Below are positions 1 to 64,000 of a stretch of 64,000 nt of DNA, one piece after another. The notes under the pieces are model-generated. The model had not been told where the DNA came from and ran no database searches. It saw nothing but the letters and a program-made list of their open reading frames with translations. The DNA comes from Granulicella sp. (GTDB lineage Bacteria; Acidobacteriota; Terriglobia; Terriglobales; Acidobacteriaceae): contig DAHWNL010000078.1 in NCBI GenBank assembly GCA_027339965.1, positions 96,001-160,000 of the forward strand. The letters run 5' to 3'. Made by a program: the position numbers and the translations under genes. Numbering within the stretch: the stretch's first letter is position 1; the number at the start of each line of letters is the position of its first letter.

Positions 1-286
1 GGCGCCCGCTTGTTCCGTATAGGCATCTCGTTTTTACCCATCTCCCAGCTTGCCACATCCCAGCCCAGCATCCATGCTGCGCTTCTTTCAAATCCGGCTG
101 CCAGAGCAAAGCCTTTTGTCCGTCAACAGGCTAGCACAAGAAAGATCAACGACATCGCAAACGATCTTCGTCCAACAAATTACCTGACTCCTGTCAGACT
201 GAAATGCTTCTTTGCGGACTTGCGGGCACCCTGTGACACGCCATCAAGGAACGGAAGTCAGTACGAAAGGCTTTGAAAGTTCTATC

Positions 287-316
287 TTGACAAACGCAAC
301 GCTGGCTGCATAGCAT
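287..316 (+). promoter_or_regulatory. Putative sigma70 promoter of the TBDR/glycosidase locus
   Basis: TTGACA (287-292), an 18-nt spacer, then TAGCAT (311-316), immediately upstream of a palindromic operator. Confidence 0.6.
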
Positions 317-329
317 TTTGTCGGATTCG

Positions 330-343
330 TGACAGCGCTGTCA
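330..343. promoter_or_regulatory. LacI-family-like operator
   Basis: Perfect 14-bp palindrome TGACAGCGCTGTCA with a central GCGC, just downstream of the predicted transcription start of a sugar-utilisation operon. Confidence 0.7.
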
Positions 344-610
344 ATCTTATTTGACGGACAAAGCTCCTCTCTCCCGGAGAAGAAATAAGGAGGGTGAGTT
401 TTTCGCAACTGCCTCATCAGCGCAAGACCGTTTTGACCCATTCGCGCAAGCCGGGTGGCCTTGCTGAACGACCATCCTTCGCCCGGGAAGGCTAGCGGTC
501 TGTGAATACCCGAGGATTCCCCCTGAGGCTTCTCCTTCAGAGTTCTCAGGGGTCTGTATGAGAAATCTCAATGCCGGGCAAGCGCGGCAGGGGGCCGTAG
601 GAGGAACACA

Positions 611-3600
611 ATGAGCCATGGAAAATCCCAACACTCAGCGTTTCGACCAATGGTTGGAAACCTATGCTGGCAATCTCATCTCCTTTATCTTGCAGTACTC
701 GCACTACTGACGCTGCCGCTGGTAACGCCAGTCTGTGGGCAGGAGTTTCGCGCTACGATTACCGGCGAGGTGCAAGATCCATCAGGCGCCGTCATTCAGA
801 ACGCGAAGGTCACGGCGGTCAATGTTGACACCAAGGTCTCCGCCTCGGCAAAAACAGATACCCGGGGCGTCTATTCGCTGCTTTATCTGCTGCCTGGAAC
901 CTATACCGTTACAGCTACGGCACCGCGCTTTCAAACCGAAGTTTACAACCGCGTCCGTCTGGATTCAGCCCAACAATTGGGTCTCAACCTGACCCTGAAG
1001 CCTGGCAGCGTCTCTCAGCAGGTGGTGGTGACAGAAGGATCTGTTGAACTGGATACCGTCTCTGCCAGCACCGGGGGCGTCCTGGACCAATTGAAGGTGG
1101 AAAACATGCCAACCGTCGGCCTGATGGTCTGGGATGACGTGGTTTTGACCCAGGGCATCAGCTACTCCAATAATGGAGGGCTGTTTAACCTCACTCTTCG
1201 GAACAACTCCGACAGCTATGCGGCTGCCGGAGCACAGACCGACGAAAATGCCTTTTTTGTCAATGGAGTTCCTGTAAGCGATCAAGGAAGCTGGTACATC
1301 ACTCCCAACATGGCGTCGGTGCAACAGATGCAATCCAGCGTCATGCCCTACGATGCACAATATGGGAGGACCGGGGGCGCTGTATTCAACGCCAACGTCA
1401 AGGACGGAACCAACGAGTACCATGGAGCGGTTTACGACTACTACGGCAACTCCGCCTTGAATGCGAATACCTGGGAGAATAACCTGACTGGAATCCGCAA
1501 GCCCATTAACACCCGTGACACATGGGGCGCCCAGACCGGCGGACCGATCCGTAAAGACAAGACTTTCTTCTTTGGCTCCTACGAGCAATTCGACCAGCAT
1601 GAACCGATGGACGTGACGTCTACCGTGCCGACTGCAGCAGAGGCCGGCGGAGACTTCTCCGGGAGCGGCTACACCATCTACGATCCCAATTCGACCGCGT
1701 GCATCAAGAAGAGCGCATCCGGCGGCTGCACTACGTATGGAAGAACCGAGTTTCCTAACGACACCATCCCTGCCGGCGAGATCAGTCCTATTGGCAAGGC
1801 CATTATTGGCTTGTTTCCCAAGCCAAACAACTCAGCCATCCTGGACAACTACATCGTGGCCGCCCCCAACATCTATGGATACACGCAGTTCATCGGCCGA
1901 GTAGATCAAAACTTTTCGCAGAATACCCGCATGTATGGAGTATTTTTATACCAATATAACGATGACACCACGGGCGGTAACGGGTTTCCAGGCCTCGGAT
2001 GGGACGGGGCCCACGACACCGGCACCGACTACACTGGCATTCTGGACTGGACCCATATCTTTTCGCCAAACCTGGTTGCTGATTTGAAGGCTGGATACAC
2101 GCGTGACTCCTCGATGAATGAAAATGGAGTGACCGTGAGCCAAAATTTCACCGCCGGCAAGGTGGGTCTCACGGACCCCGCGGTGGCAACCTCCTCGCTC
2201 GGGATCATGCCGGAGATTTTTATGACCGATGCGACACAGATCTTCGGCAATACGGACAACGGGAAAATGGATGCCGATGCGGACTTTTCCGGAAGCATCA
2301 CCCAGCTTCTCGGTCGCCATAGCCTGCACTACGGGGCTGAATTTGAGGATGTCCAAGCGGCCCCCACCGGTGTCCTGGGAGATCCCTACGGAAGCTTCAC
2401 CTTCAATTCCGCCTTCTCCCAGGAAAACCCCACGCAACCCGTCGTAGGCGAGGGCAACGAGTTTGCCGATCTACTCCTCGGTTACCCAGCCTCGGGCGGT
2501 GTCAACTGGGATGAACCGACCTTTGTCACCGTCCACTACTACGCCCTGTTTGTCCAGGATGAATACCACGCTCTTCCCAACCTGACCTTGAATCTCGGCT
2601 TGCGCTGGGATGTTGAATTGTCACCACGAGACCGCCATAACCGCATCAACGCGGGCTTTTGCCTTACCTGCACCAACCCCCTCACCAATTCTGTCAACTT
2701 TGCCAATGCCCCTGATCTCTCCAGCCCGTTATTGGGCGGACTTCAGTTTGCCGGAGTGAATGGAGAGCCAAGCACGCCCTTTGCCGTGCAATGGAACAAC
2801 TGGCAGCCCAGAATCGGCTTTAGCTGGCAACCCATAGCCAATACCGTCATTCGCGGCGGCTTCGGACTGTATTACCCGTGGGAGACCCCGGACGTTGATG
2901 ATATCGGCTTCAGCCAAACGACGCCCTTCACGCCAACGCTCGACAACCCTAACCCGTATACTCCCGACAACTACTTCAACTCCGGCACACCGTATCCGGA
3001 CGGCGCCACAGCTCCCACCGGATCTTCGCTTGGCCTGGAAACCGACGCAGGCGACGGCATCTCGTACAATGACCTGAACCGCCAGTTGCGCCGAACCCAA
3101 CACTGGTCTTTTGGCGTGCAGCGTGCCTTGCCTGCCGGCATGGTGCTCGATGTTGAGTATCTGGGCACCCAAGTCCAGCATGTCCCCGTGAATATCCCTC
3201 TAGGCATCATCTCAACTGCCTTACAACAGGCCTGCTATGCGGACCTCTCCCAGTGCGAAACACTGGTGAAGAACCCGTTTTTTGGAGTGTTACCCAGAAA
3301 CACTCCATTGGGCGCCTCTCCAAGGATTCCTGATTGGGAGCTGAAGCGAGGCTATCCTCTCTTCGACGGTGTCACCGAAGAAAGGGTTCCTTCGGGAAGC
3401 ACTCACTACAACTCTCTCAATGTACGCGTGGAAAGTCGCGTAAAGAAGTTTGATTTCATCTTCAATTACATCTACTCCAACTGGATGGATAGAGATGCCT
3501 ATCTCAATGCAGGCGACTTCATTTACCCGGACTATCTCATCAGCGAGCTCGATAGCAACGATAGAAGAAACTCTTTGAACACGGACGCGGTTCTACCCGT

Positions 3601-4111
3601 ACCTGGCCTCAGACGCGGCGGACCGGTCGTGCGATATTTCACCAAGGACTGGCTCTTCGATTCTCTCCTGCTGTGGCAGACCGGCGCTCCTGTTGGCCTG
3701 CCCTCAGGCACCTTTAACTTTGGCGCACCTGGCTGCGCCAGCTATTCGCCTCCCGGAGGCCAAACTCGTGCCCACTGGTTCAACAACAATCCAGGCTGTT
3801 GGACGCCCCTCGCCGACTGGCAGGCTCGGACGACTCCGCCAGAGCTGGGTTATATACGCGCTCCAGGCTTCATTCAATGGAATCCATCGATCAATCGAGT
3901 CTTCCCTCTTCCTCGTCAAGGCATGTATCTTCAGTTCCGGTTGGAGGCGTTGAACGGCTCCAACCATCCCACTTGGCGCGAGCCCAGCACGGATATTGCC
4001 GACAAGCCTACCTTTTCGCCCAGAACCAGCTGGACCGGCCTGGGAACCCTGCCGAACTCTCAAGGAAACACACCGCGGCAAATCATTGCGTCGGTCAAGA
4101 TCGTCTTCTAA
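611..4111 (+). CDS. TonB-dependent receptor (Oar-like, N-terminal carboxypeptidase-regulatory-like domain)
   Basis: 1166 aa; AGGAGG RBS; signal peptide; ITGEVQDPSGAVI...LLPGTY N-domain; YDAQYGRTGG, LNLGLRWD and QPRIGFSW motifs; C-terminal KIVF beta-signal. Confidence 0.92.
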   Translation: MSHGKSQHSAFRPMVGNLCWQSHLLYLAVLALLTLPLVTPVCGQEFRATITGEVQDPSGAVIQNAKVTAVNVDTKVSASAKTDTRGVYSLLYLLPGTYTVTATAPRFQTEVYNRVRLDSAQQLGLNLTLKPGSVSQQVVVTEGSVELDTVSASTGGVLDQLKVENMPTVGLMVWDDVVLTQGISYSNNGGLFNLTLRNNSDSYAAAGAQTDENAFFVNGVPVSDQGSWYITPNMASVQQMQSSVMPYDAQYGRTGGAVFNANVKDGTNEYHGAVYDYYGNSALNANTWENNLTGIRKPINTRDTWGAQTGGPIRKDKTFFFGSYEQFDQHEPMDVTSTVPTAAEAGGDFSGSGYTIYDPNSTACIKKSASGGCTTYGRTEFPNDTIPAGEISPIGKAIIGLFPKPNNSAILDNYIVAAPNIYGYTQFIGRVDQNFSQNTRMYGVFLYQYNDDTTGGNGFPGLGWDGAHDTGTDYTGILDWTHIFSPNLVADLKAGYTRDSSMNENGVTVSQNFTAGKVGLTDPAVATSSLGIMPEIFMTDATQIFGNTDNGKMDADADFSGSITQLLGRHSLHYGAEFEDVQAAPTGVLGDPYGSFTFNSAFSQENPTQPVVGEGNEFADLLLGYPASGGVNWDEPTFVTVHYYALFVQDEYHALPNLTLNLGLRWDVELSPRDRHNRINAGFCLTCTNPLTNSVNFANAPDLSSPLLGGLQFAGVNGEPSTPFAVQWNNWQPRIGFSWQPIANTVIRGGFGLYYPWETPDVDDIGFSQTTPFTPTLDNPNPYTPDNYFNSGTPYPDGATAPTGSSLGLETDAGDGISYNDLNRQLRRTQHWSFGVQRALPAGMVLDVEYLGTQVQHVPVNIPLGIISTALQQACYADLSQCETLVKNPFFGVLPRNTPLGASPRIPDWELKRGYPLFDGVTEERVPSGSTHYNSLNVRVESRVKKFDFIFNYIYSNWMDRDAYLNAGDFIYPDYLISELDSNDRRNSLNTDAVLPVPGLRRGGPVVRYFTKDWLFDSLLLWQTGAPVGLPSGTFNFGAPGCASYSPPGGQTRAHWFNNNPGCWTPLADWQARTTPPELGYIRAPGFIQWNPSINRVFPLPRQGMYLQFRLEALNGSNHPTWREPSTDIADKPTFSPRTSWTGLGTLPNSQGNTPRQIIASVKIVF

Positions 4112-4359
4112 CCAGGAACAAACGGGCCAATCCGCCGGCTGGAGATCATGAATCTAAGGCCATGCGGGCACCAAACGTCGGGCACATCAACTCGTCTTGA
4201 AGGAAAAAGGAACGGATTCTCGTTCTCTTCCCGGGAGGGTCAACCGTAACGCTTAGCGGAAGTACATTCAATCCGCTGCGCGTCAATTGCCGTGCTGATC
4301 ATCTGCCGCATCTTTCAAGTTTTTGCTTACCCGCTTCATCTGCTCCGAGGATCGACACC

Positions 4360-6612
4360 ATGTCTTCATCTCTGCTTTCATTCCGCGTAAAATTCTTCCC
4401 CGCGAAGCTGCTCCAGACATTGCTTGTGCTCATCTGCTGTCCATCCCTTTCCAGCGCCCAGCAGCACTACCAGTACCCTTTTCAAAATCCGGATGTGCCT
4501 ACCGAGCAACGCATCACCGATCTGCTCTCCCGGATGACGCTCGATGAAAAGATTGACATGCTCAGCAATGAGGCTCTCTCCGCGGGCATGATGTCTTCGA
4601 GCGATGTTCCTCGTCTTGGAGTTGTGGGAACGGGACATATCGAGGGCTTGCACGGCGTGTCTCTGGGCGGCCCTGGCCACTGGCAAGGAGCCGGTAAAAC
4701 AGTGATCCCCTCCACGCAATTTCCGCAATCGCGCGGCCTGGGGCAAACCTGGGATCCGGCCCTCCTGGAGCAGGCAGGCGGCGTGGAGGGGTTTGAAGCC
4801 CGCTATATCACTGGACGCTATCATCGCGGCGGGCTCATCGTGCGCGCTCCCAACGCTGATTTAGCGCGCGATCCTCGCTGGGGACGGAGTGAGGAGTCCT
4901 ACGGCGAGGATCCTTATGAGACCGGCACGATGGCCGCAGCTTACGTAAAAGGTTTGCAGGGCAATAATCCGCATTACCTGCTCTCCGCCTCGCTCCTGAA
5001 GCATTTCCTCGCTAACAGCAATGAGAATGGACGAACCAACGGCTCGTCGAACTTTGATGAACAACTCTTCCGCGAATACTATTCGGTTCCCTTCCGCATG
5101 GCCATCGAGCAGGCCCATGCCTCAGGATTTATGACCGCCTATAACGCCTGGAACGGGATTCCCATGGCAGTGCAGCCGGTCCTCAAGAATGTGGTCATCA
5201 AAGAGTGGGGATTTGACGGCATCATTTGTTCGGATGGCGGCGCGATTACCAATCTGGTGACGCAGCACCACTACTACAAGACTCTGCCGGAGGCCATTGC
5301 AGGCGCCGTTCATGCGGGCGTCAACGAGTTCATCGATAACTATGCCAGGACCACGCAGGCGACCCGTGAGGCAGTTGCAGAGGGCTTGCTGACCGAGCCG
5401 GATATCGACACCGATCTGCGCGGCCTGATCCGGGTGATGATCCGGCTCGGACTGCTGGATCCCGCAAGCCACGTTCCATATTCAGGAATCGGTATCTCGG
5501 ATGTGGATCCCGCAAAGGGCGATCCTTGGTACTGGCAGTCGCACAAGGATTTGGCCCGCAAGGCCACGGATGAGTCCATTGTTCTGCTGAAGAATGACCA
5601 TGGGATGCTTCCGCTTGACGCCGGCAAGCTCAAATCGATCGCAGTCATTGGTCCCGATGCGGACAAGGTGCTGGAGGATCTTTACGGCGGAACGCCGCCC
5701 TACGCCGTCAGTCCACTTGACGGCATCCGCCGACGCGCCGGATCCGCTGTAACCGTCAACTTTGCCTCAGGTGCCGATCTGGATGAAGCCAAAGAGCTGG
5801 CACAGCAGTCCGATGTAGCTGTCGTGATCATCGGCAACAGTCCGGCCTGTGGAGGTACGGGATGGCATCACTGTAACCTGCCGAGCGAGGGCCATGAGGG
5901 TGTGGACCGCACTTCGTTATCGCTCGAACAGGAAGAGATTGCAAAAGCCGTGTTTGCGGCCAATCCGCATACCATCGTTGTCCTCAATGCAAGCTTTCCG
6001 TATACGACTACATGGTCACAACAACACGTTCCGGCGATCCTCGAGATGACCCATGGAAGTCAGGAAGAGGGGAATGGATTGGCCGACGTTCTGTTCGGGG
6101 ACTACGATCCGGCCGGCCGGCTCACGGAAACCTGGGTGGCTTCCATGGATCAGCTGCCGCCCATGAAGGATTACGACCTTCGCCACGGACGGACCTACAT
6201 GTATCTGCGCCAGAAGCCGCTCTACCCGTTTGGTTACGGGCTGAGCTACACGACCTTCCGGTATTCGAAGCTGCACATCAGTTCCATGACCTTGCACTCT
6301 GGCGGCACTGTCAACGTCAAGGTGGATGTAAGCAACATCGGTCAACGTGCCGGTGATGAGGTGGTTCAGCTCTACGTGACCCACCTCAATTCCAAGATCG
6401 AGCGGCCGATTCAACAGCTCAACGGCTTTGATCGCATTCATCTTGCTCCCGGTGAAACCAGGACCGTGAGCCTGACGCTCACCGCCAATTCCCTGCGTTA
6501 TTGGGATGACACGGCCAGCCGTTGGGTGCTGGAGCCGGATCAGGTAGAGATTCGAGTCGGCGCTTCCTCAGAGGATATTCGCGCCAGGCAAACAATCCAT
6601 GTCGTCCCATAA
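4360..6612 (+). CDS. Glycoside hydrolase family 3 (beta-glucosidase/beta-xylosidase) with Fn3-like C-domain
   Basis: RDPRWGRSEESYGEDP, KHF, SDGG nucleophile region, ESIVLLKN and PLYPFGYGLSYT motifs; signal peptide. Confidence 0.93.
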   Translation: MSSSLLSFRVKFFPAKLLQTLLVLICCPSLSSAQQHYQYPFQNPDVPTEQRITDLLSRMTLDEKIDMLSNEALSAGMMSSSDVPRLGVVGTGHIEGLHGVSLGGPGHWQGAGKTVIPSTQFPQSRGLGQTWDPALLEQAGGVEGFEARYITGRYHRGGLIVRAPNADLARDPRWGRSEESYGEDPYETGTMAAAYVKGLQGNNPHYLLSASLLKHFLANSNENGRTNGSSNFDEQLFREYYSVPFRMAIEQAHASGFMTAYNAWNGIPMAVQPVLKNVVIKEWGFDGIICSDGGAITNLVTQHHYYKTLPEAIAGAVHAGVNEFIDNYARTTQATREAVAEGLLTEPDIDTDLRGLIRVMIRLGLLDPASHVPYSGIGISDVDPAKGDPWYWQSHKDLARKATDESIVLLKNDHGMLPLDAGKLKSIAVIGPDADKVLEDLYGGTPPYAVSPLDGIRRRAGSAVTVNFASGADLDEAKELAQQSDVAVVIIGNSPACGGTGWHHCNLPSEGHEGVDRTSLSLEQEEIAKAVFAANPHTIVVLNASFPYTTTWSQQHVPAILEMTHGSQEEGNGLADVLFGDYDPAGRLTETWVASMDQLPPMKDYDLRHGRTYMYLRQKPLYPFGYGLSYTTFRYSKLHISSMTLHSGGTVNVKVDVSNIGQRAGDEVVQLYVTHLNSKIERPIQQLNGFDRIHLAPGETRTVSLTLTANSLRYWDDTASRWVLEPDQVEIRVGASSEDIRARQTIHVVP

Positions 6613-6937
6613 GACGCGCCGCCTCCACTCTCAAAAGGGAGGCCAGGAAGTCTCCTCCTTGGACTCAAAGGCTGCTCTTCGCCCTCGGGCCATCTTGGAA
6701 TCCATTGCGCTCTGGTGAGCAAAGTCTCTTGCGACAGCACGCCGGTAGCCCAGAACAGCATCCGTCTTGGCCATCTCATGGAGGTGTGCTCTTGAGGTAA
6801 CATCGGATTAGCATAGGCTCCTCTGGAACTCTGGATGCTTCCATGCTTGCTGCATCCGTCACGTCCTTCAGAAATCCATCGGCATTGTCGTCCTCAACGC
6901 ATCGCGGACTGCAATTGCAAACCTGCAAGGTGTCTTT

Positions 6938-8860
6938 ATGTTGGAACGCAGAAGGTTTGTCAAAACGGCCAGCATGGCAGCCGCCGGAGTCATTGCTTCT
7001 CGTCATCCGCTCGCGGCGCAAATCGCCGCGCGGTCCACGGTCCACAACGATACCCGCCTTCACTATGTCTCGGACAGCATCGAAGCTCAGTTTTCCGCAA
7101 CCGCTCCGGAGTTCCTGAGCCTCCACATCGACGGGCTTGGGAAGGGCAGGCGCGGCGCGAACATTCTACAGTCGCTCGGACCCATGAGCGGCTATCTGGT
7201 TTCAGCCTCCAGGTCTGGATCAACCCTGCGGGTGGAATACCGCAGCAACCTGGCCGACGCTGCTTCGCGCCCCATGTGGACGGTGGAGTGCAGTGGCAAC
7301 AAGATCGTGCTCAGCTCCGCGTGGAACCCAAATGTTCAGCCGGCCCCGTTCTCTTTTCATTTCAATCTGAACCAAGCTCACAGCACAGTCCTCGCCTTGT
7401 TCCGCAAGGACGGCCTGCTGGCATTGCCGGCGCTCATGCATGTTCCCGGGCAGGGCTCCATGCGCCTCACGGCCAACGTACCCAGCTTCGGGCTGACCTA
7501 TGACTCCAGCCGCTCGCAACAGACTGCCGATCTGTCGCTTCCAGGGGCAACTTTGCCTTTCCAGACGGTGGCCTACACGCTGGAAGTAGTAGCCATCTAT
7601 CCAAATTTGCCGGGGATCGGCGGAGATGCGTGTTTCGATCCATTTCGCCGCGGTTGGCTTGATGTACTGCAACTCAATCCCACCGTGCAAGCACTGGCCA
7701 ACAACACCGCCAGCGACTCCTGCGCGTTCTGCTACTACGAGTTCGCGGACATTGCCGCGCTTTCACCCCCACTGGTCGGGGAACTGACGGCGCTTGCGAT
7801 CGTTCGCCAGACTTTGGATCGGATCCTGGCGGGAGGGTTCGCCTACGGGATGCCCGCAGTACCCGACCATCCGGGGACGACTTCGGATACTTATCCGTCC
7901 TTGGTGATTGCCGCAGCCAACTGTGCCCGCGATGGCGGCGGCGAGGAATGGTTGAAAACCAACTATGAAGGTATTCGTAGCTGGACAGAATCGATGCTCG
8001 CTACGGACAACAATGGCAATGGCCTTATCAAATACTGCGTAAGTGGAAACTCGAGCATCTGGCCCAATGGCAACCCTCCCTATCGACCATCCAATTGGTG
8101 GGACACGATTGGATTCGGGTACGAAGACGCCTATGGCAACGCCCTGGCCTATCGTGCTCTGCGCAACATGGCGATGATGGCGAAAAGAGCAGGGAAAGAT
8201 GCCGATTACGCTCGCTATCTGGCTATCGCGCAAAAGCTGCGCGACGCGTACTTCAAATGTTTTTTCGATCCGGCCACCGGCGTCCTGGGGGGGTGGCGAA
8301 GCAAGGATGGACACCTTCACGACTTCTATTTTCTGTTTGTCAGCGGCATCGCCATTCACTATGGGCTGATTCGGAAGGCGCAAGCAAACGCCATCATGGA
8401 CAAGCTGCTGGCCAAGATGCGTGAGGTAGGGTACACGAACTTCCACCTCGGCCTGCCCGGCAACCTGATCACTGTCGCACTGCCGGACTGTGTGGACAAA
8501 CGCGGCAAAGGCCGCTTTGGCTGCGGCGTCCGCCCGGATAACTCTGATGGTTTTGAAAACTACGAAAACGGTGGCGCCACTGGAGCTTTCGCCTTCTTCA
8601 CCCTTGCAGCACTCTATGATCTGGGACGCAAGCAGGAGGCGGACAAAATACTGTTTGCCATGCTGGACGAATACGACAAAAATGGCTTTTCACAGCGGGC
8701 TGCGGATGGATTGTCTACCGACTGGCGGCGTTGGGATGGAACTCCTACCGGTTACGAGGGCCTGCTCACCGACGACTACTACGCCATGCTCGCAGTTCCC
8801 TTGCGCCAGTCCGAGATCGTCTGGAAGAGCAGCTACCGTCCGGCTACCAACCTGACCTGA
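6938..8860 (+). CDS. Tat-exported putative (alpha/alpha)6-barrel glycoside hydrolase, family unassigned
   Basis: ERRRFVK twin-arginine leader; DNNGNGL and NWWDTIGFGYEDAYGNALAYRAL segments typical of six-hairpin glycosidases; sits in a sugar locus. Confidence 0.6.
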   Translation: MLERRRFVKTASMAAAGVIASRHPLAAQIAARSTVHNDTRLHYVSDSIEAQFSATAPEFLSLHIDGLGKGRRGANILQSLGPMSGYLVSASRSGSTLRVEYRSNLADAASRPMWTVECSGNKIVLSSAWNPNVQPAPFSFHFNLNQAHSTVLALFRKDGLLALPALMHVPGQGSMRLTANVPSFGLTYDSSRSQQTADLSLPGATLPFQTVAYTLEVVAIYPNLPGIGGDACFDPFRRGWLDVLQLNPTVQALANNTASDSCAFCYYEFADIAALSPPLVGELTALAIVRQTLDRILAGGFAYGMPAVPDHPGTTSDTYPSLVIAAANCARDGGGEEWLKTNYEGIRSWTESMLATDNNGNGLIKYCVSGNSSIWPNGNPPYRPSNWWDTIGFGYEDAYGNALAYRALRNMAMMAKRAGKDADYARYLAIAQKLRDAYFKCFFDPATGVLGGWRSKDGHLHDFYFLFVSGIAIHYGLIRKAQANAIMDKLLAKMREVGYTNFHLGLPGNLITVALPDCVDKRGKGRFGCGVRPDNSDGFENYENGGATGAFAFFTLAALYDLGRKQEADKILFAMLDEYDKNGFSQRAADGLSTDWRRWDGTPTGYEGLLTDDYYAMLAVPLRQSEIVWKSSYRPATNLT

Positions 8861-8880
8861 CCGGGGCAGACAGGAACAAG

Positions 8881-10194
8881 ATGAACTCTCGAACAGGCGA
8901 GAAGAGCGATGCCGAGCTGCTCACTGATCCACAATCACATCACTCAAACTGGGCGGGCAATATTGTCTTCAAGGCTTCTCAACGCAGCGAACCTGCGGCT
9001 GTGGAAGAGTTGCAGCGGCTGATCAAGGTTTGTTCCCGCATCAAGGCGTTGGGCACTCTTCACTCTTTCCACAATATTGCCGACACCCTGGGCATGCACC
9101 TCTCGCTGCGACGCTTCGATGAGATGACGCTGGATCCTGCCGTCCGGACAGTGTCCGTGGGAGCGGGTGTGCGTTATGGAGAGCTGGTAGCCTGGCTGCA
9201 CGCAAAAGGATACGCACTCAAGAATCTCGCCTCGCTGCCGCACATCAGCGTCGCGGGGGCCTGCGCCACCGCCACGCACGGCTCCGGGCTTGGAAACCAA
9301 TGCCTCTCTGCGGAGGTGGCAGCTATCGAGTTTGTTGATGGCCGCGGCGAACGGATCGCCTGGACGCGCCAGAGCGAGCCCCAGAAATTGGCAGCCTCGG
9401 TTGTAGCGTTGGGAGCGTTGGGAGTCGTGACACGGGTGACGCTCGATGTGGTCGCCACCTTCTCTATAGCGCAGACCGTTTATGAGAACCTTTCTCTGGA
9501 TTCCCTGGACAGGCACTGGGAAGAGGTTCTTGGAGCAGGCTACAGCGTGAGCTTGTTTACTGATTGGCGGCAGAATCGAATCAAGCAGATCTGGGTCAAG
9601 CGAAAACTTGCCCAAAGCGGAGAAACAGATCCGCCTGAGAGCCTGTTTGGCGCGCTACGGCAAAAGGACAAGCTTCATCCTCTACCGGGGCATGCCCCGG
9701 AGCCTTGTACGGAACAGATGGGACAGCCCGGCCCATGGTTTCAGCGGCTACCGCATTTTCGAATGGACTTTACGCCATCCAGCGGCGCGGAGCTGCAAAC
9801 GGAATACTTCGTGCCGCTCCATCGGGGCATGGAAGCACTGCTCGCGGTACAACGGCTGGGTGCGGCCATCTCACCGCATCTGCAGATCTCTGAGATCCGG
9901 ACCGTTGCCGCGGATAATCTGTGGATGAGCATGGCCTGCGAGCGGGACTCCCTTGCCATTCACTTCACCTGGCAGCCTCATGGAGAAGCCGTGCAGCGTT
10001 TGCTGCCGCAGATCGAAGCCAGCCTGGCGCCTTTCAAGGCTCGGCCCCACTGGGGCAAACTGTTTAGCATGCCCCGCGAGCGTCTGCAGGAGCTCTATCC
10101 TCGCTTCCATGATTTTGTCGCGCTGGTGAAGCACTGCGATCCGGAGGGAAAGTTCCGCAACGCCTACTTGGATCGATATCTTCTCGGAGATTGA
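8881..10194 (+). CDS. FAD-linked sugar-alcohol/aldonolactone oxidase (alditol/xylitol oxidase-like)
   Basis: NWAGN, GTLHSF (covalent-FAD His), NLASLPHISVAGACATATHGSG, ELQTEY and RPHWGK motifs; start moved to ATG 8881. Confidence 0.85.
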   Translation: MNSRTGEKSDAELLTDPQSHHSNWAGNIVFKASQRSEPAAVEELQRLIKVCSRIKALGTLHSFHNIADTLGMHLSLRRFDEMTLDPAVRTVSVGAGVRYGELVAWLHAKGYALKNLASLPHISVAGACATATHGSGLGNQCLSAEVAAIEFVDGRGERIAWTRQSEPQKLAASVVALGALGVVTRVTLDVVATFSIAQTVYENLSLDSLDRHWEEVLGAGYSVSLFTDWRQNRIKQIWVKRKLAQSGETDPPESLFGALRQKDKLHPLPGHAPEPCTEQMGQPGPWFQRLPHFRMDFTPSSGAELQTEYFVPLHRGMEALLAVQRLGAAISPHLQISEIRTVAADNLWMSMACERDSLAIHFTWQPHGEAVQRLLPQIEASLAPFKARPHWGKLFSMPRERLQELYPRFHDFVALVKHCDPEGKFRNAYLDRYLLGD

Positions 10195-10425
10195 ATCGAT
10201 TCATCTATCGGCGCAACAGCGGCCTTGTCATGATCCGGACAGCAAAAGGCTTCGGTTGTGGCTTTTGGGGCTGAGGGGTTTGGCCATGCCTGGCCTACCG
10301 CTGCTCCAGATGAAGGTTGCGCTCGGCTGCCCGCTCCGTGTCTCAAGCGACGATCTGCTCACGCAAAGCCGGCGCCGATCGATTTGACACACCCCATCTT
10401 GGAAAATAGATGATGATAGACGAAT

Positions 10426-11193
10426 ATGGAAAAAGCTCATCCGTTCACCCTCGTCGGGAAGCAAGCCGTTGTCACCGGGGGCGCCAGCGGCATTGGCCTG
10501 GCCACTGCCCAGGCCTTCGCAGACGCTGGAGCTCGTGTCACCATCCTTGACTTGGCCGCAGCACAGGCTTCTGAAGCCGCCGCATCGCTCTCCCTGCCCG
10601 GGCGGGGCATCGGCTGCGACGTCACCGAGCCCGCCAGCGTCGAGCAAGCCTTCGCAGAGGCCGGCGGGGTGGATCTGCTGGTGAACAGCGCCGGCATCGC
10701 CCACATCGGGACCCTGCTCGGCACCACTCCAGATGACCTTGACCGCCTTTATCGCGTCAACGTCCGTGGAACTTTTTTGTGTATGCGGGCCGCCGTCAGC
10801 CGGATGCAGCAGAGCGGCGGAGGCGCCATCGTCAACATGGCCTCCATCGCCGCCACAGCCGGCCTTCCCGACCGCTTCGCTTACTCCATGACCAAGGGGG
10901 CAGTCCTGGCCATGACCCTTTCGGTGGCGCGCGATTTCCTGGCTCAGGGAATACGCTGCAACTGTATCTCGCCGGCCCGCGTCCACACCCCCTTTGTAGA
11001 TGGGTATCTCGCCCGCACCTACCCCGGCCGGGAGACCGAGATGATGCGGACGCTCGAAAAGGCACAGCCCATCGGGCGCATGGCTCGTCCAGAAGAGATC
11101 GCCTGGCTGGCGCTCTACCTCTGCTCGAATGCCGCCGGCTTCATCACCGGGGTGGACTATCCGATCGACGGTGGCTTCGTCAACCTTCGCTGA
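10426..11193 (+). CDS. Short-chain dehydrogenase/reductase (sugar-acid dehydrogenase-like)
   Basis: TGGASGIG, NSAG, YSMTK catalytic motif, DYPIDGG. Confidence 0.9.
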   Translation: MEKAHPFTLVGKQAVVTGGASGIGLATAQAFADAGARVTILDLAAAQASEAAASLSLPGRGIGCDVTEPASVEQAFAEAGGVDLLVNSAGIAHIGTLLGTTPDDLDRLYRVNVRGTFLCMRAAVSRMQQSGGGAIVNMASIAATAGLPDRFAYSMTKGAVLAMTLSVARDFLAQGIRCNCISPARVHTPFVDGYLARTYPGRETEMMRTLEKAQPIGRMARPEEIAWLALYLCSNAAGFITGVDYPIDGGFVNLR

Positions 11194-11351
11194 GACATCT
11201 TGCTCGGCCGGAGATGTCACCTTGGCTTGCCTGGGCATCTCCCCAAGCCGACCTCTCGATCCTCGCTCCCGTAGACTATGCTCCACGCAAGGGCCCGGGC
11301 TCTCACGGCTCCCCCGTCCAGAGACCACCAAGCTCCACCATGTTTCCCTCC

Positions 11352-11375
11352 ATGTGTGCAACGAAATGCACACAT
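11352..11375. promoter_or_regulatory. Putative upstream activator site for a sigma54 enhancer-binding protein
   Basis: Perfect 9-bp inverted repeat ATGTGTGCA-N6-TGCACACAT centred ~70 bp upstream of the -24 element. Confidence 0.55.
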
Positions 11376-11432
11376 TTCGGGGGTAAGGGCATCTCCACCT
11401 GTCGAATATTGGGCATTCCTCTCCTCTGACTT

Positions 11433-11448
11433 TGGCATCCCAGTTGCT
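11433..11448 (+). promoter_or_regulatory. Sigma54 -24/-12 promoter
   Basis: TGGCAT-CCCAG-TTGCT with correct GG-N10-GC spacing, upstream of a PEP-CTERM gene (a class known to be sigma54-associated). Confidence 0.7.
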
Positions 11449-11838
11449 TCAACTCTAATCAACGGAACCACAAATCAGAGGGTGGCGGAAGCCAAAGGTG
11501 CATTGGCAGGCCTGCAGGTATTCCACCTTCCGCGAAGACGGTCAACCGTTGCAAGGAATGAAGCCTTGCGCATCAGGACCGTTGGCTGCCTTGAAAGCTG
11601 TGGCAATACGCTAAAGTTTGCCCGGAGGGCTGAAGCTGCCATCCGGCAAATCTTGGCAAGGCGCCCACGGCGCAGCTCGGGACTTGGTTTCTCCCTGTGG
11701 CTGCTTGGGTGCAGCGAGCGTTGCCCCCAAAAGCAGCTGCAAAACCATCCACGCGGAGTGCTTCGAAGGCTATCTCCCGCGCAATTGGACAAACCGGCCA
11801 GGGATGCGGTCCGCGAGCCATCCTGCAAGGAGATTTCA

Positions 11839-12408
11839 GTGATAAAGATTGTTCGTTCTCTCTTTTTATGTTTGCTGATCTTCGGACTCACGCGCGCGTC
11901 CTATGCCTTCAAGCTGGGCGTTCTGGATGCTCCGCCCCCGACGTTCGACTTCACGGGCGCGCCTCTGGAAATCTCCTTTTCCAGTTGTGGCGCCGGCTTC
12001 AGTTCTACCGACGGCTGCGCCTCTATCATCAACGGTACGGGCGCCACCATTACCAGCCTGCTCGTGGATGTGCCGGTGAGCGACCTCGCCGGCCAGACCT
12101 CAGTATCTTGCCTGGGAGGTAGACGCAGTCTGTTTACCAGTTGCATCGTCTCTGAGATCGACAATCAAACCCAGTATCAGTTCGACTTCACCGGCGGCGA
12201 TATCCCTTACTCCCCGTTCAGCAAATGCGACACGGACGACGCCACCTTCTTCCAGATTGAGGAGAAGGGAGTCAACTACCACGATATTACCGCTAATGTG
12301 GCGATGACTCCAGAGCCGGCCAACTTCTGGCTACTGGCCAGTGGGATGCTCCTCCTGGCGGGCTTCCTGTACCGGCGGCGACTCTGGTCCAGCACATTGG
12401 GCTGCTGA
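11839..12408 (+). CDS. PEP-CTERM exosortase-sorted surface protein
   Basis: AAGGAG RBS before GTG 11839; signal peptide; C-terminal TPEP, hydrophobic helix and RRR. Confidence 0.85.
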   Translation: MIKIVRSLFLCLLIFGLTRASYAFKLGVLDAPPPTFDFTGAPLEISFSSCGAGFSSTDGCASIINGTGATITSLLVDVPVSDLAGQTSVSCLGGRRSLFTSCIVSEIDNQTQYQFDFTGGDIPYSPFSKCDTDDATFFQIEEKGVNYHDITANVAMTPEPANFWLLASGMLLLAGFLYRRRLWSSTLGC

Positions 12409-12436
12409 GTTCATCCGTCTCCATCGCCCACTCCCC

Positions 12437-12470
12437 AATAGGCCCTGCCCTAACCCGGGCAGGGCCTATT
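12437..12470. terminator. Hairpin between convergent genes (likely bidirectional terminator)
   Basis: Perfect 14-bp inverted repeat AATAGGCCCTGCCC-taaccc-GGGCAGGGCCTATT. Confidence 0.75.
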
Positions 12471-12587
12471 CTCGGTCGGCCACGGCCATTGCGTGATCAC
12501 CGATCCATCGTCGGAGCTATCAGGGAATCTCCACTCGGCCGCACGCTCCCCCGCGGCCACAGAGCGGCTCCCATGGCAGAATCACCG

Positions 12588-13127
12588 CTACATTTTGTAG
12601 CGGCCCATCTCGTCATCGTTAAGATTCTCCAGCCAACGGCGCAGCTCTTCCGGGCTCAGTGTCGAACTTCCGTTCGAGGAGCGGCGAGCTTGCTCGTAGA
12701 CCTGCTGGGAGACGAAGATCGGGCAGTCGGAGCGCAGCGCAAGAGCGATTGCATCAGAAGGCCGCGCATCCAACGCGATGACCTCACCCGCCTGGTCCAT
12801 CCATACCGTTGCGTGGAAGGTGTCCTCACGGAGATCCCCGACCACAACCCGGGTTACCCGGCCGTTCAGACTGTCAATTGCATTGCGCAGCAAATCATGC
12901 GTCCAGGGGCGGAACGTGGTCGCCTTCTCCATCTCGAGTGCGATCGCATTCGCTTCAAAGATGCCGACCCATATCGGCAACACCACCTCCCCGGCCAGAT
13001 CGTTCAACACCACAATGGGCATCTTGGTGGAGGAATCGATCATGAGACCGCGGATACGAACCTCGACTTCTGGTCCCGATTCGCGGTCCTCAGGGTCGGA
13101 TTTGAAGCCGGGCAGGTGCATGGCCAT
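12588..13127 (-). CDS. Bifunctional nuclease family protein (DUF151)
   Basis: LPIWVGIFEANAIA, RPWTHDLL and DARPSDAIALALR motifs; start uncertain. Confidence 0.88.
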   Translation of the reverse strand: MAMHLPGFKSDPEDRESGPEVEVRIRGLMIDSSTKMPIVVLNDLAGEVVLPIWVGIFEANAIALEMEKATTFRPWTHDLLRNAIDSLNGRVTRVVVGDLREDTFHATVWMDQAGEVIALDARPSDAIALALRSDCPIFVSQQVYEQARRSSNGSSTLSPEELRRWLENLNDDEMGRYKM

Positions 13128-13267
13128 AGTGTAACCCCAGCCCGGCCCAGCCGGAAATCCATCTTGGAATGCAGCGCCATGGCTCGACCTGCATTCAAGA
13201 CCCACCATGCGGGCTCAGCCGCTTCGCGCCTTTTTTGCGGTTCCTCTCAGGGCCTCAGCCGCGGCTC

Positions 13268-14632
13268 TCAAACCCGGGCGTTAAGCGCCTGCTGCGCCAG
13301 CAACGTCGGAGAAGGAGAGACGGCGACAGACACCGCAACTCCCAGCAGAGAACTGGGGAAGATCTCCGTGATACGGACATCCAGATAGCCGCCCACCGCG
13401 GGGATACGATCACAGGTAAAGTTCACCGTCTTGTTCTGGGTGGAACGCCCGGTCATCTGGCCACGATGGTTGGGTCCGTGTTCCACCATCACGGACACGA
13501 TCTGGCCCAGATGGCGCGCGTAGTTGCGGCGCTGGATCTCGCGCTGGCGAGCGTTTAGCGTGGCCAGGCGCTGCACCTTGACCTCTTCCGCAATGGAGTC
13601 CGCCATGTGCATGGCAGGGGTGTTGGGACGGGGCGAGTACTTGAAGCCATATACCCCGTCATAGCCAACCTCATCCAGCAAGCGGAGCGTCTCCTCAAAG
13701 TCGCCGTCGTTCTCTCCCGGAAAGCCCACAATAATGTCTGTTGTCAGGGAGATATCCCGCCGTGCCGCCTTGGTCCATGCGATTCGCTCCAGATACCAAT
13801 CCCGGGTGTACTCGCGCTGCATGGCGCGCAGCACGTTGCTGGAGCCTGACTGGACCGGAAGATGCACGTGATCGCACAAGCTCGGCACCGCATCGATGGC
13901 CGAGACGATATCCCTGGTAAAGTCCCTCGGGTGAGAGGTGGTGAAGCGAACGCGCTTGATACCGTTCACCTCGCCCACCGCGGCCAGAAGTTCAGCAAAG
14001 CTGCGCCGGCCGCTGGGGTCCCGATAGCTGTTCACGTTCTGGCCCAAAAGCTGAATCTCAGTAAAACCAAGCTGGGCGATGCGCTGCGCCTCTGCCAGTA
14101 CGGAGGCTGAACTGCGGCTACGCTCCTTTCCGCGGGTATAAGGCACCACGCAGTAAGCGCAAAACTTGTCGCAGCCTTCGATAATCGTGATGTAGCCGCG
14201 GTGGGGATTGGAGCGCGCCGTAAACTCGGTGTCGAAGGTCCGGTCGGTCTGCCGGTCATCCAGACCCGTGATGCGGTTTTCGCCCGCTTCAAGCCGCTCC
14301 AACATCTCCGGCAGATGGTTGTAGCTGGCCGAACCTGCCACGAGCGAGACGTAGGGCGCCTTTTCAAAGATCTTGGCTCCCTCCTGCTGGGCAACGCAAC
14401 CCAAAACCGCAAACTTCTTCCCCTCTCCCTGCATGCGCTTGTACTCGTTCAACCGGTGGAAGACCTTTTGCTCAGCCTTGTCGCGAATGGAGCAAGTGTT
14501 GTAAACAATCAGCGTGGCGTCGGCTTCGTCCGCGGCTGGGGTATAGCCCTGTCGCAGCAAAGTGCCCACAACTTTCTCGGAGTCGTGAGCATTCATCTGG
14601 CAGCCAAAAGTTTCGAGGTAGAAGGTCTTCAT
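13268..14632 (-). CDS. miaB: tRNA-2-methylthio-N6-dimethylallyladenosine synthase
   Basis: TFGCQMN, NTCSIR, LGCVAQ; radical-SAM CDKFCAYC; C-terminal TRAM domain. Confidence 0.96.
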   Translation of the reverse strand: MKTFYLETFGCQMNAHDSEKVVGTLLRQGYTPAADEADATLIVYNTCSIRDKAEQKVFHRLNEYKRMQGEGKKFAVLGCVAQQEGAKIFEKAPYVSLVAGSASYNHLPEMLERLEAGENRITGLDDRQTDRTFDTEFTARSNPHRGYITIIEGCDKFCAYCVVPYTRGKERSRSSASVLAEAQRIAQLGFTEIQLLGQNVNSYRDPSGRRSFAELLAAVGEVNGIKRVRFTTSHPRDFTRDIVSAIDAVPSLCDHVHLPVQSGSSNVLRAMQREYTRDWYLERIAWTKAARRDISLTTDIIVGFPGENDGDFEETLRLLDEVGYDGVYGFKYSPRPNTPAMHMADSIAEEVKVQRLATLNARQREIQRRNYARHLGQIVSVMVEHGPNHRGQMTGRSTQNKTVNFTCDRIPAVGGYLDVRITEIFPSSLLGVAVSVAVSPSPTLLAQQALNARV

Positions 14633-14822
14633 GCGCAACCCTCAGTATAGGGCTTGGCTCGGCCTTTTTTGAACCGCGTTGTCTGCTCCATCTCCGGGCC
14701 TGGCTGGCTGGGGAAGGTCCTGCGGAGCACCCGCAGATCTCCTCTCCATCGGGATCTTCCAAGGGGCGCATGCGCGCCGACCGGCCGGCATGCTATCCTC
14801 GGCCCGAACCCGAGGCGGCGCC

Positions 14823-16553
14823 ATGACGGAAGAGAGCAAGCAGGAAAGACAATCCCGGTCACAACTAAATACGCGGCTGGACAGAGCTTCCACCCGAGCC
14901 AGGGAGAATCAGGCCTCAATGCTAGCGCTGCTCGCGGCTCTACGGGCTCAGGAGGACGAGATTCGTCAGGGAGGCGGCGCCAAGGCGGCCGACGCGCAAC
15001 GGGCCAAAGGCCGGCTGACGGTGCGCGAACGCCTGGCTCGATTGCTGGACCGGGACGCCGAGTTTCTGGAACTCGGCCTGTGGGCCGCCCATGGAATGTA
15101 TGCCGACTACGGAGGCGCTCCCGGAGCCGGCGTGGTCACCGGCCTGGGCAGGATCTGTGGCCGGCTGTGCATGGTAATCGCCAACGATGCGACCGTCAAG
15201 GCGGGAGCCTTCTTTCCCATGACCGCCAAAAAGGTGCTACGCGCACAGATCATCGCTTTGGAGAACCGGATCCCTACGATCTATCTTGTTGATTCGGCCG
15301 GCGTCTTCCTCCCCTTGCAGGAGGATGTCTTCCCCGACACCGATGACTTCGGACGCGTCTTTCGTAACAACGCCGTCATGAGCTCGCTGGGCATTCCGCA
15401 GATCACCGCGATCATGGGCATGTGCGTTGCCGGCGGAGCGTACCTGCCCGTGATGACCGATACCGTTCTGATGACCGAGGGATCCGGCCTCTTTCTCGCC
15501 GGCCCCTCTCTGGTGCAGGCAGCCATCGGGCAGAAGACGGAAGCCGAGGAGCTTGGAGGCGCCACCATGCACGCTGAGATCTCTGGAACCGTGGACTTCA
15601 AGGAGCCCGACGATGCGGCCTGTCTGGCCCGGCTGCGCAGTCTGGTCGGCCTGATGGGACAGCGAGCCACTGGGCCCTTCTCCACAACCCCCTTCGATGC
15701 GGAGCAAGATGCGCCTCGCTTCCCCGCCGAGGACCTCTACGGATTGCTCGATCCATCCCCAGGAGCCGGCAACATCTATGACATGCGCGAGATCATCGCC
15801 CGCATCGTCGACCGCAGCGAGTTCCAGGAGTACAAGGCGGAGTTTGGCCGAACCCTGCTTTGCGGATACGCGCACATCGGCGGCCACGCGGTCGGCATCG
15901 TCGCCAACCAGAAGATCAACCAGACCCAGACCGTGGCTATGGGTCCCCTGGCGGGCAGCAAACGGATCGAAGTCGGCGGCGTGATCTATACCGAGGCCGC
16001 GCAGAAGGCGGCGCGCTTCATCATGGACTGCAACCAGAACCTGGTCCCCCTAGTGTTTCTGCATGATGTCAACGGCTTCATGGTCGGCAAGGACGCTGAG
16101 TGGTCAGGGATCATTCGCGCCGGAGCCAAGATGGTCTCGGCCGTAAGCACCAGCGTGGTGCCCAAAATTACGGTCATCATCGGCGGAAGCTTTGGAGCCG
16201 GGCATTACGCCATGTGTGGCAAGGCCTATGATCCACGGTTTGTCTTCGCCTGGCCAACCGCGCGCTACGCCGTTATGAGCGGCGCCTCAGCCGCCGGCAC
16301 CTTGGCGGAAGTTCGCGCCCGACAGTTGGAACGCGGAGGCAAACAGCTCAACCCGGAACAGAGACAAGCGCTTTACAACGACATCAAGGAGACCTACGAT
16401 GCGCAGGCGGACCCGAGATATGCCGCAGCGAGACTGTGGATCGATGCCATCATCGACCCCGCCCAGACCCGCCAGGCGCTGATCACCTCGCTACAAGCCT
16501 GCGCGCTGAATCCAGAGGTGGCAAGATTCAATCCAGGCGTGCTGCAAACTTAA
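14823..16553 (+). CDS. Acyl-CoA carboxylase carboxyltransferase subunit (methylcrotonyl-CoA carboxylase beta-like)
   Basis: ANDATVKAG, LVDSAGVFLPLQ, CVAGGAY and GGSFGAGHYAMCG motifs; liu-type context. Confidence 0.88.
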   Translation: MTEESKQERQSRSQLNTRLDRASTRARENQASMLALLAALRAQEDEIRQGGGAKAADAQRAKGRLTVRERLARLLDRDAEFLELGLWAAHGMYADYGGAPGAGVVTGLGRICGRLCMVIANDATVKAGAFFPMTAKKVLRAQIIALENRIPTIYLVDSAGVFLPLQEDVFPDTDDFGRVFRNNAVMSSLGIPQITAIMGMCVAGGAYLPVMTDTVLMTEGSGLFLAGPSLVQAAIGQKTEAEELGGATMHAEISGTVDFKEPDDAACLARLRSLVGLMGQRATGPFSTTPFDAEQDAPRFPAEDLYGLLDPSPGAGNIYDMREIIARIVDRSEFQEYKAEFGRTLLCGYAHIGGHAVGIVANQKINQTQTVAMGPLAGSKRIEVGGVIYTEAAQKAARFIMDCNQNLVPLVFLHDVNGFMVGKDAEWSGIIRAGAKMVSAVSTSVVPKITVIIGGSFGAGHYAMCGKAYDPRFVFAWPTARYAVMSGASAAGTLAEVRARQLERGGKQLNPEQRQALYNDIKETYDAQADPRYAAARLWIDAIIDPAQTRQALITSLQACALNPEVARFNPGVLQT

Positions 16554-16764
16554 AGAAGCGCAACGCAAACTTCCGCCAATCCCAGCCGGCTACGCAACTT
16601 CCGGCCGGGGCGGGCCGAGGGTTGTAGAGCATTGCGATCGAAGCCTCTTCTTCGGAAACCGCCGGAGTCCACCGCTTCGGGTTCGATAGTCGCCCACAGG
16701 ACTGGGCAGCCGCCTTCCCTGGGTTGTATGATTCGCTGGCTCGGCCCGAAGGCGGATCGCGGCA

Positions 16765-16815
16765 GCCGGAGTGCATGGTGGGCCGGAGTGTATGGTGGGC
16801 CGGAGCGCATGGTGG
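16765..16815. repeat. 3 x 17-bp tandem repeat
   Basis: GCCGGAGTGCATGGTGG / GCCGGAGTGTATGGTGG / GCCGGAGCGCATGGTGG, intergenic. Confidence 0.9.
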
Positions 16816-16897
16816 GAAGGATCGGCAGCCTTCTCAATACCTACCAAAGATCAGCGCCAGGCCATGGCGCACGGAACTCAACCAAGGAGCCGAAACG

Positions 16898-18088
16898 ATG
16901 GATGTTGCAGTTGAGCAAGCAGAACGCTTATACCCATTCGTCCTCACCGAAGACCAGGAGGCGCTGCGCAGGGAGATTCGCCATTTCGCCGCGCGCGAGA
17001 TCGCGCCGTTCATCATGGAGTGGGACGAGAAGAGTGAGTTTCCCGTTGCGGCTGTCAAGAAGCTGGGGGAGATGGGGCTACTGGGCGTGATCTTTCCCTC
17101 CGAGTACGGCGGCGCTGGGATGGGGTACGTCGACTATGTGCTGGCCATCGAGGAGCTCTCCGCCGTCGATGGCTCCATCGGCCTGACCGTGGCGGCGCAT
17201 AACTCACTGGGCTCCAATCACATCTTTTTGGCCGGCAATGAAGAACAGCGGCGAAGATATCTCCCCAAACTGGCAACCGGCCAATCTCTGGCCGCCTGGG
17301 GGCTCACGGAGCCCGGGTCCGGCTCCGACGCCGGAGGCGCGCGAACCACCGCCGTGCGCAAAGGCAACCGATGGATTCTCAACGGAACCAAGACGTTTAT
17401 CACCAACGGACACTTCGCTGATGTGCTGGTGGTGATCGCCGTGACGGACAAGTCCAAAGGAACGCACGGCCTCTCGGCCTTTGTGGTGGAAAAAGATACC
17501 AAAGGCTTTCGCGCGGGAAAGAAGGAGAACAAGCTCGGACTGCGGGCCAGCGACACCTCCGAGCTGATTTTTGAGGACTGCGAGATTCCCGCCGAAAACC
17601 TGCTGGGCGCGGAAGGGGAAGGATTCGTGGATGCAATGCGAATTCTGGACGGCGGCCGTATCTCGATTGCGGCGCTCTCTCTGGGCATCGCGCGCGGAGC
17701 TTTGGACGCCGCACTGCGTTACGTCAAGGAACGCCGCCAGTTCGGAAAAGCCATCGCGGAGTTTCAGGGAATCCAGTGGAAGCTGGCCGATATGGCCACC
17801 GAGTTGGATGCGGCACGCCTGCTCACGCAACGCGCAGCGCTGTTGAAGGATGCCGGGCGAAGGATCACCCGAGAGTCGGCTATGGCCAAGCTCTTTGCCA
17901 GTGAGGTGGCTGTGCAGATCTGCAATGAGGCGGTACAGTTGTTCGGCGGCTACGGTTTCATCAAAGACTATCCGGCCGAGAAGTTCTATCGTGACGTCAA
18001 GCTGTGCACCATCGGAGAGGGAACCAGTGAGATCCAACGCATGGTCATCGCGCGCGAAATCCTGAAGGTGCAACCCTCCCGCGGATAA
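16898..18088 (+). CDS. Acyl-CoA dehydrogenase (isovaleryl/short-branched-chain type by context)
   Basis: [33 protein letters not shown] and IGEGTSEIQ motifs; AAGGAG RBS before ATG 16898. Confidence 0.92.
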
Positions 18089-18337
18089 AGCAATCCTTCC
18101 TTGGAGGGGAGTTGGCCAAAGCGAGCCTGCCGGGCGATCTCTTACGGGAGATCGCCCGGCTGATGACGCATCCTTTGTGGGGTGTTGCCAGAAAGCTCGC
18201 TGCGGAGATCTGCCCAGGCACCGCCTGCTCGCTCGAAGGCGGCCTGATCCGTTGGTTTCGCCTGAGCTCCTGCATGCGCTCGGCAGCAACCCAAGAGCCG
18301 GAGATCGCAGCCATGAGGCTGGGAAAGAAGAGATGCC

Positions 18338-19249
18338 GTGAACCAAGCCGTCAAGATCGTGGAGTGCCCTCGCGATGCCTGGCAGAGTCTGAGGGGGCAG
18401 ATTCCCACCATGCGCAAAGCCGCTTACCTGCAGCAACTCTTCGAAGCGGGCTTTGAACACATCGATGCGGTCAGCTTCGTCTCCCCCTCGGCCGTCCCGC
18501 AGATGGCGGACTCCGAAGAGGTCCTGCAACGGCTGGCTCCATTGCCGGAAGGACTGGAGTTGATCGGGATCGTCGTCAATCTTCGTGGAGCGCAGCGGGC
18601 CGCTGCTACCGGAAGGATCAACACCCTGGGCTTCCCTTACTCCATCTCGCCCGGATTTCTTCGCCGCAATCAAAACCAGACTCAGTTGGAGGCGCTCCAT
18701 GCGCTGGAGGAGATTCGAAGCCATGCCCACGGCGCCGGTTTGGCCCTGATAGCCTATATCTCCATGGCATTCGGCAATCCTTATGATGATCCCTGGAGCC
18801 TGTCCTCACTGATCGATGCCTGCGCCACCCTGAAGAGCTTCGGCATCGGGCAGGTCTCCCTGGCTGATACCGTGGGCATCGCCACCCCCCCGCAGCTTAT
18901 GCAGGTGGTCACTGAGGTGGTGGCTCAGCATCCAGACCTGGAGATCGGGGTACACCTGCATGCGCGTCGGGACCAGGCCGCTGACCTCGTTCAGGCCGCC
19001 TTTGCCGGCGGCTGTCGCCGCTTTGATGCCGCCATCGGCGGGCTGGGCGGTTGCCCCTTCGCCCAGGACGAGTTGGTAGGAAACATCCCCACCGAGATTC
19101 TTCTTCGGGTGCTCCGCGAACTGGACGCCACCATCCCGCAGATTCAGCCATTGCATGAACTTATCTCCGAGACAGAACGAATTGCCAGCGAGTTCAGCAA
19201 GCATTCCCCAGCGGAGCAGCAGCCCCCGGACCAAGGAGAAACAACGTGA
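18338..19249 (+). CDS. Hydroxymethylglutaryl-CoA lyase
   Basis: ECPRDAWQ, SFVSPSAVPQMAD, LADTVG, HLH and GGCPFA motifs. Confidence 0.92.
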   Translation: MNQAVKIVECPRDAWQSLRGQIPTMRKAAYLQQLFEAGFEHIDAVSFVSPSAVPQMADSEEVLQRLAPLPEGLELIGIVVNLRGAQRAAATGRINTLGFPYSISPGFLRRNQNQTQLEALHALEEIRSHAHGAGLALIAYISMAFGNPYDDPWSLSSLIDACATLKSFGIGQVSLADTVGIATPPQLMQVVTEVVAQHPDLEIGVHLHARRDQAADLVQAAFAGGCRRFDAAIGGLGGCPFAQDELVGNIPTEILLRVLRELDATIPQIQPLHELISETERIASEFSKHSPAEQQPPDQGETT

Positions 19250-20022
19250 GCTACGCAACGGTTGAGGTGCACGAGCAGGAGTGGGTGCGTAGAATTCGGC
19301 TCAACCGGCCGGAACGGCGCAACGCCCTGACTCCCCAGATGCAGACCGAACTGACCGTCGCCCTCGAGGAGGCCGCCGCCGGAGCCTGCCGCGTAATCGT
19401 GTTAGAGGGGGCCGGCGAAGCATTTTGCTCCGGACTGGATCTATCCGCGCTGCAGGCGGCCAAAGACAAGAGCGCGCTGGAACACCGGGAGGACGCGGAA
19501 CGTGTGTCCCGGCTCTTCCGCACGTTATATGAGCTGCCCAAAGCCACCATCGCCGCAGTGCATGGAGCGGCAATTGCCGGAGGAACCGGTCTGGCCACCA
19601 TCTGCGACTTCACTCTGGCCGCGCCAGAGGCCAAGTTTGGTTACTCAGAGGTGCGGATTGGATTCCTTCCGGCACTCGTCTCGGCCTATCTGGTCCTGCA
19701 GATTGGCGAGAAGCGCGCTCGCGATCTGCTGCTCACTGGAAGGCTCTTTGACGCCGCCGAGGGTCATCGCCTGGGATTGGTCACCGAGGTCGTCGCTGCC
19801 CCCGATCTCGCAGCCCGCGTGCAGGCGCTCGCACAGACGCTCAGCGCAAACAGTCCGGCCGGCGTTCAGGCCACCAAGAAGCTGTTAGCCGCACAGAGCC
19901 AGGCCTGGCTGGATGAGGCCATCGCGCTCTCCCTGCAGGCCAACGCAACCGCCCGGGAGACAGTTGACTTTCAGGAGGGCGTGGCTGCGTTCCTGGAAAA
20001 GCGAAGGCCGCGGTGGCTCTGA
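19246..20022 (+). CDS. Enoyl-CoA hydratase (methylglutaconyl-CoA hydratase-like)
   Basis: LNRPERRNA, AFCSGLDL, AIAGG and SEVRIG motifs; overlaps the HMG-CoA lyase stop. Confidence 0.88.
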   Translation: MSYATVEVHEQEWVRRIRLNRPERRNALTPQMQTELTVALEEAAAGACRVIVLEGAGEAFCSGLDLSALQAAKDKSALEHREDAERVSRLFRTLYELPKATIAAVHGAAIAGGTGLATICDFTLAAPEAKFGYSEVRIGFLPALVSAYLVLQIGEKRARDLLLTGRLFDAAEGHRLGLVTEVVAAPDLAARVQALAQTLSANSPAGVQATKKLLAAQSQAWLDEAIALSLQANATARETVDFQEGVAAFLEKRRPRWL

Positions 20023-20217
20023 ACCACGCAAGCAGAGGCGGGATGGAGACCTGCTGGCCCGCTGGCCTCCCAACCCATCCTTGCGTTCTTTGCGTCACTC
20101 GGCACCCTCCCGACGACGCAGCCCGGCATGCGGGACTCACCTCAGCCTTCAAGTTCAACCAGACCCGCGTCTGGTCGAATCGTCACGCTGTAAACCAGCG
20201 AAGTCCCGACCGAAGCG

Positions 20218-21609
20218 TCATAGCCGGTACGCCTTCTTGGCCAATCCGTAGGCCAGCGCATGGGCCAGTTCGACTGCCTCTTCGTGCTCCAGCCGATGGT
20301 CGCGCACCAGCCGGGCCAGAAAGCCACAGTCCATCCGGCGCGCTACATCATGCCGCGCCGGGATCGACAAAAATGCCCGCGTATCGTCATTGAATCCCAC
20401 AGTGTTATAAAAGCCGGCCGTCTCTGTTACGGACTCCCGGAAGCGCCTCATCCCCTCCGGACTGTCAAAGAACCACCAGGGGGGCCCAAGCTTCAAACAC
20501 GGATAGTGTCCAGCCAGCGGGGCCAGCTCGCGGCTATAAGTGCTCTCATCCAGCGTAAAAAGAATGATGCTCAGCCCGGGCTCGTTTCCAAAGGCATCCA
20601 GAAGCGGACGCAGCGCCTGCACATAGTTGGTCGGAGCAGGAATATCCGCTCCCGTATCTCTCCCGTAGTGTTCAAAGATCTCGCGATTATGGTTCCGCAC
20701 GCTCCCCGGATGGATCTGCATCACCAGCCCATCCTCCAGGCTCATCCGCGCCATCTCGGTTAGCATCTGGGCCCGGAACATCTCCTGTCTGGCGGGATCG
20801 GCTCGTCCTTCCAACACCTCGGCAAAGACCCTCTCTGCCTCTGCGGACGAAAGATCTGCTGTCTGTGCCGTCGGATGTCCATGATCGGTAGCCGTGCAGC
20901 CGAGCGCCCGGAATCGCTCCCGGGCGCAGCGTAGCGCCCTCAGGTATCCTTTCCACGTCGAAGTGTCTTCTCCGGTCAGACCACAGAGCTCTTCGACGTT
21001 GCTTGCAAATCCCTTGAACTCCGGGTCCACCACTGGATCCGGGCGAAACGTGGGCACAATCCTTCCCTTCCATCCCGATCTCAGAATCGCCTTGTGATCC
21101 TCCAGCGAGTCCAGGGGGGAGTCGGTCGTCGCCAGTACCTCCATGCTGAAGCGTTCGTAGAGTGCGCGAGGCAAAAACTCCGGCGTCTTCAGCTTTGCGG
21201 AGATCGTATCAAAATACTCTTCGGCTGTGCTCTCCGACAGACGCTCCTGCAGCCCAAACAGTTCCTGGAAGCAGTAATCCAGCCAGATGCGCGTCGGCGT
21301 TCCTCGAAAGAGATAATAATGGCGAGCGAATATCCTCCACACCTTTCTCGGATTCTTGATCTCTGCCTGCCCTATCTCTAAATCCTCCATCGACACGCCC
21401 TGGCTGTATAGCATGCGGTAGATATAGTGATCGGGTTGCACAAAGAGTGTCGCGGGGTCTGGAAAAGGCTGGTTGTGTGCAAACCATGCTGCCTGCGTAT
21501 GCCCATGCGGACTCACGATGGGCAAGCTTCGCACCTGTTCATACAGCGCCTTGGAAATGGCCAGAGCGCCAGGTTCCGCAGGGAAAAGATAATCTTTGTG
21601 AATCAACAT
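20218..21609 (-). CDS. uxaC: Glucuronate isomerase
   Basis: SPHGHT, PDHY, PTFRPD, MQIHPGS, GPPWWF and GFNDDTRAFLSIPARHD motifs. Confidence 0.95.
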   Translation of the reverse strand: MLIHKDYLFPAEPGALAISKALYEQVRSLPIVSPHGHTQAAWFAHNQPFPDPATLFVQPDHYIYRMLYSQGVSMEDLEIGQAEIKNPRKVWRIFARHYYLFRGTPTRIWLDYCFQELFGLQERLSESTAEEYFDTISAKLKTPEFLPRALYERFSMEVLATTDSPLDSLEDHKAILRSGWKGRIVPTFRPDPVVDPEFKGFASNVEELCGLTGEDTSTWKGYLRALRCARERFRALGCTATDHGHPTAQTADLSSAEAERVFAEVLEGRADPARQEMFRAQMLTEMARMSLEDGLVMQIHPGSVRNHNREIFEHYGRDTGADIPAPTNYVQALRPLLDAFGNEPGLSIILFTLDESTYSRELAPLAGHYPCLKLGPPWWFFDSPEGMRRFRESVTETAGFYNTVGFNDDTRAFLSIPARHDVARRMDCGFLARLVRDHRLEHEEAVELAHALAYGLAKKAYRL

Positions 21610-21940
21610 GACCAGGCACTCTCTCTTTCAGGGATGGAGGCTCTCTCCGAAGATCATATTCTTACGCGGTCTGAACACTTAAACAGGGTTCCGAAAGCGA
21701 AACAAATCCGTTCAGCAATAGTTAGGCTCCCTGCTCATTCGGACCTTCCTGCCGTCGCTTGTTCTGATCGAACTTCTCCAAACCGGTTTCCATTGCCACC
21801 CCAAGCCCGCCGGCCCCGCCCGGATTCCGAGACGTTCTTCCCATTTTTCTCTGCCTGCCTGATATCCGGCGGCAGACGATTCATCTCCCAAGCATGCCAA
21901 GCTCCGGCTGCGCCAAGTAACCCTCAACGAAGCATGCTCT

Positions 21941-22876
21941 TCAGGCCGGCAAAGTCCGGGCACCATCCGCTCGCCGGTCCACCATCCGCAGATACTCCTG
22001 AGTCAAGAGCAGGCGAAGCGTCCGGTCCGTTTCTGGAGCGCAGGGGGTCTCAAGAGAGCGGCAGCGATCAATGGCCCGGCGCAGATCCCCGAGAAATGCA
22101 ACGCACGGCCGGCAACCCTCGATATGCTTCCGAATCTTTTCGCACCTTGGCTCCACGACCCGCCCATCCATGTACTCGGAAAGATTGGCGAAGATCTCCC
22201 GGCAGGTCTTTGGCTGGGGGCGCACCCCGGCCTGCCTGCCCCTGCGCTCGCGCACTGCCGCAGGAGCCACTCGGTTCTCTGGCTCGACTCCTTCGCCAGT
22301 CGTTGTGTCCGCGGCGGCGAGAAGCTTTCTCAGTTGCAGCCTCGCCCGGTGCAGCCTTACCCTTACCGTTCCCTGCTCTATTCCCAGCACTTGAGCGATC
22401 TGTTCGGTCTCCAAATCCTCCATATCATGGAGCACCAACACCATCCGGTAAGGTGGAGGCAGCATCAGGATCGCCTCCTGAAGGCGTTGGTTCTGTTCAG
22501 CTCTGGAAACCAGTGTCTCCGGATTGGGATTCGGATCCTTCAGTAACTGGCTCAGTTCGGATTCGGCGGGAGTCAGTTCACTCAACGAAAGCATCTGGAC
22601 TGGGGCTTCACTCACCTTGCGCCGCATCCTCCAACAGCGATTGCGCGCTACCTTATACAGCCACACCGCAAGCGCCTTCGGCTCAGTGATCTTGGCCAAA
22701 TGGGGTAGCGACCGCACAAAAACCTCCTGCGCGGTGTCCTCAGCGTCCTCCGTGTGGCCGCATATCTTCATGCTGAAGGCATACACAGTGTTCTGCAGCA
22801 GTTCCAAGGCTTCGTTGACCGCGGCGGCATCCTTTTGCTGCAGCAGGCCGGTTGCTCGAATCAGTTCCGGACGCAT
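21941..22876 (-). CDS. ECF sigma factor with fused C-terminal zinc-finger (ZAS/zf-HC2-like) extension
   Basis: Region 2 DAEDTAQEVF...WLYKVARN; region 4 GTVRVRLHRAR; C-terminal CREIFANLSEYMD...HIEGCRPC; TAGGAG RBS. Confidence 0.88.
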   Translation of the reverse strand: MRPELIRATGLLQQKDAAAVNEALELLQNTVYAFSMKICGHTEDAEDTAQEVFVRSLPHLAKITEPKALAVWLYKVARNRCWRMRRKVSEAPVQMLSLSELTPAESELSQLLKDPNPNPETLVSRAEQNQRLQEAILMLPPPYRMVLVLHDMEDLETEQIAQVLGIEQGTVRVRLHRARLQLRKLLAAADTTTGEGVEPENRVAPAAVRERRGRQAGVRPQPKTCREIFANLSEYMDGRVVEPRCEKIRKHIEGCRPCVAFLGDLRRAIDRCRSLETPCAPETDRTLRLLLTQEYLRMVDRRADGARTLPA

Positions 22877-24174
22877 TGATCTCCTATAGCCCCATCGTTC
22901 TATCCCAGCGCGCCCCAGTTCTCGGTGCGCTCCTTCCTCCATTCTAAAGCTCTGGCTTTCCTGCAATCGGGTCAGTCCCTTGATCTGGTATGAAAAAGAT
23001 CCGCTCAGGCGTCAGACGCTACGACCACCTGCTCGAAGGACTTCAACTGGTCAAAAATTCTTCCGATGCCGCCAAGGGCGAAGTTCTCGACGCGCGCTGC
23101 GCCGCTTTGTTCTTGCCCGGGATCACCTTGGTCCCGGTCTGATCAATGTCTATGCTGAAATGCTCATCGTGGTTCAACTCCAGCGGTGCGGAGCAGAGGA
23201 TACATCGCGGCCATCCGCTCACTTCCTGGAGCCCCCTCACGACCGCCCTCGATCCATTTGCCCACAAGTTGTCCAGAGTCAGGGATGGCTCTCGAACCAC
23301 AGCCAGCACTGCCCTGAACACGGCCTTCACGTTCAGGATGCACAAGAAGGGCGTCTTGCCCGGAAGCCGTTGTTGGCTCCCGCTGAAATCACGGTCCGCT
23401 TGGAACGAAAGGCATAGGCCACAACCACCGACGCGTTGGACTGGGCGCAAAGCCGGGGCTCCCACCCGCCCGTGCCTCCCTTCTACCCCGGGTAGCTATG
23501 GGCAACTCATTCGCTCTGCTTGCCCGCCGTCGTCATTCTGGCTTAGCCCATGACCATTCCCACTGCCCTTTGTCGCATTTCATCCAACGCGGCCCCGAGG
23601 CAAAGGCCTGCCGTGGCCCTTGCTCAGGCCATATTTAAGCCCGGGATCACGCACTCCTTCCATCCAGGATCAATAGGATCGCCCTACAAGGTAACGGCGC
23701 AGCTTTCTGCTTCACTGGACGCCCTGCCAGGATCGGTCATTCCTCTGAACGATAACCAATGTTTAAGAAGGAAGATTCATATCTCCCGGCGAGTATTTCA
23801 TCAAGCTCTCCACTCCCGTTGACCAACCTGTTCCGCCCTATGCAGTCACGATGCGCAGCCGGCTTCGAGGAGCAGCAACGAGAAATCCGCATTTGGACAA
23901 TGCACCAGCGATCCATCTTCCGTCACATGCATTCTGGTCCCCAACTCATTGTGTACAGACGCCGTAAGCATTCGGTGACGATAATCACATACAACCTTCC
24001 TTCGATCTTGATCTGATACATAGCAACGACACTGAGACGATCCGGTGCGCTTCAGTTGCATTCGATATTTCAAAGAGCTTGCAGGTGGAGGAGCGTTTTC
24101 GGACCGTTGGCTGAGATGCAGGTGCCGTGCCATACCTGGAACCAAACAACATTAAATTGATCGAAGGAGAAACG

Positions 24175-24756
24175 ATGAAGCGCATTCTTTCAGTAACTTT
24201 CGTGTTGCTGAGCACAGCAGTTGCCGCGCAGGCGGGAACGATCCACGGTAAGGTGACCGGCGCCAAAGGGCAGTCCGTCGTCTACATTGACGCTATTGCA
24301 GGCAAGACCTTCCCTGCCCCATCGCAGCACGCGGTGATGGATCAAAAGGGTTTGATGTTCGCGCCCCATATTCTGGCGATCCTGAAGGGAACCACTGTGG
24401 ACTTCAAGAACGAAGACAGCGTGGAGCACAACGTGTTCTGGCCTTCCATCAGTGGCAACAAGAGTCTTGGCCACAATATGGGAACCTGGCCGACCGGTCA
24501 ACAACGCAGTTTCAAGTTCGATACTGCTGGAATCGTTCCCCTCCTCTGCAACGTGCATCCCGATATGTATGGTTTTATCGTGGTTTCGCCGACGCCCTAC
24601 TATGCAATAACCGACAAAACAGGCGCCTTCACGATCTCCAATGTTCCCAACGGCACCTATAGCGTGACTGGATGGAACGAGCGAGACAAGATGCGCACCC
24701 ACACCGTTCAGGTTACGGTAAACGGCGATGTAACAGCGACCATTCCCCTGAAGTGA
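24175..24756 (+). CDS. Exported cupredoxin-domain protein (type-1 copper ligands) with carboxypeptidase-regulatory-like flanks
   Basis: Signal peptide; HNVF ... CNVHPDM (His, Cys, His, Met); AAGGAG RBS. Confidence 0.8.
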   Translation: MKRILSVTFVLLSTAVAAQAGTIHGKVTGAKGQSVVYIDAIAGKTFPAPSQHAVMDQKGLMFAPHILAILKGTTVDFKNEDSVEHNVFWPSISGNKSLGHNMGTWPTGQQRSFKFDTAGIVPLLCNVHPDMYGFIVVSPTPYYAITDKTGAFTISNVPNGTYSVTGWNERDKMRTHTVQVTVNGDVTATIPLK

Positions 24757-24826
24757 CAGGCGATCCTAGGGCGGGAAATCTCGCAATCCGGTTGCACCAT
24801 AGCGCCCCAGCAGAGAGACAGCCATC

Positions 24827-26800
24827 ATGCTGAAGAGATTTGAAAACAAAGCGGTCGACGCGGGATGGCTGAACAGCAATTTCCCCTGCATGATGGCATG
24901 CCCGGCTCATACCAATGCGGGACGGTATGTTGCGCTTATTGCGGAAGGCAAGTACGAAGATGCCTATCGCTATGCGCGTGGTCCAAATCCTTTGGCCAGC
25001 GTCTGTGGCCGGGTTTGCGCTCACCCCTGCGAAACTGCCTGCCGCCGCGGTGAGATTGATCGCCCTATCTCGATCCGGGCTCTCAAACGCTTTTTGACCG
25101 AGCGTCACGGACCTGAGTCCCGGCGGCCCGTTGATATAAATGCTGGTCGCAGACAGGAAAAGCTGCCCTTCAAAATTGCGATTGTGGGAGCCGGACCGGT
25201 TGGCCTTTCAGCCGCTCATGACCTCGCGGTGATGGGCTACTCGGTCACAATCTTTGAGGCCGCGCCGGTAGCAGGCGGCATGCTCCATCTCGGTCTACCG
25301 GAGTACCGGCTTCCTCGCAGTGTGATCCAGGCGCAAGTACGCGAAATCCTTGCAACCGGAGATATCACGCTAAAACTCAACCATGCCGCGGGCCGAGATT
25401 TCACCGTCTCCGGCCTGCGCAGTCAGGGCTTCGATGCGGTTCTGATTGCCGTCGGAGCCCATCGCAGCCGCGACCTTTCCATTCCAGGAGTTGATCTCGA
25501 CGGCGTCCATAAGGGCATCGACTTCCTCCTGAACGTCAATCTTGGCTATCAATTCACCATCGGCAAGAAAGTGGTCGTGATTGGAGGCGGCAATGTCGCC
25601 ATGGATGTGGCCCGTTCGGCAGCCCGAGAGGTGCTTCGCCAGCATTCCGCTGGAGTGCAGGAACAGGAACCTCTCCAGGAGAATGTCAACGCTGTCGCTG
25701 CCAAGGAGATGATGGACATCTCCCTTTCAGCCCTTCGCCTCGGCGCCAGTGAAGTTCATCTGGTATGCCTTGAAAGCCGAGCAGAAATGCCCGCATCCGA
25801 CGAAGAGATCGCTGAAGCCGAGGAAGAAGGAATCATCCTGCACCCCGGACTCGGCCCAAAGCGTATGATCGGCGGCCCTGACGGCGTTACCGCCCTCGAA
25901 GTGCTTAAAACCAAGCAAGTCTTCGATGCGGACGGCCGCTTTAATCCCACATTCTATGAAAACAGCGAGTTTCAACTCGATTGCGACACAATCATCATGG
26001 CCATCGGCCAGGCTCCACGGCTTGACTTCCTCCAGCCGCAGGATGGGGTTGAAATCTCACGCCGGGGTCTGATCGCCGTAGAACCGCGCACGCTCATGAC
26101 CACATCTCCGGGAGTCTTTGCTGGTGGCGACTGCGCATTTGGACCCCGCCTGATCATCGACAGCGTCGCGGACGGCAAGCGAGCAGCGATGGGAATCGAT
26201 GAGTACCTCCGAGGGACTCGTCATCCGGAGCCGACGATCGAGGTCGAGGTCCTGCAACGCCACAGCATGCCGCTCAATCTCCTGGATCTTGTACGGAACG
26301 ACCCTCCCCTGCTTCCCCTGGACCGTCGGACCGGCGTCACCGAGGTCGAAACGGTTTACGACGAAGAGACAGCCCGGGCAGAAGCGCAACGCTGCCTACA
26401 CTGCTGGGTTAACACGATCTTCGAGGGCAGCCCCCTGGATGGAAGTCAATGCATCCTCTGTGGTGGTTGCGTGGATGTGTGCCCAGAGAATTGTCTTGAG
26501 CTGGTAAGCCTGGATCGCTTCGATTTCCAGCCAGCAGTCGTTGAACAGCTTGTTGCCAACGAGAGCCTCCTCACCGTGGAGCTGGATGATGTTCGAGCGA
26601 AGGAGCTTGGCACGATCTCCGGCTCCGTAATGCTGAAAGACGAGACGCGGTGCATCCGTTGCGGCCTCTGCGCAGCACGATGCCCGGTGGGCACGATCAC
26701 CATGGAATCCTACAACCTGATCCCGGCCGAACCGACCGGGCTCATCTCCCCTGAATCCATCGAAGCGCCTCTGCGCGCGACGTTGGCAAACAGAAAGTGA
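24827..26800 (+). CDS. Fe-S flavoprotein NAD(P)H oxidoreductase (GltD/NfnB/SudA/DsrL superfamily) with C-terminal 2x[4Fe-4S] ferredoxin
   Basis: CMMACP...CGRVCAHPCETAC N-domain; GAGPVG and GGGNVAMD Rossmann motifs; CILCGGCVDVCP and CIRCGLCAARCP. Confidence 0.88.
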   Translation: MLKRFENKAVDAGWLNSNFPCMMACPAHTNAGRYVALIAEGKYEDAYRYARGPNPLASVCGRVCAHPCETACRRGEIDRPISIRALKRFLTERHGPESRRPVDINAGRRQEKLPFKIAIVGAGPVGLSAAHDLAVMGYSVTIFEAAPVAGGMLHLGLPEYRLPRSVIQAQVREILATGDITLKLNHAAGRDFTVSGLRSQGFDAVLIAVGAHRSRDLSIPGVDLDGVHKGIDFLLNVNLGYQFTIGKKVVVIGGGNVAMDVARSAAREVLRQHSAGVQEQEPLQENVNAVAAKEMMDISLSALRLGASEVHLVCLESRAEMPASDEEIAEAEEEGIILHPGLGPKRMIGGPDGVTALEVLKTKQVFDADGRFNPTFYENSEFQLDCDTIIMAIGQAPRLDFLQPQDGVEISRRGLIAVEPRTLMTTSPGVFAGGDCAFGPRLIIDSVADGKRAAMGIDEYLRGTRHPEPTIEVEVLQRHSMPLNLLDLVRNDPPLLPLDRRTGVTEVETVYDEETARAEAQRCLHCWVNTIFEGSPLDGSQCILCGGCVDVCPENCLELVSLDRFDFQPAVVEQLVANESLLTVELDDVRAKELGTISGSVMLKDETRCIRCGLCAARCPVGTITMESYNLIPAEPTGLISPESIEAPLRATLANRK

Positions 26801-26807
26801 GCCAACT

Positions 26808-27299
26808 ATGACCACTACAAAAGACACCTATATCGTTCAGGAAGGCGCGGTGCTCGATCGCAGGGAGTTTTTCACCAAGCTCGGTCTCGGCTCTCTGGGC
26901 GTTGCAGCCGTTGGTACATTGGCGTTTTACTACCAGTACCTTTCACCCAACGTACTCTTTGAACCATCCCCCATTGTGAACGCCGGAGCTATTGATCGGT
27001 ATCCTCTGGGCTCCGTCACGCTCGATGTCAACTCAGCAATCTACCTCGTTCATATAGCCAGAGGCTACTTCTCTCTCAGCGCTATTTGCACTCACCTGGG
27101 CTGTATGACCGCGTGGAAGCCCGAGCTCAACATGATCGCATGTCCATGCCATGGAAGCCGCTTCAACCGCGAAGGGCAAAAGCTGGCAGGTCCGGCGCCT
27201 AAACCTCTTCCATGGCTAAAAACCTGGTTGAGTGACGATGGAGAACTCATGGTCGATCGCTCCATTACGATTCCACAGTTCCAATTCTTGAGGGTATAA
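26808..27299 (+). CDS. Rieske [2Fe-2S] protein of a Rieske/cytochrome b complex
   Basis: DRREFF Tat-type anchor; CTHLGC and CPCHGS boxes. Confidence 0.93.
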   Translation: MTTTKDTYIVQEGAVLDRREFFTKLGLGSLGVAAVGTLAFYYQYLSPNVLFEPSPIVNAGAIDRYPLGSVTLDVNSAIYLVHIARGYFSLSAICTHLGCMTAWKPELNMIACPCHGSRFNREGQKLAGPAPKPLPWLKTWLSDDGELMVDRSITIPQFQFLRV

Positions 27300-27302
27300 A
27301 AG

Positions 27303-28094
27303 ATGCCGGGCACCATCGAAACCTACTTCGACAAACTCGAACGCACGCGGGTGTGGCGGTCGATCTTCCGCAGCGGCAAGGGCACAAGTACGCTTCACAA
27401 TGCGTTGGCCATTCAGCAAAACGTATTTCTGCACCTGTTCCCCACCAAAGTTCGTAAACGAATGCTCGGGCTGGGCGCTACCTGGTACCTCGGAACACTT
27501 ACGTTGGGCACATTCATCGTTCTAGTCGTCACCGGCATTCTCTTGATGCTCTACTACCATCCATCCGTGCCACGTGCATATTCCGATGTAAAAGATCTCC
27601 AATTTGTCGTTTCTTCAGGTCTTTTCCTGCGCAATCTGCATCGCTGGTCGGCCCATGCGATGGTTTTTCTTGCCTTTGCACACATGTTTCGCGTCTTTTA
27701 CCGCGGAGCATACCGTACCCCGAGAGAATTCAACTGGGTGATCGGGGTCGTTCTTCTTCTGGTAACTCTTCTGCTCAGCTACACCGGCTATCTGTTGCCC
27801 TGGGATCAACTCGCCTTCTGGGCAATCACTGTCGGGACGAACATCTCTTCGGCAGTGCCACTTATCGGCGACAAAATACGCTTTATGCTGCTGGGCGGAC
27901 ATCTTGTGAATGCCAATGCCTTGCTTCGCTTTTACGTTCTGCACTGCGTGATTCTACCGCTCACCGCAGTTCTCTTTTTAGCCGTTCATTTCTGGCGAAT
28001 CCGTAAGGACGGTGGTCTATACGTGCGGGAGACCGAGCCCGGAGTCGCAAATTCGGACCAGGACCTTTCAAATCAGGAGCAGGAATCGCGATGA
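27303..28094 (+). CDS. Cytochrome b6-like (split cytochrome b, N-terminal part)
   Basis: LHRWSAH...[26 protein letters not shown]...VHFWRIRK (four heme-b His). Confidence 0.93.
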
Positions 28095-28795
28095 CGCCTC
28101 CAAAAGACTACTCGGCCGAAGTCAGCTCGAACATGCAGGTTTCCCAACGGCGCGTTCTTTTCGTAACGCGGCGCACCTCTCCTCAGGTTAAAGCGTACGA
28201 CGAGGAGCGAGTGCAGACCTCTCCCGAGGTTCTGATTCGAGCTCTGCTCGCAGTCGAGTGCCTCCTGATTGCCCTGGTACTGATGTCATTGTTCTTCAAC
28301 GCACCGTTGGAAGGAGTTGCCAATCCGACCAACACGCCTAACCCAGCCAAAGCTCCGTGGTACTTTCTTGGGCTGCAGGAGATTTTGCACTACTTCCCAC
28401 CTGTTGTTGCCGGGGTTCTCATTCCTGGATTGCTCGTTACCGCACTCATCATTATTCCCTATTTTGACATCAACATCGAGGCAGATGGCCTCTTTCTCAA
28501 GAATCGCGAGCGGCGTCTGATGCTCTCGATGGCCGTTGCGGGTGCGCTGTCCGTCTTCTTCCTGTTTTTCAAGGTATATGTGGCGCTGGCGCCAACGTTG
28601 CTCGTGACCGCATTCGTGTTGCTTGCGGCGTTCAGCCCTCCAGAGTCGTCAGGACGCTTTCGACGGTATCTCGCACGAAGACCCGTCTTCTGGTGGATTA
28701 TGACCTGGTTTCTATGTGAACTCATCGTTCTCACGGCAGTAGGCACCTTCTTCCGCGGCCCCGGTTGGTCGTGGGTCTGGCCATGGAGGAGTTAG
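28091..28795 (+). CDS. Subunit IV-like (cytochrome b C-terminal part)
   Basis: [21 protein letters not shown], the PEWY-equivalent region; ATGA overlap with cyt b6. Confidence 0.88.
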
Positions 28796-30853
28796 ATGCA
28801 AACGACAAATAAGGGCTCATTCTCCTCGATCAGGGCATTCTTGTGCGACCCTTTCCTCATGTTTGGCGTCGTCAGCGTGTTCTTGCTCTTGCTGTTGATG
28901 GTGGCCCCGGCAAAGGATTACTTCAGCCAGTGGCGTAGCTATCAAAGGCAATACCTTAACCTCATCCGCAATCGCGGCGATGCGGTAACGTTGCTTCGGC
29001 ATTTTCAAGGCGGAATCCAGCAGATTTGGATTCCTCAGTTGGGCGTGATCGATCGTTGCCAGACCTGTCACGTTGGCGTGGCGGAGGCAAGCCTCTCCGA
29101 TGTGAAAGAGCAGCCGTTCCGGGCACATCCACCGATTCCGCACAAGCTGACCGAGTTCGGGTGTGTGATATGTCATCGTGGACAGGGTGCGGCGACGACC
29201 CTATCGGAGGCGCACCACAGCAAAATGGCCGGCGAAGAGCCCATCCTTCCCATGCGCTACATTGAGGCATCCTGCGGCCAGTGTCACCACGAACCCCTCG
29301 AGGGCACGCCCAAACTCAACCAAGGCCGTCTGCTGCTGGCTCGCTATGGATGCGTCAACTGCCACGCCATCAATCTTCCCGATGGCAGCACCATACAAGC
29401 CACGGACAATGCTCCGCCGTTGACTCACATCGCCGACAAAACCACCCGGGAGTGGATTTACGCCTGGCTCAAAGATCCAACGAGTTATTCCGCGTCATCC
29501 ACCATGCCCAACTTTCTGTTTAGCGACGCCGACGCGAGTGACATCTCCGCATTTTTGATTGCAAACAGTACACCACAATCGGGCGATTCGATGGCGTATG
29601 CAGCAACTTCGAGTGGATCTGGTTCCGATTCATCTGCGGGCGCCGTCCTCTATGGCGAGTCGTTCTGCGCATCCTGCCACGCGACCCAGAATGAGGCCGG
29701 CAATCTGGTCGGTGGAGATCTTGGACCTGAACTGACCAACGTCGGAACGAAAGTCAAGCCAGGTTGGCTCATGGCATGGCTGAAGGATCCACACACGTAC
29801 GACCCGAAGACCAAGATGCCGCAGTATCGCTGGACCGACCAACAACTCCAAACCCTGACTGCGTACGTTGCCAGCAAGACAGATCCGGATTTTGTCGCCA
29901 ATGTTCATCTGCAACCTGCGACCCAGGAGCAGATTGCACATGGTAAAAAGCTGGTCATCGAGTATGGCTGCGCTTCATGCCATGAGATTAGAGGGATACC
30001 GAAGCCAGACAACTTCGCGCCCGATCTCAGCCGAGTCGGGAGTAAGCCTCTGGTTCAGCTCATCTTTTTACCGGGGATGGAGCAGAGCCTGCCGGCCTAC
30101 CTCGCAGAGAAAATCCGACAGCCCCGAGCCTTTGGGCCTTCGCTTCATATGCCGAAGTACAGCTTTAGCAGCAGTCAGATCGACGACTTGACCACTGCGC
30201 TGCTCTCCTTCACGAACCGCAGCTTCACACTCCCTCCAAACTTGCAGATCCCTGCCGTCCGGGACACAAACTATCAGCCGGCAGGCCATGCGGGTCAGTT
30301 AATGGCGAACATCAACTGCCTGAGCTGCCATCGCATTAACGGCAACGGAGGCACAATGGCCCCCAACCTTAGCTGGGAGGGCTCATCCGTTCAACAACCG
30401 TGGCTTGACGCCTTCCTCAAGAACCCCAACACTTTACGCCCGACCCTTATTCGGCGCATGCCCAAATTCAACCTCACGGATTCGGAGCGTACTGTGCTGA
30501 CCAACTACATCCTAGCCGTCTACCAGACACCTGCATTCGAACGTGACGAGATGCCACTGACTGGGTACTCGCCGGATCTCGTCGAGAAGGGCCGACAACT
30601 GTTTTATTCCAAGTACGCCTGTCAGTCCTGCCACATCGTAAATCCCAACCAGGACAAAGGCTACATCGGCCCCACACTGACAACCGTTGGCGCTCGTCTC
30701 AACGCCGCTTGGATCTACCACTATCTGAAAGATCCTCAGGCGATACGGCCTGACACCATTGAGCCCAATCAACACATGAGTGACGACGATGCTCGTGCAT
30801 TAACCGCATTCCTGATGGCGCAGAAGACGATCGCAGGGCAGGGGGCAAAGTGA
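28796..30853 (+). CDS. Membrane-anchored octaheme cytochrome c
   Basis: N-terminal TM helix; 8 CxxCH (CQTCH, CVICH, CGQCH, CVNCH, CASCH, CASCH, CLSCH, CQSCH); repeated class-I-like W-L-x-D/N-P...MP domains. Confidence 0.9.
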   Translation: MQTTNKGSFSSIRAFLCDPFLMFGVVSVFLLLLLMVAPAKDYFSQWRSYQRQYLNLIRNRGDAVTLLRHFQGGIQQIWIPQLGVIDRCQTCHVGVAEASLSDVKEQPFRAHPPIPHKLTEFGCVICHRGQGAATTLSEAHHSKMAGEEPILPMRYIEASCGQCHHEPLEGTPKLNQGRLLLARYGCVNCHAINLPDGSTIQATDNAPPLTHIADKTTREWIYAWLKDPTSYSASSTMPNFLFSDADASDISAFLIANSTPQSGDSMAYAATSSGSGSDSSAGAVLYGESFCASCHATQNEAGNLVGGDLGPELTNVGTKVKPGWLMAWLKDPHTYDPKTKMPQYRWTDQQLQTLTAYVASKTDPDFVANVHLQPATQEQIAHGKKLVIEYGCASCHEIRGIPKPDNFAPDLSRVGSKPLVQLIFLPGMEQSLPAYLAEKIRQPRAFGPSLHMPKYSFSSSQIDDLTTALLSFTNRSFTLPPNLQIPAVRDTNYQPAGHAGQLMANINCLSCHRINGNGGTMAPNLSWEGSSVQQPWLDAFLKNPNTLRPTLIRRMPKFNLTDSERTVLTNYILAVYQTPAFERDEMPLTGYSPDLVEKGRQLFYSKYACQSCHIVNPNQDKGYIGPTLTTVGARLNAAWIYHYLKDPQAIRPDTIEPNQHMSDDDARALTAFLMAQKTIAGQGAK

Positions 30854-31584
30854 TGAAAAGGACTCTATTGGCCGTTGTAGTGCTTCTGTCCACTATGGTC
30901 TCAGGTTGTAATCACAAGAGGGCTTTGCCGCCCGCACTGGCCGCCAAAGCGAATGGTACCGCCATCGTGGTGGTTAGTGGAGATAAGCAACTCGGGTCAA
31001 TCGGATCCCAGCTTCCCCAACCTCTCATCTTGCAGATCAATGACGACCAGGGAAATGCGGTGACTGGAGCCAACGTGCAACTGTACGGACCTCCCGGCGT
31101 CACCTTTACCCCGCAGCAAATTCTCACTGACGACAATGGGCAAGCGACCTTCAAGGTAACCATGGGTGGAATCAATGGCCGGTACGAACTTACCGCATCT
31201 TCTCAGGATGCGCACGGCAGGACATTCAGTCTCACGATTCCAGAGTTTGCGGCAGGTTACCAACAGGAGGTAGGTTACGAAGTCAATCAACAATACTGTT
31301 CGCGGTGCCACAACCCCGACTCAACTTCGGAGCAGGTTTCTAACTATGACAATCTCGCTGTCAAGCCGCACCGCTTTTCCGACGGATTGATCTACAACAA
31401 CATTTCAGAGACTGATTTGACGACCATCATCTCGCACGGAGGCGCTGCAATGAATCGTTCAGCACTGATGCCGCCCTACGGGTGGACGCTCAACAAGGCG
31501 GAGGTTCAGGGAGTGATTGCTTACATTCGGCTGGTTTCTGATCCGCCCTATGTTGCTCCAGGTGTCGTGTATCAGAAGCATTGA
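30850..31584 (+). CDS. Lipoprotein with Ig-like domain and monoheme cytochrome c
   Basis: Lipobox VSGC; Big-like segment (DDQGNAVTGANV...TDDNGQA); CSRCH plus distal LMPPY. Confidence 0.8.
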   Translation: MMKRTLLAVVVLLSTMVSGCNHKRALPPALAAKANGTAIVVVSGDKQLGSIGSQLPQPLILQINDDQGNAVTGANVQLYGPPGVTFTPQQILTDDNGQATFKVTMGGINGRYELTASSQDAHGRTFSLTIPEFAAGYQQEVGYEVNQQYCSRCHNPDSTSEQVSNYDNLAVKPHRFSDGLIYNNISETDLTTIISHGGAAMNRSALMPPYGWTLNKAEVQGVIAYIRLVSDPPYVAPGVVYQKH

Positions 31585-31763
31585 AATCACGCAAATGGTG
31601 GATTCGTAACGCAGGCAGAAGTGCCGACAATCTCTTTCCTCAGTACCAGGTTGAATCCCTGCCGGCACTCCGTGCACCTTGAGACGCTTCATCCCACCAA
31701 ATGGTGGAACCGGGAATATTGGCACGATCGTGCGCAATTGATTGATTCAAACTAGGAGGATAT

Positions 31764-33122
31764 ATGAACATCTCACCTTCGGGGACCAGGACTCTGCTAT
31801 CAGTGGCAGCACTTTCAGTCCTGATCTCCGCATTTCCCAGGGATGCAATGGCCGTTCCCAGTTATGCGCGCCAAACTGGTCTTCCCTGCAACGGCTGCCA
31901 CTATGATCCGCCGGAACTGAACCCCGCTGGACGGCTTTTCAAGCTACTGGCCTACGTGCAGCGATCGAGCCTTCTCGGCAGCATAACGGCAAACAGCGGC
32001 GGGAAAAGCGCTGGGCTGGATCTTCTCCAGGCACTGCCTCTTGCTGTCATGTTGGAGACCTCCTACACTTCGCTGAACAGCCCGGAGCCAAACACGCAAA
32101 ATGGCAACTTTGAGTTTCCTCAGGACATTTCCCTGTTTCTTTCTGGGGCCTGGACGAGCAATATCGGCAGCTTTCTGCAGGTTACGTATGACACTCAAGA
32201 GGATCACTTCGGTATAGACAATACCGACATTCGTTTCGCAAACCAGACGAAACTGGATGGCAAGGATCTGGTCTACGGTCTCGACTTCAACAACAACCCG
32301 ACAGTAGAAGATCTTTGGAATGATACGCCAGCCTGGGGTTTCCCGTGGATTCAAAGTGACTTTGCACCAACGCCAGCCGCTGTCCCAATCATCGATGGCC
32401 CTCTGGCCCAGGATGTTGCCGGATTCGGCGGCTACGCCATGTGGAATCGCCATGTGTATTTGGATGTGGCGGCCTACACATCAGAGCACGTAGGCGCTCC
32501 ACAACCGAACTCAGGCAATGGATTCTCGTACAACATTCGCAATGCGGCCCCCTACTGGCGACTTGCCTACCAGGGGCATACCACCACGCTGCAGTATGAG
32601 GTCGGCACTTATGGCATGCATCTGCATAGCAGCCCCAATGCAGTTGTCGGTCCAGAAGATGATTACACCGACTACGCTTTTGATATGCAACTTGACCAAT
32701 CGCTGTTCCGCACAGATGTACTTTCCTTTCGCGGTGATTTCATCCATGAGAACTCTGACTTGCTGGGAAGCCTAACCCAAGGATTGGCTTCTCAAGGAGA
32801 ACACCATCTCAACACGGGAACGGTTAACGCCGAATATCATCTTGGCAACAAATATACTGGCACATTCCAATGGTTTGAGACCAGTGGGACAACAGATCCT
32901 CTGCGCTATTCTCCTGCTCCTGTTACCGGCAGCGCCAATGGAAACCCGAGGAGCGCTGGATACATCCTCAACTTCTCATACTGGCCGTGGCAGAACCTGC
33001 AAATCTCGCCACAGTACACCGCATATACCCGTTTCAACGGCGGTTCGACGAACTACGATGGCTCTGGGCGCAACGCGAGCGCCAACAACACGTTCTATCT
33101 GGATGTTAAGTTCCTCTTTTGA
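31764..33122 (+). CDS. cyc2: Cyc2-like fused cytochrome c / outer-membrane beta-barrel
   Basis: Signal peptide then VPSYARQTGLPCNGCHYDPPELNPAGRLFKL, matching the Cyc2 signature PxFARQTGxxCxxCH...PxL...GRxFK; aromatic beta-strand-rich body; C-terminal Phe. Confidence 0.82.
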   Translation: MNISPSGTRTLLSVAALSVLISAFPRDAMAVPSYARQTGLPCNGCHYDPPELNPAGRLFKLLAYVQRSSLLGSITANSGGKSAGLDLLQALPLAVMLETSYTSLNSPEPNTQNGNFEFPQDISLFLSGAWTSNIGSFLQVTYDTQEDHFGIDNTDIRFANQTKLDGKDLVYGLDFNNNPTVEDLWNDTPAWGFPWIQSDFAPTPAAVPIIDGPLAQDVAGFGGYAMWNRHVYLDVAAYTSEHVGAPQPNSGNGFSYNIRNAAPYWRLAYQGHTTTLQYEVGTYGMHLHSSPNAVVGPEDDYTDYAFDMQLDQSLFRTDVLSFRGDFIHENSDLLGSLTQGLASQGEHHLNTGTVNAEYHLGNKYTGTFQWFETSGTTDPLRYSPAPVTGSANGNPRSAGYILNFSYWPWQNLQISPQYTAYTRFNGGSTNYDGSGRNASANNTFYLDVKFLF

Positions 33123-33449
33123 AGCACTGCATGCGCAGCAATCGTATGCTTTGAAAGCGCTGTAGGAACCAGCTTGGATGAAGATCCATTCGCTTGAAAT
33201 GCGGCGCTTACACCCAACCTCAATTCAAGCTCCGGGGAAGAGGAATTCTTGTTTCGGTACAAATTCGCATTGCCTCGGCCGGGGATCGAATCTTGAGAGA
33301 ACCCTTTCTGGCGGGTGAGGGCGGAGGATGCAGTTGAAAGCTGAGCGGCGGTTCTACCCGATTCTGCAGGAATCGAGTTGCCAACCCTTTACTTACAACG
33401 AGAACCGCCGTGAAAAGAGCTTGCCGCACCATCCGCAAGCAAGTGAAAC

Positions 33450-33900
33450 TGAACCTGGACAAGACGCTGGTTAGAGCCGCCATTCACGAAGATGGAAAGG
33501 GCGTGTGAAGAAGCCTTATTCGGCAGCTCCTCGATGCTTCCGCGGCCAGCTTGATCCCCTTTGTTCAGGGCTCGATAGCTGCGGGAAGCCTGGCTCATAC
33601 GAATGGCTAGCAGGGCTATTCGGCGCTGAAGGGCAACGGTTTCCAGCATCAGATCACCTATCTCAAAGGGAGGCCGGAAGCCGCTTCGGAGTTGTTGCCG
33701 CGAGTTCATCTGGGCGATCTCACTGCTGAAGCGATGGCTGATGGAAACCCCTCAGGGAGCGGTAAACCACAAACATCTGGACTACTTGGATGAGGTCGCC
33801 TTCCGGATCAACCGGCGCACCTCACGGAGCCTGGCAAGCTGTTTTATCGTTCGGCACAACAATCTGGGGCCGTCTATCCAGTTACTCGCCATCAAATCGC
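33450..33900 (+). pseudogene. IS1595-family (ISXO2-like) transposase remnant
   Basis: Broken frames read KTLVRAAIHEDGKG, LDASAASLIPFVQ...HTNG*QGY, LLPRVH, LLKRWLM and QGAVNHKHLDYLDEVAFRINRR; boundaries approximate. Confidence 0.75.
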
Positions 33901-34024
33901 TCACCCCGCCGAAGAAAAACCGGTCGAAAAGCACAGCCGCTGCTGGATTTTGACGGGGCCGGGTGCAACCGAATAACCTCAGAGTGGCATCGGTCCATTG
34001 TATCGATGCAAACGAGGAGGATAG

Positions 34025-35383
34025 ATGAACTTTTCACCTTCGGGAGCCAATACAGTTCTATCGGTAGCAGCGATTTCGCTCCTGATCTCCGCATTCCCCA
34101 AGGGTGCAATAGCTGTCCCCAGTTATGCGCGCCAAACCGGCCTCCCGTGCATCGGGTGCCACGATGACCCGCCGGAGTTGAACCCTGAGGGGCGGCTTTT
34201 CAAGTTGCTGGCCTATGTGTAGGGAGCGAGCTTCCTCGGCTCCATAAATGCAAAGAGCAGCGGGAAGAATGCTGGTTTGGATCTTCTCCACGCACTGCCT
34301 CTTTCTGTCATGTTGCAGACCTCATACACTTCACTGAACAGTCCAGAGCCAAATACCCAAAATGGGAACTTTGAGTTTCCCCAGAACATCTCCCTGTTTC
34401 TCTCCGGTGCCTGGACGAGCAACGTCGGCAGTTACCTTCAGGTTACATACGACACCCAAGCCAATCACTTCGGTATGGACAATACCGACATTCGGTTCGC
34501 AAACCAGACAAAGGTAGATGGTAAGGATCTTGTTTACGGACTTGACTTCAACAACAATCCGACGGTAGAAGATCTCTGGAACGACACGCCGGCATGGGGC
34601 GTCCCATTGATTCAAAGTGACTTTGCGCCAACGCCGGCGGCTGTTCCCATCATCGATGGCCCTCTGGGCCAGGAAGTTGCCGGATTCGGTGGTTACACCA
34701 TGTGGAACAGCCATGTGTATCTGGACGTGACAGCCTACACCTCAGAGCACATTGGCGCCTCACAACCAAACTCCGGAAATGGTTTCTCGTACAACATCCG
34801 TAACGCTGCACCCTACTGGCGTCTTGCCTACCAAGGACAGACAGCCACGACGCAGTATGAGATCGGAACCTATGGCATGCATATGCGCAGCAGTCCTAAT
34901 TCAGTCGTCGGTCCCCAGGATGATTACACCGACTACGCTTTCGACACCCAAATTGACCAATCGGTGTTCCAGACAGACGTGCTCTCGTTCCGAGGCAATT
35001 TCATCCGGGAAAACTCCGATTTGCAGGCCAGCCTGAACCAAGGATTGGCTTCTCAAGGAGGAAACCATCTGAATACTGGCACGGCTAACGTCCAGTATCT
35101 TATTGGCAGCAAATATTCAGGTACATTTGAGTGGTTTGAAACAAACGGCACAACCGATCCTCTGCGTTATGCTCCCGCTTCTGTTACCGGCAGTGCCAAT
35201 GGAAACCCGAGGAGCGCCGGATACATTCTCAACTTCTCGTACTGGCCATGGCAAAACCTTCAAATTTCGCCCCAATACACTGCGTATACACGTTTCAACG
35301 GTGGTTCGACGAACTACGATGGTTCTGGACGTAACGCCAACGCCAATAATACGTTCTACCTGGATGTGCAGTTCCTCTTTTGA
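34025..35383 (+). pseudogene. cyc2: Second Cyc2-like gene interrupted by a single in-frame TAG at codon 66
   Basis: Collinear with 31764-33122; CIGCH heme motif; TAG at 34220-34222 where copy 1 has CAG (31959-31961); the frame continues to DVQFLF. Confidence 0.85.
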
Positions 35384-35533
35384 ATTGCCGTTTGCGCGGC
35401 AATCAAATACCTGAAAACACCGTATGGGCCAGCCCGAAAGGAGGTCCATTTGATTTGCTCACCCGGCAAGGAAGGTTTAGGGTGACCTGCTACCTGAAAG
35501 CTCTACCAGTTGGAACTGGAGTCCTCTCGTAAT

Positions 35534-36911
35534 TGACCCGCCCCGCATGACTAAGCCAGAAGCGGCTGGAAAATCCGGCTTGCGTGGTTCGGTTCGGCCC
35601 GTGTTGACGGGCGGATTTGCAGATACTGTAGCTCAAGTGAGTGTCTCAAGTAACAGCGTTGAACCACTGTCGTTCTGCGCTGTGACAGCAGCCGTCGTCG
35701 TGCCATGGAAAAGTGGGAGGCGAGTAGCTGCTTCCACTTTTCCACGGCTGCAGATAGCCGCGAACTCCGCCGGTGTGCGGTCGTCCAGCGCAGAGTGCGG
35801 GCGCTGGTGGTTTGTAGTCGCGTCGCCAGAGGTGCAGCTTCCGGCGAGCGTCAGCCAGGTTCAAGGACACCTCCACGTTCAGGCACTCGTCGCGCAGCTT
35901 TCCGTTGAAGCTCTCGATGTAGTCGTTCTCTACCGGCCTGCCCGGGGGGATGAAGTTCAGATGCACACCGTTCCGATACGCCCAGTGGTCGAGCGCTTTA
36001 CTGGTAGATTCCGTTTCGTTGTCCACAGTGATCGACTCCGGCAGGCCGCGTTGCAGCAGCGCCTTATCCAACGCCGTTGCGACCTCCTCCCCGCTCAGTG
36101 TGTTGTCTGTCAGCAGCGTCACACACTCCCGCGTGTACTGGTCCACTACCGTCCGCACACGGATCCAACGCCCGTCCGGCAACCACTGCGCCACGAAGTC
36201 CATCGACCGCTTCTGGTCTGGCCGCAACGCCGATCCCTGCGCCACACGATGCCGCTGCGCGCGCTCCTTGCGCTTCTTCGTCCTCACGATCGGGCCCTCC
36301 TCGACGTACAGTCGGTAGATGCGCTTGGCGTTGACCTTCCAGCCTTCGCGCTTCAACAGCACGGTCAGCCGCCGGTAGCCGTAACGCACGCGGTTGCCGG
36401 CCAGCTCCCTCAGACGGATACGCAAGGCCTCCTGCCGGTCGCGGTGATGCTCGTAGCGCAGCGTCATCCGCTCGACTGAAATCAGCTGCGACACGCGCCT
36501 CTGGCTCATCCGGTGGACCTGCTGTGCCCACTCGGCCGGCTCGCGCCGCGCACGAGGCCTTACAGTTTTTTGCGACGATCTCCTGCGACACATGACGGTC
36601 CGGGTTCGGGTCCGCTACCAAACGCTTCGACTTCGCGTTCTCTTCACGCAACTGGAGCAGCTCCTGAAGCTCGTTCAGCCCCAACCCGGAAGACTTCTTC
36701 TTCCGCAAATAAAACGTCTGCTGGCTGATGCCGTGCTTCCGGCAAGCCTCGACCACCGTGTCGCCAGACGTGGTCTCCCGCAGCACCCGCAGAATCTCTT
36801 CCTCGCTGTGTCCACCCTTACCCGTACAGGTTCTCCTCTCTTGCTTCTCAGAGAACCACAACAGGCCAAATCCTCAACGTCAACTTGGCCTAGTTTTTGG
36901 GTTTTGGGTCA
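35534..36911 (-). mobile_element. Degenerate IS3-family element (orfA/orfB)
   Basis: TG...CA ends with imperfect IRs (TGACCCgccccgcatgACTAaGCCA vs TGACCCaaaacccaaaaACTAgGCCA); orfA HSEEEILRVLRE...CRKHGISQQTFY; orfB RYGYRRL, SMDFV, DQYTREC, IESFNGKLRDECLN; A6 tract at the orfA/orfB junction; decayed DN(G)xEF motif. Confidence 0.88.
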
Positions 36912-37070
36912 GATCGGACGTTTCCAATGGTGTCCGGACAATCTCCGGGCCAGGAGATCCGGCAAATCACCATGCATTCTAAGGTCTATCTAAATCTCCA
37001 TCTTTCGATGGAAGTAGGACGATAAACGACTGCCGTATAATTCAGTCTCTCCCAGAATGGAGCGGGCCTT

Positions 37071-37952
37071 GTGCACGCAAACCTCCAGGATGGCTTCGCC
37101 GATTCCCCGGATGCTTTAAAGGACGGGCAGCGGCAACGAACGATCATCCGGGTTCTCGGTATCGAAGTGGGTGGGGATGAGTTCGTCACCATGGCAGGGC
37201 CATGCTCGGTTGAAACCGAGTCCCGGCTCATGGCAACCGCTCATCATGTTCGCCGCTGCGGCGCGCGCATCCTTCGTGGCGGCGCGTTCAAGCCGCGCAG
37301 CTCCCCCTATTCCTTTCAAGGTCATGGTCTTCAGGCGCTCAGGACGCTCGCCCGCGCCCGAGCGGAGTTTGGACTGGCCATCGTCACCGAAGTCATGTCG
37401 GAAAGCGATGTCCCTTTGGTGGCTGAGTACGCTGACATACTGCAGATTGGCTCGCGCAGCATGGAAAATCTTCTCCTGCTCAAGGCTGCAGCGCAATCCG
37501 GGCGACCGATCCTTCTGAAGCGAGGCATGATGGCTACGGTTGCCGAGCTACTCTACGCGGCGCAGTTGATCCTGGAAGAGGGCAACCCCAACGTCATTCT
37601 CTGTGAACGAGGCATCCGCACCTTTGAAACATCGATGCGCAACACCTTCGATGCCGCGGCCATCGCATTGCTCAAGCAGATCTCGCACCTGCCCGTGATC
37701 GCCGACCCAAGCCACGCGGCCGGGCATCACGATCTGGTTCCCGCTTTGGCCCGCATTGCCGCGGCCGCGGGAGCGGACGGCCTGCTGGTTGAAGTGCACC
37801 CCGAGCCCGAGCAGGCGTGGAGCGATGGGGAACAATCCTTGGATTTTGCTGAATTCGAAGCCATGATGATTTCGCTGGACCCTCTTCTGGCGCTGCGCTC
37901 GACGGTTCCGGGCGCGCCCGTGGATGCAGGGTTCGTGGAGGTTGGTGGGTGA
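37071..37952 (+). CDS. aroF: 3-deoxy-7-phosphoheptulonate (DAHP) synthase, type I-beta, catalytic barrel only
   Basis: [39 protein letters not shown] and EVHP...SDG motifs. Confidence 0.88.
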
Positions 37953-39367
37953 GGGGTTCTTTCTTCTTGTTTTTAGCCGCTCTCAGTGCTTTTGCGCCTT
38001 CGCCCTCACGTGCCCTGCCGCCCCGCATAGTCCACCAGACGGAAGCCGATTTTCTTGTCACCGCTGCTCCCGTCTACGTCCCCCTGGCAGAGATGCACGG
38101 GCGGGAGCGATTCCCCCGCGGAGCACGGTTGCTGCTGGTCCACAACGGCAAGGCCGCGCCCCTCGTGACCGGCTTCGCAGATACCGCGGACCCCGATCTC
38201 TCCTTCGGTGGCCAGAGGGTGCTCTTTGCCGGCAAGCGCACCACCGCCGATCCTTGGCAGATCTGGGAGCTCAACCTCAAGAACGGCTCGTTGCGGAACG
38301 TCATCAGCACCGGAGTCGATGCCGAGCGACCGCTGTATCTGCCGGGCGGACGTATAGTCTGGGCGCAACGCACGGCCTCTGGATTCCGGATCGAGTCGGC
38401 TCCGGACGGCCATCCTCCCAAGGTACCGTTCCTGAACCCGACCGCCGGTCCCGGAGTGCTGCCCCTCACCTACATCCAGACCAACGCCTTTCCCACCACC
38501 ATCCTGGCCGACGGCCGCATTCTCTTCGAGTCCGGCTATCCGCTCGGAGAAGGCGCAGCCACTGACTTATTTGCGGTCTACGCTGATGGCTCGGGCGTGG
38601 AGGAACTCCGTCCCTATCAAGGCCGCTCCCGCTGGGGTGGCTCGCAACTGGCCTCCGGTGACGTGGTGTTCTCCCATGGAAGGTCGCTGGCGAGGCTCAC
38701 CTCCGCGCTGCTGCAGGAGGAGCCCATTGCCGCCCCCCAGGCCGCCTACGCCGGCACAATCGAGGAGACGCCTTCCAGCGAATGGTTGCTGAGTGCGCGC
38801 GCGACCGGCCAGACGCACTATGCAATTGATCTGTGGAAGCCCGGAACCGCTGCACTCCAGACCATCCTTTCAGAACGCGGCGAGGATCTTGTCCAGCCTG
38901 TCCTGCTGGCGCCTCGTACCCCGCCCAGACGATTCCCTTCAGACCTCCACCCTTGGAACTACGCCAATCTTCTGGCCCTCGACTCGCGCCTGTCCATGGA
39001 AGGCAATCTGAAATTGGCGCCCGCATCGGTCCGCCTGGAGAGCCAGGATCCGAATGGCCACATCCACAACAACGGAACCGCTCCGATCTATCCCGACGGC
39101 TCCTTCTTTGTGAAGGTTCCTGAAAACCTCCCGATTCGCTTCCTCCTCCTCGATAAAAATGGCGCCGTTCTGCGTCGCGAACGCGGGTGGTTCTGGAGCC
39201 GCGGCGGCGAACAGAGGATCTGCGTCGGATGCCATACGGGACCGGCACTCTCTCCTGAAAATCAAGTGCCTGAAGTGCTGCTGCACACCACTACCCCGAT
39301 GGACCTCACGCTTGACTCACCTCGCACACCCACGCGCACTGAGGTGCAGAAAGGTAATACGAGATGA
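37949..39367 (+). CDS. Exported hydrazine-synthase-alpha-like protein (TolB-like propeller plus HZS-alpha middle domain, one CxxCH)
   Basis: Signal peptide; DPDLSFGGQRVLFAG...WQIWE and PLYLPGGRIV propeller blades; DGSFFVKVP...PIRFLLLD...GEQRICVGCH middle-domain pattern. Confidence 0.72.
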   Translation: MRGSFFLFLAALSAFAPSPSRALPPRIVHQTEADFLVTAAPVYVPLAEMHGRERFPRGARLLLVHNGKAAPLVTGFADTADPDLSFGGQRVLFAGKRTTADPWQIWELNLKNGSLRNVISTGVDAERPLYLPGGRIVWAQRTASGFRIESAPDGHPPKVPFLNPTAGPGVLPLTYIQTNAFPTTILADGRILFESGYPLGEGAATDLFAVYADGSGVEELRPYQGRSRWGGSQLASGDVVFSHGRSLARLTSALLQEEPIAAPQAAYAGTIEETPSSEWLLSARATGQTHYAIDLWKPGTAALQTILSERGEDLVQPVLLAPRTPPRRFPSDLHPWNYANLLALDSRLSMEGNLKLAPASVRLESQDPNGHIHNNGTAPIYPDGSFFVKVPENLPIRFLLLDKNGAVLRRERGWFWSRGGEQRICVGCHTGPALSPENQVPEVLLHTTTPMDLTLDSPRTPTRTEVQKGNTR

Positions 39368-41130
39368 TCCTTCGCTCCCTGCTTCTTTTCTCTGCCGCCG
39401 TCTCGATCGCCGCAGCACAAAAAGCAGCGCCGCCGGCAAGATCCACCACGGATACCGCAAAAACAGCGGGACAACCTACCATCCGCTTTGAAGATGCTAC
39501 TGGGCAGTCCGGAATCCACTTCGTTCACAGCTTCGGATCCGCCAGGCTCAGTTCGCTGCTCGAAGGCACCGGAGCCGGCTGCGTATGGTTCGACTACAAC
39601 CACTCCGGCCGCAAGTCGCTCTTCGTCGTCAACGGAAGCACCCTTGACCCAGGCATGACGCACAACCCTCTGCCAACAAAGCCTGACCCGGCTCCGCATG
39701 CGCATCTGTACCGTAACGACGGGAACGGCCATTTTACTGATGTGACCGCTCAATCCGGCCTCGATCCCGATCTGTACGGTGACGCCGTCACCGTCGCTGA
39801 CTACGACAACGACGGCTATGACGACCTGCTCGTCACCGGCTACGGCAAAGTGATCCTCTACCACAACAACGGCAACGGCACGTTTACCGACGTTACCCGG
39901 CAAAGCGGCATCAAGGTTACCGGCTGGGCTATCGGCTCCACATGGCTGGACTACGACCGCAATGGCTGCGTCGATCTCTTCGTCGGCCGTTACGTCAAGT
40001 TCGACCCCGAATACCACTCGTATTATGCGGCCGATAACTATCCCGGGCCGCTCAACTATGCCGGCGAGTCCAACATGCTGTTTCACAACAACTGCGACGG
40101 CACGTTTACCGACGTCTCGGATAAGTCGGGAATCAGCGCCTTCGTGGGCCGCACCATGGGAGTGACCGCTGCCGACTTCGACAACGATGGCTGGGACGAT
40201 ATCTACGTCACAAATGACGATACGCCCAACTTTCTTTTCCACAACATGCACAATGGCACCTTCCAGGAGATTGCCAACAACGCTGGCGCAGCCTACGGAG
40301 AAGATGGCGAAGCCACTTCGTCCATGGGTCCCGTCGCAGCCGACTTCTGGAACCGCGGATTGTTAGACCTCTGGGTAACCGATGGGAGTTACAACCGCTT
40401 TCTCAAAAACCTGGACGCTCCGCAACTCGGGTCTTCCTCTGCCCATTCGGATTGGCATGGCTTCCAGGATGTTACCGCGGCAAGCGCCATCTCCCAGGTC
40501 GAAGCGCAATACGTCAGTTGGGGCACCGGCGTCTACGACTTTGACAACGACGGGCTGCTGGACATCCTGGTCTTTCACGGTGGCCTGACCCACATGATTC
40601 CAATGGAGCACACCCTCTTCCGCAGCCTGGGCAACGGCAAGTTTGAGGATGCCTCCCGCCAGGCAGGCCCCGTCCTGAGCGTACGTACTGTAGCCCGCGG
40701 AGCCTGCTTTGCCGACTACCGGAACGATGGAAAGGTTGACGCCTACGTGGTCAATCTCGGGTCGGAGGGAACGCTGCTTCACAACGTCTCTACCAACACC
40801 GGCCATTGGGTTGAAATCAAGCTCGTCGGCGCCATGAGAAAGGGCGATGCGGGTATACCCGTCGGAGATCCTGGAGCACGGAGCAACCGCGACGGCATCG
40901 GCGCTCGCATCCAGGTCGTCACCGGCGATGTGAGGCGCTCTGCGGAGCGAGTAGCCAGTTCCGGCTATCTCTCCCAGAATGAAGGACGCGTCCACTTCGG
41001 CCTGGGTACCGCTACGACCATTGACAAGCTGGTCGTCCGTTGGCCCAGCGGGATTGTGCAGACGCTCACGAACCAGCCGGCGGATCGCGTGCTCACGATA
41101 GCGGAACCGGGAAGAGGGGAGGCGCAATGA
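39364..41130 (+). CDS. CRTAC1/ASPIC-UnbV family FG-GAP repeat protein
   Basis: Repeated DYDNDG/DFDNDG Ca-binding blades; SNRDGIGARI, GYLSQ and VHFGLG...VRWPSG (UnbV domain). Confidence 0.9.
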   Translation: MILRSLLLFSAAVSIAAAQKAAPPARSTTDTAKTAGQPTIRFEDATGQSGIHFVHSFGSARLSSLLEGTGAGCVWFDYNHSGRKSLFVVNGSTLDPGMTHNPLPTKPDPAPHAHLYRNDGNGHFTDVTAQSGLDPDLYGDAVTVADYDNDGYDDLLVTGYGKVILYHNNGNGTFTDVTRQSGIKVTGWAIGSTWLDYDRNGCVDLFVGRYVKFDPEYHSYYAADNYPGPLNYAGESNMLFHNNCDGTFTDVSDKSGISAFVGRTMGVTAADFDNDGWDDIYVTNDDTPNFLFHNMHNGTFQEIANNAGAAYGEDGEATSSMGPVAADFWNRGLLDLWVTDGSYNRFLKNLDAPQLGSSSAHSDWHGFQDVTAASAISQVEAQYVSWGTGVYDFDNDGLLDILVFHGGLTHMIPMEHTLFRSLGNGKFEDASRQAGPVLSVRTVARGACFADYRNDGKVDAYVVNLGSEGTLLHNVSTNTGHWVEIKLVGAMRKGDAGIPVGDPGARSNRDGIGARIQVVTGDVRRSAERVASSGYLSQNEGRVHFGLGTATTIDKLVVRWPSGIVQTLTNQPADRVLTIAEPGRGEAQ

Positions 41131-43178
41131 ATCGTCTCGGACGAGGCCGACGCCAGCTACCATCCCATCCGGTGGCAGCTCTCTCTGCAGCACTTGCGGC
41201 GCTGCTCCTTGTTCTGCCGTGGCCCGGCCGCACCGTCCGCGCCGCCACTGCTTCTCCAGCCAGCCCGCTGCTGGGCTACGCCTCTCCGGTGGAGTTGCTG
41301 TTTTCGCCCGACGCAACGCGGCTTTATGTCCTCTGCCAGGATAGCGGCGAGGTGCGCGTGCTGAACGCTACAACCTACGCCCCCACCGCAACCATCGACG
41401 TGGGTCATGTGCCACGCGGATTCTTTCTCTCTCCCCATGGGAACAGGCTCTTCGTAACCAACTCCTGGGACGACACCCTTTCGGTCATCGACACCCGCGC
41501 ACTGAAAGTGGTGGCTACATGGCATGTCGGAATGGAGCCATCGAGCGTCATTGAGGGGCCTGCAGGCAAGCATCTCTATATCGCCAATCGCATCAGTAAC
41601 GACGTTGCTGTGCTGGACGCCCATACCGGCAGTGAGATCAAGCGACTTGCAGCCGGACGCGGAGCAAGCTACATGGCTCTCTCCCCCGATGGGCGGCGCA
41701 TCTACGTCTCTCATGTCTACCCCAACCCTACTCCTTACCGCACCCCGCCGGAGTCGGAGTTGACGGTGATTGACACGGCTACAGCAGAAGTGGTCCATCG
41801 TCTTCCTCTGCCCAGCATCGCCGGCGCCTTTCATATCGCGTTTACCCCCAACGGCAGCCTGGGCGTACTGGCGGAGATGCACCCCAAGAACATGGTTCCG
41901 GTCACCCAGGTCGAGCATGGCTGGGCCTTTGAAGATACACTCGAACTCTTTGGCTCCGCTGTACCGCATCAAGCAGTCGAAGTGCCGCTGGATGATCTGG
42001 ACAGCTATGCGGTGCGCCCCTTCGGCGTCGCCATCACGCCGGATGGTTCACGCCTTTACGTGAGCTGCGGTGGCTCGGACATCGTTACCGTCATCAACCT
42101 GTGGAACCTGCGCCGTTATCTTCACACCCACAGCGGGCCAATCGCGTATGATCTTGCCGCCAGCGCCCATTACGTCGTAGCCAGAATCTCCGTGGGCCAC
42201 GATCCACGCGGTGAGGTCGTCAGCGCCGATGGCCGTCGGTTGCTGGTAGCGAACCGGCTGGATGACACCATCAGCGTGATCGACACCGCCACCGGCAAGG
42301 TGGTCACTACCATCCCTCTGCCCCCATCCAGGCATCTGTGGGCAGAACGCTTCGGCCTGCAGATGTTCGCTGAGATGACCAACCCCTCTCCGGGGATGAG
42401 ACGTTGCCCAGCCTGCCATATCGACGAGCGCCATCGCAATGCTCAGAAGATGAACCTGACGCCACAGCAACTGCTGGCCGCCCTGCGGCGTGGCCAGCAG
42501 GCCTTCTATAGCGCGAACTACTCCTTTCATGGCGGCATGGGCTGTGCCAACTGCCACGTCGATACCACCATGGATGCGCTGTTGTGGAACTTTGAACCGG
42601 CTGGCCTGGGCCGGAACATCGTAGAAAACATGCTTCTGGAGGACATCCGCAACACCGCGCCGTACGATTGGACGGGCGTCAACCCCAACCTGCCCACCCA
42701 GTGCGGACCTCGTACCGAGTTATTCATCTGGCGCTCCCAGAACTACAACGCCCGCACCCTCGCTGATACAGCCGCCTATCTGAACAGCCTTCCGTCCCGG
42801 CCCAACCGCTGGCGTCTGCCCAACGGTCAATTCAGCCCCGCGCAGGAGCGCGGCCGGCAGATCTTTGATCGCACCGTAGACGACTTCGGCAAGCCCATCC
42901 CGCTGACCAACCGCTGCAACTTCTGTCACAGCGGTCCGCTGGGCACGGATAGCAGGAAGTTCGATGTAGGAACCAAAGGACCGTACGATACTACGGGGTT
43001 GTTCGTCACAGCGCAGTTGACTAACGTCGCACTCACCGCACCTTACCTGCATGACGGCTCTGCAGCAACCCTCGAAGAGATATGGACCACCCACAACCCG
43101 CATGACCAGCACGGTCGCACCAATGACCTGACCAAGAACCAGCTCAACGACCTGATCGACTACCTGCGGACCCGATGA
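41127..43178 (+). CDS. YVTN beta-propeller fused to a CcP/MauG-type cytochrome c (hydrazine synthase beta-gamma fusion-like), 3 CxxCH
   Basis: LFVTNSWDDTLSVID-type repeats; CPACH, CANCH and CNFCH; TAPYLHDGSAATLEE and DQHGRT C-terminus; start ATG 41127 overlaps the upstream stop. Confidence 0.8.
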   Translation: MNRLGRGRRQLPSHPVAALSAALAALLLVLPWPGRTVRAATASPASPLLGYASPVELLFSPDATRLYVLCQDSGEVRVLNATTYAPTATIDVGHVPRGFFLSPHGNRLFVTNSWDDTLSVIDTRALKVVATWHVGMEPSSVIEGPAGKHLYIANRISNDVAVLDAHTGSEIKRLAAGRGASYMALSPDGRRIYVSHVYPNPTPYRTPPESELTVIDTATAEVVHRLPLPSIAGAFHIAFTPNGSLGVLAEMHPKNMVPVTQVEHGWAFEDTLELFGSAVPHQAVEVPLDDLDSYAVRPFGVAITPDGSRLYVSCGGSDIVTVINLWNLRRYLHTHSGPIAYDLAASAHYVVARISVGHDPRGEVVSADGRRLLVANRLDDTISVIDTATGKVVTTIPLPPSRHLWAERFGLQMFAEMTNPSPGMRRCPACHIDERHRNAQKMNLTPQQLLAALRRGQQAFYSANYSFHGGMGCANCHVDTTMDALLWNFEPAGLGRNIVENMLLEDIRNTAPYDWTGVNPNLPTQCGPRTELFIWRSQNYNARTLADTAAYLNSLPSRPNRWRLPNGQFSPAQERGRQIFDRTVDDFGKPIPLTNRCNFCHSGPLGTDSRKFDVGTKGPYDTTGLFVTAQLTNVALTAPYLHDGSAATLEEIWTTHNPHDQHGRTNDLTKNQLNDLIDYLRTR

Positions 43179-43185
43179 AAGGACA

Positions 43186-44283
43186 GTGAAGATGAGAGGG
43201 GTGCTCAACAAGCTTTGCCTGGGCGTGGCGTTTGCGGCCTCTGCGGCCTCAGCGTCTGCCGTGGCGCCAAAGCCGCCCGAAGTGCCACACTACCGCTTTG
43301 TCAACTACACCGTCGCGAACGGCCTGCCCAACAATCACGTCTACTCGGTTCTGGTGGATGGAAGCCGCGTCTGGGCTGGTACGGACGATGGCCTCGGCCT
43401 CTATGAAAATGGCAGGTGGAGAACTTTTACCACCAGGGATGGCCTGGCGCAGCAAGCCGTGCTCTCGCTGGCGCTCGACAAGCAGACCGGCGACGTGTGG
43501 GCCGGAACGATGGGTGGGCTGAATCGCATCTCCGGCGGCCGCATCATCGCTACCTACACACAATTGAACTCAGGACTCAGCAACGATATCGTGTACGGTG
43601 TATCCGTGGAAGGCAGGAATGTGTGGGTTGCCACAGCCGCCGGAGCCTGCCGGCTGAACCTGGATACGAACCAATGGTCGATCTATACCGACGAAAATAC
43701 CCCCATGAAGGAGATCTGGGTCTACGGCGTCTCAGCCGCATCGGACAAAGTCTACTTCGCTATCTGGGGAAGCGGTCTGCTCGAATATAACCAGCAAACC
43801 AGGCTCTGGGATATCTACGATGACCCCGACCACGAAACCGATCTTGTGCTCTTCAAAAACCAGGGGCTCATCCACGACATCGTATCTTCCGTCAGTTATG
43901 TTGATAAGACCGTCTGGGTCTCCACTTACTTCGGTGCCAGCCGCTACAACGGACGGTATTGGCATAACTTCCTCACCAAAGATAGCGGCCTGCCCTCGAA
44001 CTTCATCAACTACCTGAAGGCAGCAGACGCTAATCATGCGTGGTTCTGCACTGACCAGGGGCTGGCGTTCTATGACGGAGTCAGCTGGGCCGTCTACACG
44101 CCATCGCTCGCCACCGGCAAGCCGGAGATGTGGATGCGCGACGCCCAGGCTCATATCACCCACATTCCCGTCACCACCGCACCCGCCAGCAATTACTGCC
44201 TCGGTATCGATTTCCAGGGCCGCGATATCTGGGTCGCAACCGCCGGCGGACTAAGCCACGGAATCTTCCAACCGCAACCATAA
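43186..44283 (+). CDS. Exported beta-propeller protein (two-component-regulator-propeller-type repeats)
   Basis: Signal peptide; repeats GLPNNHVYS / VWAGTDDGL / GLSNDIVY / VWVATAAG. Confidence 0.75.
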   Translation: MKMRGVLNKLCLGVAFAASAASASAVAPKPPEVPHYRFVNYTVANGLPNNHVYSVLVDGSRVWAGTDDGLGLYENGRWRTFTTRDGLAQQAVLSLALDKQTGDVWAGTMGGLNRISGGRIIATYTQLNSGLSNDIVYGVSVEGRNVWVATAAGACRLNLDTNQWSIYTDENTPMKEIWVYGVSAASDKVYFAIWGSGLLEYNQQTRLWDIYDDPDHETDLVLFKNQGLIHDIVSSVSYVDKTVWVSTYFGASRYNGRYWHNFLTKDSGLPSNFINYLKAADANHAWFCTDQGLAFYDGVSWAVYTPSLATGKPEMWMRDAQAHITHIPVTTAPASNYCLGIDFQGRDIWVATAGGLSHGIFQPQP

Positions 44284-44295
44284 GGAGGTATCACT

Positions 44296-44796
44296 ATGAG
44301 CCCATTGACTGAACTTCTCGAGAGCATTGCCCACGCACCGGTCAGGAAACACGCCATTACCAACTACGGCGTACTGAATGAAGCCTACTGCTATGACAAG
44401 CCGAGTTCCTTTTCACGCGGCATGAGAATCGATCTCGGCCAGGTATCTATCCTGCTCATCTCCGGCACGGCTTCCATTGACGAGCACGGCAAGAGCGTCC
44501 ACATCGGTGACTTCCGCGCGCAGATGCGGCGCACGCTTTCCAATATCACCGGCTTGTTGGCCAGTGAAGGCTGCACCTGGCACGATATCGTACGGACCAC
44601 CTGCTACCTGCGAGACATCGAGCGCGATTACGAGGCATTCAACGAAGAACGTACAGCGTTTTACAAACAACTTGCACTCGACCCTCTGCCCGCTTCGACC
44701 GGCATTCAGGCAATCCTCTGCCGGCCGGAGCTGCTGATCGAAATCGAGGCCATCGCCATGTTCCGCAACGTTCAGACGGCCACCGCCAGGGAGTAG
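44296..44796 (+). CDS. Rid/YjgF-family protein resembling FkbO/Hyg5-type chorismatase domains
   Basis: AYCY, SFSRG, ISGTASI, PASTG and LCRPELLIEIEA; lacks the RidA PAR Arg; TAAGGAGG RBS. Confidence 0.7.
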   Translation: MSPLTELLESIAHAPVRKHAITNYGVLNEAYCYDKPSSFSRGMRIDLGQVSILLISGTASIDEHGKSVHIGDFRAQMRRTLSNITGLLASEGCTWHDIVRTTCYLRDIERDYEAFNEERTAFYKQLALDPLPASTGIQAILCRPELLIEIEAIAMFRNVQTATARE

Positions 44797-44801
44797 CCGC
44801 G

Positions 44802-46964
44802 ATGGTACAGAGATGGTTCGAGCGTTCTCCCTGTTACCGGGTACTCCGGGGAGAGCGAGTCGGCGCGTTTTCCGTTGGAAAAACCCATGCTCCTGTCGAT
44901 GCCCCGCGTTACCCCTGCCGGGGAGTCGCTCCAGCGGCCGCGGCCTGCCTTTGCCTGGCAGGCGTTACGCTTGCTTCTCGGGCTCAGCAGGCGCATCCGT
45001 CTCCGGCTGTGCCTCCTGCTCCACCGGCTATTTCCCACGCAACGGACTCCTGGTGCTCCTGTGGCGCTCATCCACCCGGCCCGGAACCGCTTTGGACTTC
45101 CAGGCCCTACGCCAATGTTCCACCGGACATGAAGCCCTACGCCAGGTTCGCCAAACCGTACTATCACTACTACACCCAGCCGACCATCTGGAACGGGCCG
45201 GGGCGCGATACACCCGCTCCCGCAAATCTCACCGAGGTGCGCATAGGTTTCGTCGGCCCCATCTCCCCGACCGATCCTGATTACACCATGGGTATGCGCA
45301 TGTTGCATGGAGTGCAGTTGGCCGTGGAAGAGGCAAACGCCCGTGGCAGCTACGGAGGCAAACCTTTCCGCCTGATGCTGCACGACGACTACAACAACTG
45401 GCAGGCAGCGGCGGTCGCCGGCCAGGCTCGTCCTACCAATCCTGCCATCTGGGGCGCTGGCTTGGATCCAGCCGTCAAGTGCATCTACGACGACAAGGAC
45501 TGGGCCATCTTCGGCTCCATCAACTCAGAGACCACCCACGAGATGTTGCGCCTCTCCCTCAAAGCCGAAATCCCCATCGTCAACTCGGCTTCCACAGACC
45601 CCACCATCCCGGAGACCTCCGTCCCCTGGTACTTCACTGATCTCCAGGATGACCGCGTCCAGGACTACACGCTGGCGCGCCGCATCTACACCGAACTGGG
45701 CCTCCAGCGGGTGGCTATCCTGCGCGTCAACAACCGCTATGGCCGCATGGGCGTCTTCAAATTTCGCGATGTCTCGCGCCGACTCGGCCATCCCGTAGTC
45801 ATCGAACAGACATTCGCGGCTGGAACCACGGACTTCACGCAGGAACTGAGAAGCATCCAGGACTCGCGCGCCGACGCCATTCTGCTTTGGAGCGATGAAG
45901 CCCCCGCGGCAATGATCCTGCGGCAGATGCGCGCCATGGGGATGAAGCAGCGCGTCTTCGGCTCATATCGCACGCTGGGCCCCACCTTGCTGGCTCAGGC
46001 AGGTCCGGCGGCAGAGGGGTTTGAAGCTGCGTTTCCCTATGATCCCAACCGCAACAACCCGCGGTGGCTCGCCTTCAATCGCCGCTTCGAAGCCCGCTTC
46101 CACGAACCGCCCGATTCGCTTGACTCCCTGGCCTACGATGCCATGAACATCCTGCTCGACGCCATCTGCAGGGCGGGCCTGAATCGTGTGCGCATTCAGG
46201 ACGCGCTAGACAACGTGCGGCAGTACGACGGAGTGACGGGGCACATGGTCTTCGATCCTAACCAGAAGAACGTAGCTCCCATGTACCTGGGCACGGTGCA
46301 CCATGGCGCCATCACCTACCGGCTCGCCCCACTTTCGGAGCTACCCCTTGCCGGGCAGTCCACAGGCGCCCAGGCTCAGGCCAGCCAGAAGCCTGCTCTC
46401 CATCCCGCGGCAGTGCCCATTCCCTATGCACGCGTCGGTGAGGATGGCATCCATTATTTCGGGCCGACACAGCCCAGCATACCGCTCGGCCCGGTGCGCG
46501 CCATACTCATCGGGCCCCAGGCTCAAAAACTGGCACAGTCGCCCGCGATCAAGGCGGAGTTGGCTGCTGCCGCGCAAAAGGGGCGCGCCTGGATGCTGCT
46601 GCCTGTGGACAGCGACCAGCAGTGGGGCGCTGCATCCACCCAGTTGGTTCGTGACTTGTGGAACGAACACCCTCTGGCAATCATTGCTTTCGGCAGCAAA
46701 GCCGGTCATCTGTCGGAACAGTTGGCGCTGAAGACCTTTGTCCCGGTTGTGGCCGTCTCCGACGACCGGACTCTGACCTCCGCGGCCGTGCCATGGATCT
46801 TCCGCCTCCCGACGGGAACCTCCGCGGTGGCCGCGCTGCATCTCCTCGCAGACGCTGAGGCTCGCGGAGGGCCCAATCCCGAACGGGTCAGGAATGTGCT
46901 GGCCTCGGGAGATCTGATCTCAGGATTCGCATTTCTTCCCAGCGGAGATCTGCGCAAGCCATAA
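44802..46964 (+). CDS. Periplasmic solute-binding protein (branched-chain amino acid/type 1 PBP fold) with an extra partial PBP domain
   Basis: VRIGFVGP...GVQLAVEEANARG, AIFGSINS and LAYDAMNILLDAI...GVTGHMVFD; start uncertain. Confidence 0.78.
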   Translation: MVQRWFERSPCYRVLRGERVGAFSVGKTHAPVDAPRYPCRGVAPAAAACLCLAGVTLASRAQQAHPSPAVPPAPPAISHATDSWCSCGAHPPGPEPLWTSRPYANVPPDMKPYARFAKPYYHYYTQPTIWNGPGRDTPAPANLTEVRIGFVGPISPTDPDYTMGMRMLHGVQLAVEEANARGSYGGKPFRLMLHDDYNNWQAAAVAGQARPTNPAIWGAGLDPAVKCIYDDKDWAIFGSINSETTHEMLRLSLKAEIPIVNSASTDPTIPETSVPWYFTDLQDDRVQDYTLARRIYTELGLQRVAILRVNNRYGRMGVFKFRDVSRRLGHPVVIEQTFAAGTTDFTQELRSIQDSRADAILLWSDEAPAAMILRQMRAMGMKQRVFGSYRTLGPTLLAQAGPAAEGFEAAFPYDPNRNNPRWLAFNRRFEARFHEPPDSLDSLAYDAMNILLDAICRAGLNRVRIQDALDNVRQYDGVTGHMVFDPNQKNVAPMYLGTVHHGAITYRLAPLSELPLAGQSTGAQAQASQKPALHPAAVPIPYARVGEDGIHYFGPTQPSIPLGPVRAILIGPQAQKLAQSPAIKAELAAAAQKGRAWMLLPVDSDQQWGAASTQLVRDLWNEHPLAIIAFGSKAGHLSEQLALKTFVPVVAVSDDRTLTSAAVPWIFRLPTGTSAVAALHLLADAEARGGPNPERVRNVLASGDLISGFAFLPSGDLRKP

Positions 46965-47133
46965 GTCCCCGCTTCGCCTACGTAGCAAAAGAACCACTGG
47001 CTGGAGCCAGTCCGGAGAAAGTGGCCGCATAGGGAAGACAACCTCCTTCCTCCCGGGGACGGTCTCCAGCGGTCGGGTACCTCTGTACCACTGGTCGTGC
47101 TGGCAGATTGGCGTTTGCAGCGCCGGCAAACGC

Positions 47134-48263
47134 GTGAGCGCTCAACGAAGCCCAGGGTCAGAGCGCGGCGAGTTCGGCCATGGTCGTGTCGTGGCGTAGC
47201 TTCCACTGGTCGGGGAGCCACAGGTCGAGGTCGGCGTCGGGCGTGACCGGCAGGTTGGTAAGCAGTTGGGTGAAGTAGATCTGCGGGTCGACCGCGTGGC
47301 GGCGGCAGGTCGAGGTCAGGCTGGAATAAGATGGCTGCCGTACGTCCGCCGCGCGGGTTGCCGACGAAGAGGCTGTTCTTCCGGTTTAGAACCACGCGCT
47401 TCATCTCGCACTCGCTGACACGATTGTCCAGCGGTATGGCGGGGTCGAAGAGGAAAACAGTCATCTCGGGCCATTGCCGGAGGGCGCAGCCGACAGCGTC
47501 GGCCATGGGATGCTTGGGCAGCAGGTACTCTTTCCAGCCAAGCAGCTTCTCGCGCGGCGCCGAGTGCTCCCCGCGCAGCGCCAGTCTGGCCGCAGGCTCC
47601 AGATCTTTTGCCTTGCGTTCGACCGCGTAGAGCGCGCGCACGTACTCGACCGCGGCAGCGGCGATCTCGGGAGCGGACTTTTCGGCTTCGACGAATCTTC
47701 TTTTCAGATGCGCCCAGCAGCCGGCGTGCGTGATGCCGTTGCGGGCGACAACTCCGTTGTAGCCGTCGTAACCATCGGAGAGCGCCAACTCGGCAGTCCC
47801 ATCATCCCCACCCTTGCTCTCCCACGGCGACCGGCATCGCTTCCAGCACCCGAATCACCGCGCAAAGTTGATCGCCGTCAAATCCAGGCCCCACCAGAAG
47901 GCTGCGCCCACCGCAAAGGGGAACTTCGATGGTAGACCTGTTCGAGCCCAACGAACTGCCCTCGGTCGGCTCCGCTTGAAGAGCCGGTGACTGGCGACTG
48001 GGTTTTTTCTCGCGAATGCCCCAACGACCGCAACCTCAACAAAACCGTCTGCCGCTCCATCCCTCAACCTCGGCCGCCAGGCGTAAAACCGCCCAACGCG
48101 CAGATCGCGTGCTCGGCAAAACGCCGCCACGCTCGCGCCGCTCATCTCCTGATCTCGAACCTGCTCCCGCCAAACCACCTACTCCGTCTTATCATGACGC
48201 CGCATGGGTCGAGTCTTACGCACCTCGACATCCCGCACAAGATGGCCTTCGTTGAGCGCTCAC
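47134..48263 (-). mobile_element. Internally deleted IS66-family element
   Basis: Perfect 17-bp terminal IRs GTGAGCGCTCAACGAAG (47134-47150) and CTTCGTTGAGCGCTCAC (48247-48263); tnpC fragment (SDGYDGY, HAGCWAHLKRRF, DNRVSE, RKNSLF) and tnpA fragment (SGASVAAFCRA...FYAWR); only 1130 bp. Confidence 0.88.
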
Positions 48264-48286
48264 GGAATTTCTGCTCGATCTGAGGG

Positions 48287-49303
48287 TCAAGTCAGTACCG
48301 TCACCGGACCGCGACCCCTCCAGTTCGGGAAGGGAGACTGGCTGGCTCGCCGCAGTCGTCCTATCATCTCCCGCAGGCGATGGCGTCTGGCAAGCAGCGT
48401 AACTACAAGCAACTCGAGTCGATGGAGATCCGCCCCATGCCATTCTGGCGGCATGGTTTGGGCCAAGCTCCACAGAATGTCGGGGTCAAACTCTTCCATC
48501 CGGCTGAGCCATGGTTCGAAGCTGTTCCACCCGGTCACCCCAGCATAGACTCTATTGTCTGTGCACCTTCCTAGGAGTGGGGTGTCCTGAAACTCCCAAC
48601 GGCTGCCGCTGAAGCAGGACCCCTGATCGATGAACAGAACACGATACTCGGGCTCTTGCGCATTGCGTAGAAAGATGGCTTGGCGACGGTCGGTGTTGCC
48701 GGTCCATTGGTCGAAGGCGAGCATGGGGGCGAACTCACCTAGATTGCATACATTGCGGAGCCACTCGCCAGGCAGGAGATCAAAGGCTTGCTGATGCAGA
48801 ACCCCAGCGCCGAAACGGCTTCCGAACTGCAAGCCGCTAGCGCATCTCTCCCAACGCTGGTCTCCATAATGAATGATGAGTTGCGGACTGCGTTCGATCA
48901 GCCATTCACTGACCTGGATCATTCCCGTCCTCGGCACGGACAGCCCCACCACCTCTGCCATGCGGTTAGCCAGAAACTCATTGGCCGGTACCCGGGGATG
49001 CTGGGGATTATTCTTGAACTTAACCACCCACACTGCGTGGTCTTCACCCAAGATCAACTTGCTCTGCGAACCGCCTCGCAGGGAGGAGATCGCGTGCATC
49101 GCCCTTATCGGCGTCTCTTGGAAAGGCCCCATCTGTCTGGCCGGCTGTCCGGTCAGCGTAGAAACGGCTTCTGAAGCCCCATGCGCTGTCTCCGCCAAGG
49201 GGTTCAGCGATGCTTTGCTCTCCATCCGTCGGGAGGCGCACAATAAGGGTTCTACAGACGCGTCTACTGTCACACTCTGCCACGCGCTCGCTCCCATAAG
49301 CAC
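48287..49303 (-). CDS. HipA-like Ser/Thr kinase (HipA_2 type)
   Basis: RGGSQ, VVKF, NEFLA, FDQWTGNTDRR and FIDQG kinase motifs; the true start is probably downstream of 49303. Confidence 0.75.
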   Translation of the reverse strand: MLMGASAWQSVTVDASVEPLLCASRRMESKASLNPLAETAHGASEAVSTLTGQPARQMGPFQETPIRAMHAISSLRGGSQSKLILGEDHAVWVVKFKNNPQHPRVPANEFLANRMAEVVGLSVPRTGMIQVSEWLIERSPQLIIHYGDQRWERCASGLQFGSRFGAGVLHQQAFDLLPGEWLRNVCNLGEFAPMLAFDQWTGNTDRRQAIFLRNAQEPEYRVLFIDQGSCFSGSRWEFQDTPLLGRCTDNRVYAGVTGWNSFEPWLSRMEEFDPDILWSLAQTMPPEWHGADLHRLELLVVTLLARRHRLREMIGRLRRASQSPFPNWRGRGPVTVLT

Positions 49304-49976
49304 ACACCTCTAGGTGTTAATCGGAGAAAGAAGGTGTATCATGAGATGTGTCGCAATTTGGAGCATCCTTCGCCCAGATTCCATCGCAGTCCGCCGCCCG
49401 ATACCCTCCGCGCTTCCAGTCTGATCCCAGCCAGCGCATGAAGGCCCTCCAGTGGGTTGTCATTCTTCCAACCCATGCTCTTGTTCGCTAAACCGAGCTC
49501 GGGCCTCCACTCTGCCGTCCACAGGTTCGTGGCGACTGTTGGTCGGATCCAACCGCCCCGCTCTAATGCCGGCTTGTTCGGAAATTCCCAGTTCTTTCCT
49601 GGCTCCTTATGCTTGTCAGCGCCAGTTCTTGCCTGAAAGCGCTCTCCAAGTGCGTACCTGGATCTTCACTTCTCTGAGCCTGCCAACAGCCTCGCAACCG
49701 ATCCCCGGCAACAATTCTTCCTCGCCCTCGGAGCCGGCAACACGGAACCAGAGTCCTCTGCGGAGATGAGCGGTCTACTCTCTCTATCCCACTCAGGACT
49801 GGTCTCAGTCACCACCCTTTCATCCGCGGAGATCCAGGATCTTCGTCTTGTGATGAAGCTCACATACGATCGCCCTTTTCGTGCCGCCCAATAAGGCAAC
49901 ATCGAATTGTCCTCCCGAGATTCACCCTCTAGAGGGCCGGTTCGCTGCAATTGCCGGGCGAAAGCGACATCGCTTG

Positions 49977-50450
49977 ATGAAAAACTTCCGGGATTCGGAA
50001 CATCTGCTCAGATTCGCCTTTCTGTTTGCGATGGTGCTCGCCCTCTTTCTAATCGTGCGCCACTTCGTCGTGCCCAAGAGTTTCGGAGAATACGGCCACT
50101 ATCGCGGGGCTGCCATCGGCGAGACCGCCGCACGGCCGATTCACTTCGCCGGACAATCCGCCTGCGCAACCTGCCACACGGACATCGCGGCAACCAAACA
50201 GGCCGGCATGCACGCTGGCGTTCACTGCGAAGCTTGCCACGGGCCTCTGGCCAAGCATGCCGCCGATCCGGCATCCGTTCAGCCGCCCAAACTTGACACC
50301 GCAGTTTTGTGCGTCCGGTGCCATGCAGCCAGCGCCGCCAAGCCGAAGAACTTCCCCCAGGTAGCCGCGGCAGAGCACTCCGGCGGATTGGTCTGTGAGA
50401 CCTGCCACCACCCCCACAGCCCTGCTATTCAAAGTGAAGGCGCCAAATGA
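49977..50450 (+). CDS. Membrane-anchored tetraheme cytochrome c
   Basis: TM helix; CATCH, CEACH, CVRCH and CETCH. Confidence 0.88.
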   Translation: MKNFRDSEHLLRFAFLFAMVLALFLIVRHFVVPKSFGEYGHYRGAAIGETAARPIHFAGQSACATCHTDIAATKQAGMHAGVHCEACHGPLAKHAADPASVQPPKLDTAVLCVRCHAASAAKPKNFPQVAAAEHSGGLVCETCHHPHSPAIQSEGAK

Positions 50451-51181
50451 ATCTCAGTCGACGTCAATTTCTCGTGCTGGTGCCAGCCACGGCTGTCGCA
50501 TGGCAGTATGTGCTTGCCGGCACCCCCCGGGATGCCCCTAACTACCAGCTCGCCGACCACTGGTGGGGCATGTTGCTTGATATCACCAAGTGCATCGGCT
50601 GCGGAAACTGCGTCCGCGCCTGCCAGGCAGAGAACGATGTCCCTGACGGATACTTTCGCACCTGGGTCGAACGCTACCTCAGAACCGATTGGAATCTGAC
50701 CACCCCGGAGGTCATCTCTCCCGACGGCGGCAAAGAAGGCTTCCCGACCGCCGAAGAGGTCAAGGATGGCATGTACTTCTTCGTTCCCAAGATGTGCAAC
50801 CACTGCGCCGACTCTCCCTGTACCCAGGTCTGTCCCGTAGGAGCCACCTTCATCACCCCGGACGGCGTCGTCCTCATCGACCAGACCTACTGCCTTGGCT
50901 GCGCCTACTGCGTGCAGGCCTGCCCCTATGGGTGCCGCTATATTCACCCTACAAGACACGTCGCCGACAAGTGCACGCTCTGCTATCACCGCATCACCAA
51001 GGGCCTTACCACGGCCTGCTGTGAGAACTGCCCCACCGGGGCGCGTCAACTGGTCGATCTCAAAAACCCCAATGATCCCATCCATGCCTTTTTGAAGACG
51101 CATGACGTGCATGTCCTCAAGCCGGAGATGGCAACGGGAGCAAAGGCCTTTTACAACGGTTTGGATGGCTCGGTGCGATAA
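50447..51181 (+). CDS. Tat-exported 4x[4Fe-4S] ferredoxin (NrfC/PsrB/DsrO-like)
   Basis: SRRQFL; CIGCGNCVRAC, CNHCADSPCTQVCP, CLGCAYCVQACP and KCTLC...CCENCP. Confidence 0.9.
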   Translation: MNLSRRQFLVLVPATAVAWQYVLAGTPRDAPNYQLADHWWGMLLDITKCIGCGNCVRACQAENDVPDGYFRTWVERYLRTDWNLTTPEVISPDGGKEGFPTAEEVKDGMYFFVPKMCNHCADSPCTQVCPVGATFITPDGVVLIDQTYCLGCAYCVQACPYGCRYIHPTRHVADKCTLCYHRITKGLTTACCENCPTGARQLVDLKNPNDPIHAFLKTHDVHVLKPEMATGAKAFYNGLDGSVR

Positions 51182-51199
51182 AAGGAGGAACGGACCATT

Positions 51200-52390
51200 A
51201 TGGGCGGCGTCGAAGGCTACATGTATCCCAATGAGATCAATCTGTACTGGAGCGTCCTGATCGTCGTGTACCCCTACGTCACGGGACTGGTCGCAGGCGC
51301 CTTCATTCTGGCATCCCTGGTCCGCATCTTCAACGTGAAAGAGGTCGCCCCGACCTATCGGCTCGCTCTCTTGACCGCCTTGGCGTTCCTCATTGTGGCG
51401 CCCTTGCCGTTGCTGCTCCACCTCGGTCATCCCGAGCGCTGTTTTGAGATGTACTTCACCCCCCATGACACCTCGGCCATGGCCATGTTTGGCTACGTCT
51501 ATATCTGGTACCTAATGGCTGTGCTGTTGTTCGAGATCTGGCTTGACTTCCGCCATGACATCATCCTCACCGCCCGCTCCTCAAAGGGCCTCAAGCGAGC
51601 CTTCTATGTCCTGCTGAGTCTGGGCTCGAATAACACCAGCGAGCACTCTCTCGCCGTCGATGAACGTGCCGGATGGATCGTCACTCTGATTGGCATTCCT
51701 TCCGCCTTCCTTCTCCACGGATACGTTGGCTTCATCTTCGGTTCCATCAAAGCCAATCCGTGGTGGAGTTCACCCCTCATGCCGGTGGTCTTCATCTTCT
51801 CCGCCATGGTCTCCGGCATCGCTCTGGTGCTGCTGGTCTATATGTTCACCACACGTGCGCGCCATCGCGAAATCGACATGCCCTGCGTGGACACCATCGC
51901 CAGGTATCTCCTCTATATCTTCATCATCGACTTTGTCATGGAGATGCTCGACCTGGTCCATCGCATCTATGTCGCCGACGAGAGCTTCCGTTCCATCAAC
52001 TTTATGGTCCACACCAAACTCTACTTCTCCCAGATTGTCCTTCAGATCTACATCGGAACCCTGGTACCGCTGATCCTCCTGGGCATCGTTCAGGTGACCA
52101 GACTCTCCCCATCCCTGCGCAAGGCCATCTATGCCCTTTCGGCTGCACTGATCGAGATCGCAGTGGTCTCCATGCGCTGGAATGTGGTCATCGGCGGGCA
52201 GCTCTTCTCCAAAAGCTTCCTCGGATATACCACCTACAAGATCGGCCTGATTACTCACGAAGGGCTGTTCATGGCCGTCTTCCTCACCCTGCTCCCGCTG
52301 GCCTTCCTGTGGGTCCTGGTCAAGATACTTCCCCCTTGGCCGGAGCTCAAGCGGGGTATGAATCGCGTCGCAAGTGTAACCATGCCATAA
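51200..52390 (+). CDS. NrfD/PsrC-family quinol-interacting membrane subunit
   Basis: WSVLIVVYPYVTGLVAG, HLGHPER, LHGYVGFIF and RWNVVIGGQ; multiple TM helices; AGGAGG RBS. Confidence 0.9.
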   Translation: MGGVEGYMYPNEINLYWSVLIVVYPYVTGLVAGAFILASLVRIFNVKEVAPTYRLALLTALAFLIVAPLPLLLHLGHPERCFEMYFTPHDTSAMAMFGYVYIWYLMAVLLFEIWLDFRHDIILTARSSKGLKRAFYVLLSLGSNNTSEHSLAVDERAGWIVTLIGIPSAFLLHGYVGFIFGSIKANPWWSSPLMPVVFIFSAMVSGIALVLLVYMFTTRARHREIDMPCVDTIARYLLYIFIIDFVMEMLDLVHRIYVADESFRSINFMVHTKLYFSQIVLQIYIGTLVPLILLGIVQVTRLSPSLRKAIYALSAALIEIAVVSMRWNVVIGGQLFSKSFLGYTTYKIGLITHEGLFMAVFLTLLPLAFLWVLVKILPPWPELKRGMNRVASVTMP

Positions 52391-52429
52391 CTGCGCCCGA
52401 CTGAGACCATCCCGGGTGAAGGGGGGACC

Positions 52430-54181
52430 ATGAACGAAGACCCCTTAAACGAGGTCGAGCAGTTGAGCCAACGCCTGGACGCTCGATTGCGTGCATTGGA
52501 GAGGCGGGTTGATCAGCTGGAGCGCCGGCAGGAAAGATCCTCGTCTCCACGAAACCCTTCGCTCGCTCATGCCCTGGAGCCCAGTGCCGAACCCACAATA
52601 CCGTCTCTGCCCGGCACGGGTGGAACCCTCCCGATTCTTGGCAGAGCAGTACTTGGGATCGCGGGTGCTTACCTTCTCCGCGCCATGGCTCAGCTGGCTT
52701 CGCCCCTACATTTCGCGGTTCTTGCACTGGCCATCGTCTATGCCATGAGCTGGCTGGCGCTGGCCGGCAGAGTTCGTCATGCGGCGTGGTTTGCGCGCCC
52801 CACCTATGCTCTCACCTCGGCCCTGATTCTCATTCCCATGCTGTGGGAGATGACGCTTCGCTTCCAGATGTTCAGCCCGGTCACCAGCGCCTGCGTTCTT
52901 GGAGCCTTCGCGCTGGAGGGATTGGTTCTTACCTGGAGGTGTTACAGTGCGACCGTGCTCTGGTTGGCCTATAGCGCTTCCCTGGCGGGATCCATCGCAC
53001 TCATGTTCGCGGCTCATCGGGTGATGCCATTTGGATGGGTGGTGCTCGGAGTTGCCTTGGCGAGCGAGATCGCCCAAAGCATGGGCCATAGGCTGCGGGG
53101 ACGTCTCCTCTCCGCGATTGCCATCGACTTAATCATCAGCTTTTTGATCTACGTCTACTCCATGCCGGAGAACGCTCGCCCAGCTTACCCCGATGCATCG
53201 ATCCCTCTTCTGGTCGCGTTGGCCTCCATTCCGTTCTTTCTCTATCTTGGCAGCTACTCTATCCAAACCCTATCCAACACGCGAACCATCACGGTCTTTG
53301 AGATGGCTCAGATCGTGCTCACATTCTTCTTTGCCTGCTACGGTTCCATGGTGCTCAGCTCCGGGCGCTACAAGGTTGCCATTGGAGCCATCTGCATTGC
53401 ATTGGCTGCCGCGGGCTATGGCATTGCCCCATGGCGCTTGGGCGATCAAAACCACCCGCGCAACCTTCGCGCCTACACCACCGCAAGCACAGCCTGGATG
53501 CTTCTCGGTTGCTCCCTTGCGCTTCCCCATGCATGGTTGGCGCCGGTACTGGGTCTGGCAGCCTTCATCGTAACCTTGGTAGGAGGGTGCCGGTCAGAGC
53601 CTATTCTGCTGGCCCAGGGCGGAGCCCTTCTGCTGGCGGCTTCGTTCTTCTCAGGGCTCCTAGAATTCTGCTTGCATGCTCTATCCGGGACGCACCCCTT
53701 AGCGCCTCCATGGATCATCTTGCTCGTTCTGGCTTTCGCTATGCTTGCCTATGCAGCCGGAGCCCGCAGTCCGCAGGGACAGACCGAGGTAGAGATCGCA
53801 CAACTCGCTTCAGCGTCTCTGATCAGCGCAACCGCGGCGTCCTTCGCAACATTTTTCATCGAGACGGCTATCGCGCATCGCGGAGGCCTGAAACTGCTCT
53901 ATACCGGAGGCTTGCTGGAGTTCCTTCAAACGCTGATGCTGTGCGCTCTTTCTCTGTGCCTGGCGGCAATCGGACCGCGCTGGAACAAGAACATACTGAC
54001 TTGGCTGGCCTACACAACGCTCGTGATGACCGCTGCTAAAATCCTTCTTGAGGACGCGCTCCACGGGCATCTGGTGTTCATCGCCGCTTCTTTCATTCTC
54101 TATGCTGCCACCTTGATGCTCCTGCCGCGTCTCTCCCGTCCTCGCCGCAAGGGACCGGCTCTGATCTCAAAGCTCCTTTGA
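52430..54181 (+). CDS. Polytopic membrane protein (DUF2339-like)
   Basis: N-terminal coiled coil (LRALERRVDQLE) followed by many hydrophobic helices. Confidence 0.6.
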   Translation: MNEDPLNEVEQLSQRLDARLRALERRVDQLERRQERSSSPRNPSLAHALEPSAEPTIPSLPGTGGTLPILGRAVLGIAGAYLLRAMAQLASPLHFAVLALAIVYAMSWLALAGRVRHAAWFARPTYALTSALILIPMLWEMTLRFQMFSPVTSACVLGAFALEGLVLTWRCYSATVLWLAYSASLAGSIALMFAAHRVMPFGWVVLGVALASEIAQSMGHRLRGRLLSAIAIDLIISFLIYVYSMPENARPAYPDASIPLLVALASIPFFLYLGSYSIQTLSNTRTITVFEMAQIVLTFFFACYGSMVLSSGRYKVAIGAICIALAAAGYGIAPWRLGDQNHPRNLRAYTTASTAWMLLGCSLALPHAWLAPVLGLAAFIVTLVGGCRSEPILLAQGGALLLAASFFSGLLEFCLHALSGTHPLAPPWIILLVLAFAMLAYAAGARSPQGQTEVEIAQLASASLISATAASFATFFIETAIAHRGGLKLLYTGGLLEFLQTLMLCALSLCLAAIGPRWNKNILTWLAYTTLVMTAAKILLEDALHGHLVFIAASFILYAATLMLLPRLSRPRRKGPALISKLL

Positions 54182-54260
54182 CAATGTTACTGAAGCGCTG
54201 GAATCCGGCCCCTAAAGCTTCCCAACCCGCTGCGTTGCTCCCCTGACACTACTACAGGAT

Positions 54261-54327
54261 CTGCCGCGCCCCGCCCGGCGCCTGATCCAGAGCCGCAGGA
54301 TCGGCGCCAAACGGACGGCAGCTTTTT
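54261..54327 (+). terminator. Hairpin plus T tract between convergent genes
   Basis: CTGCCG...GGCGCC-TGATCC...GGATC-GGCGCC...CGGCAG followed by CTTTTT. Confidence 0.5.
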
Positions 54328-54328
54328 G

Positions 54329-55123
54329 TCATTGGTTGGAGGTTGAGCCGGATGGCGTCGAGGATTGGGGAGTGGTACTGCTTGAGGCCGACGGGGCCTG
54401 ACCCGACGCGCCGCCCGGAGCCACGGAAGAGGATGGGGCCGAGGATGAGGATGGCGTTGAGGATGACGAAGAAGTCGAGGATGATGGGAGGGGAGCGATG
54501 ATCACATCCTGCACTTCAGGCTGGATCGTAGCTGACCCACAGTCCGAATTGTTGCCTGCAGCGTCAAACCGGCAGCCGTAGAGGCCTTCGGTGGGAACTC
54601 CGCAGTCTCCTGCATTCAGCTCCGAGACCCACCAGCCTGAACCAACTGGGCGCTTGCGCGTGTTGCCCTTGGCGTAGATCGCCATCAGAGTGGAACCGGA
54701 GGCTGACTGGCCATTGCCACAGCTAAAGGTCCGATCGTTGCTTATATAGAGAACCTTGCTGTGATTGTCCCAGGCCTCATTGACCAGCACCGGGTTCCCG
54801 GAGTTATCCACATCCAACTGCTCGGCCCAGAAGGAACGGTCATGCGGGCTTCCTTTGAAGTGAACAGCAGCTTTTCCCTTGCCGAAGTCTTTGGTCGCGG
54901 CTTTTTTGACAGCTTTCGGTCCGGGCTTTGGGGCAGCCGCCTTGGCTTGGATCGGCGGAGTGACATGAATATTCGGCACGGACGGAGCAGGTTGCGGAGC
55001 CGGTTGGGTGACGGGTTGATTCGCAGCTACTTCGGGCTTTGGAGACTGCTTACAGGCAACGGCTATACATGCCAACGCGGTAGCCATGAAGATGGCGCCA
55101 GTACGGAAGAACCTAACGTTCAT
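54329..55123 (-). CDS. Hypothetical lipoprotein with Pro-rich linker and Ser-rich tail
   Basis: Lipobox AVAC; four further Cys in the globular part; low-complexity C-terminus. Confidence 0.7.
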   Translation of the reverse strand: MNVRFFRTGAIFMATALACIAVACKQSPKPEVAANQPVTQPAPQPAPSVPNIHVTPPIQAKAAAPKPGPKAVKKAATKDFGKGKAAVHFKGSPHDRSFWAEQLDVDNSGNPVLVNEAWDNHSKVLYISNDRTFSCGNGQSASGSTLMAIYAKGNTRKRPVGSGWWVSELNAGDCGVPTEGLYGCRFDAAGNNSDCGSATIQPEVQDVIIAPLPSSSTSSSSSTPSSSSAPSSSVAPGGASGQAPSASSSTTPQSSTPSGSTSNQ

Positions 55124-55289
55124 ATCGATCCTTTCTTTTGCAAAGAACTTGTAATTTCAATACAACGGAAGATTGTACGCCGGCAGTTGGTTCGGGAAAA
55201 TATGCGCTTCGAAAGTCTGGTTCCTTGGACTCCGCCATCCCTCGCAAGCATCAAGGTAGCGCCACCGGTGGATAGCCATAATCCCCTCC

Positions 55290-57803
55290 TCAGCGGTACC
55301 AGAGAATCTGCTTGGCCTCGAGCGGGATGGTTGCCTCCGGATGGTAGGCAATCACGCGCGGAGTAAAGTCCCCCGCAGGCCGGAGAGCAGGCACGGATGC
55401 CGTGAAGCACGGGCTTCCTTTGTCTTTGCATGGATCTTCCAACGTCATGGTGATCGGAGACGGATCGCTCCCCTCGAGCGGTTCGGCGTACAGTTGCACT
55501 CTGACCGATTTGGGGCTGAGATCACCCAGGTAGACCTGGGCACGGACGTGGTGATGATCCCCTTGCGTCTCCACGTCAACCGATAGGAAGCGAACTTTAG
55601 GCCATTCCTCGGACAGTTGTCGCTGCCAGCGGAGCAGGCCTGCCGCAGTTTTGGACCCGGATCTGCTTCGACGCATATAGCTTGCCGCCAAAGGAGCATA
55701 GTACTTTGTGGTGTACTCCTGCACGCAGCGGGTCGCGGAAAAGGCCGGCGTCAGGCGCGCCATGCTTTCCCGCACCCGATTGATCCATGCGATGGGCAAG
55801 CCCTCTTCATTCCGGTCGTAAAACTCTGGAATCACCCGCTGTTCAAGGAGCGTATAGAGTTGTTGGGCTTCGGCGGCATCCCAGGCCGGATCGTCTCCGT
55901 GATCCAGCCCATCGCCCAATGCCCAGCCCAGGCCAGGCTGATAGGCCTCCGCCCACCAGCCGTCAAGTACTGAGAGGTTTAAACCGCCGTTGACAAGAAC
56001 CTTCATACCGCTGGTGCCGCAAGCTTCCCATGGACGACGTGGCGTATTCAACCAAACATCGACGCCATGCACCAGATGCTCCGTCAGACGCATATCGTAG
56101 TCACTCAAAAAGACTACCTTCGGCCGAGCTGCGGTGTGACGAATAAACTGGATCCACTGGCGGATCATCTCCTGGCCCGCGGTATCCTGGGGATGAGCCT
56201 TGCCGGCGAGGACCAGCTGCACAGGGCGATCCTTGTTGGTCAGGATCGACAAGAGACGATCCTGATCCATCAGCAGCAGGTTGGGCCGTTTATAAGTGGC
56301 AAAGCGCCTTGCAAATCCCAGAGTGAGCGTATCCGGATCAAAGATGGTCTCCATCTCTTTCACTTCATCCGCCGAGGCGCCATAGGACGCGGTCTGCCGC
56401 GCCAGCCGCTTGCGAACCACCTGGACGAGCGACTTCCTGGAAGCTGCGCGCATCTGCCAAAGCCGCGCGCTGGGGATACGGCGGATCTGCTCTTCGATCT
56501 GTTGCAAATCGCCGTCCCAACGTTGTCCTCCACAAGCTTCTGTCCACAGATTGTCTGATTCCGTAGAGTCCCAGATGGGCACGTGAACTCCGTTGGTGAC
56601 CGAACCAATGGGCACCTCGGGCTCTGGCCAGCGCGGGAAGATGTCCTGAAAGAGTTGGCGGCTTACTTGACCATGCAGACGGCTGACGCCGTTCACGGCT
56701 CCGCTGCCGCGCATCGCCAGCAGTGCCATGCTGAACGGTTCACGGGGATCATCAGGATTTTTACGTCCAAGAGCAAGGAAGTCATGCATGGAGATGCGCA
56801 AGGCATCCTGCACATAGTGCCGGAAGTGGTTCTCCACCAGCTCCGGGGCAAATCGATCAAAGCCGGCGGCTACCGCGGTATGAGTTGTAAAAAGATTACC
56901 GACGCGGGTGAGGGTCAAGGCGGCTTCAAAGGAAACGCCCTGCTCTTCCATATACTCCCTGGCGCGCTCGATGATTGCAAAAGCGGCATGCCCCTCGTTG
57001 AGATGGCAAATCTCGGGCCGCAGTCCCAACTCTCGCAGCAGCCGCCACCCGCAGATGCCAAGAATCAGTTCCTGCTGAATTCGCAGTTCAGGCCCTCCGC
57101 CGTAGAGTTCGCTGGCTATACCCCGATACTCCGGCAGATTGGCCGGATCATTCGTGTCGAGCAAATAGAGCGTTGTCCGTCCTACATCGGCCTGCCACAC
57201 CCTCACCCATAGTTGAAAACCGGGTAGCTGGAGGCTGATCCTCAACCATCCGCCATTGGCCCTGCGAACGGGCCGGATGGGGAGCTGGCCAGGATTGTTG
57301 AACGGATATAGCGCTTCTTGCCGGCCGTCGGCGTCGATCCGTTGCCGGAAGTAGCCCACCTGGTAGAGCAGGCCAACGGCAACCACCGGGACGCCAAGAT
57401 CGCTGGCGGCCTTGAGTTGGTCGCCGGCAACGTTGCCAAGGCCACCGGAGTAGATAGGCAGCGCGTCGTTCAGCATGTATTCCATGCTGAAATAAGCCAC
57501 GGAAGTGAATGGACTCTTGGTATAAGCTCGTTCAAACCAACTTTTGATCTCTTCGCGCCGTTCCTTTCGCTGATAGATCTCATCCAGAGCCTTCCTGAAC
57601 TGGGCGTCGGAGGAGAGCGATGCCAGTCGCTCTTCGGAAACGGTTTGCAGCATGGCACACGGGTTCCGCGTCAGTTCCCAAAGTTCCGGGTCCAACTGGC
57701 TCCAGAGACTGTCTGCGGCGTGGTTCCAGGACCAACGCATGTTGACGGAGAGTTCCGTCAGGGCGTCTCTCACAGAGTTGGCGGAGAAAAAATCGGCTTC
57801 CAT
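55290..57803 (-). CDS. glgP: Alpha-glucan (glycogen/maltodextrin) phosphorylase
   Basis: [22 protein letters not shown] and EACGTSGMK (PLP Lys) motifs. Confidence 0.95.
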
Positions 57804-58708
57804 TCAAGATCCCTAGCCGGAAAAAGGCATCATGAAGAATGTATCTTCTCTTTTTAGGACGCAGCACAGCCGGGGTGGTTGCTCGACCACCCCAAAAATC
57901 TTCTCCGTCCGGGCAACCAGCGGATTCGATTGGCGTCTATAACCTTTAGAAGGACCGCAGGCGGCCTCCGGTAAGAGACTCCCTTCTGTTCTGGCTCTGT
58001 TTTTCCTCGCTGGGTGGTCCGATTGGTGTCATGGGCACGGCAAAATCTCACGGCCCTCATCACTAGGGCGGACCTAGATGCAGGCGGGGTGGAGACAAGC
58101 ACGGCAAGCGGTGAGGTGATGTTCATGATGGAAGAGGGGCTAAGGTGGCAGAGCAGGCCATCCGCGATCTTGCCCGGCGTTCCAGTGCCTGAAGAACCAA
58201 AGCGAATCAGTGCTACCCGGCAGCTCCTGCCACGCAGGAATCGCTATCAAAAGGAGCCTGAAGGCTCCGAGCAAAAGCCTCGCTCGCCGGCTTTGGCCGG
58301 CCCGCCCGGCGGGCATCTCTCCTGGGCCACGATGATCGGGCATCAAGATGTGAGTTTTCCTACGCTCATCTCTTCTGCCGAGTCCAAGCCTCTGCTCAGC
58401 AGAACGGTCTTGCCAGAGAAGCGCCGACGACGAAAGCCGTATAGCCGATTTGGTCCCGGCAGGGCCCCTAACGTCATCTGCATGGCTCTGATCTCCGTTC
58501 CATGGACGCCCCAGATGCCGTTAGGCCGCCTCGGCAACGCTCAGCCGCAACGGGGCCCAGTCAGGTCAGCAATTGGCTTTGCATCCAACACCACTTTTTG
58601 CTTACGCAACAAGTGCAACTGACATCCCGCCTCTTGCGGAGGTATTTGGCTCGAGGTCGAACCTTTTGTGACACAAACCTCAGGAACACGAAAAGGAGAG
58701 TTCCTCTT

Positions 58709-59272
58709 ATGAAGAAATTGTGCCGTTTGATGGCGGTGGCTGCGTGCTCCGCTGTTTTTTTGCTGCCCATGGCATCTGCTGACAGCATCAAGGTCGACTA
58801 CAACCACCATACAAACTTTGCCAACTATCACACCTATTCGTGGGGCAAGGTGGTGGTTACGGATCCACTGGTGGCGTCACGTATCAAGCGAGTGGTCAAC
58901 GCTGACTTGCAGAAAGAAGGCTGGAAGGAAGTTCCCTCGGGTGGTCAGGTCACCATCATGGCGCATGACAACATCCACAATGAACAGGAGGAAGAGACCT
59001 TCTACAGTGGCATGGGCGGCGGCATGGGCGGCTGGGGCTGGGGCGGCTGGGGTATGGGTCCGGGTGGCGGCCTGGGCGAAGAAGACACCACGACGGAAAA
59101 TATTCGCGTAGCGCACCTTGTGATCGACGTGTTCCATACCCAGTCCAAGCATCTGCTATGGCGCGGCGTATCACGCGGTGAGTTGTCAGGAAAGCCGGCT
59201 GACAACAGAAAGCGCTTGTTCGAGGACATCGATAAGATGTTCAAAAACTTCCCTCCGAAACAGAAGCACTAA
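58709..59272 (+). CDS. DUF4136-family exported protein (copy 1)
   Basis: Signal peptide; VDYNH..NF..YHTYSW, Gly/Trp-rich loop, LVID...LLWRG and KMFKNFPP; AGGAG RBS. Confidence 0.8.
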   Translation: MKKLCRLMAVAACSAVFLLPMASADSIKVDYNHHTNFANYHTYSWGKVVVTDPLVASRIKRVVNADLQKEGWKEVPSGGQVTIMAHDNIHNEQEEETFYSGMGGGMGGWGWGGWGMGPGGGLGEEDTTTENIRVAHLVIDVFHTQSKHLLWRGVSRGELSGKPADNRKRLFEDIDKMFKNFPPKQKH

Positions 59273-60083
59273 TCGCAGGTTGAATTGACGCCGGCTACGG
59301 GCCGGCGAAAGTAGCGCACAGCGCGATGCCCTTGTAAACTTGACCCGAGGATTGGTGCAGCCAGTGAATTTCGGGCCGGTTCACATGTCATCGCACTGTG
59401 CGCAGTTCTTTGGTAACCCTCGTGGAGATGTGTTTCACACAGACCCATATCCGACCTCCCTTTCGGGACCTCGGCTACTTGCCCCGTCTACCCTGCAGTT
59501 CCGCTGCCAGCTTACGGACCTTACGTGTCACCTGACCAGTCCGGCAGCGAGAGATCACATCTAGCCACCGCTTCTCTGTTTCGGCCAGCTCGCCGTATCG
59601 CTGGCCCATAGCGGCGATAAGGATAAGGATGGCATGGCTGCTCGTTGCGCGACTTCGATCAGCCCGCCCCTGGCTCCGGACGCTGGGTAATCGGCTTCGC
59701 CCGTTGGAAGAAGCGCTTGCCCGGCGCTGAGCAGGCGAAGGGGTGGTTTCCTTGCCTTTTTGCTCTTCCTTTCTTGCCGATGGTGCGCTAAGCTTGAGTC
59801 GGCAGCTCTTCTCATGAACTAGCGATGCTCTGAATTCTCTCAAACTGAGTTGAGCGGTCGTGCCACTTGCAACTAGAGAAGGAATTCTCCATGGCTTCAC
59901 CGGTTTTTGCAATGCTTCGGCGCCACTCGGACGCAGTGCATCCAACCACTCCGGGTCTTGGGCACCTGGCACTTCCGTTCGGTTGAGGGAGCAAAGTCCG
60001 GTCTGCCTCCTGGGGAGGTTTTCGGGTTGGGATCTAATGTTTCCATGAAGCACGAGCTGGGATATAGAAGAGGGGGTTGTTGT

Positions 60084-60593
60084 ATGTTGAGACTTTTGCG
60101 ATGGGTGACGGTGGTAATTTGCTTCTCGGTATGCATCTTGCCGATGGCGTCTGCTGACAACATCAAGGTTGACTATAGCCATCAGGTAGATTTTTCTCAG
60201 TTTCACACCTATTCATGGGGCCGGATGCAGGTTCCGGACTCCCTGGTTGCCGCGCGGATTCAACGCAGAGTCAACCTTGCCCTACAAGAGGCTGGGTGGC
60301 GAGAGGTTCCCAGGGGCGGCCAGGTGATCATCATGGTCCAGGACGGCATCCACACGGAGCAAGAGCAAGAAACCTTCTACGAAGGGATGCGTATGGGCGT
60401 GTCCACTACGTCAGAGTACGATTACCGGGTGGCGCATCTTGTGATCGCCATCTTCAACACGCAGTCAAGGAATTTATTGTGGCGGGGCGTATCCAGGGGC
60501 GAGTTGACGGACAATCCATCTGCGAACAGGAAGCGGTTGTTTGAAGATATCGATAAGATGTTCAAAGGCTTCCCGCCGAAGCCGAGAAGCTGA
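60084..60593 (+). CDS. DUF4136-family exported protein (copy 2)
   Basis: Clear paralog of 58709-59272 lacking the Gly-rich loop. Confidence 0.78.
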   Translation: MLRLLRWVTVVICFSVCILPMASADNIKVDYSHQVDFSQFHTYSWGRMQVPDSLVAARIQRRVNLALQEAGWREVPRGGQVIIMVQDGIHTEQEQETFYEGMRMGVSTTSEYDYRVAHLVIAIFNTQSRNLLWRGVSRGELTDNPSANRKRLFEDIDKMFKGFPPKPRS

Positions 60594-60926
60594 TCGCTGT
60601 CTCGCTTCGTCGCTGATCTCTTCTCGCCGGCAAGAAATTTGGCCGGTTTGCTTCTGCTTGTTCCGCCGGGTTTGAGAAGTGCAGTAGAGCAACTCAAGCT
60701 AGCGGAACGCAAGGGGTCAGCATGCGCTCTATGCAAGCGCGCTATAGATGTTCCCTTGTGGATAGTCTTTAAGATGCGGGTTGGCTGTCACGGTTTCGTT
60801 CCACCCCGGGCAATCAAGCCTCCCGGGGATTTCGATCTTGGAGGAAACGCCCATCAACGTCAAGGCTTTGAGATAAACCTCCACAAGAAAATCCTCTCAT
60901 TGGCTTCAGATTCCACGTAGATCGGC

Positions 60927-62312
60927 TCAGTACAACTCCAGGACGATGCTGCCGCGAGGTGGCAGGCTGAGGACGATCCTCCGGGCAGGTTCGAAAACGG
61001 TATGGTTCCAGAGATTGCGTGATCGGAGCTTGGAGCCACGGATGCCCAGTTGCTTCCATGTGAAATTCACGGTCGCTTGGCTGTCAGAGAGATTGAAGAG
61101 CGCGAGATACTGAGAATCGCCACCGGAAGCTGCTTGGGCGACGGTCGCACTCCAGACGCTCAGGTTCCGAGAAGCTGGGCCCAGACGATTGGCGGAGATA
61201 GGACGGCTCGAAGTTGCATGCTGGTCGATGGAGAGCAGCGTTCGGTTGGTGAGCAGTGAGCGCGAAAGTGCGTTGAGGCGGGTAAGATTCCCGCCAAAAA
61301 ACAATGGGGCTCGGGCGAAGCACCAAAGGGCAAATTCGGTTCTCTGCTCATCAAATGTCTCACCCGATTCGCGCGCAACTCCCCAGCCTGGGCTTGGTCC
61401 CAACCATCCTTCGGGAAGCATGTCCGGATCCGGCCAGTGGCCGGGGCGGGCGTAGGAAGACCAGAAGGCGAGTCGCTGGAAGGCTTCTTCCACACCAAAC
61501 GGGAACTCGCCTTCCGGGTCGTGCCGAAATTTCCACCCGTCCCAATGGTCGCCGGAGATGCGCCACATCTGGGCCATGCCGGTGACTTCGCCGACCTCAC
61601 TCAAGGGTGGCGGGCCAGTGGCAAGACTGAGGACGATGGGCCGGCCGGCCTTGCGGATCGCTGTGGCGATCTGGCGTACCTCAGAGAGACGATACGGGTG
61701 GCCCGCGACGCAGTCCACTTTGAGAAAGTCGATACCCCAGGATGCGTAGAGCTTCATCATGGAGTCGTAGTAGGCTTGCCCGGCAGGGTTATCCTTTACT
61801 CCCCAGACGCCGGCAAACCACGGACAGGGAGCATTGGTGTCGGCGGCATCGGCGGCGCGAAAGCCAGTTCCAGCTATGGGCAGGTTGGCCGTGACGACCT
61901 GGCGAGGAATGCCGCGCACGATGTAGATGCCAAACTTGAGTCCACGCGCGTGAACCCAATCAGCAAGGGGTTTGAAGCCGGCGCCGTTTGCCGAAGACGG
62001 AAAGCGTCCGGGAGCGGGGATGAGCAGCCCGTTGCGATTCCAAACGTAGAATTTCTGCTCGACTGAGTGCCCTGTGGGATTGGCCATAAACCACCCAAGG
62101 TCGATTACAGCGTACCTCCACCCGTAGTTCGCCAGCGTACCAAGAACTGTTGCATTGGCCTTGAACTGATCCTCATTGATGGCGAGCCCATAGGCGTCCC
62201 AACTGTTCCAGCCCATGGGGGGCGTAGAGGCAAGGTCCTCGGCCAGGATGCGAACTCCGGCAAGGAAGAGAACCGCAAGCAGCGCCGCAGAGAGGGGGCG
62301 GTGTCTGGTCAT
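60927..62312 (-). CDS. Glycoside hydrolase family 27 (alpha-galactosidase/beta-L-arabinopyranosidase)
   Basis: TPPMGWNSW, GLKFGIY, FLKVDC (nucleophile), WRISGD (acid/base) and WPDPDML; signal peptide. Confidence 0.92.
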   Translation of the reverse strand: MTRHRPLSAALLAVLFLAGVRILAEDLASTPPMGWNSWDAYGLAINEDQFKANATVLGTLANYGWRYAVIDLGWFMANPTGHSVEQKFYVWNRNGLLIPAPGRFPSSANGAGFKPLADWVHARGLKFGIYIVRGIPRQVVTANLPIAGTGFRAADAADTNAPCPWFAGVWGVKDNPAGQAYYDSMMKLYASWGIDFLKVDCVAGHPYRLSEVRQIATAIRKAGRPIVLSLATGPPPLSEVGEVTGMAQMWRISGDHWDGWKFRHDPEGEFPFGVEEAFQRLAFWSSYARPGHWPDPDMLPEGWLGPSPGWGVARESGETFDEQRTEFALWCFARAPLFFGGNLTRLNALSRSLLTNRTLLSIDQHATSSRPISANRLGPASRNLSVWSATVAQAASGGDSQYLALFNLSDSQATVNFTWKQLGIRGSKLRSRNLWNHTVFEPARRIVLSLPPRGSIVLELY

Positions 62313-62582
62313 GTGGGAAGATATAGCACAATGATCAGCTCTAGCGGCGCGCGACGGACCAAAAGCGGGCGAAGCGTAGGTTGGAAGGTGGGACTCGACC
62401 TGTGCTGAAGCCAGAACTCGAGCACGGTGATACGATCAAAAGCTATCCGGCAGAGTCGATTGCTGTTGCAAGCTCTGCGCGCAACAAAGGCGAGAACGCG
62501 AGGGTTGTTTTGCGCCTGCGAGTTCCGGCAAAGTTCTCCTTAAGCCGTAAGCTCAGCCTGATGGCTTCCGATTGAGGTTTCG

Positions 62583-63521
62583 ATGGTGAAAAAGCGAAGA
62601 CGCAGTGCATGTTTTGCCGTAATAACGCTCATGGTTTTTCTAGACGGGGCCGCTGCGGCGGCGCAGAGCTCCGCCGTTGCCGCACCGGCTCAGGAGTTGT
62701 CCTGTTCTCTGCCCGGACTTACAGCGGATGCGGCAAAAGCACCCACAGTGAAGGAACTTCTTCAGGCTTATAACGCGCAGGGAAGATCGATTCGCAGCCT
62801 TCACGCCTTCTTGATGTTGCACGCTCAGGACAGTGCTGAACTGAATGGGAAGCTGAAAAATTCAAAGCCATTTCCGGCCATGCTCACCTTCAGGTCGCCG
62901 GCATCACTGCGATTGACGGGAGCCATCCCATTCTCTTCCCGCCGAATATTCGACCTCGCCAGCGACGGGCACACATTTGAACTGCTGACGCCCGAAGGCA
63001 AGACGATGCGCTTGATTCTGGGAGAGGTGGACGCGCCGGCTACTTCGCCCAATCCTCGAGAAGATATAAGGCCCCAAGCAATCCTGGAGGCAGTTCGGCT
63101 GCTTCCGGCGCGGCTTTCAGGCTCGCCAGTAGCCACACCCAGAAGGCCGGCTCACTCGACAACGGTCGATGTAGAACTCGATGCCTCCACCGGATCTGTA
63201 GCGGCTCAACTCGAATTCGATCTGCATTCCGGCACGATTTCACGTCTTTCCATCTCCGGCCCTCGGGGAAACTCTGGCACGGAAGTAGATTACTCCGACT
63301 GGCAACGTGAACCCGATGGGCGGCAAACAGGCAAGTTCGTCTGCTTCCCATCCCGCATCCTGGTTACGCAGCCAACGCAGGGCCGGCGGCTGGAGTTCAA
63401 GTTTCTTTCCATCGAGATGAACAAACCGACGCCGCTTTCGCAGTTTCGCTTTTTCCCGCCGCCGGGCGTTGTGGTTACACGGGTCGGACGCAGTGGTCGG
63501 GGGAGTGCAGCCAAGCCGTAG
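62583..63521 (+). CDS. Exported LolA/DUF4292-like protein
   Basis: Signal peptide; FDLASDG..F and DYSDW...FPSRI beta-rich pattern. Confidence 0.5.
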   Translation: MVKKRRRSACFAVITLMVFLDGAAAAAQSSAVAAPAQELSCSLPGLTADAAKAPTVKELLQAYNAQGRSIRSLHAFLMLHAQDSAELNGKLKNSKPFPAMLTFRSPASLRLTGAIPFSSRRIFDLASDGHTFELLTPEGKTMRLILGEVDAPATSPNPREDIRPQAILEAVRLLPARLSGSPVATPRRPAHSTTVDVELDASTGSVAAQLEFDLHSGTISRLSISGPRGNSGTEVDYSDWQREPDGRQTGKFVCFPSRILVTQPTQGRRLEFKFLSIEMNKPTPLSQFRFFPPPGVVVTRVGRSGRGSAAKP

Positions 63522-64000
63522 CCTGAAGCGGCAACTCGCACAGGCAGGCGTGTACCGGGCGCATCTTCGTTCCATAGGCGGCGTACCCAGACCAAAGCGC
63601 AATCGTCTGAGCGCATTCGAGGGCACCCAATCGTTCCAGATCTCAGCTAATCGAGTTGCAGGTTCCCCTGGTAGATGATGAACTTACCTCGCCCGGTGCC
63701 GGGGGATCGCCACGACATTTTCCCTGTTGCAAATTTTTTTACGAAACTGCCGTGATAGAACGCGCAGAACACACACTTAACAATAAGGGCTGCAAGGTTA
63801 CGTTTAGGCAATAGGACGAAACGTGCGCGGAGACGTGTCTCCGTTTGGCCCCAGTGCGAGGTCATAGATGATTTCGAAGGGGTTTGGAATATTCCTGATC
63901 GGGGCCGTGCTCCGCTTCTTCCCTGCCTGCGGAGCACAGAGCTGGCAGCCGTCTGTCGCAGATGGAATAGCGTCCGGGAACGCAGTTACCCGTCCCATGG

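Follow-up and report, generated by a model that had tools for sequence, protein, structure and literature searches.

Gene clusters that combine an HzsA-like (alpha) gene, an FG-GAP gene and a fused beta-gamma gene, with representatives in the Acidobacteriaceae, were described by Hagglund et al. 2025 (PMC12758564) and had already been hinted at by Dalcin Martins et al. 2023 (PMC10732223). Table S5 of PMC12758564 contains two Acidobacteriaceae pairs, with alpha proteins of 470 and 490 aa and beta-gamma proteins of 635 and 658 aa. The operon described here, located in a window of 64,000 nucleotides (the whole stretch of DNA analysed) from Granulicella sp., is a tri-haem beta-gamma variant of these non-anammox operons homologous to hydrazine synthase (HZS). 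That it is an HZS homologue of the kind already published is very likely, and its features place it in the 'clade II' type of Hagglund et al. 2025, since the alpha protein is short, an FG-GAP gene lies between alpha and the fused beta-gamma gene, and a binding-protein gene follows downstream.

The operon comprises seven genes at 37071-46964 (Table 1), in the order DAHP synthase, HzsA-like, FG-GAP/ASPIC, HzsBC-like, Reg_prop propeller, Rid-like and LivK-type binding protein, and is thus larger than first described. The earlier note had proposed a translationally coupled operon with two haem genes; the start/stop overlaps are indeed present (GTGA at 37949, shared by the DAHP synthase stop and the alpha-like start, and ATGA at 39364 and 41127), but the FG-GAP/ASPIC gene separates the two haem genes. 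A second copy of the operon is found elsewhere in the same genome (C81), with homology between the copies running from 36992 to 46967. The copy in the window has IS genes on both flanks; its junction with the IS3-family element is bridged by contigs from other studies, and that with the IS66 remnant by contigs of runs X2 and X9. The closest loci belong to Acidobacteriaceae/Granulicella MAGs, in line with the acidobacterial origin suspected before, and near-identical DNA occurs in metagenomes from mine drainage, sediment, wastewater and mine tailings (17 holders from 6 studies, among them possibly the source of the window). Upstream of the first gene, a palindrome of 7-4-7 architecture is found at -71 to -75 in all 11 of 11 Acidobacteriaceae-type loci, with changes that are symmetric in both arms; an Rfam search with it gave no match, and we infer that it is a candidate operator of the operon.

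Table 1. Features of the operon and its flanks (positions in the window)
Feature	Position	Strand	Description
IS3-family element	35646..36861	-	HTH_Tnp_1 + rve ORFs; immediately precedes the operon
18-nt palindrome CTCCATCTTTCGATGGAA	36996..37013	+	75 nt ahead of the start of DAHP synthase
DAHP synthase, 293 aa	37071..37952	+	type I-beta catalytic barrel only; lacks regulatory domain and signal peptide
HzsA-like protein, 472 aa	37949..39367	+	signal peptide, TolB-like beta-propeller, HZS_alpha middle domain, one c-haem site
FG-GAP x5 + UnbV_ASPIC protein, 588 aa	39364..41130	+	CRTAC1-type exported propeller protein; between both haem genes
HzsBC-like protein, 683 aa	41127..43178	+	signal peptide, 7-bladed YVTN propeller, inserted haem site, CcP/MauG-like di-haem domain
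HZS-beta-type loop	41880-41924	+	in the YVTN propeller of the HzsBC-like protein
CPACH, third haem motif	42405..42419	+	residue 427; in ~33 aa inserted between the propeller and the gamma domain
CANCH, haem gammaI-equivalent site	42543..42557	+	corresponds to gammaCys102/Cys105/His106; kept in 36/36 family rows
Trp515	42669-42671	+	replaces gammaHis144; Trp in 33/36 family rows, His in 4/4 anammox rows
Cys526	42702-42704	+	equals gammaCys165; Cys in 24/36 family rows, 114/120 close homologues
CNFCH, haem gammaII-equivalent site	42915..42929	+	C597, C600, H601 invariant in alignment A2
Reg_prop-type beta-propeller protein, 365 aa	43186..44283	+	exported; PF07494 43.2 bits
Rid (YjgF) family protein, 166 aa	44296..44796	+	cytoplasmic, single-domain; PF01042 65.6 bits; LLISGTAS segment
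LivK-type (Peripla_BP_6) solute-binding protein	44802..46964 (start uncertain)	+	PF13458 165.1 bits; C-terminal extension
IS66-family transposase remnant	46970..47788	-	matches PF03050 only over profile positions 131-283 of 284; immediately follows the operon

[quoted passage not shown] The HzsA-like protein scores 56.5 bits with PF18582 (HZS_alpha, Pfam; cut-off 26.6), and its family profile matches a single PDB chain, 5c2v_A (E 9.2e-32), which is also the top match of its AF2 model (Foldseek E 8.4e-13, VIA Z 16.9), a model of low confidence (pLDDT 58.7). The HzsBC-like sequence by itself finds 5c2v_B (E 8.4e-33) and 5c2v_C (E 1.3e-15) in the PDB, and the family profile raises these to 1.6e-76 (residues 9-350 of 352) and 1.4e-49, against 2.2e-15 (6e1c) and 2.9e-13 (1iqc) for the next CcP-type chains. 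Both proteins are therefore specific homologues of HZS subunits and not generic YVTN/CcP proteins. The Kuenenia segments quoted in the earlier note are borne out by alignment: PKNWLPVCEAENG, LPLDDLNNY and PYG of 5c2v_B pair with HPKNMVPVTQVEHGW, VPLDDLDSY and PFG, and VCGRDPGFVFRSENF and DMHGRT of 5c2v_C pair with QCGPRTELFIWRSQNY and DQHGRT. Its haem sites are likewise exact, both CVGCH of the alpha-like protein (39221-39235) and the CANCH and CNFCH pair of the beta-gamma protein; the hydrophobic, signal-peptide-like N-termini of both proteins agree with predicted export. The earlier note, however, overlooked the third motif of beta-gamma, CPACH. The insertion that carries it is missing in beta-gamma forms of ~635 aa; among the 120 best homologues, 59 have three CXXCH motifs and 61 have two, the consensus of the extra site being CxxCHID..HR....M.

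With this extra haem, and with the C-terminal haem alphaII domain of HZS absent from an alpha-like protein that consists of propeller and haem middle domain only, the set of parts is not exactly that of HZS, as had been claimed. In a residue map against 4 anammox operons, positions special to HZS (alphaTyr591, gammaHis144 and gammaAsp168) are lost: alphaTyr591 aligns with Ala (Tyr in 0/35 family rows), gammaHis144 with Trp and gammaAsp168 with Thr (Asp in 0/36 family rows), while alphaCys303 aligns with Gln. The proteins are true HZS relatives that are catalytically altered. An unrecognised, anammox-like enzyme forming N-N bonds in an acidobacterium is scarcely credible and largely refuted, even though one operon holds all three HZS subunit folds and both the beta loop and gammaCys165 are retained. 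Every NCBIfam equivalog cut-off is missed by a wide margin, the operon scoring 40, 136, 63.9 and 149.5 bits (the last three from the HzsBC-like protein with NF052340, NF052341 and NF052342) against cut-offs of 560-1250, compared with 1546, 719 and 725 bits for a true anammox operon. PF13447, for HAO/HDH-type cytochromes, matches nothing in the genome, which is 98.9% complete, whereas an anammox genome gives 13 matches, and in trees of the gamma and beta domains the anammox sequences form a long-branched clade of their own, apart from the operon protein. Given the missed cut-offs, the lost residues and haem alphaII domain, and the absent cytochrome, the operon can be expected with considerable confidence not to synthesise hydrazine, a conclusion that PMC12758564 likewise reaches for such clusters.

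Chemistry on nitrogen oxides that makes no N-N bond is a separate matter: at the gammaI-like haem, NO or nitrite could be reduced, with hydroxylamine or ammonia as the product, or NH2OH could be detoxified, as in the proposed first half-reaction of HZS, with alpha haem and binding proteins as accessories. HZS is the closest characterised relative, and its reduced gammaI haem binds NO (PMC12607021). In addition, haem gammaI keeps its third covalent Cys here and in 24/36 family rows, and multihaem c554-type extensions in other clades (L010; PMC12758564) would suit multi-electron reductions. We nevertheless consider such a role, including its accessory use of the alpha haem, unlikely: the gammaI pocket has not kept gammaHis144 and gammaAsp168, nitrogen-cycle genes are linked in none of the 27 loci examined, and the conserved partners (propellers and an amino-acid-type binding protein) would be superfluous for this reaction. 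Nothing was found that points specifically to the N-O or N-N chemistry suggested earlier.

The partners are conserved together. All seven genes occur in 10/10 related loci, including a Phycisphaeraceae locus with ~36% identity and a different gene order. Co-occurrence of the alpha-like and beta-gamma genes extends from these 10 loci to 17/17 loci picked only by their beta-gamma match, as do the Reg_prop and LivK-type genes, and the FG-GAP/ASPIC gene is present in 10/10 and 16/17. The conserved exported core thus consists of five genes (alpha, FG-GAP/ASPIC, beta-gamma, Reg_prop propeller and LivK-type protein), kept in 16-17 of the 17 loci, and is often linked to a DAHP synthase without regulatory domain and to a protein of the Rid fold (nearby in 8/17 and 12/17 loci, respectively, within fetched regions of 20 kb or less).

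This conservation bears on two further explanations. The CcP-like domain might serve mainly as a periplasmic peroxidase, reducing H2O2 with electrons of the respiratory chain. E. coli DAHP synthases are peroxide-sensitive, and the regulator-less DAHP synthase and Rid protein could then be stress-time stand-ins for cytoplasmic enzymes. The Trp between the haems, typical of CcP/MauG, hardly varies (33/36), and a six-frame search of the same genome with PF03150 at E <= 0.001 turned up no canonical CcP/MauG gene, so that the HzsBC-like proteins are its only CcP-like domains. However, an alpha haem protein, two further propellers and a binding protein would not be needed for this purpose, and a patchy distribution (17/301 sampled Acidobacteriota genomes and 2/22 others of the same family) would be odd for a housekeeping defence; we regard both the peroxidase role and the stand-in role as rather improbable. 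Alternatively, beta-gamma may be a MauG/MbnH-like maturase that oxidises an aromatic residue of an operon-encoded partner (alpha, FG-GAP, Reg_prop or the binding protein) to a protein-derived cofactor. After HZS-gamma, the CcP-type relatives that score best are di-haem enzymes of the MbnH and MauG types (6e1c; TIGR04039 37.5 bits), the Trp is retained and the partner proteins are always there. Yet HZS-gamma is much closer than MauG/MbnH by the E values given above, the HZS-type tunnel loop of the fused propeller hints at a substrate that is small and diffuses, and a dedicated DAHP synthase would be left without a reason, which makes a maturase, whatever its partner, decidedly improbable.

The remaining partners offer some leads to the substrate. 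The operon DAHP synthase (PF00793 240 bits; NF006421 388.9 bits, cut-off 335) lacks the FXD regulatory domain PF18152 that the other DAHP synthase of the genome (C54) bears. The Rid-like protein has no RidA arginine (Ser stands opposite Arg of PA5083); its nearest longer relatives are triple-Rid proteins with FkbO_Hyg5-like_N. One of these, P0435, joins a chorismatase-like module to a benzoate-CoA ligase family domain (TIGR02262, 624 bits), and the Rid-like protein shares 42% identity with its third Rid repeat. The regulator-less synthase and these Rid relatives speak for an aromatic acid. Against it, the Rid-like protein is far below the chorismatase cut-off (TIGR04444, 32.7 vs 325 bits) and scores higher with RidA/RutC models, and the nearest solved relatives of the LivK-type protein bind branched-chain amino acids (4gnr, E 7.1e-21). 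Residues 505-720 of the latter have no Pfam match, and the operon contains no ABC permease or ATPase gene. Nor does it contain an exporter gene, an absence that counts against the best explanation given below. The FG-GAP/ASPIC protein (FG-GAP_3 141.2 bits, UnbV_ASPIC 81.2 bits) matches only CRTAC1 among PDB sequences (9etn, E 1.2e-12), and the nearest PDB entry to the Reg_prop protein is 4a2l (E 5.1e-26), a sensor propeller from a hybrid two-component system of Bacteroides.

Our preferred guess is a two-site haem enzyme of the periplasm that contains a CcP/MauG-like module and may use a chorismate-derived acid made by the cell itself; taken as a whole, on one estimate blending its four odds, this explanation is somewhat probable. 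Alpha and beta-gamma would assemble in the periplasm as HZS alpha-beta-gamma does, the propeller loop joining two open haem sites; such a complex, proposed from homology and synteny, has a little better than even chances. The gamma-like domain, which retains an inter-haem Trp where HZS has His, would act as a CcP/MauG di-haem unit, with electrons or peroxide entering through haem gammaII and the extra haem. Since gammaCys165, a speciality of HZS, is retained, the gammaI site is not simply CcP-like; and because strict anaerobes are among the relatives (PMC12758564), peroxide is an unlikely oxidant there. A second step may take place at the ordinary His-ligated alpha haem, for which no conserved sixth ligand is visible. 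The substrate would be a small carboxylate, amino-acid-like or aromatic, delivered by the transporter-less binding protein, and in loci with DAHP synthase and the Rid-like enzyme the cell itself could make the chorismate-derived acid. As these two genes are nearby in only part of the loci, an aromatic-acid supply is not obligatory, or is encoded elsewhere in those genomes. Oxidative chemistry of the CcP/MauG type on an organic acid is put forward tentatively, as a possibility of modest weight.

Overall, the residue comparison fits the suggestion that the chemistry in this non-anammox bacterium is different, and the operon closely follows the described systems: its gene order, short alpha protein, Trp at gammaHis144 and non-conserved loop Glu are all as in PMC12758564.

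The HzsA-like (alpha-like) protein and the fused HzsBC-like (beta-gamma) protein are specific homologues of anammox hydrazine synthase (HZS), as the earlier note had proposed. Searched as a single sequence against the PDB, beta-gamma matched 5c2v_B over almost the whole chain (E = 8.4e-33) and 5c2v_C (E = 1.3e-15), the sole chain scoring above 5c2v_B being 1l0q, a repeat-rich YVTN surface-layer protein; the only match of the alpha-like protein was 5c2v_A (E = 6.4e-8). With family profiles built from 36 beta-gamma and 35 alpha-like sequences, 5c2v_B took first place (1.6e-76), 5c2v_C reached 1.4e-49, and 5c2v_A was again the sole match of the alpha-like family (9.2e-32). The best other CcP-type chains in the beta-gamma profile search were 6e1c (2.2e-15) and 1iqc (2.9e-13), and it is the distance between 5c2v_C and the first of these that bears out the homology as specific to HZS. 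The Kuenenia segments quoted in the earlier note are all present in the alignments to the 5c2v chains.

Structure comparison of the alpha-like protein points the same way. Its AlphaFold2 model is poor (mean pLDDT 58.7, pTM 0.54); searched with this model, Foldseek ranked 5c2v_A first (E = 8.4e-13) and then LRP6 (2.5e-7), and VIA-align likewise ranked 5c2v_A first (Z 16.9, 327 aligned, rmsd 17.4), as the only chain covering both the propeller and the middle domain, the TolB propellers coming next (Z 15.0, residues 24-322). An ESM Atlas search with the Rid-like and alpha-like proteins gave nothing beyond the Acidobacteriota clusters to which these two belong, and no structure for either, and tblastn with beta-gamma against a plasmid collection gave only generic propeller matches below 33% identity and no close relative.

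Bacterial di-haem CcP and MauG/MbnH proteins (PF03150; 1iqc, 6e1c, 3rn0) share with beta-gamma two c-haems, a two-domain fold and a tryptophan between the haems, kept here as Trp515. However, beta-gamma differs from them by its fused propeller and an extra cysteine beside the first haem, and is far nearer to HZS-gamma; PF03150 scores 28.5 bits versus 25.6 on the whole protein, with no single stretch passing. Plain peroxide reduction, for which the kept tryptophan might speak, seems to us quite unlikely, and MauG-like maturation of a partner protein very improbable. A six-frame search of the window's own binned genome at E <= 0.001 found no canonical di-haem peroxidase or MauG (PF03150), and the only CcP-like domains detected in that genome belong to two HzsBC-like proteins.

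The alpha-like and beta-gamma genes lie in an operon of seven closely spaced genes, whose coordinates are collected in the following table.

Features of the operon and its surroundings, in window positions
Feature	Position	Strand	Basis or remark
Respiratory module	26808-31584
168-nt stretch inside IS3	36052-36221		skipped by contigs of X2, X9 and X10
Palindrome	36996-37013		also in the C81 copy and in related loci L001-L007, L009, L030
Seven closely spaced genes	37071-46964	+	gene calls, Pfam, NCBIfam
DAHP synthase	37071-37952	+	PF00793 240 bits; NF006421 388.9 bits (cut-off 335); TIGR01361 352.1 (cut-off 267.75)
Start/stop overlap GTGA, first junction	37949	+
HzsA-like protein, 472 aa	37949-39367	+	PF18582 HZS_alpha 56.5 bits (cut-off 26.6)
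CVGCH	39221-39235	+	sole CXXCH of alpha-like
Start/stop overlap ATGA, second junction	39364	+
FG-GAP x5 + UnbV_ASPIC protein, 588 aa	39364-41130	+	Pfam
Start/stop overlap ATGA, third junction	41127	+
YVTN propeller fused to CcP-like di-haem domain (beta-gamma), 683 aa	41127-43178	+
CPACH	42405-42419	+	third haem motif of beta-gamma, residue 427
CANCH	42543-42557	+	beta-gamma
CNFCH	42915-42929	+	beta-gamma
Reg_prop-type propeller, 365 aa	43186-44283	+
Rid/YjgF-fold protein, 166 aa	44296-44796	+
Peripla_BP_6 binding protein (LivK-type)	44802-46964	+
HipA-like kinase gene	48287-49303	-	just past the IS66 remnant
Respiratory module	49881-54181

The haem motifs CVGCH, CANCH and CNFCH were placed exactly by the earlier note; for beta-gamma, its CANCH and CNFCH stand, and a third motif, CPACH, had been overlooked. 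The alpha-like protein ends about 40 residues past its CVGCH, without the C-terminal haem alphaII domain. On sequence reading, five of the operon products have a signal-peptide-like start, and the DAHP synthase and the Rid protein have none. The DAHP synthase passes both curated cut-offs (NF006421, TIGR01361) for type I-beta. Rfam gave no match over 36800-47200 at E <= 1; a sigma-70 consensus scan of 36850-47300 found 0 promoter-like sites versus 2.2 expected, and terminator-like matches there were unconvincing. No RNA datasets were found among the sequencing runs with matching DNA. A respiratory module lies on either side of the IS-flanked operon: one is a Rieske/cytochrome b/multihaem cytochrome c set, and the other is a multihaem cytochrome/4Fe-4S/NrfD set that resembles alternative complex III and is followed by an ORF of 583 aa for which Pfam gave no match.

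The relation to HZS is one of homology and probably not of function. The NCBIfam equivalog models have cut-offs of 800 (alpha), 560 (beta), 625 (gamma) and 1250 (fused BC), and the window proteins score 40, 136, 63.9 and 149.5 bits, respectively, all below cut-off. A true anammox operon (L026), taken for comparison from 401 searched Planctomycetota genomes, 15 of them over cut-off, scores 1546, 719 and 725 bits for alpha, beta and gamma and reproduces the published HZS residue numbering. The window proteins and their family rows were then mapped against four anammox operons.

HZS residues in four anammox operons, in the window and in the family rows
Residue or domain	Anammox	Window	Family
alphaTyr591	Tyr 4/4	Ala	Tyr 0/35 (E in 21, A in 14)
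alphaCys303	Cys 4/4	Gln	His in 30/35
Haem alphaII domain (bis-His, His772)	present	absent
gammaHis144	His 4/4	Trp	Trp 33/36
gammaAsp168	Asp 4/4	Thr	Asp 0/36
betaGlu253	Glu 3, Ile 1	Gln	Gln 25/36
gammaCys165	Cys 4/4	Cys526	Cys in 24/36 diverse rows

The haem-binding cysteines and histidines are kept in the window proteins. At haem alphaI, HZS has Tyr591 as proximal residue and a zinc held by His587/Cys303; the window protein lacks Tyr591 and Cys303 and keeps the CXXCH histidine. The beta-propeller loop is present and conserved in the family (PKNxxPxTQVxxGW), with the Mg-binding Glu253 of HZS replaced by Gln. GammaCys165, the residue of the third covalent haem link in HZS, is retained as the aligned Cys526, and 114 of 120 close homologues also have Cys at this position. 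Moreover, the HAO/HDH family (PF13447) has 0 matches in the window's genome (98.86% complete) versus 13 in an anammox genome (G433). The NCBIfam scores, the residue map and the absence of HAO/HDH make hydrazine-type chemistry unlikely, and on sequence grounds we conclude that the window cluster is not a hydrazine synthase. Reduction of a nitrogen oxide without N-N coupling likewise seems quite unlikely.

Quick maximum-likelihood trees, each of 40 rows, were computed for the gamma and the beta domain and rooted at the midpoint only, since the PF03150 search of the own genome gave no generic CcP to serve as outgroup. Both trees place the anammox sequences in a single clade on a long branch (SH-aLRT 100). 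In the gamma tree this clade is joined by six other family members, and the window protein belongs to a separate group of 30 rows; in the beta tree 3.5 substitutions per site separate the window protein from its Kuenenia counterpart.

From the observed homology, export signals, synteny and residue pattern we infer the remainder of a mechanism, which most likely would be that of a periplasmic assembly resembling HZS, two of its haem sites being open. The alpha-like alignment has no invariant His or Met other than the CXXCH histidine, which makes a five-coordinate, reactive alpha haem probable. In the gamma-like domain, where H642 and H662 are invariant across the alignment, the second haem is probably bis-His; this domain, with the CcP/MauG tryptophan kept, would gain an extra electron-transfer haem in the tri-haem subtype. 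An insertion of about 33 aa with CxxCHID..HR....M is found in 59 of the 120 closest homologues, and by its predicted haem motifs the window beta-gamma is a tri-haem variant within clade II-type clusters. The LivK-type protein, which is ever-present and comes without a transporter in the operon, may be read as a substrate carrier; the closest relatives of solved structure are binding proteins for branched-chain amino acids.

Conservation of the gene neighborhood agrees with this assembly. A search with beta-gamma found all seven genes in 10 of 10 true related loci, eight of them Acidobacteriaceae-like at 54-80% identity, and two, from Phycisphaeraceae and a distant Acidobacteriota, at ~35% identity and with a different gene order. 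An Actinomycetes locus, L011, with 28% identity over residues 458-614 (E 1e-4), is not a true relative and was left out of the locus counts. A wider sample, picked by the beta-gamma match alone, comprised 17 loci in 16 Acidobacteriota genomes (17 of 301 sampled genomes had a match, minus the own genome). Within <=20 kb per locus, several loci ending at contig edges, it has the alpha-like protein in 17/17, FG-GAP in 16/17, and both the Reg_prop propeller and the binding protein in 17/17; under the same limits the Rid gene occurs in 12/17 and the DAHP synthase in 8/17. The core thus consists of the five exported proteins, to which the two cytoplasmic enzymes are often but not always added. The co-occurrence of the alpha-like and beta-gamma genes across genomes, which the earlier note had named as a check, holds at every related and wider locus. 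The flanks of the 17 wider loci contain no recurrent extra partner; amidase, asparaginase, peptidases, OPT transporter and multihaem cytochromes each appear in 1-2 loci. An upstream amidase conserved in Acidobacteriaceae loci was excluded from the system because it carries no signal peptide and does not accompany the window's operon. The spread is patchy, with a match in 2 of 22 other same-family genomes and none in the one other same-genus genome.

Four PF00793 matches occur in the window's genome, namely the two cluster copies and one each on contigs C54 and C28. The C54 synthase has an FXD regulatory domain (PF18152, 55 bits) and the cluster copies have no regulatory domain; the distant C28 match (32% identity) is, by sequence, probably a KDO8P synthase. 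Turning to the Rid fold, the accessible part of PMC4433059 identifies Arg105 of E. coli TdcF as the conserved carboxylate-binding arginine of RidA; in a pairwise alignment only, the window's PASTG stands opposite PSRTT of PA5083 (9bjv), with Ser replacing the family Arg. The window Rid protein, a single domain of 166 aa, scores 47.2 bits against TIGR00004 (cut-off 106.25) and 32.7 against the chorismatase FkbO/Hyg5 model TIGR04444 (cut-off 325). It has 219 longer relatives, many of them triple-Rid proteins of ~400 aa at 37-47% identity; among seven scanned, three have a marginal FkbO_Hyg5-like_N match (25-28 bits, cut-off 27) and four a weak TIGR04444 match (39-59 bits, cut-off 325). P0435 (961 aa), which is outside those four, naturally combines a triple-Rid module with a domain of the benzoate-CoA ligase family (TIGR02262, 624 bits, cut-off 375), and its third Rid repeat is 42% identical to the window Rid protein, SSFSRG and LLISGTAS being common to both. 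The Rid module of P0435 is chorismatase-like, and the fusion gives a hint of function for all Rid-fold proteins of this group. P0398 and P0476, which look like fusions of Rid with a DAHP synthase but contain only part of the synthase, may be gene-calling artefacts. The sequence data support, but do not show, that the DAHP synthase and Rid pair makes a benzoate-type acid from chorismate.

A fuller and tentative proposal is that the operon would be self-contained: a feedback-free DAHP synthase and a single-domain, chorismatase-like Rid protein would make a hydroxybenzoate-type acid, which the transporter-less LivK-type protein would capture in the periplasm and the HZS-like two-haem enzyme would use as substrate or redox mediator. 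In that case organic acids, rather than nitrogen oxides, would have been the substrates of the enzyme ancestral to hydrazine synthase. Against this aromatic-acid reading, which we consider unlikely, are the facultative occurrence of the DAHP synthase and Rid genes, a chorismatase score far below cut-off and the lack of an exporter in the operon.

The window's genome holds a second complete seven-gene operon, on contig C81 (1081-10895; locus L018), with 78-88% protein and ~80% DNA identity; the homologous stretch is bounded exactly by a point 79 nt before the first gene and by the final stop codon. On C81 the operon has neighbors known from relatives, an amidase upstream and an amine-oxidase-type gene downstream, and the window copy is flanked by an IS3 element and an IS66 remnant. 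Both IS-operon junctions are bridged by contigs of runs from other studies, and therefore they are no one-off misassembly. The two copies are known from one binned genome (98.86% complete, contamination 2.39%), which does not imply origin from the same cell. Three runs from other studies (X2, X9, X10) have contigs that skip 168 nt inside the IS3 element, so that the window IS3 contains a stretch absent from the same locus elsewhere. Elsewhere in the genome, a dispersed repeat of ~115 nt (contig C37, 27833-27948, and many other contigs) has dozens of copies at 80-97% identity, none of them seen inside the window.

All 11 Acidobacteriaceae-type loci carry a 7-4-7 palindrome, CTCCAyC-N4-GrTGGAG, 71-75 nt before the DAHP synthase start, and its changes are symmetric in both arms (e.g., CTCAACC..GGTTGAG in L009). 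It is followed by a TATAAT-like box and then by a conserved CCCAGAnTGGAG leader; because of the order palindrome, then TATAAT-like box, the palindrome is probably a candidate operator for a regulator. A search upstream of the operon for the FNR box TTGAT-N4-ATCAA with <=2 mismatches found CRP-type TGTGA..TCAC sites only (L001, L002). CRP-type TGTGA-N6-TCAC(A) boxes lie ~100-115 nt before the DAHP synthase start in L001, L002 and L004, upstream of the palindrome, the box read from the L004 sequence being perfect; the window's operon lacks such a box, its upstream DNA having given way to the IS3 element. A similar, half-conserved palindrome, ATCAACCTTTCGATGGAG, occurs at C81:29824-29841, between an FG-GAP/ASPIC paralogue (27741-29690, minus strand, 35% identical) and a 1055-aa ORF, and may reflect a regulon shared with the operon.

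To our knowledge, hydrazine synthase was long thought to be without relatives. The available part of Hagglund et al. 2025 (Genome Biol Evol, PMC12758564) describes four clades of distant HZS homologues in which an alpha gene is co-located with a fused beta-gamma gene; clades I and II have an FG-GAP/CRTAC1 gene between the two, binding-protein genes lie downstream, and alpha is short and without haem alphaII in clades II and III. It reports a gap at Tyr591/Ser590, Trp replacing gammaHis144 and a non-conserved loop Glu, and concludes that the HZS homologues cannot make hydrazine. In its supplement, hundreds of rows are Acidobacteriota and Acidobacteriaceae are mentioned 73 times; the representative set of Table S5 includes Granulicella sp. 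L46, with an alpha of 490 aa and a beta-gamma of 658 aa, and Occallatibacter savannae, with 470 and 635 aa. Since that part of the paper has the same cluster type in cultured Acidobacteriaceae, the function is experimentally reachable. As far as titles and abstract openings tell, the papers listed by a literature search include no functional study of HZS homologues, and a search on CRTAC1/ASPIC gave no functional lead.

This kind of cluster is therefore already published, and the window adds one member with small variations. The details added are a tri-haem beta-gamma, two diverged copies (one IS-flanked), a conserved palindromic control site, counts of core versus facultative partners, and a gene fusion tying the Rid-like enzyme to benzoate-type acids. 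Non-anammox operons of HZS homologues are most likely the stock from which hydrazine synthase evolved. Such genes match hzs models and the HZS_alpha Pfam, so that counts of anammox markers in metagenomes from soil and mine drainage can wrongly include them.

Compared with the published clades, as far as PMC12758564 is available, the window is clade II-like: alpha lies upstream of a fused beta-gamma, FG-GAP/CRTAC1 separates the two, and a binding-protein gene follows downstream; haem alphaII and the C-terminal part are missing from alpha, as is alphaTyr591; Trp stands at gammaHis144, and the loop Glu is not conserved. Because gene order, short alpha and residue features match, we infer a clade II type, from features rather than tree clade labels. 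In contrast to the clade II beta-gamma described there without an extra haem motif, the window and about half of its closest homologues have an extra CXXCH. In the same available part, the DAHP synthase, Rid-like gene and Reg_prop propeller of the window operon find no mention, and gammaCys165 is mentioned only for clade I, yet it is kept in the window.

Likewise, the part available of Dalcin Martins et al. 2023 (FEMS Microbiol Lett, PMC10732223) describes hzsABC-like genes in Phycisphaerae UBA1845 and proposes a broader HZS-like family with other substrates. There, as in the window, hzsA-like lies directly upstream of fused hzsBC-like in non-Brocadiales bacteria; however, the phylum differs, and novel anammox was considered possible, which the window's residue and genome tests oppose. 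The chorismatases FkbO/Hyg5/XanB2 (TIGR04444, PF21168) share the Rid fold with the window protein, the FkbO_Hyg5-like_N domain with its nearest longer relatives, and a link to a DAHP synthase gene, whereas they are triple-Rid proteins of ~340 aa and the window protein has one Rid domain. Finally, HZS itself (5C2V; NCBIfam NF052339-NF052342) and the window are alike in three folds, a propeller with a haem middle domain, a 7-bladed propeller with an inserted loop PKN..P....G, and a CcP-like di-haem domain with an extra Cys adjoining haem gammaI, all parts being exported and encoded in one operon. They differ in that identity is ~25-30% (PMC12758564, available part), and in the window the genes stand in reverse order, beta is fused to gamma, an extra haem is present, and the alpha haem has an ordinary His ligand instead of the Tyr591/zinc arrangement of HZS.
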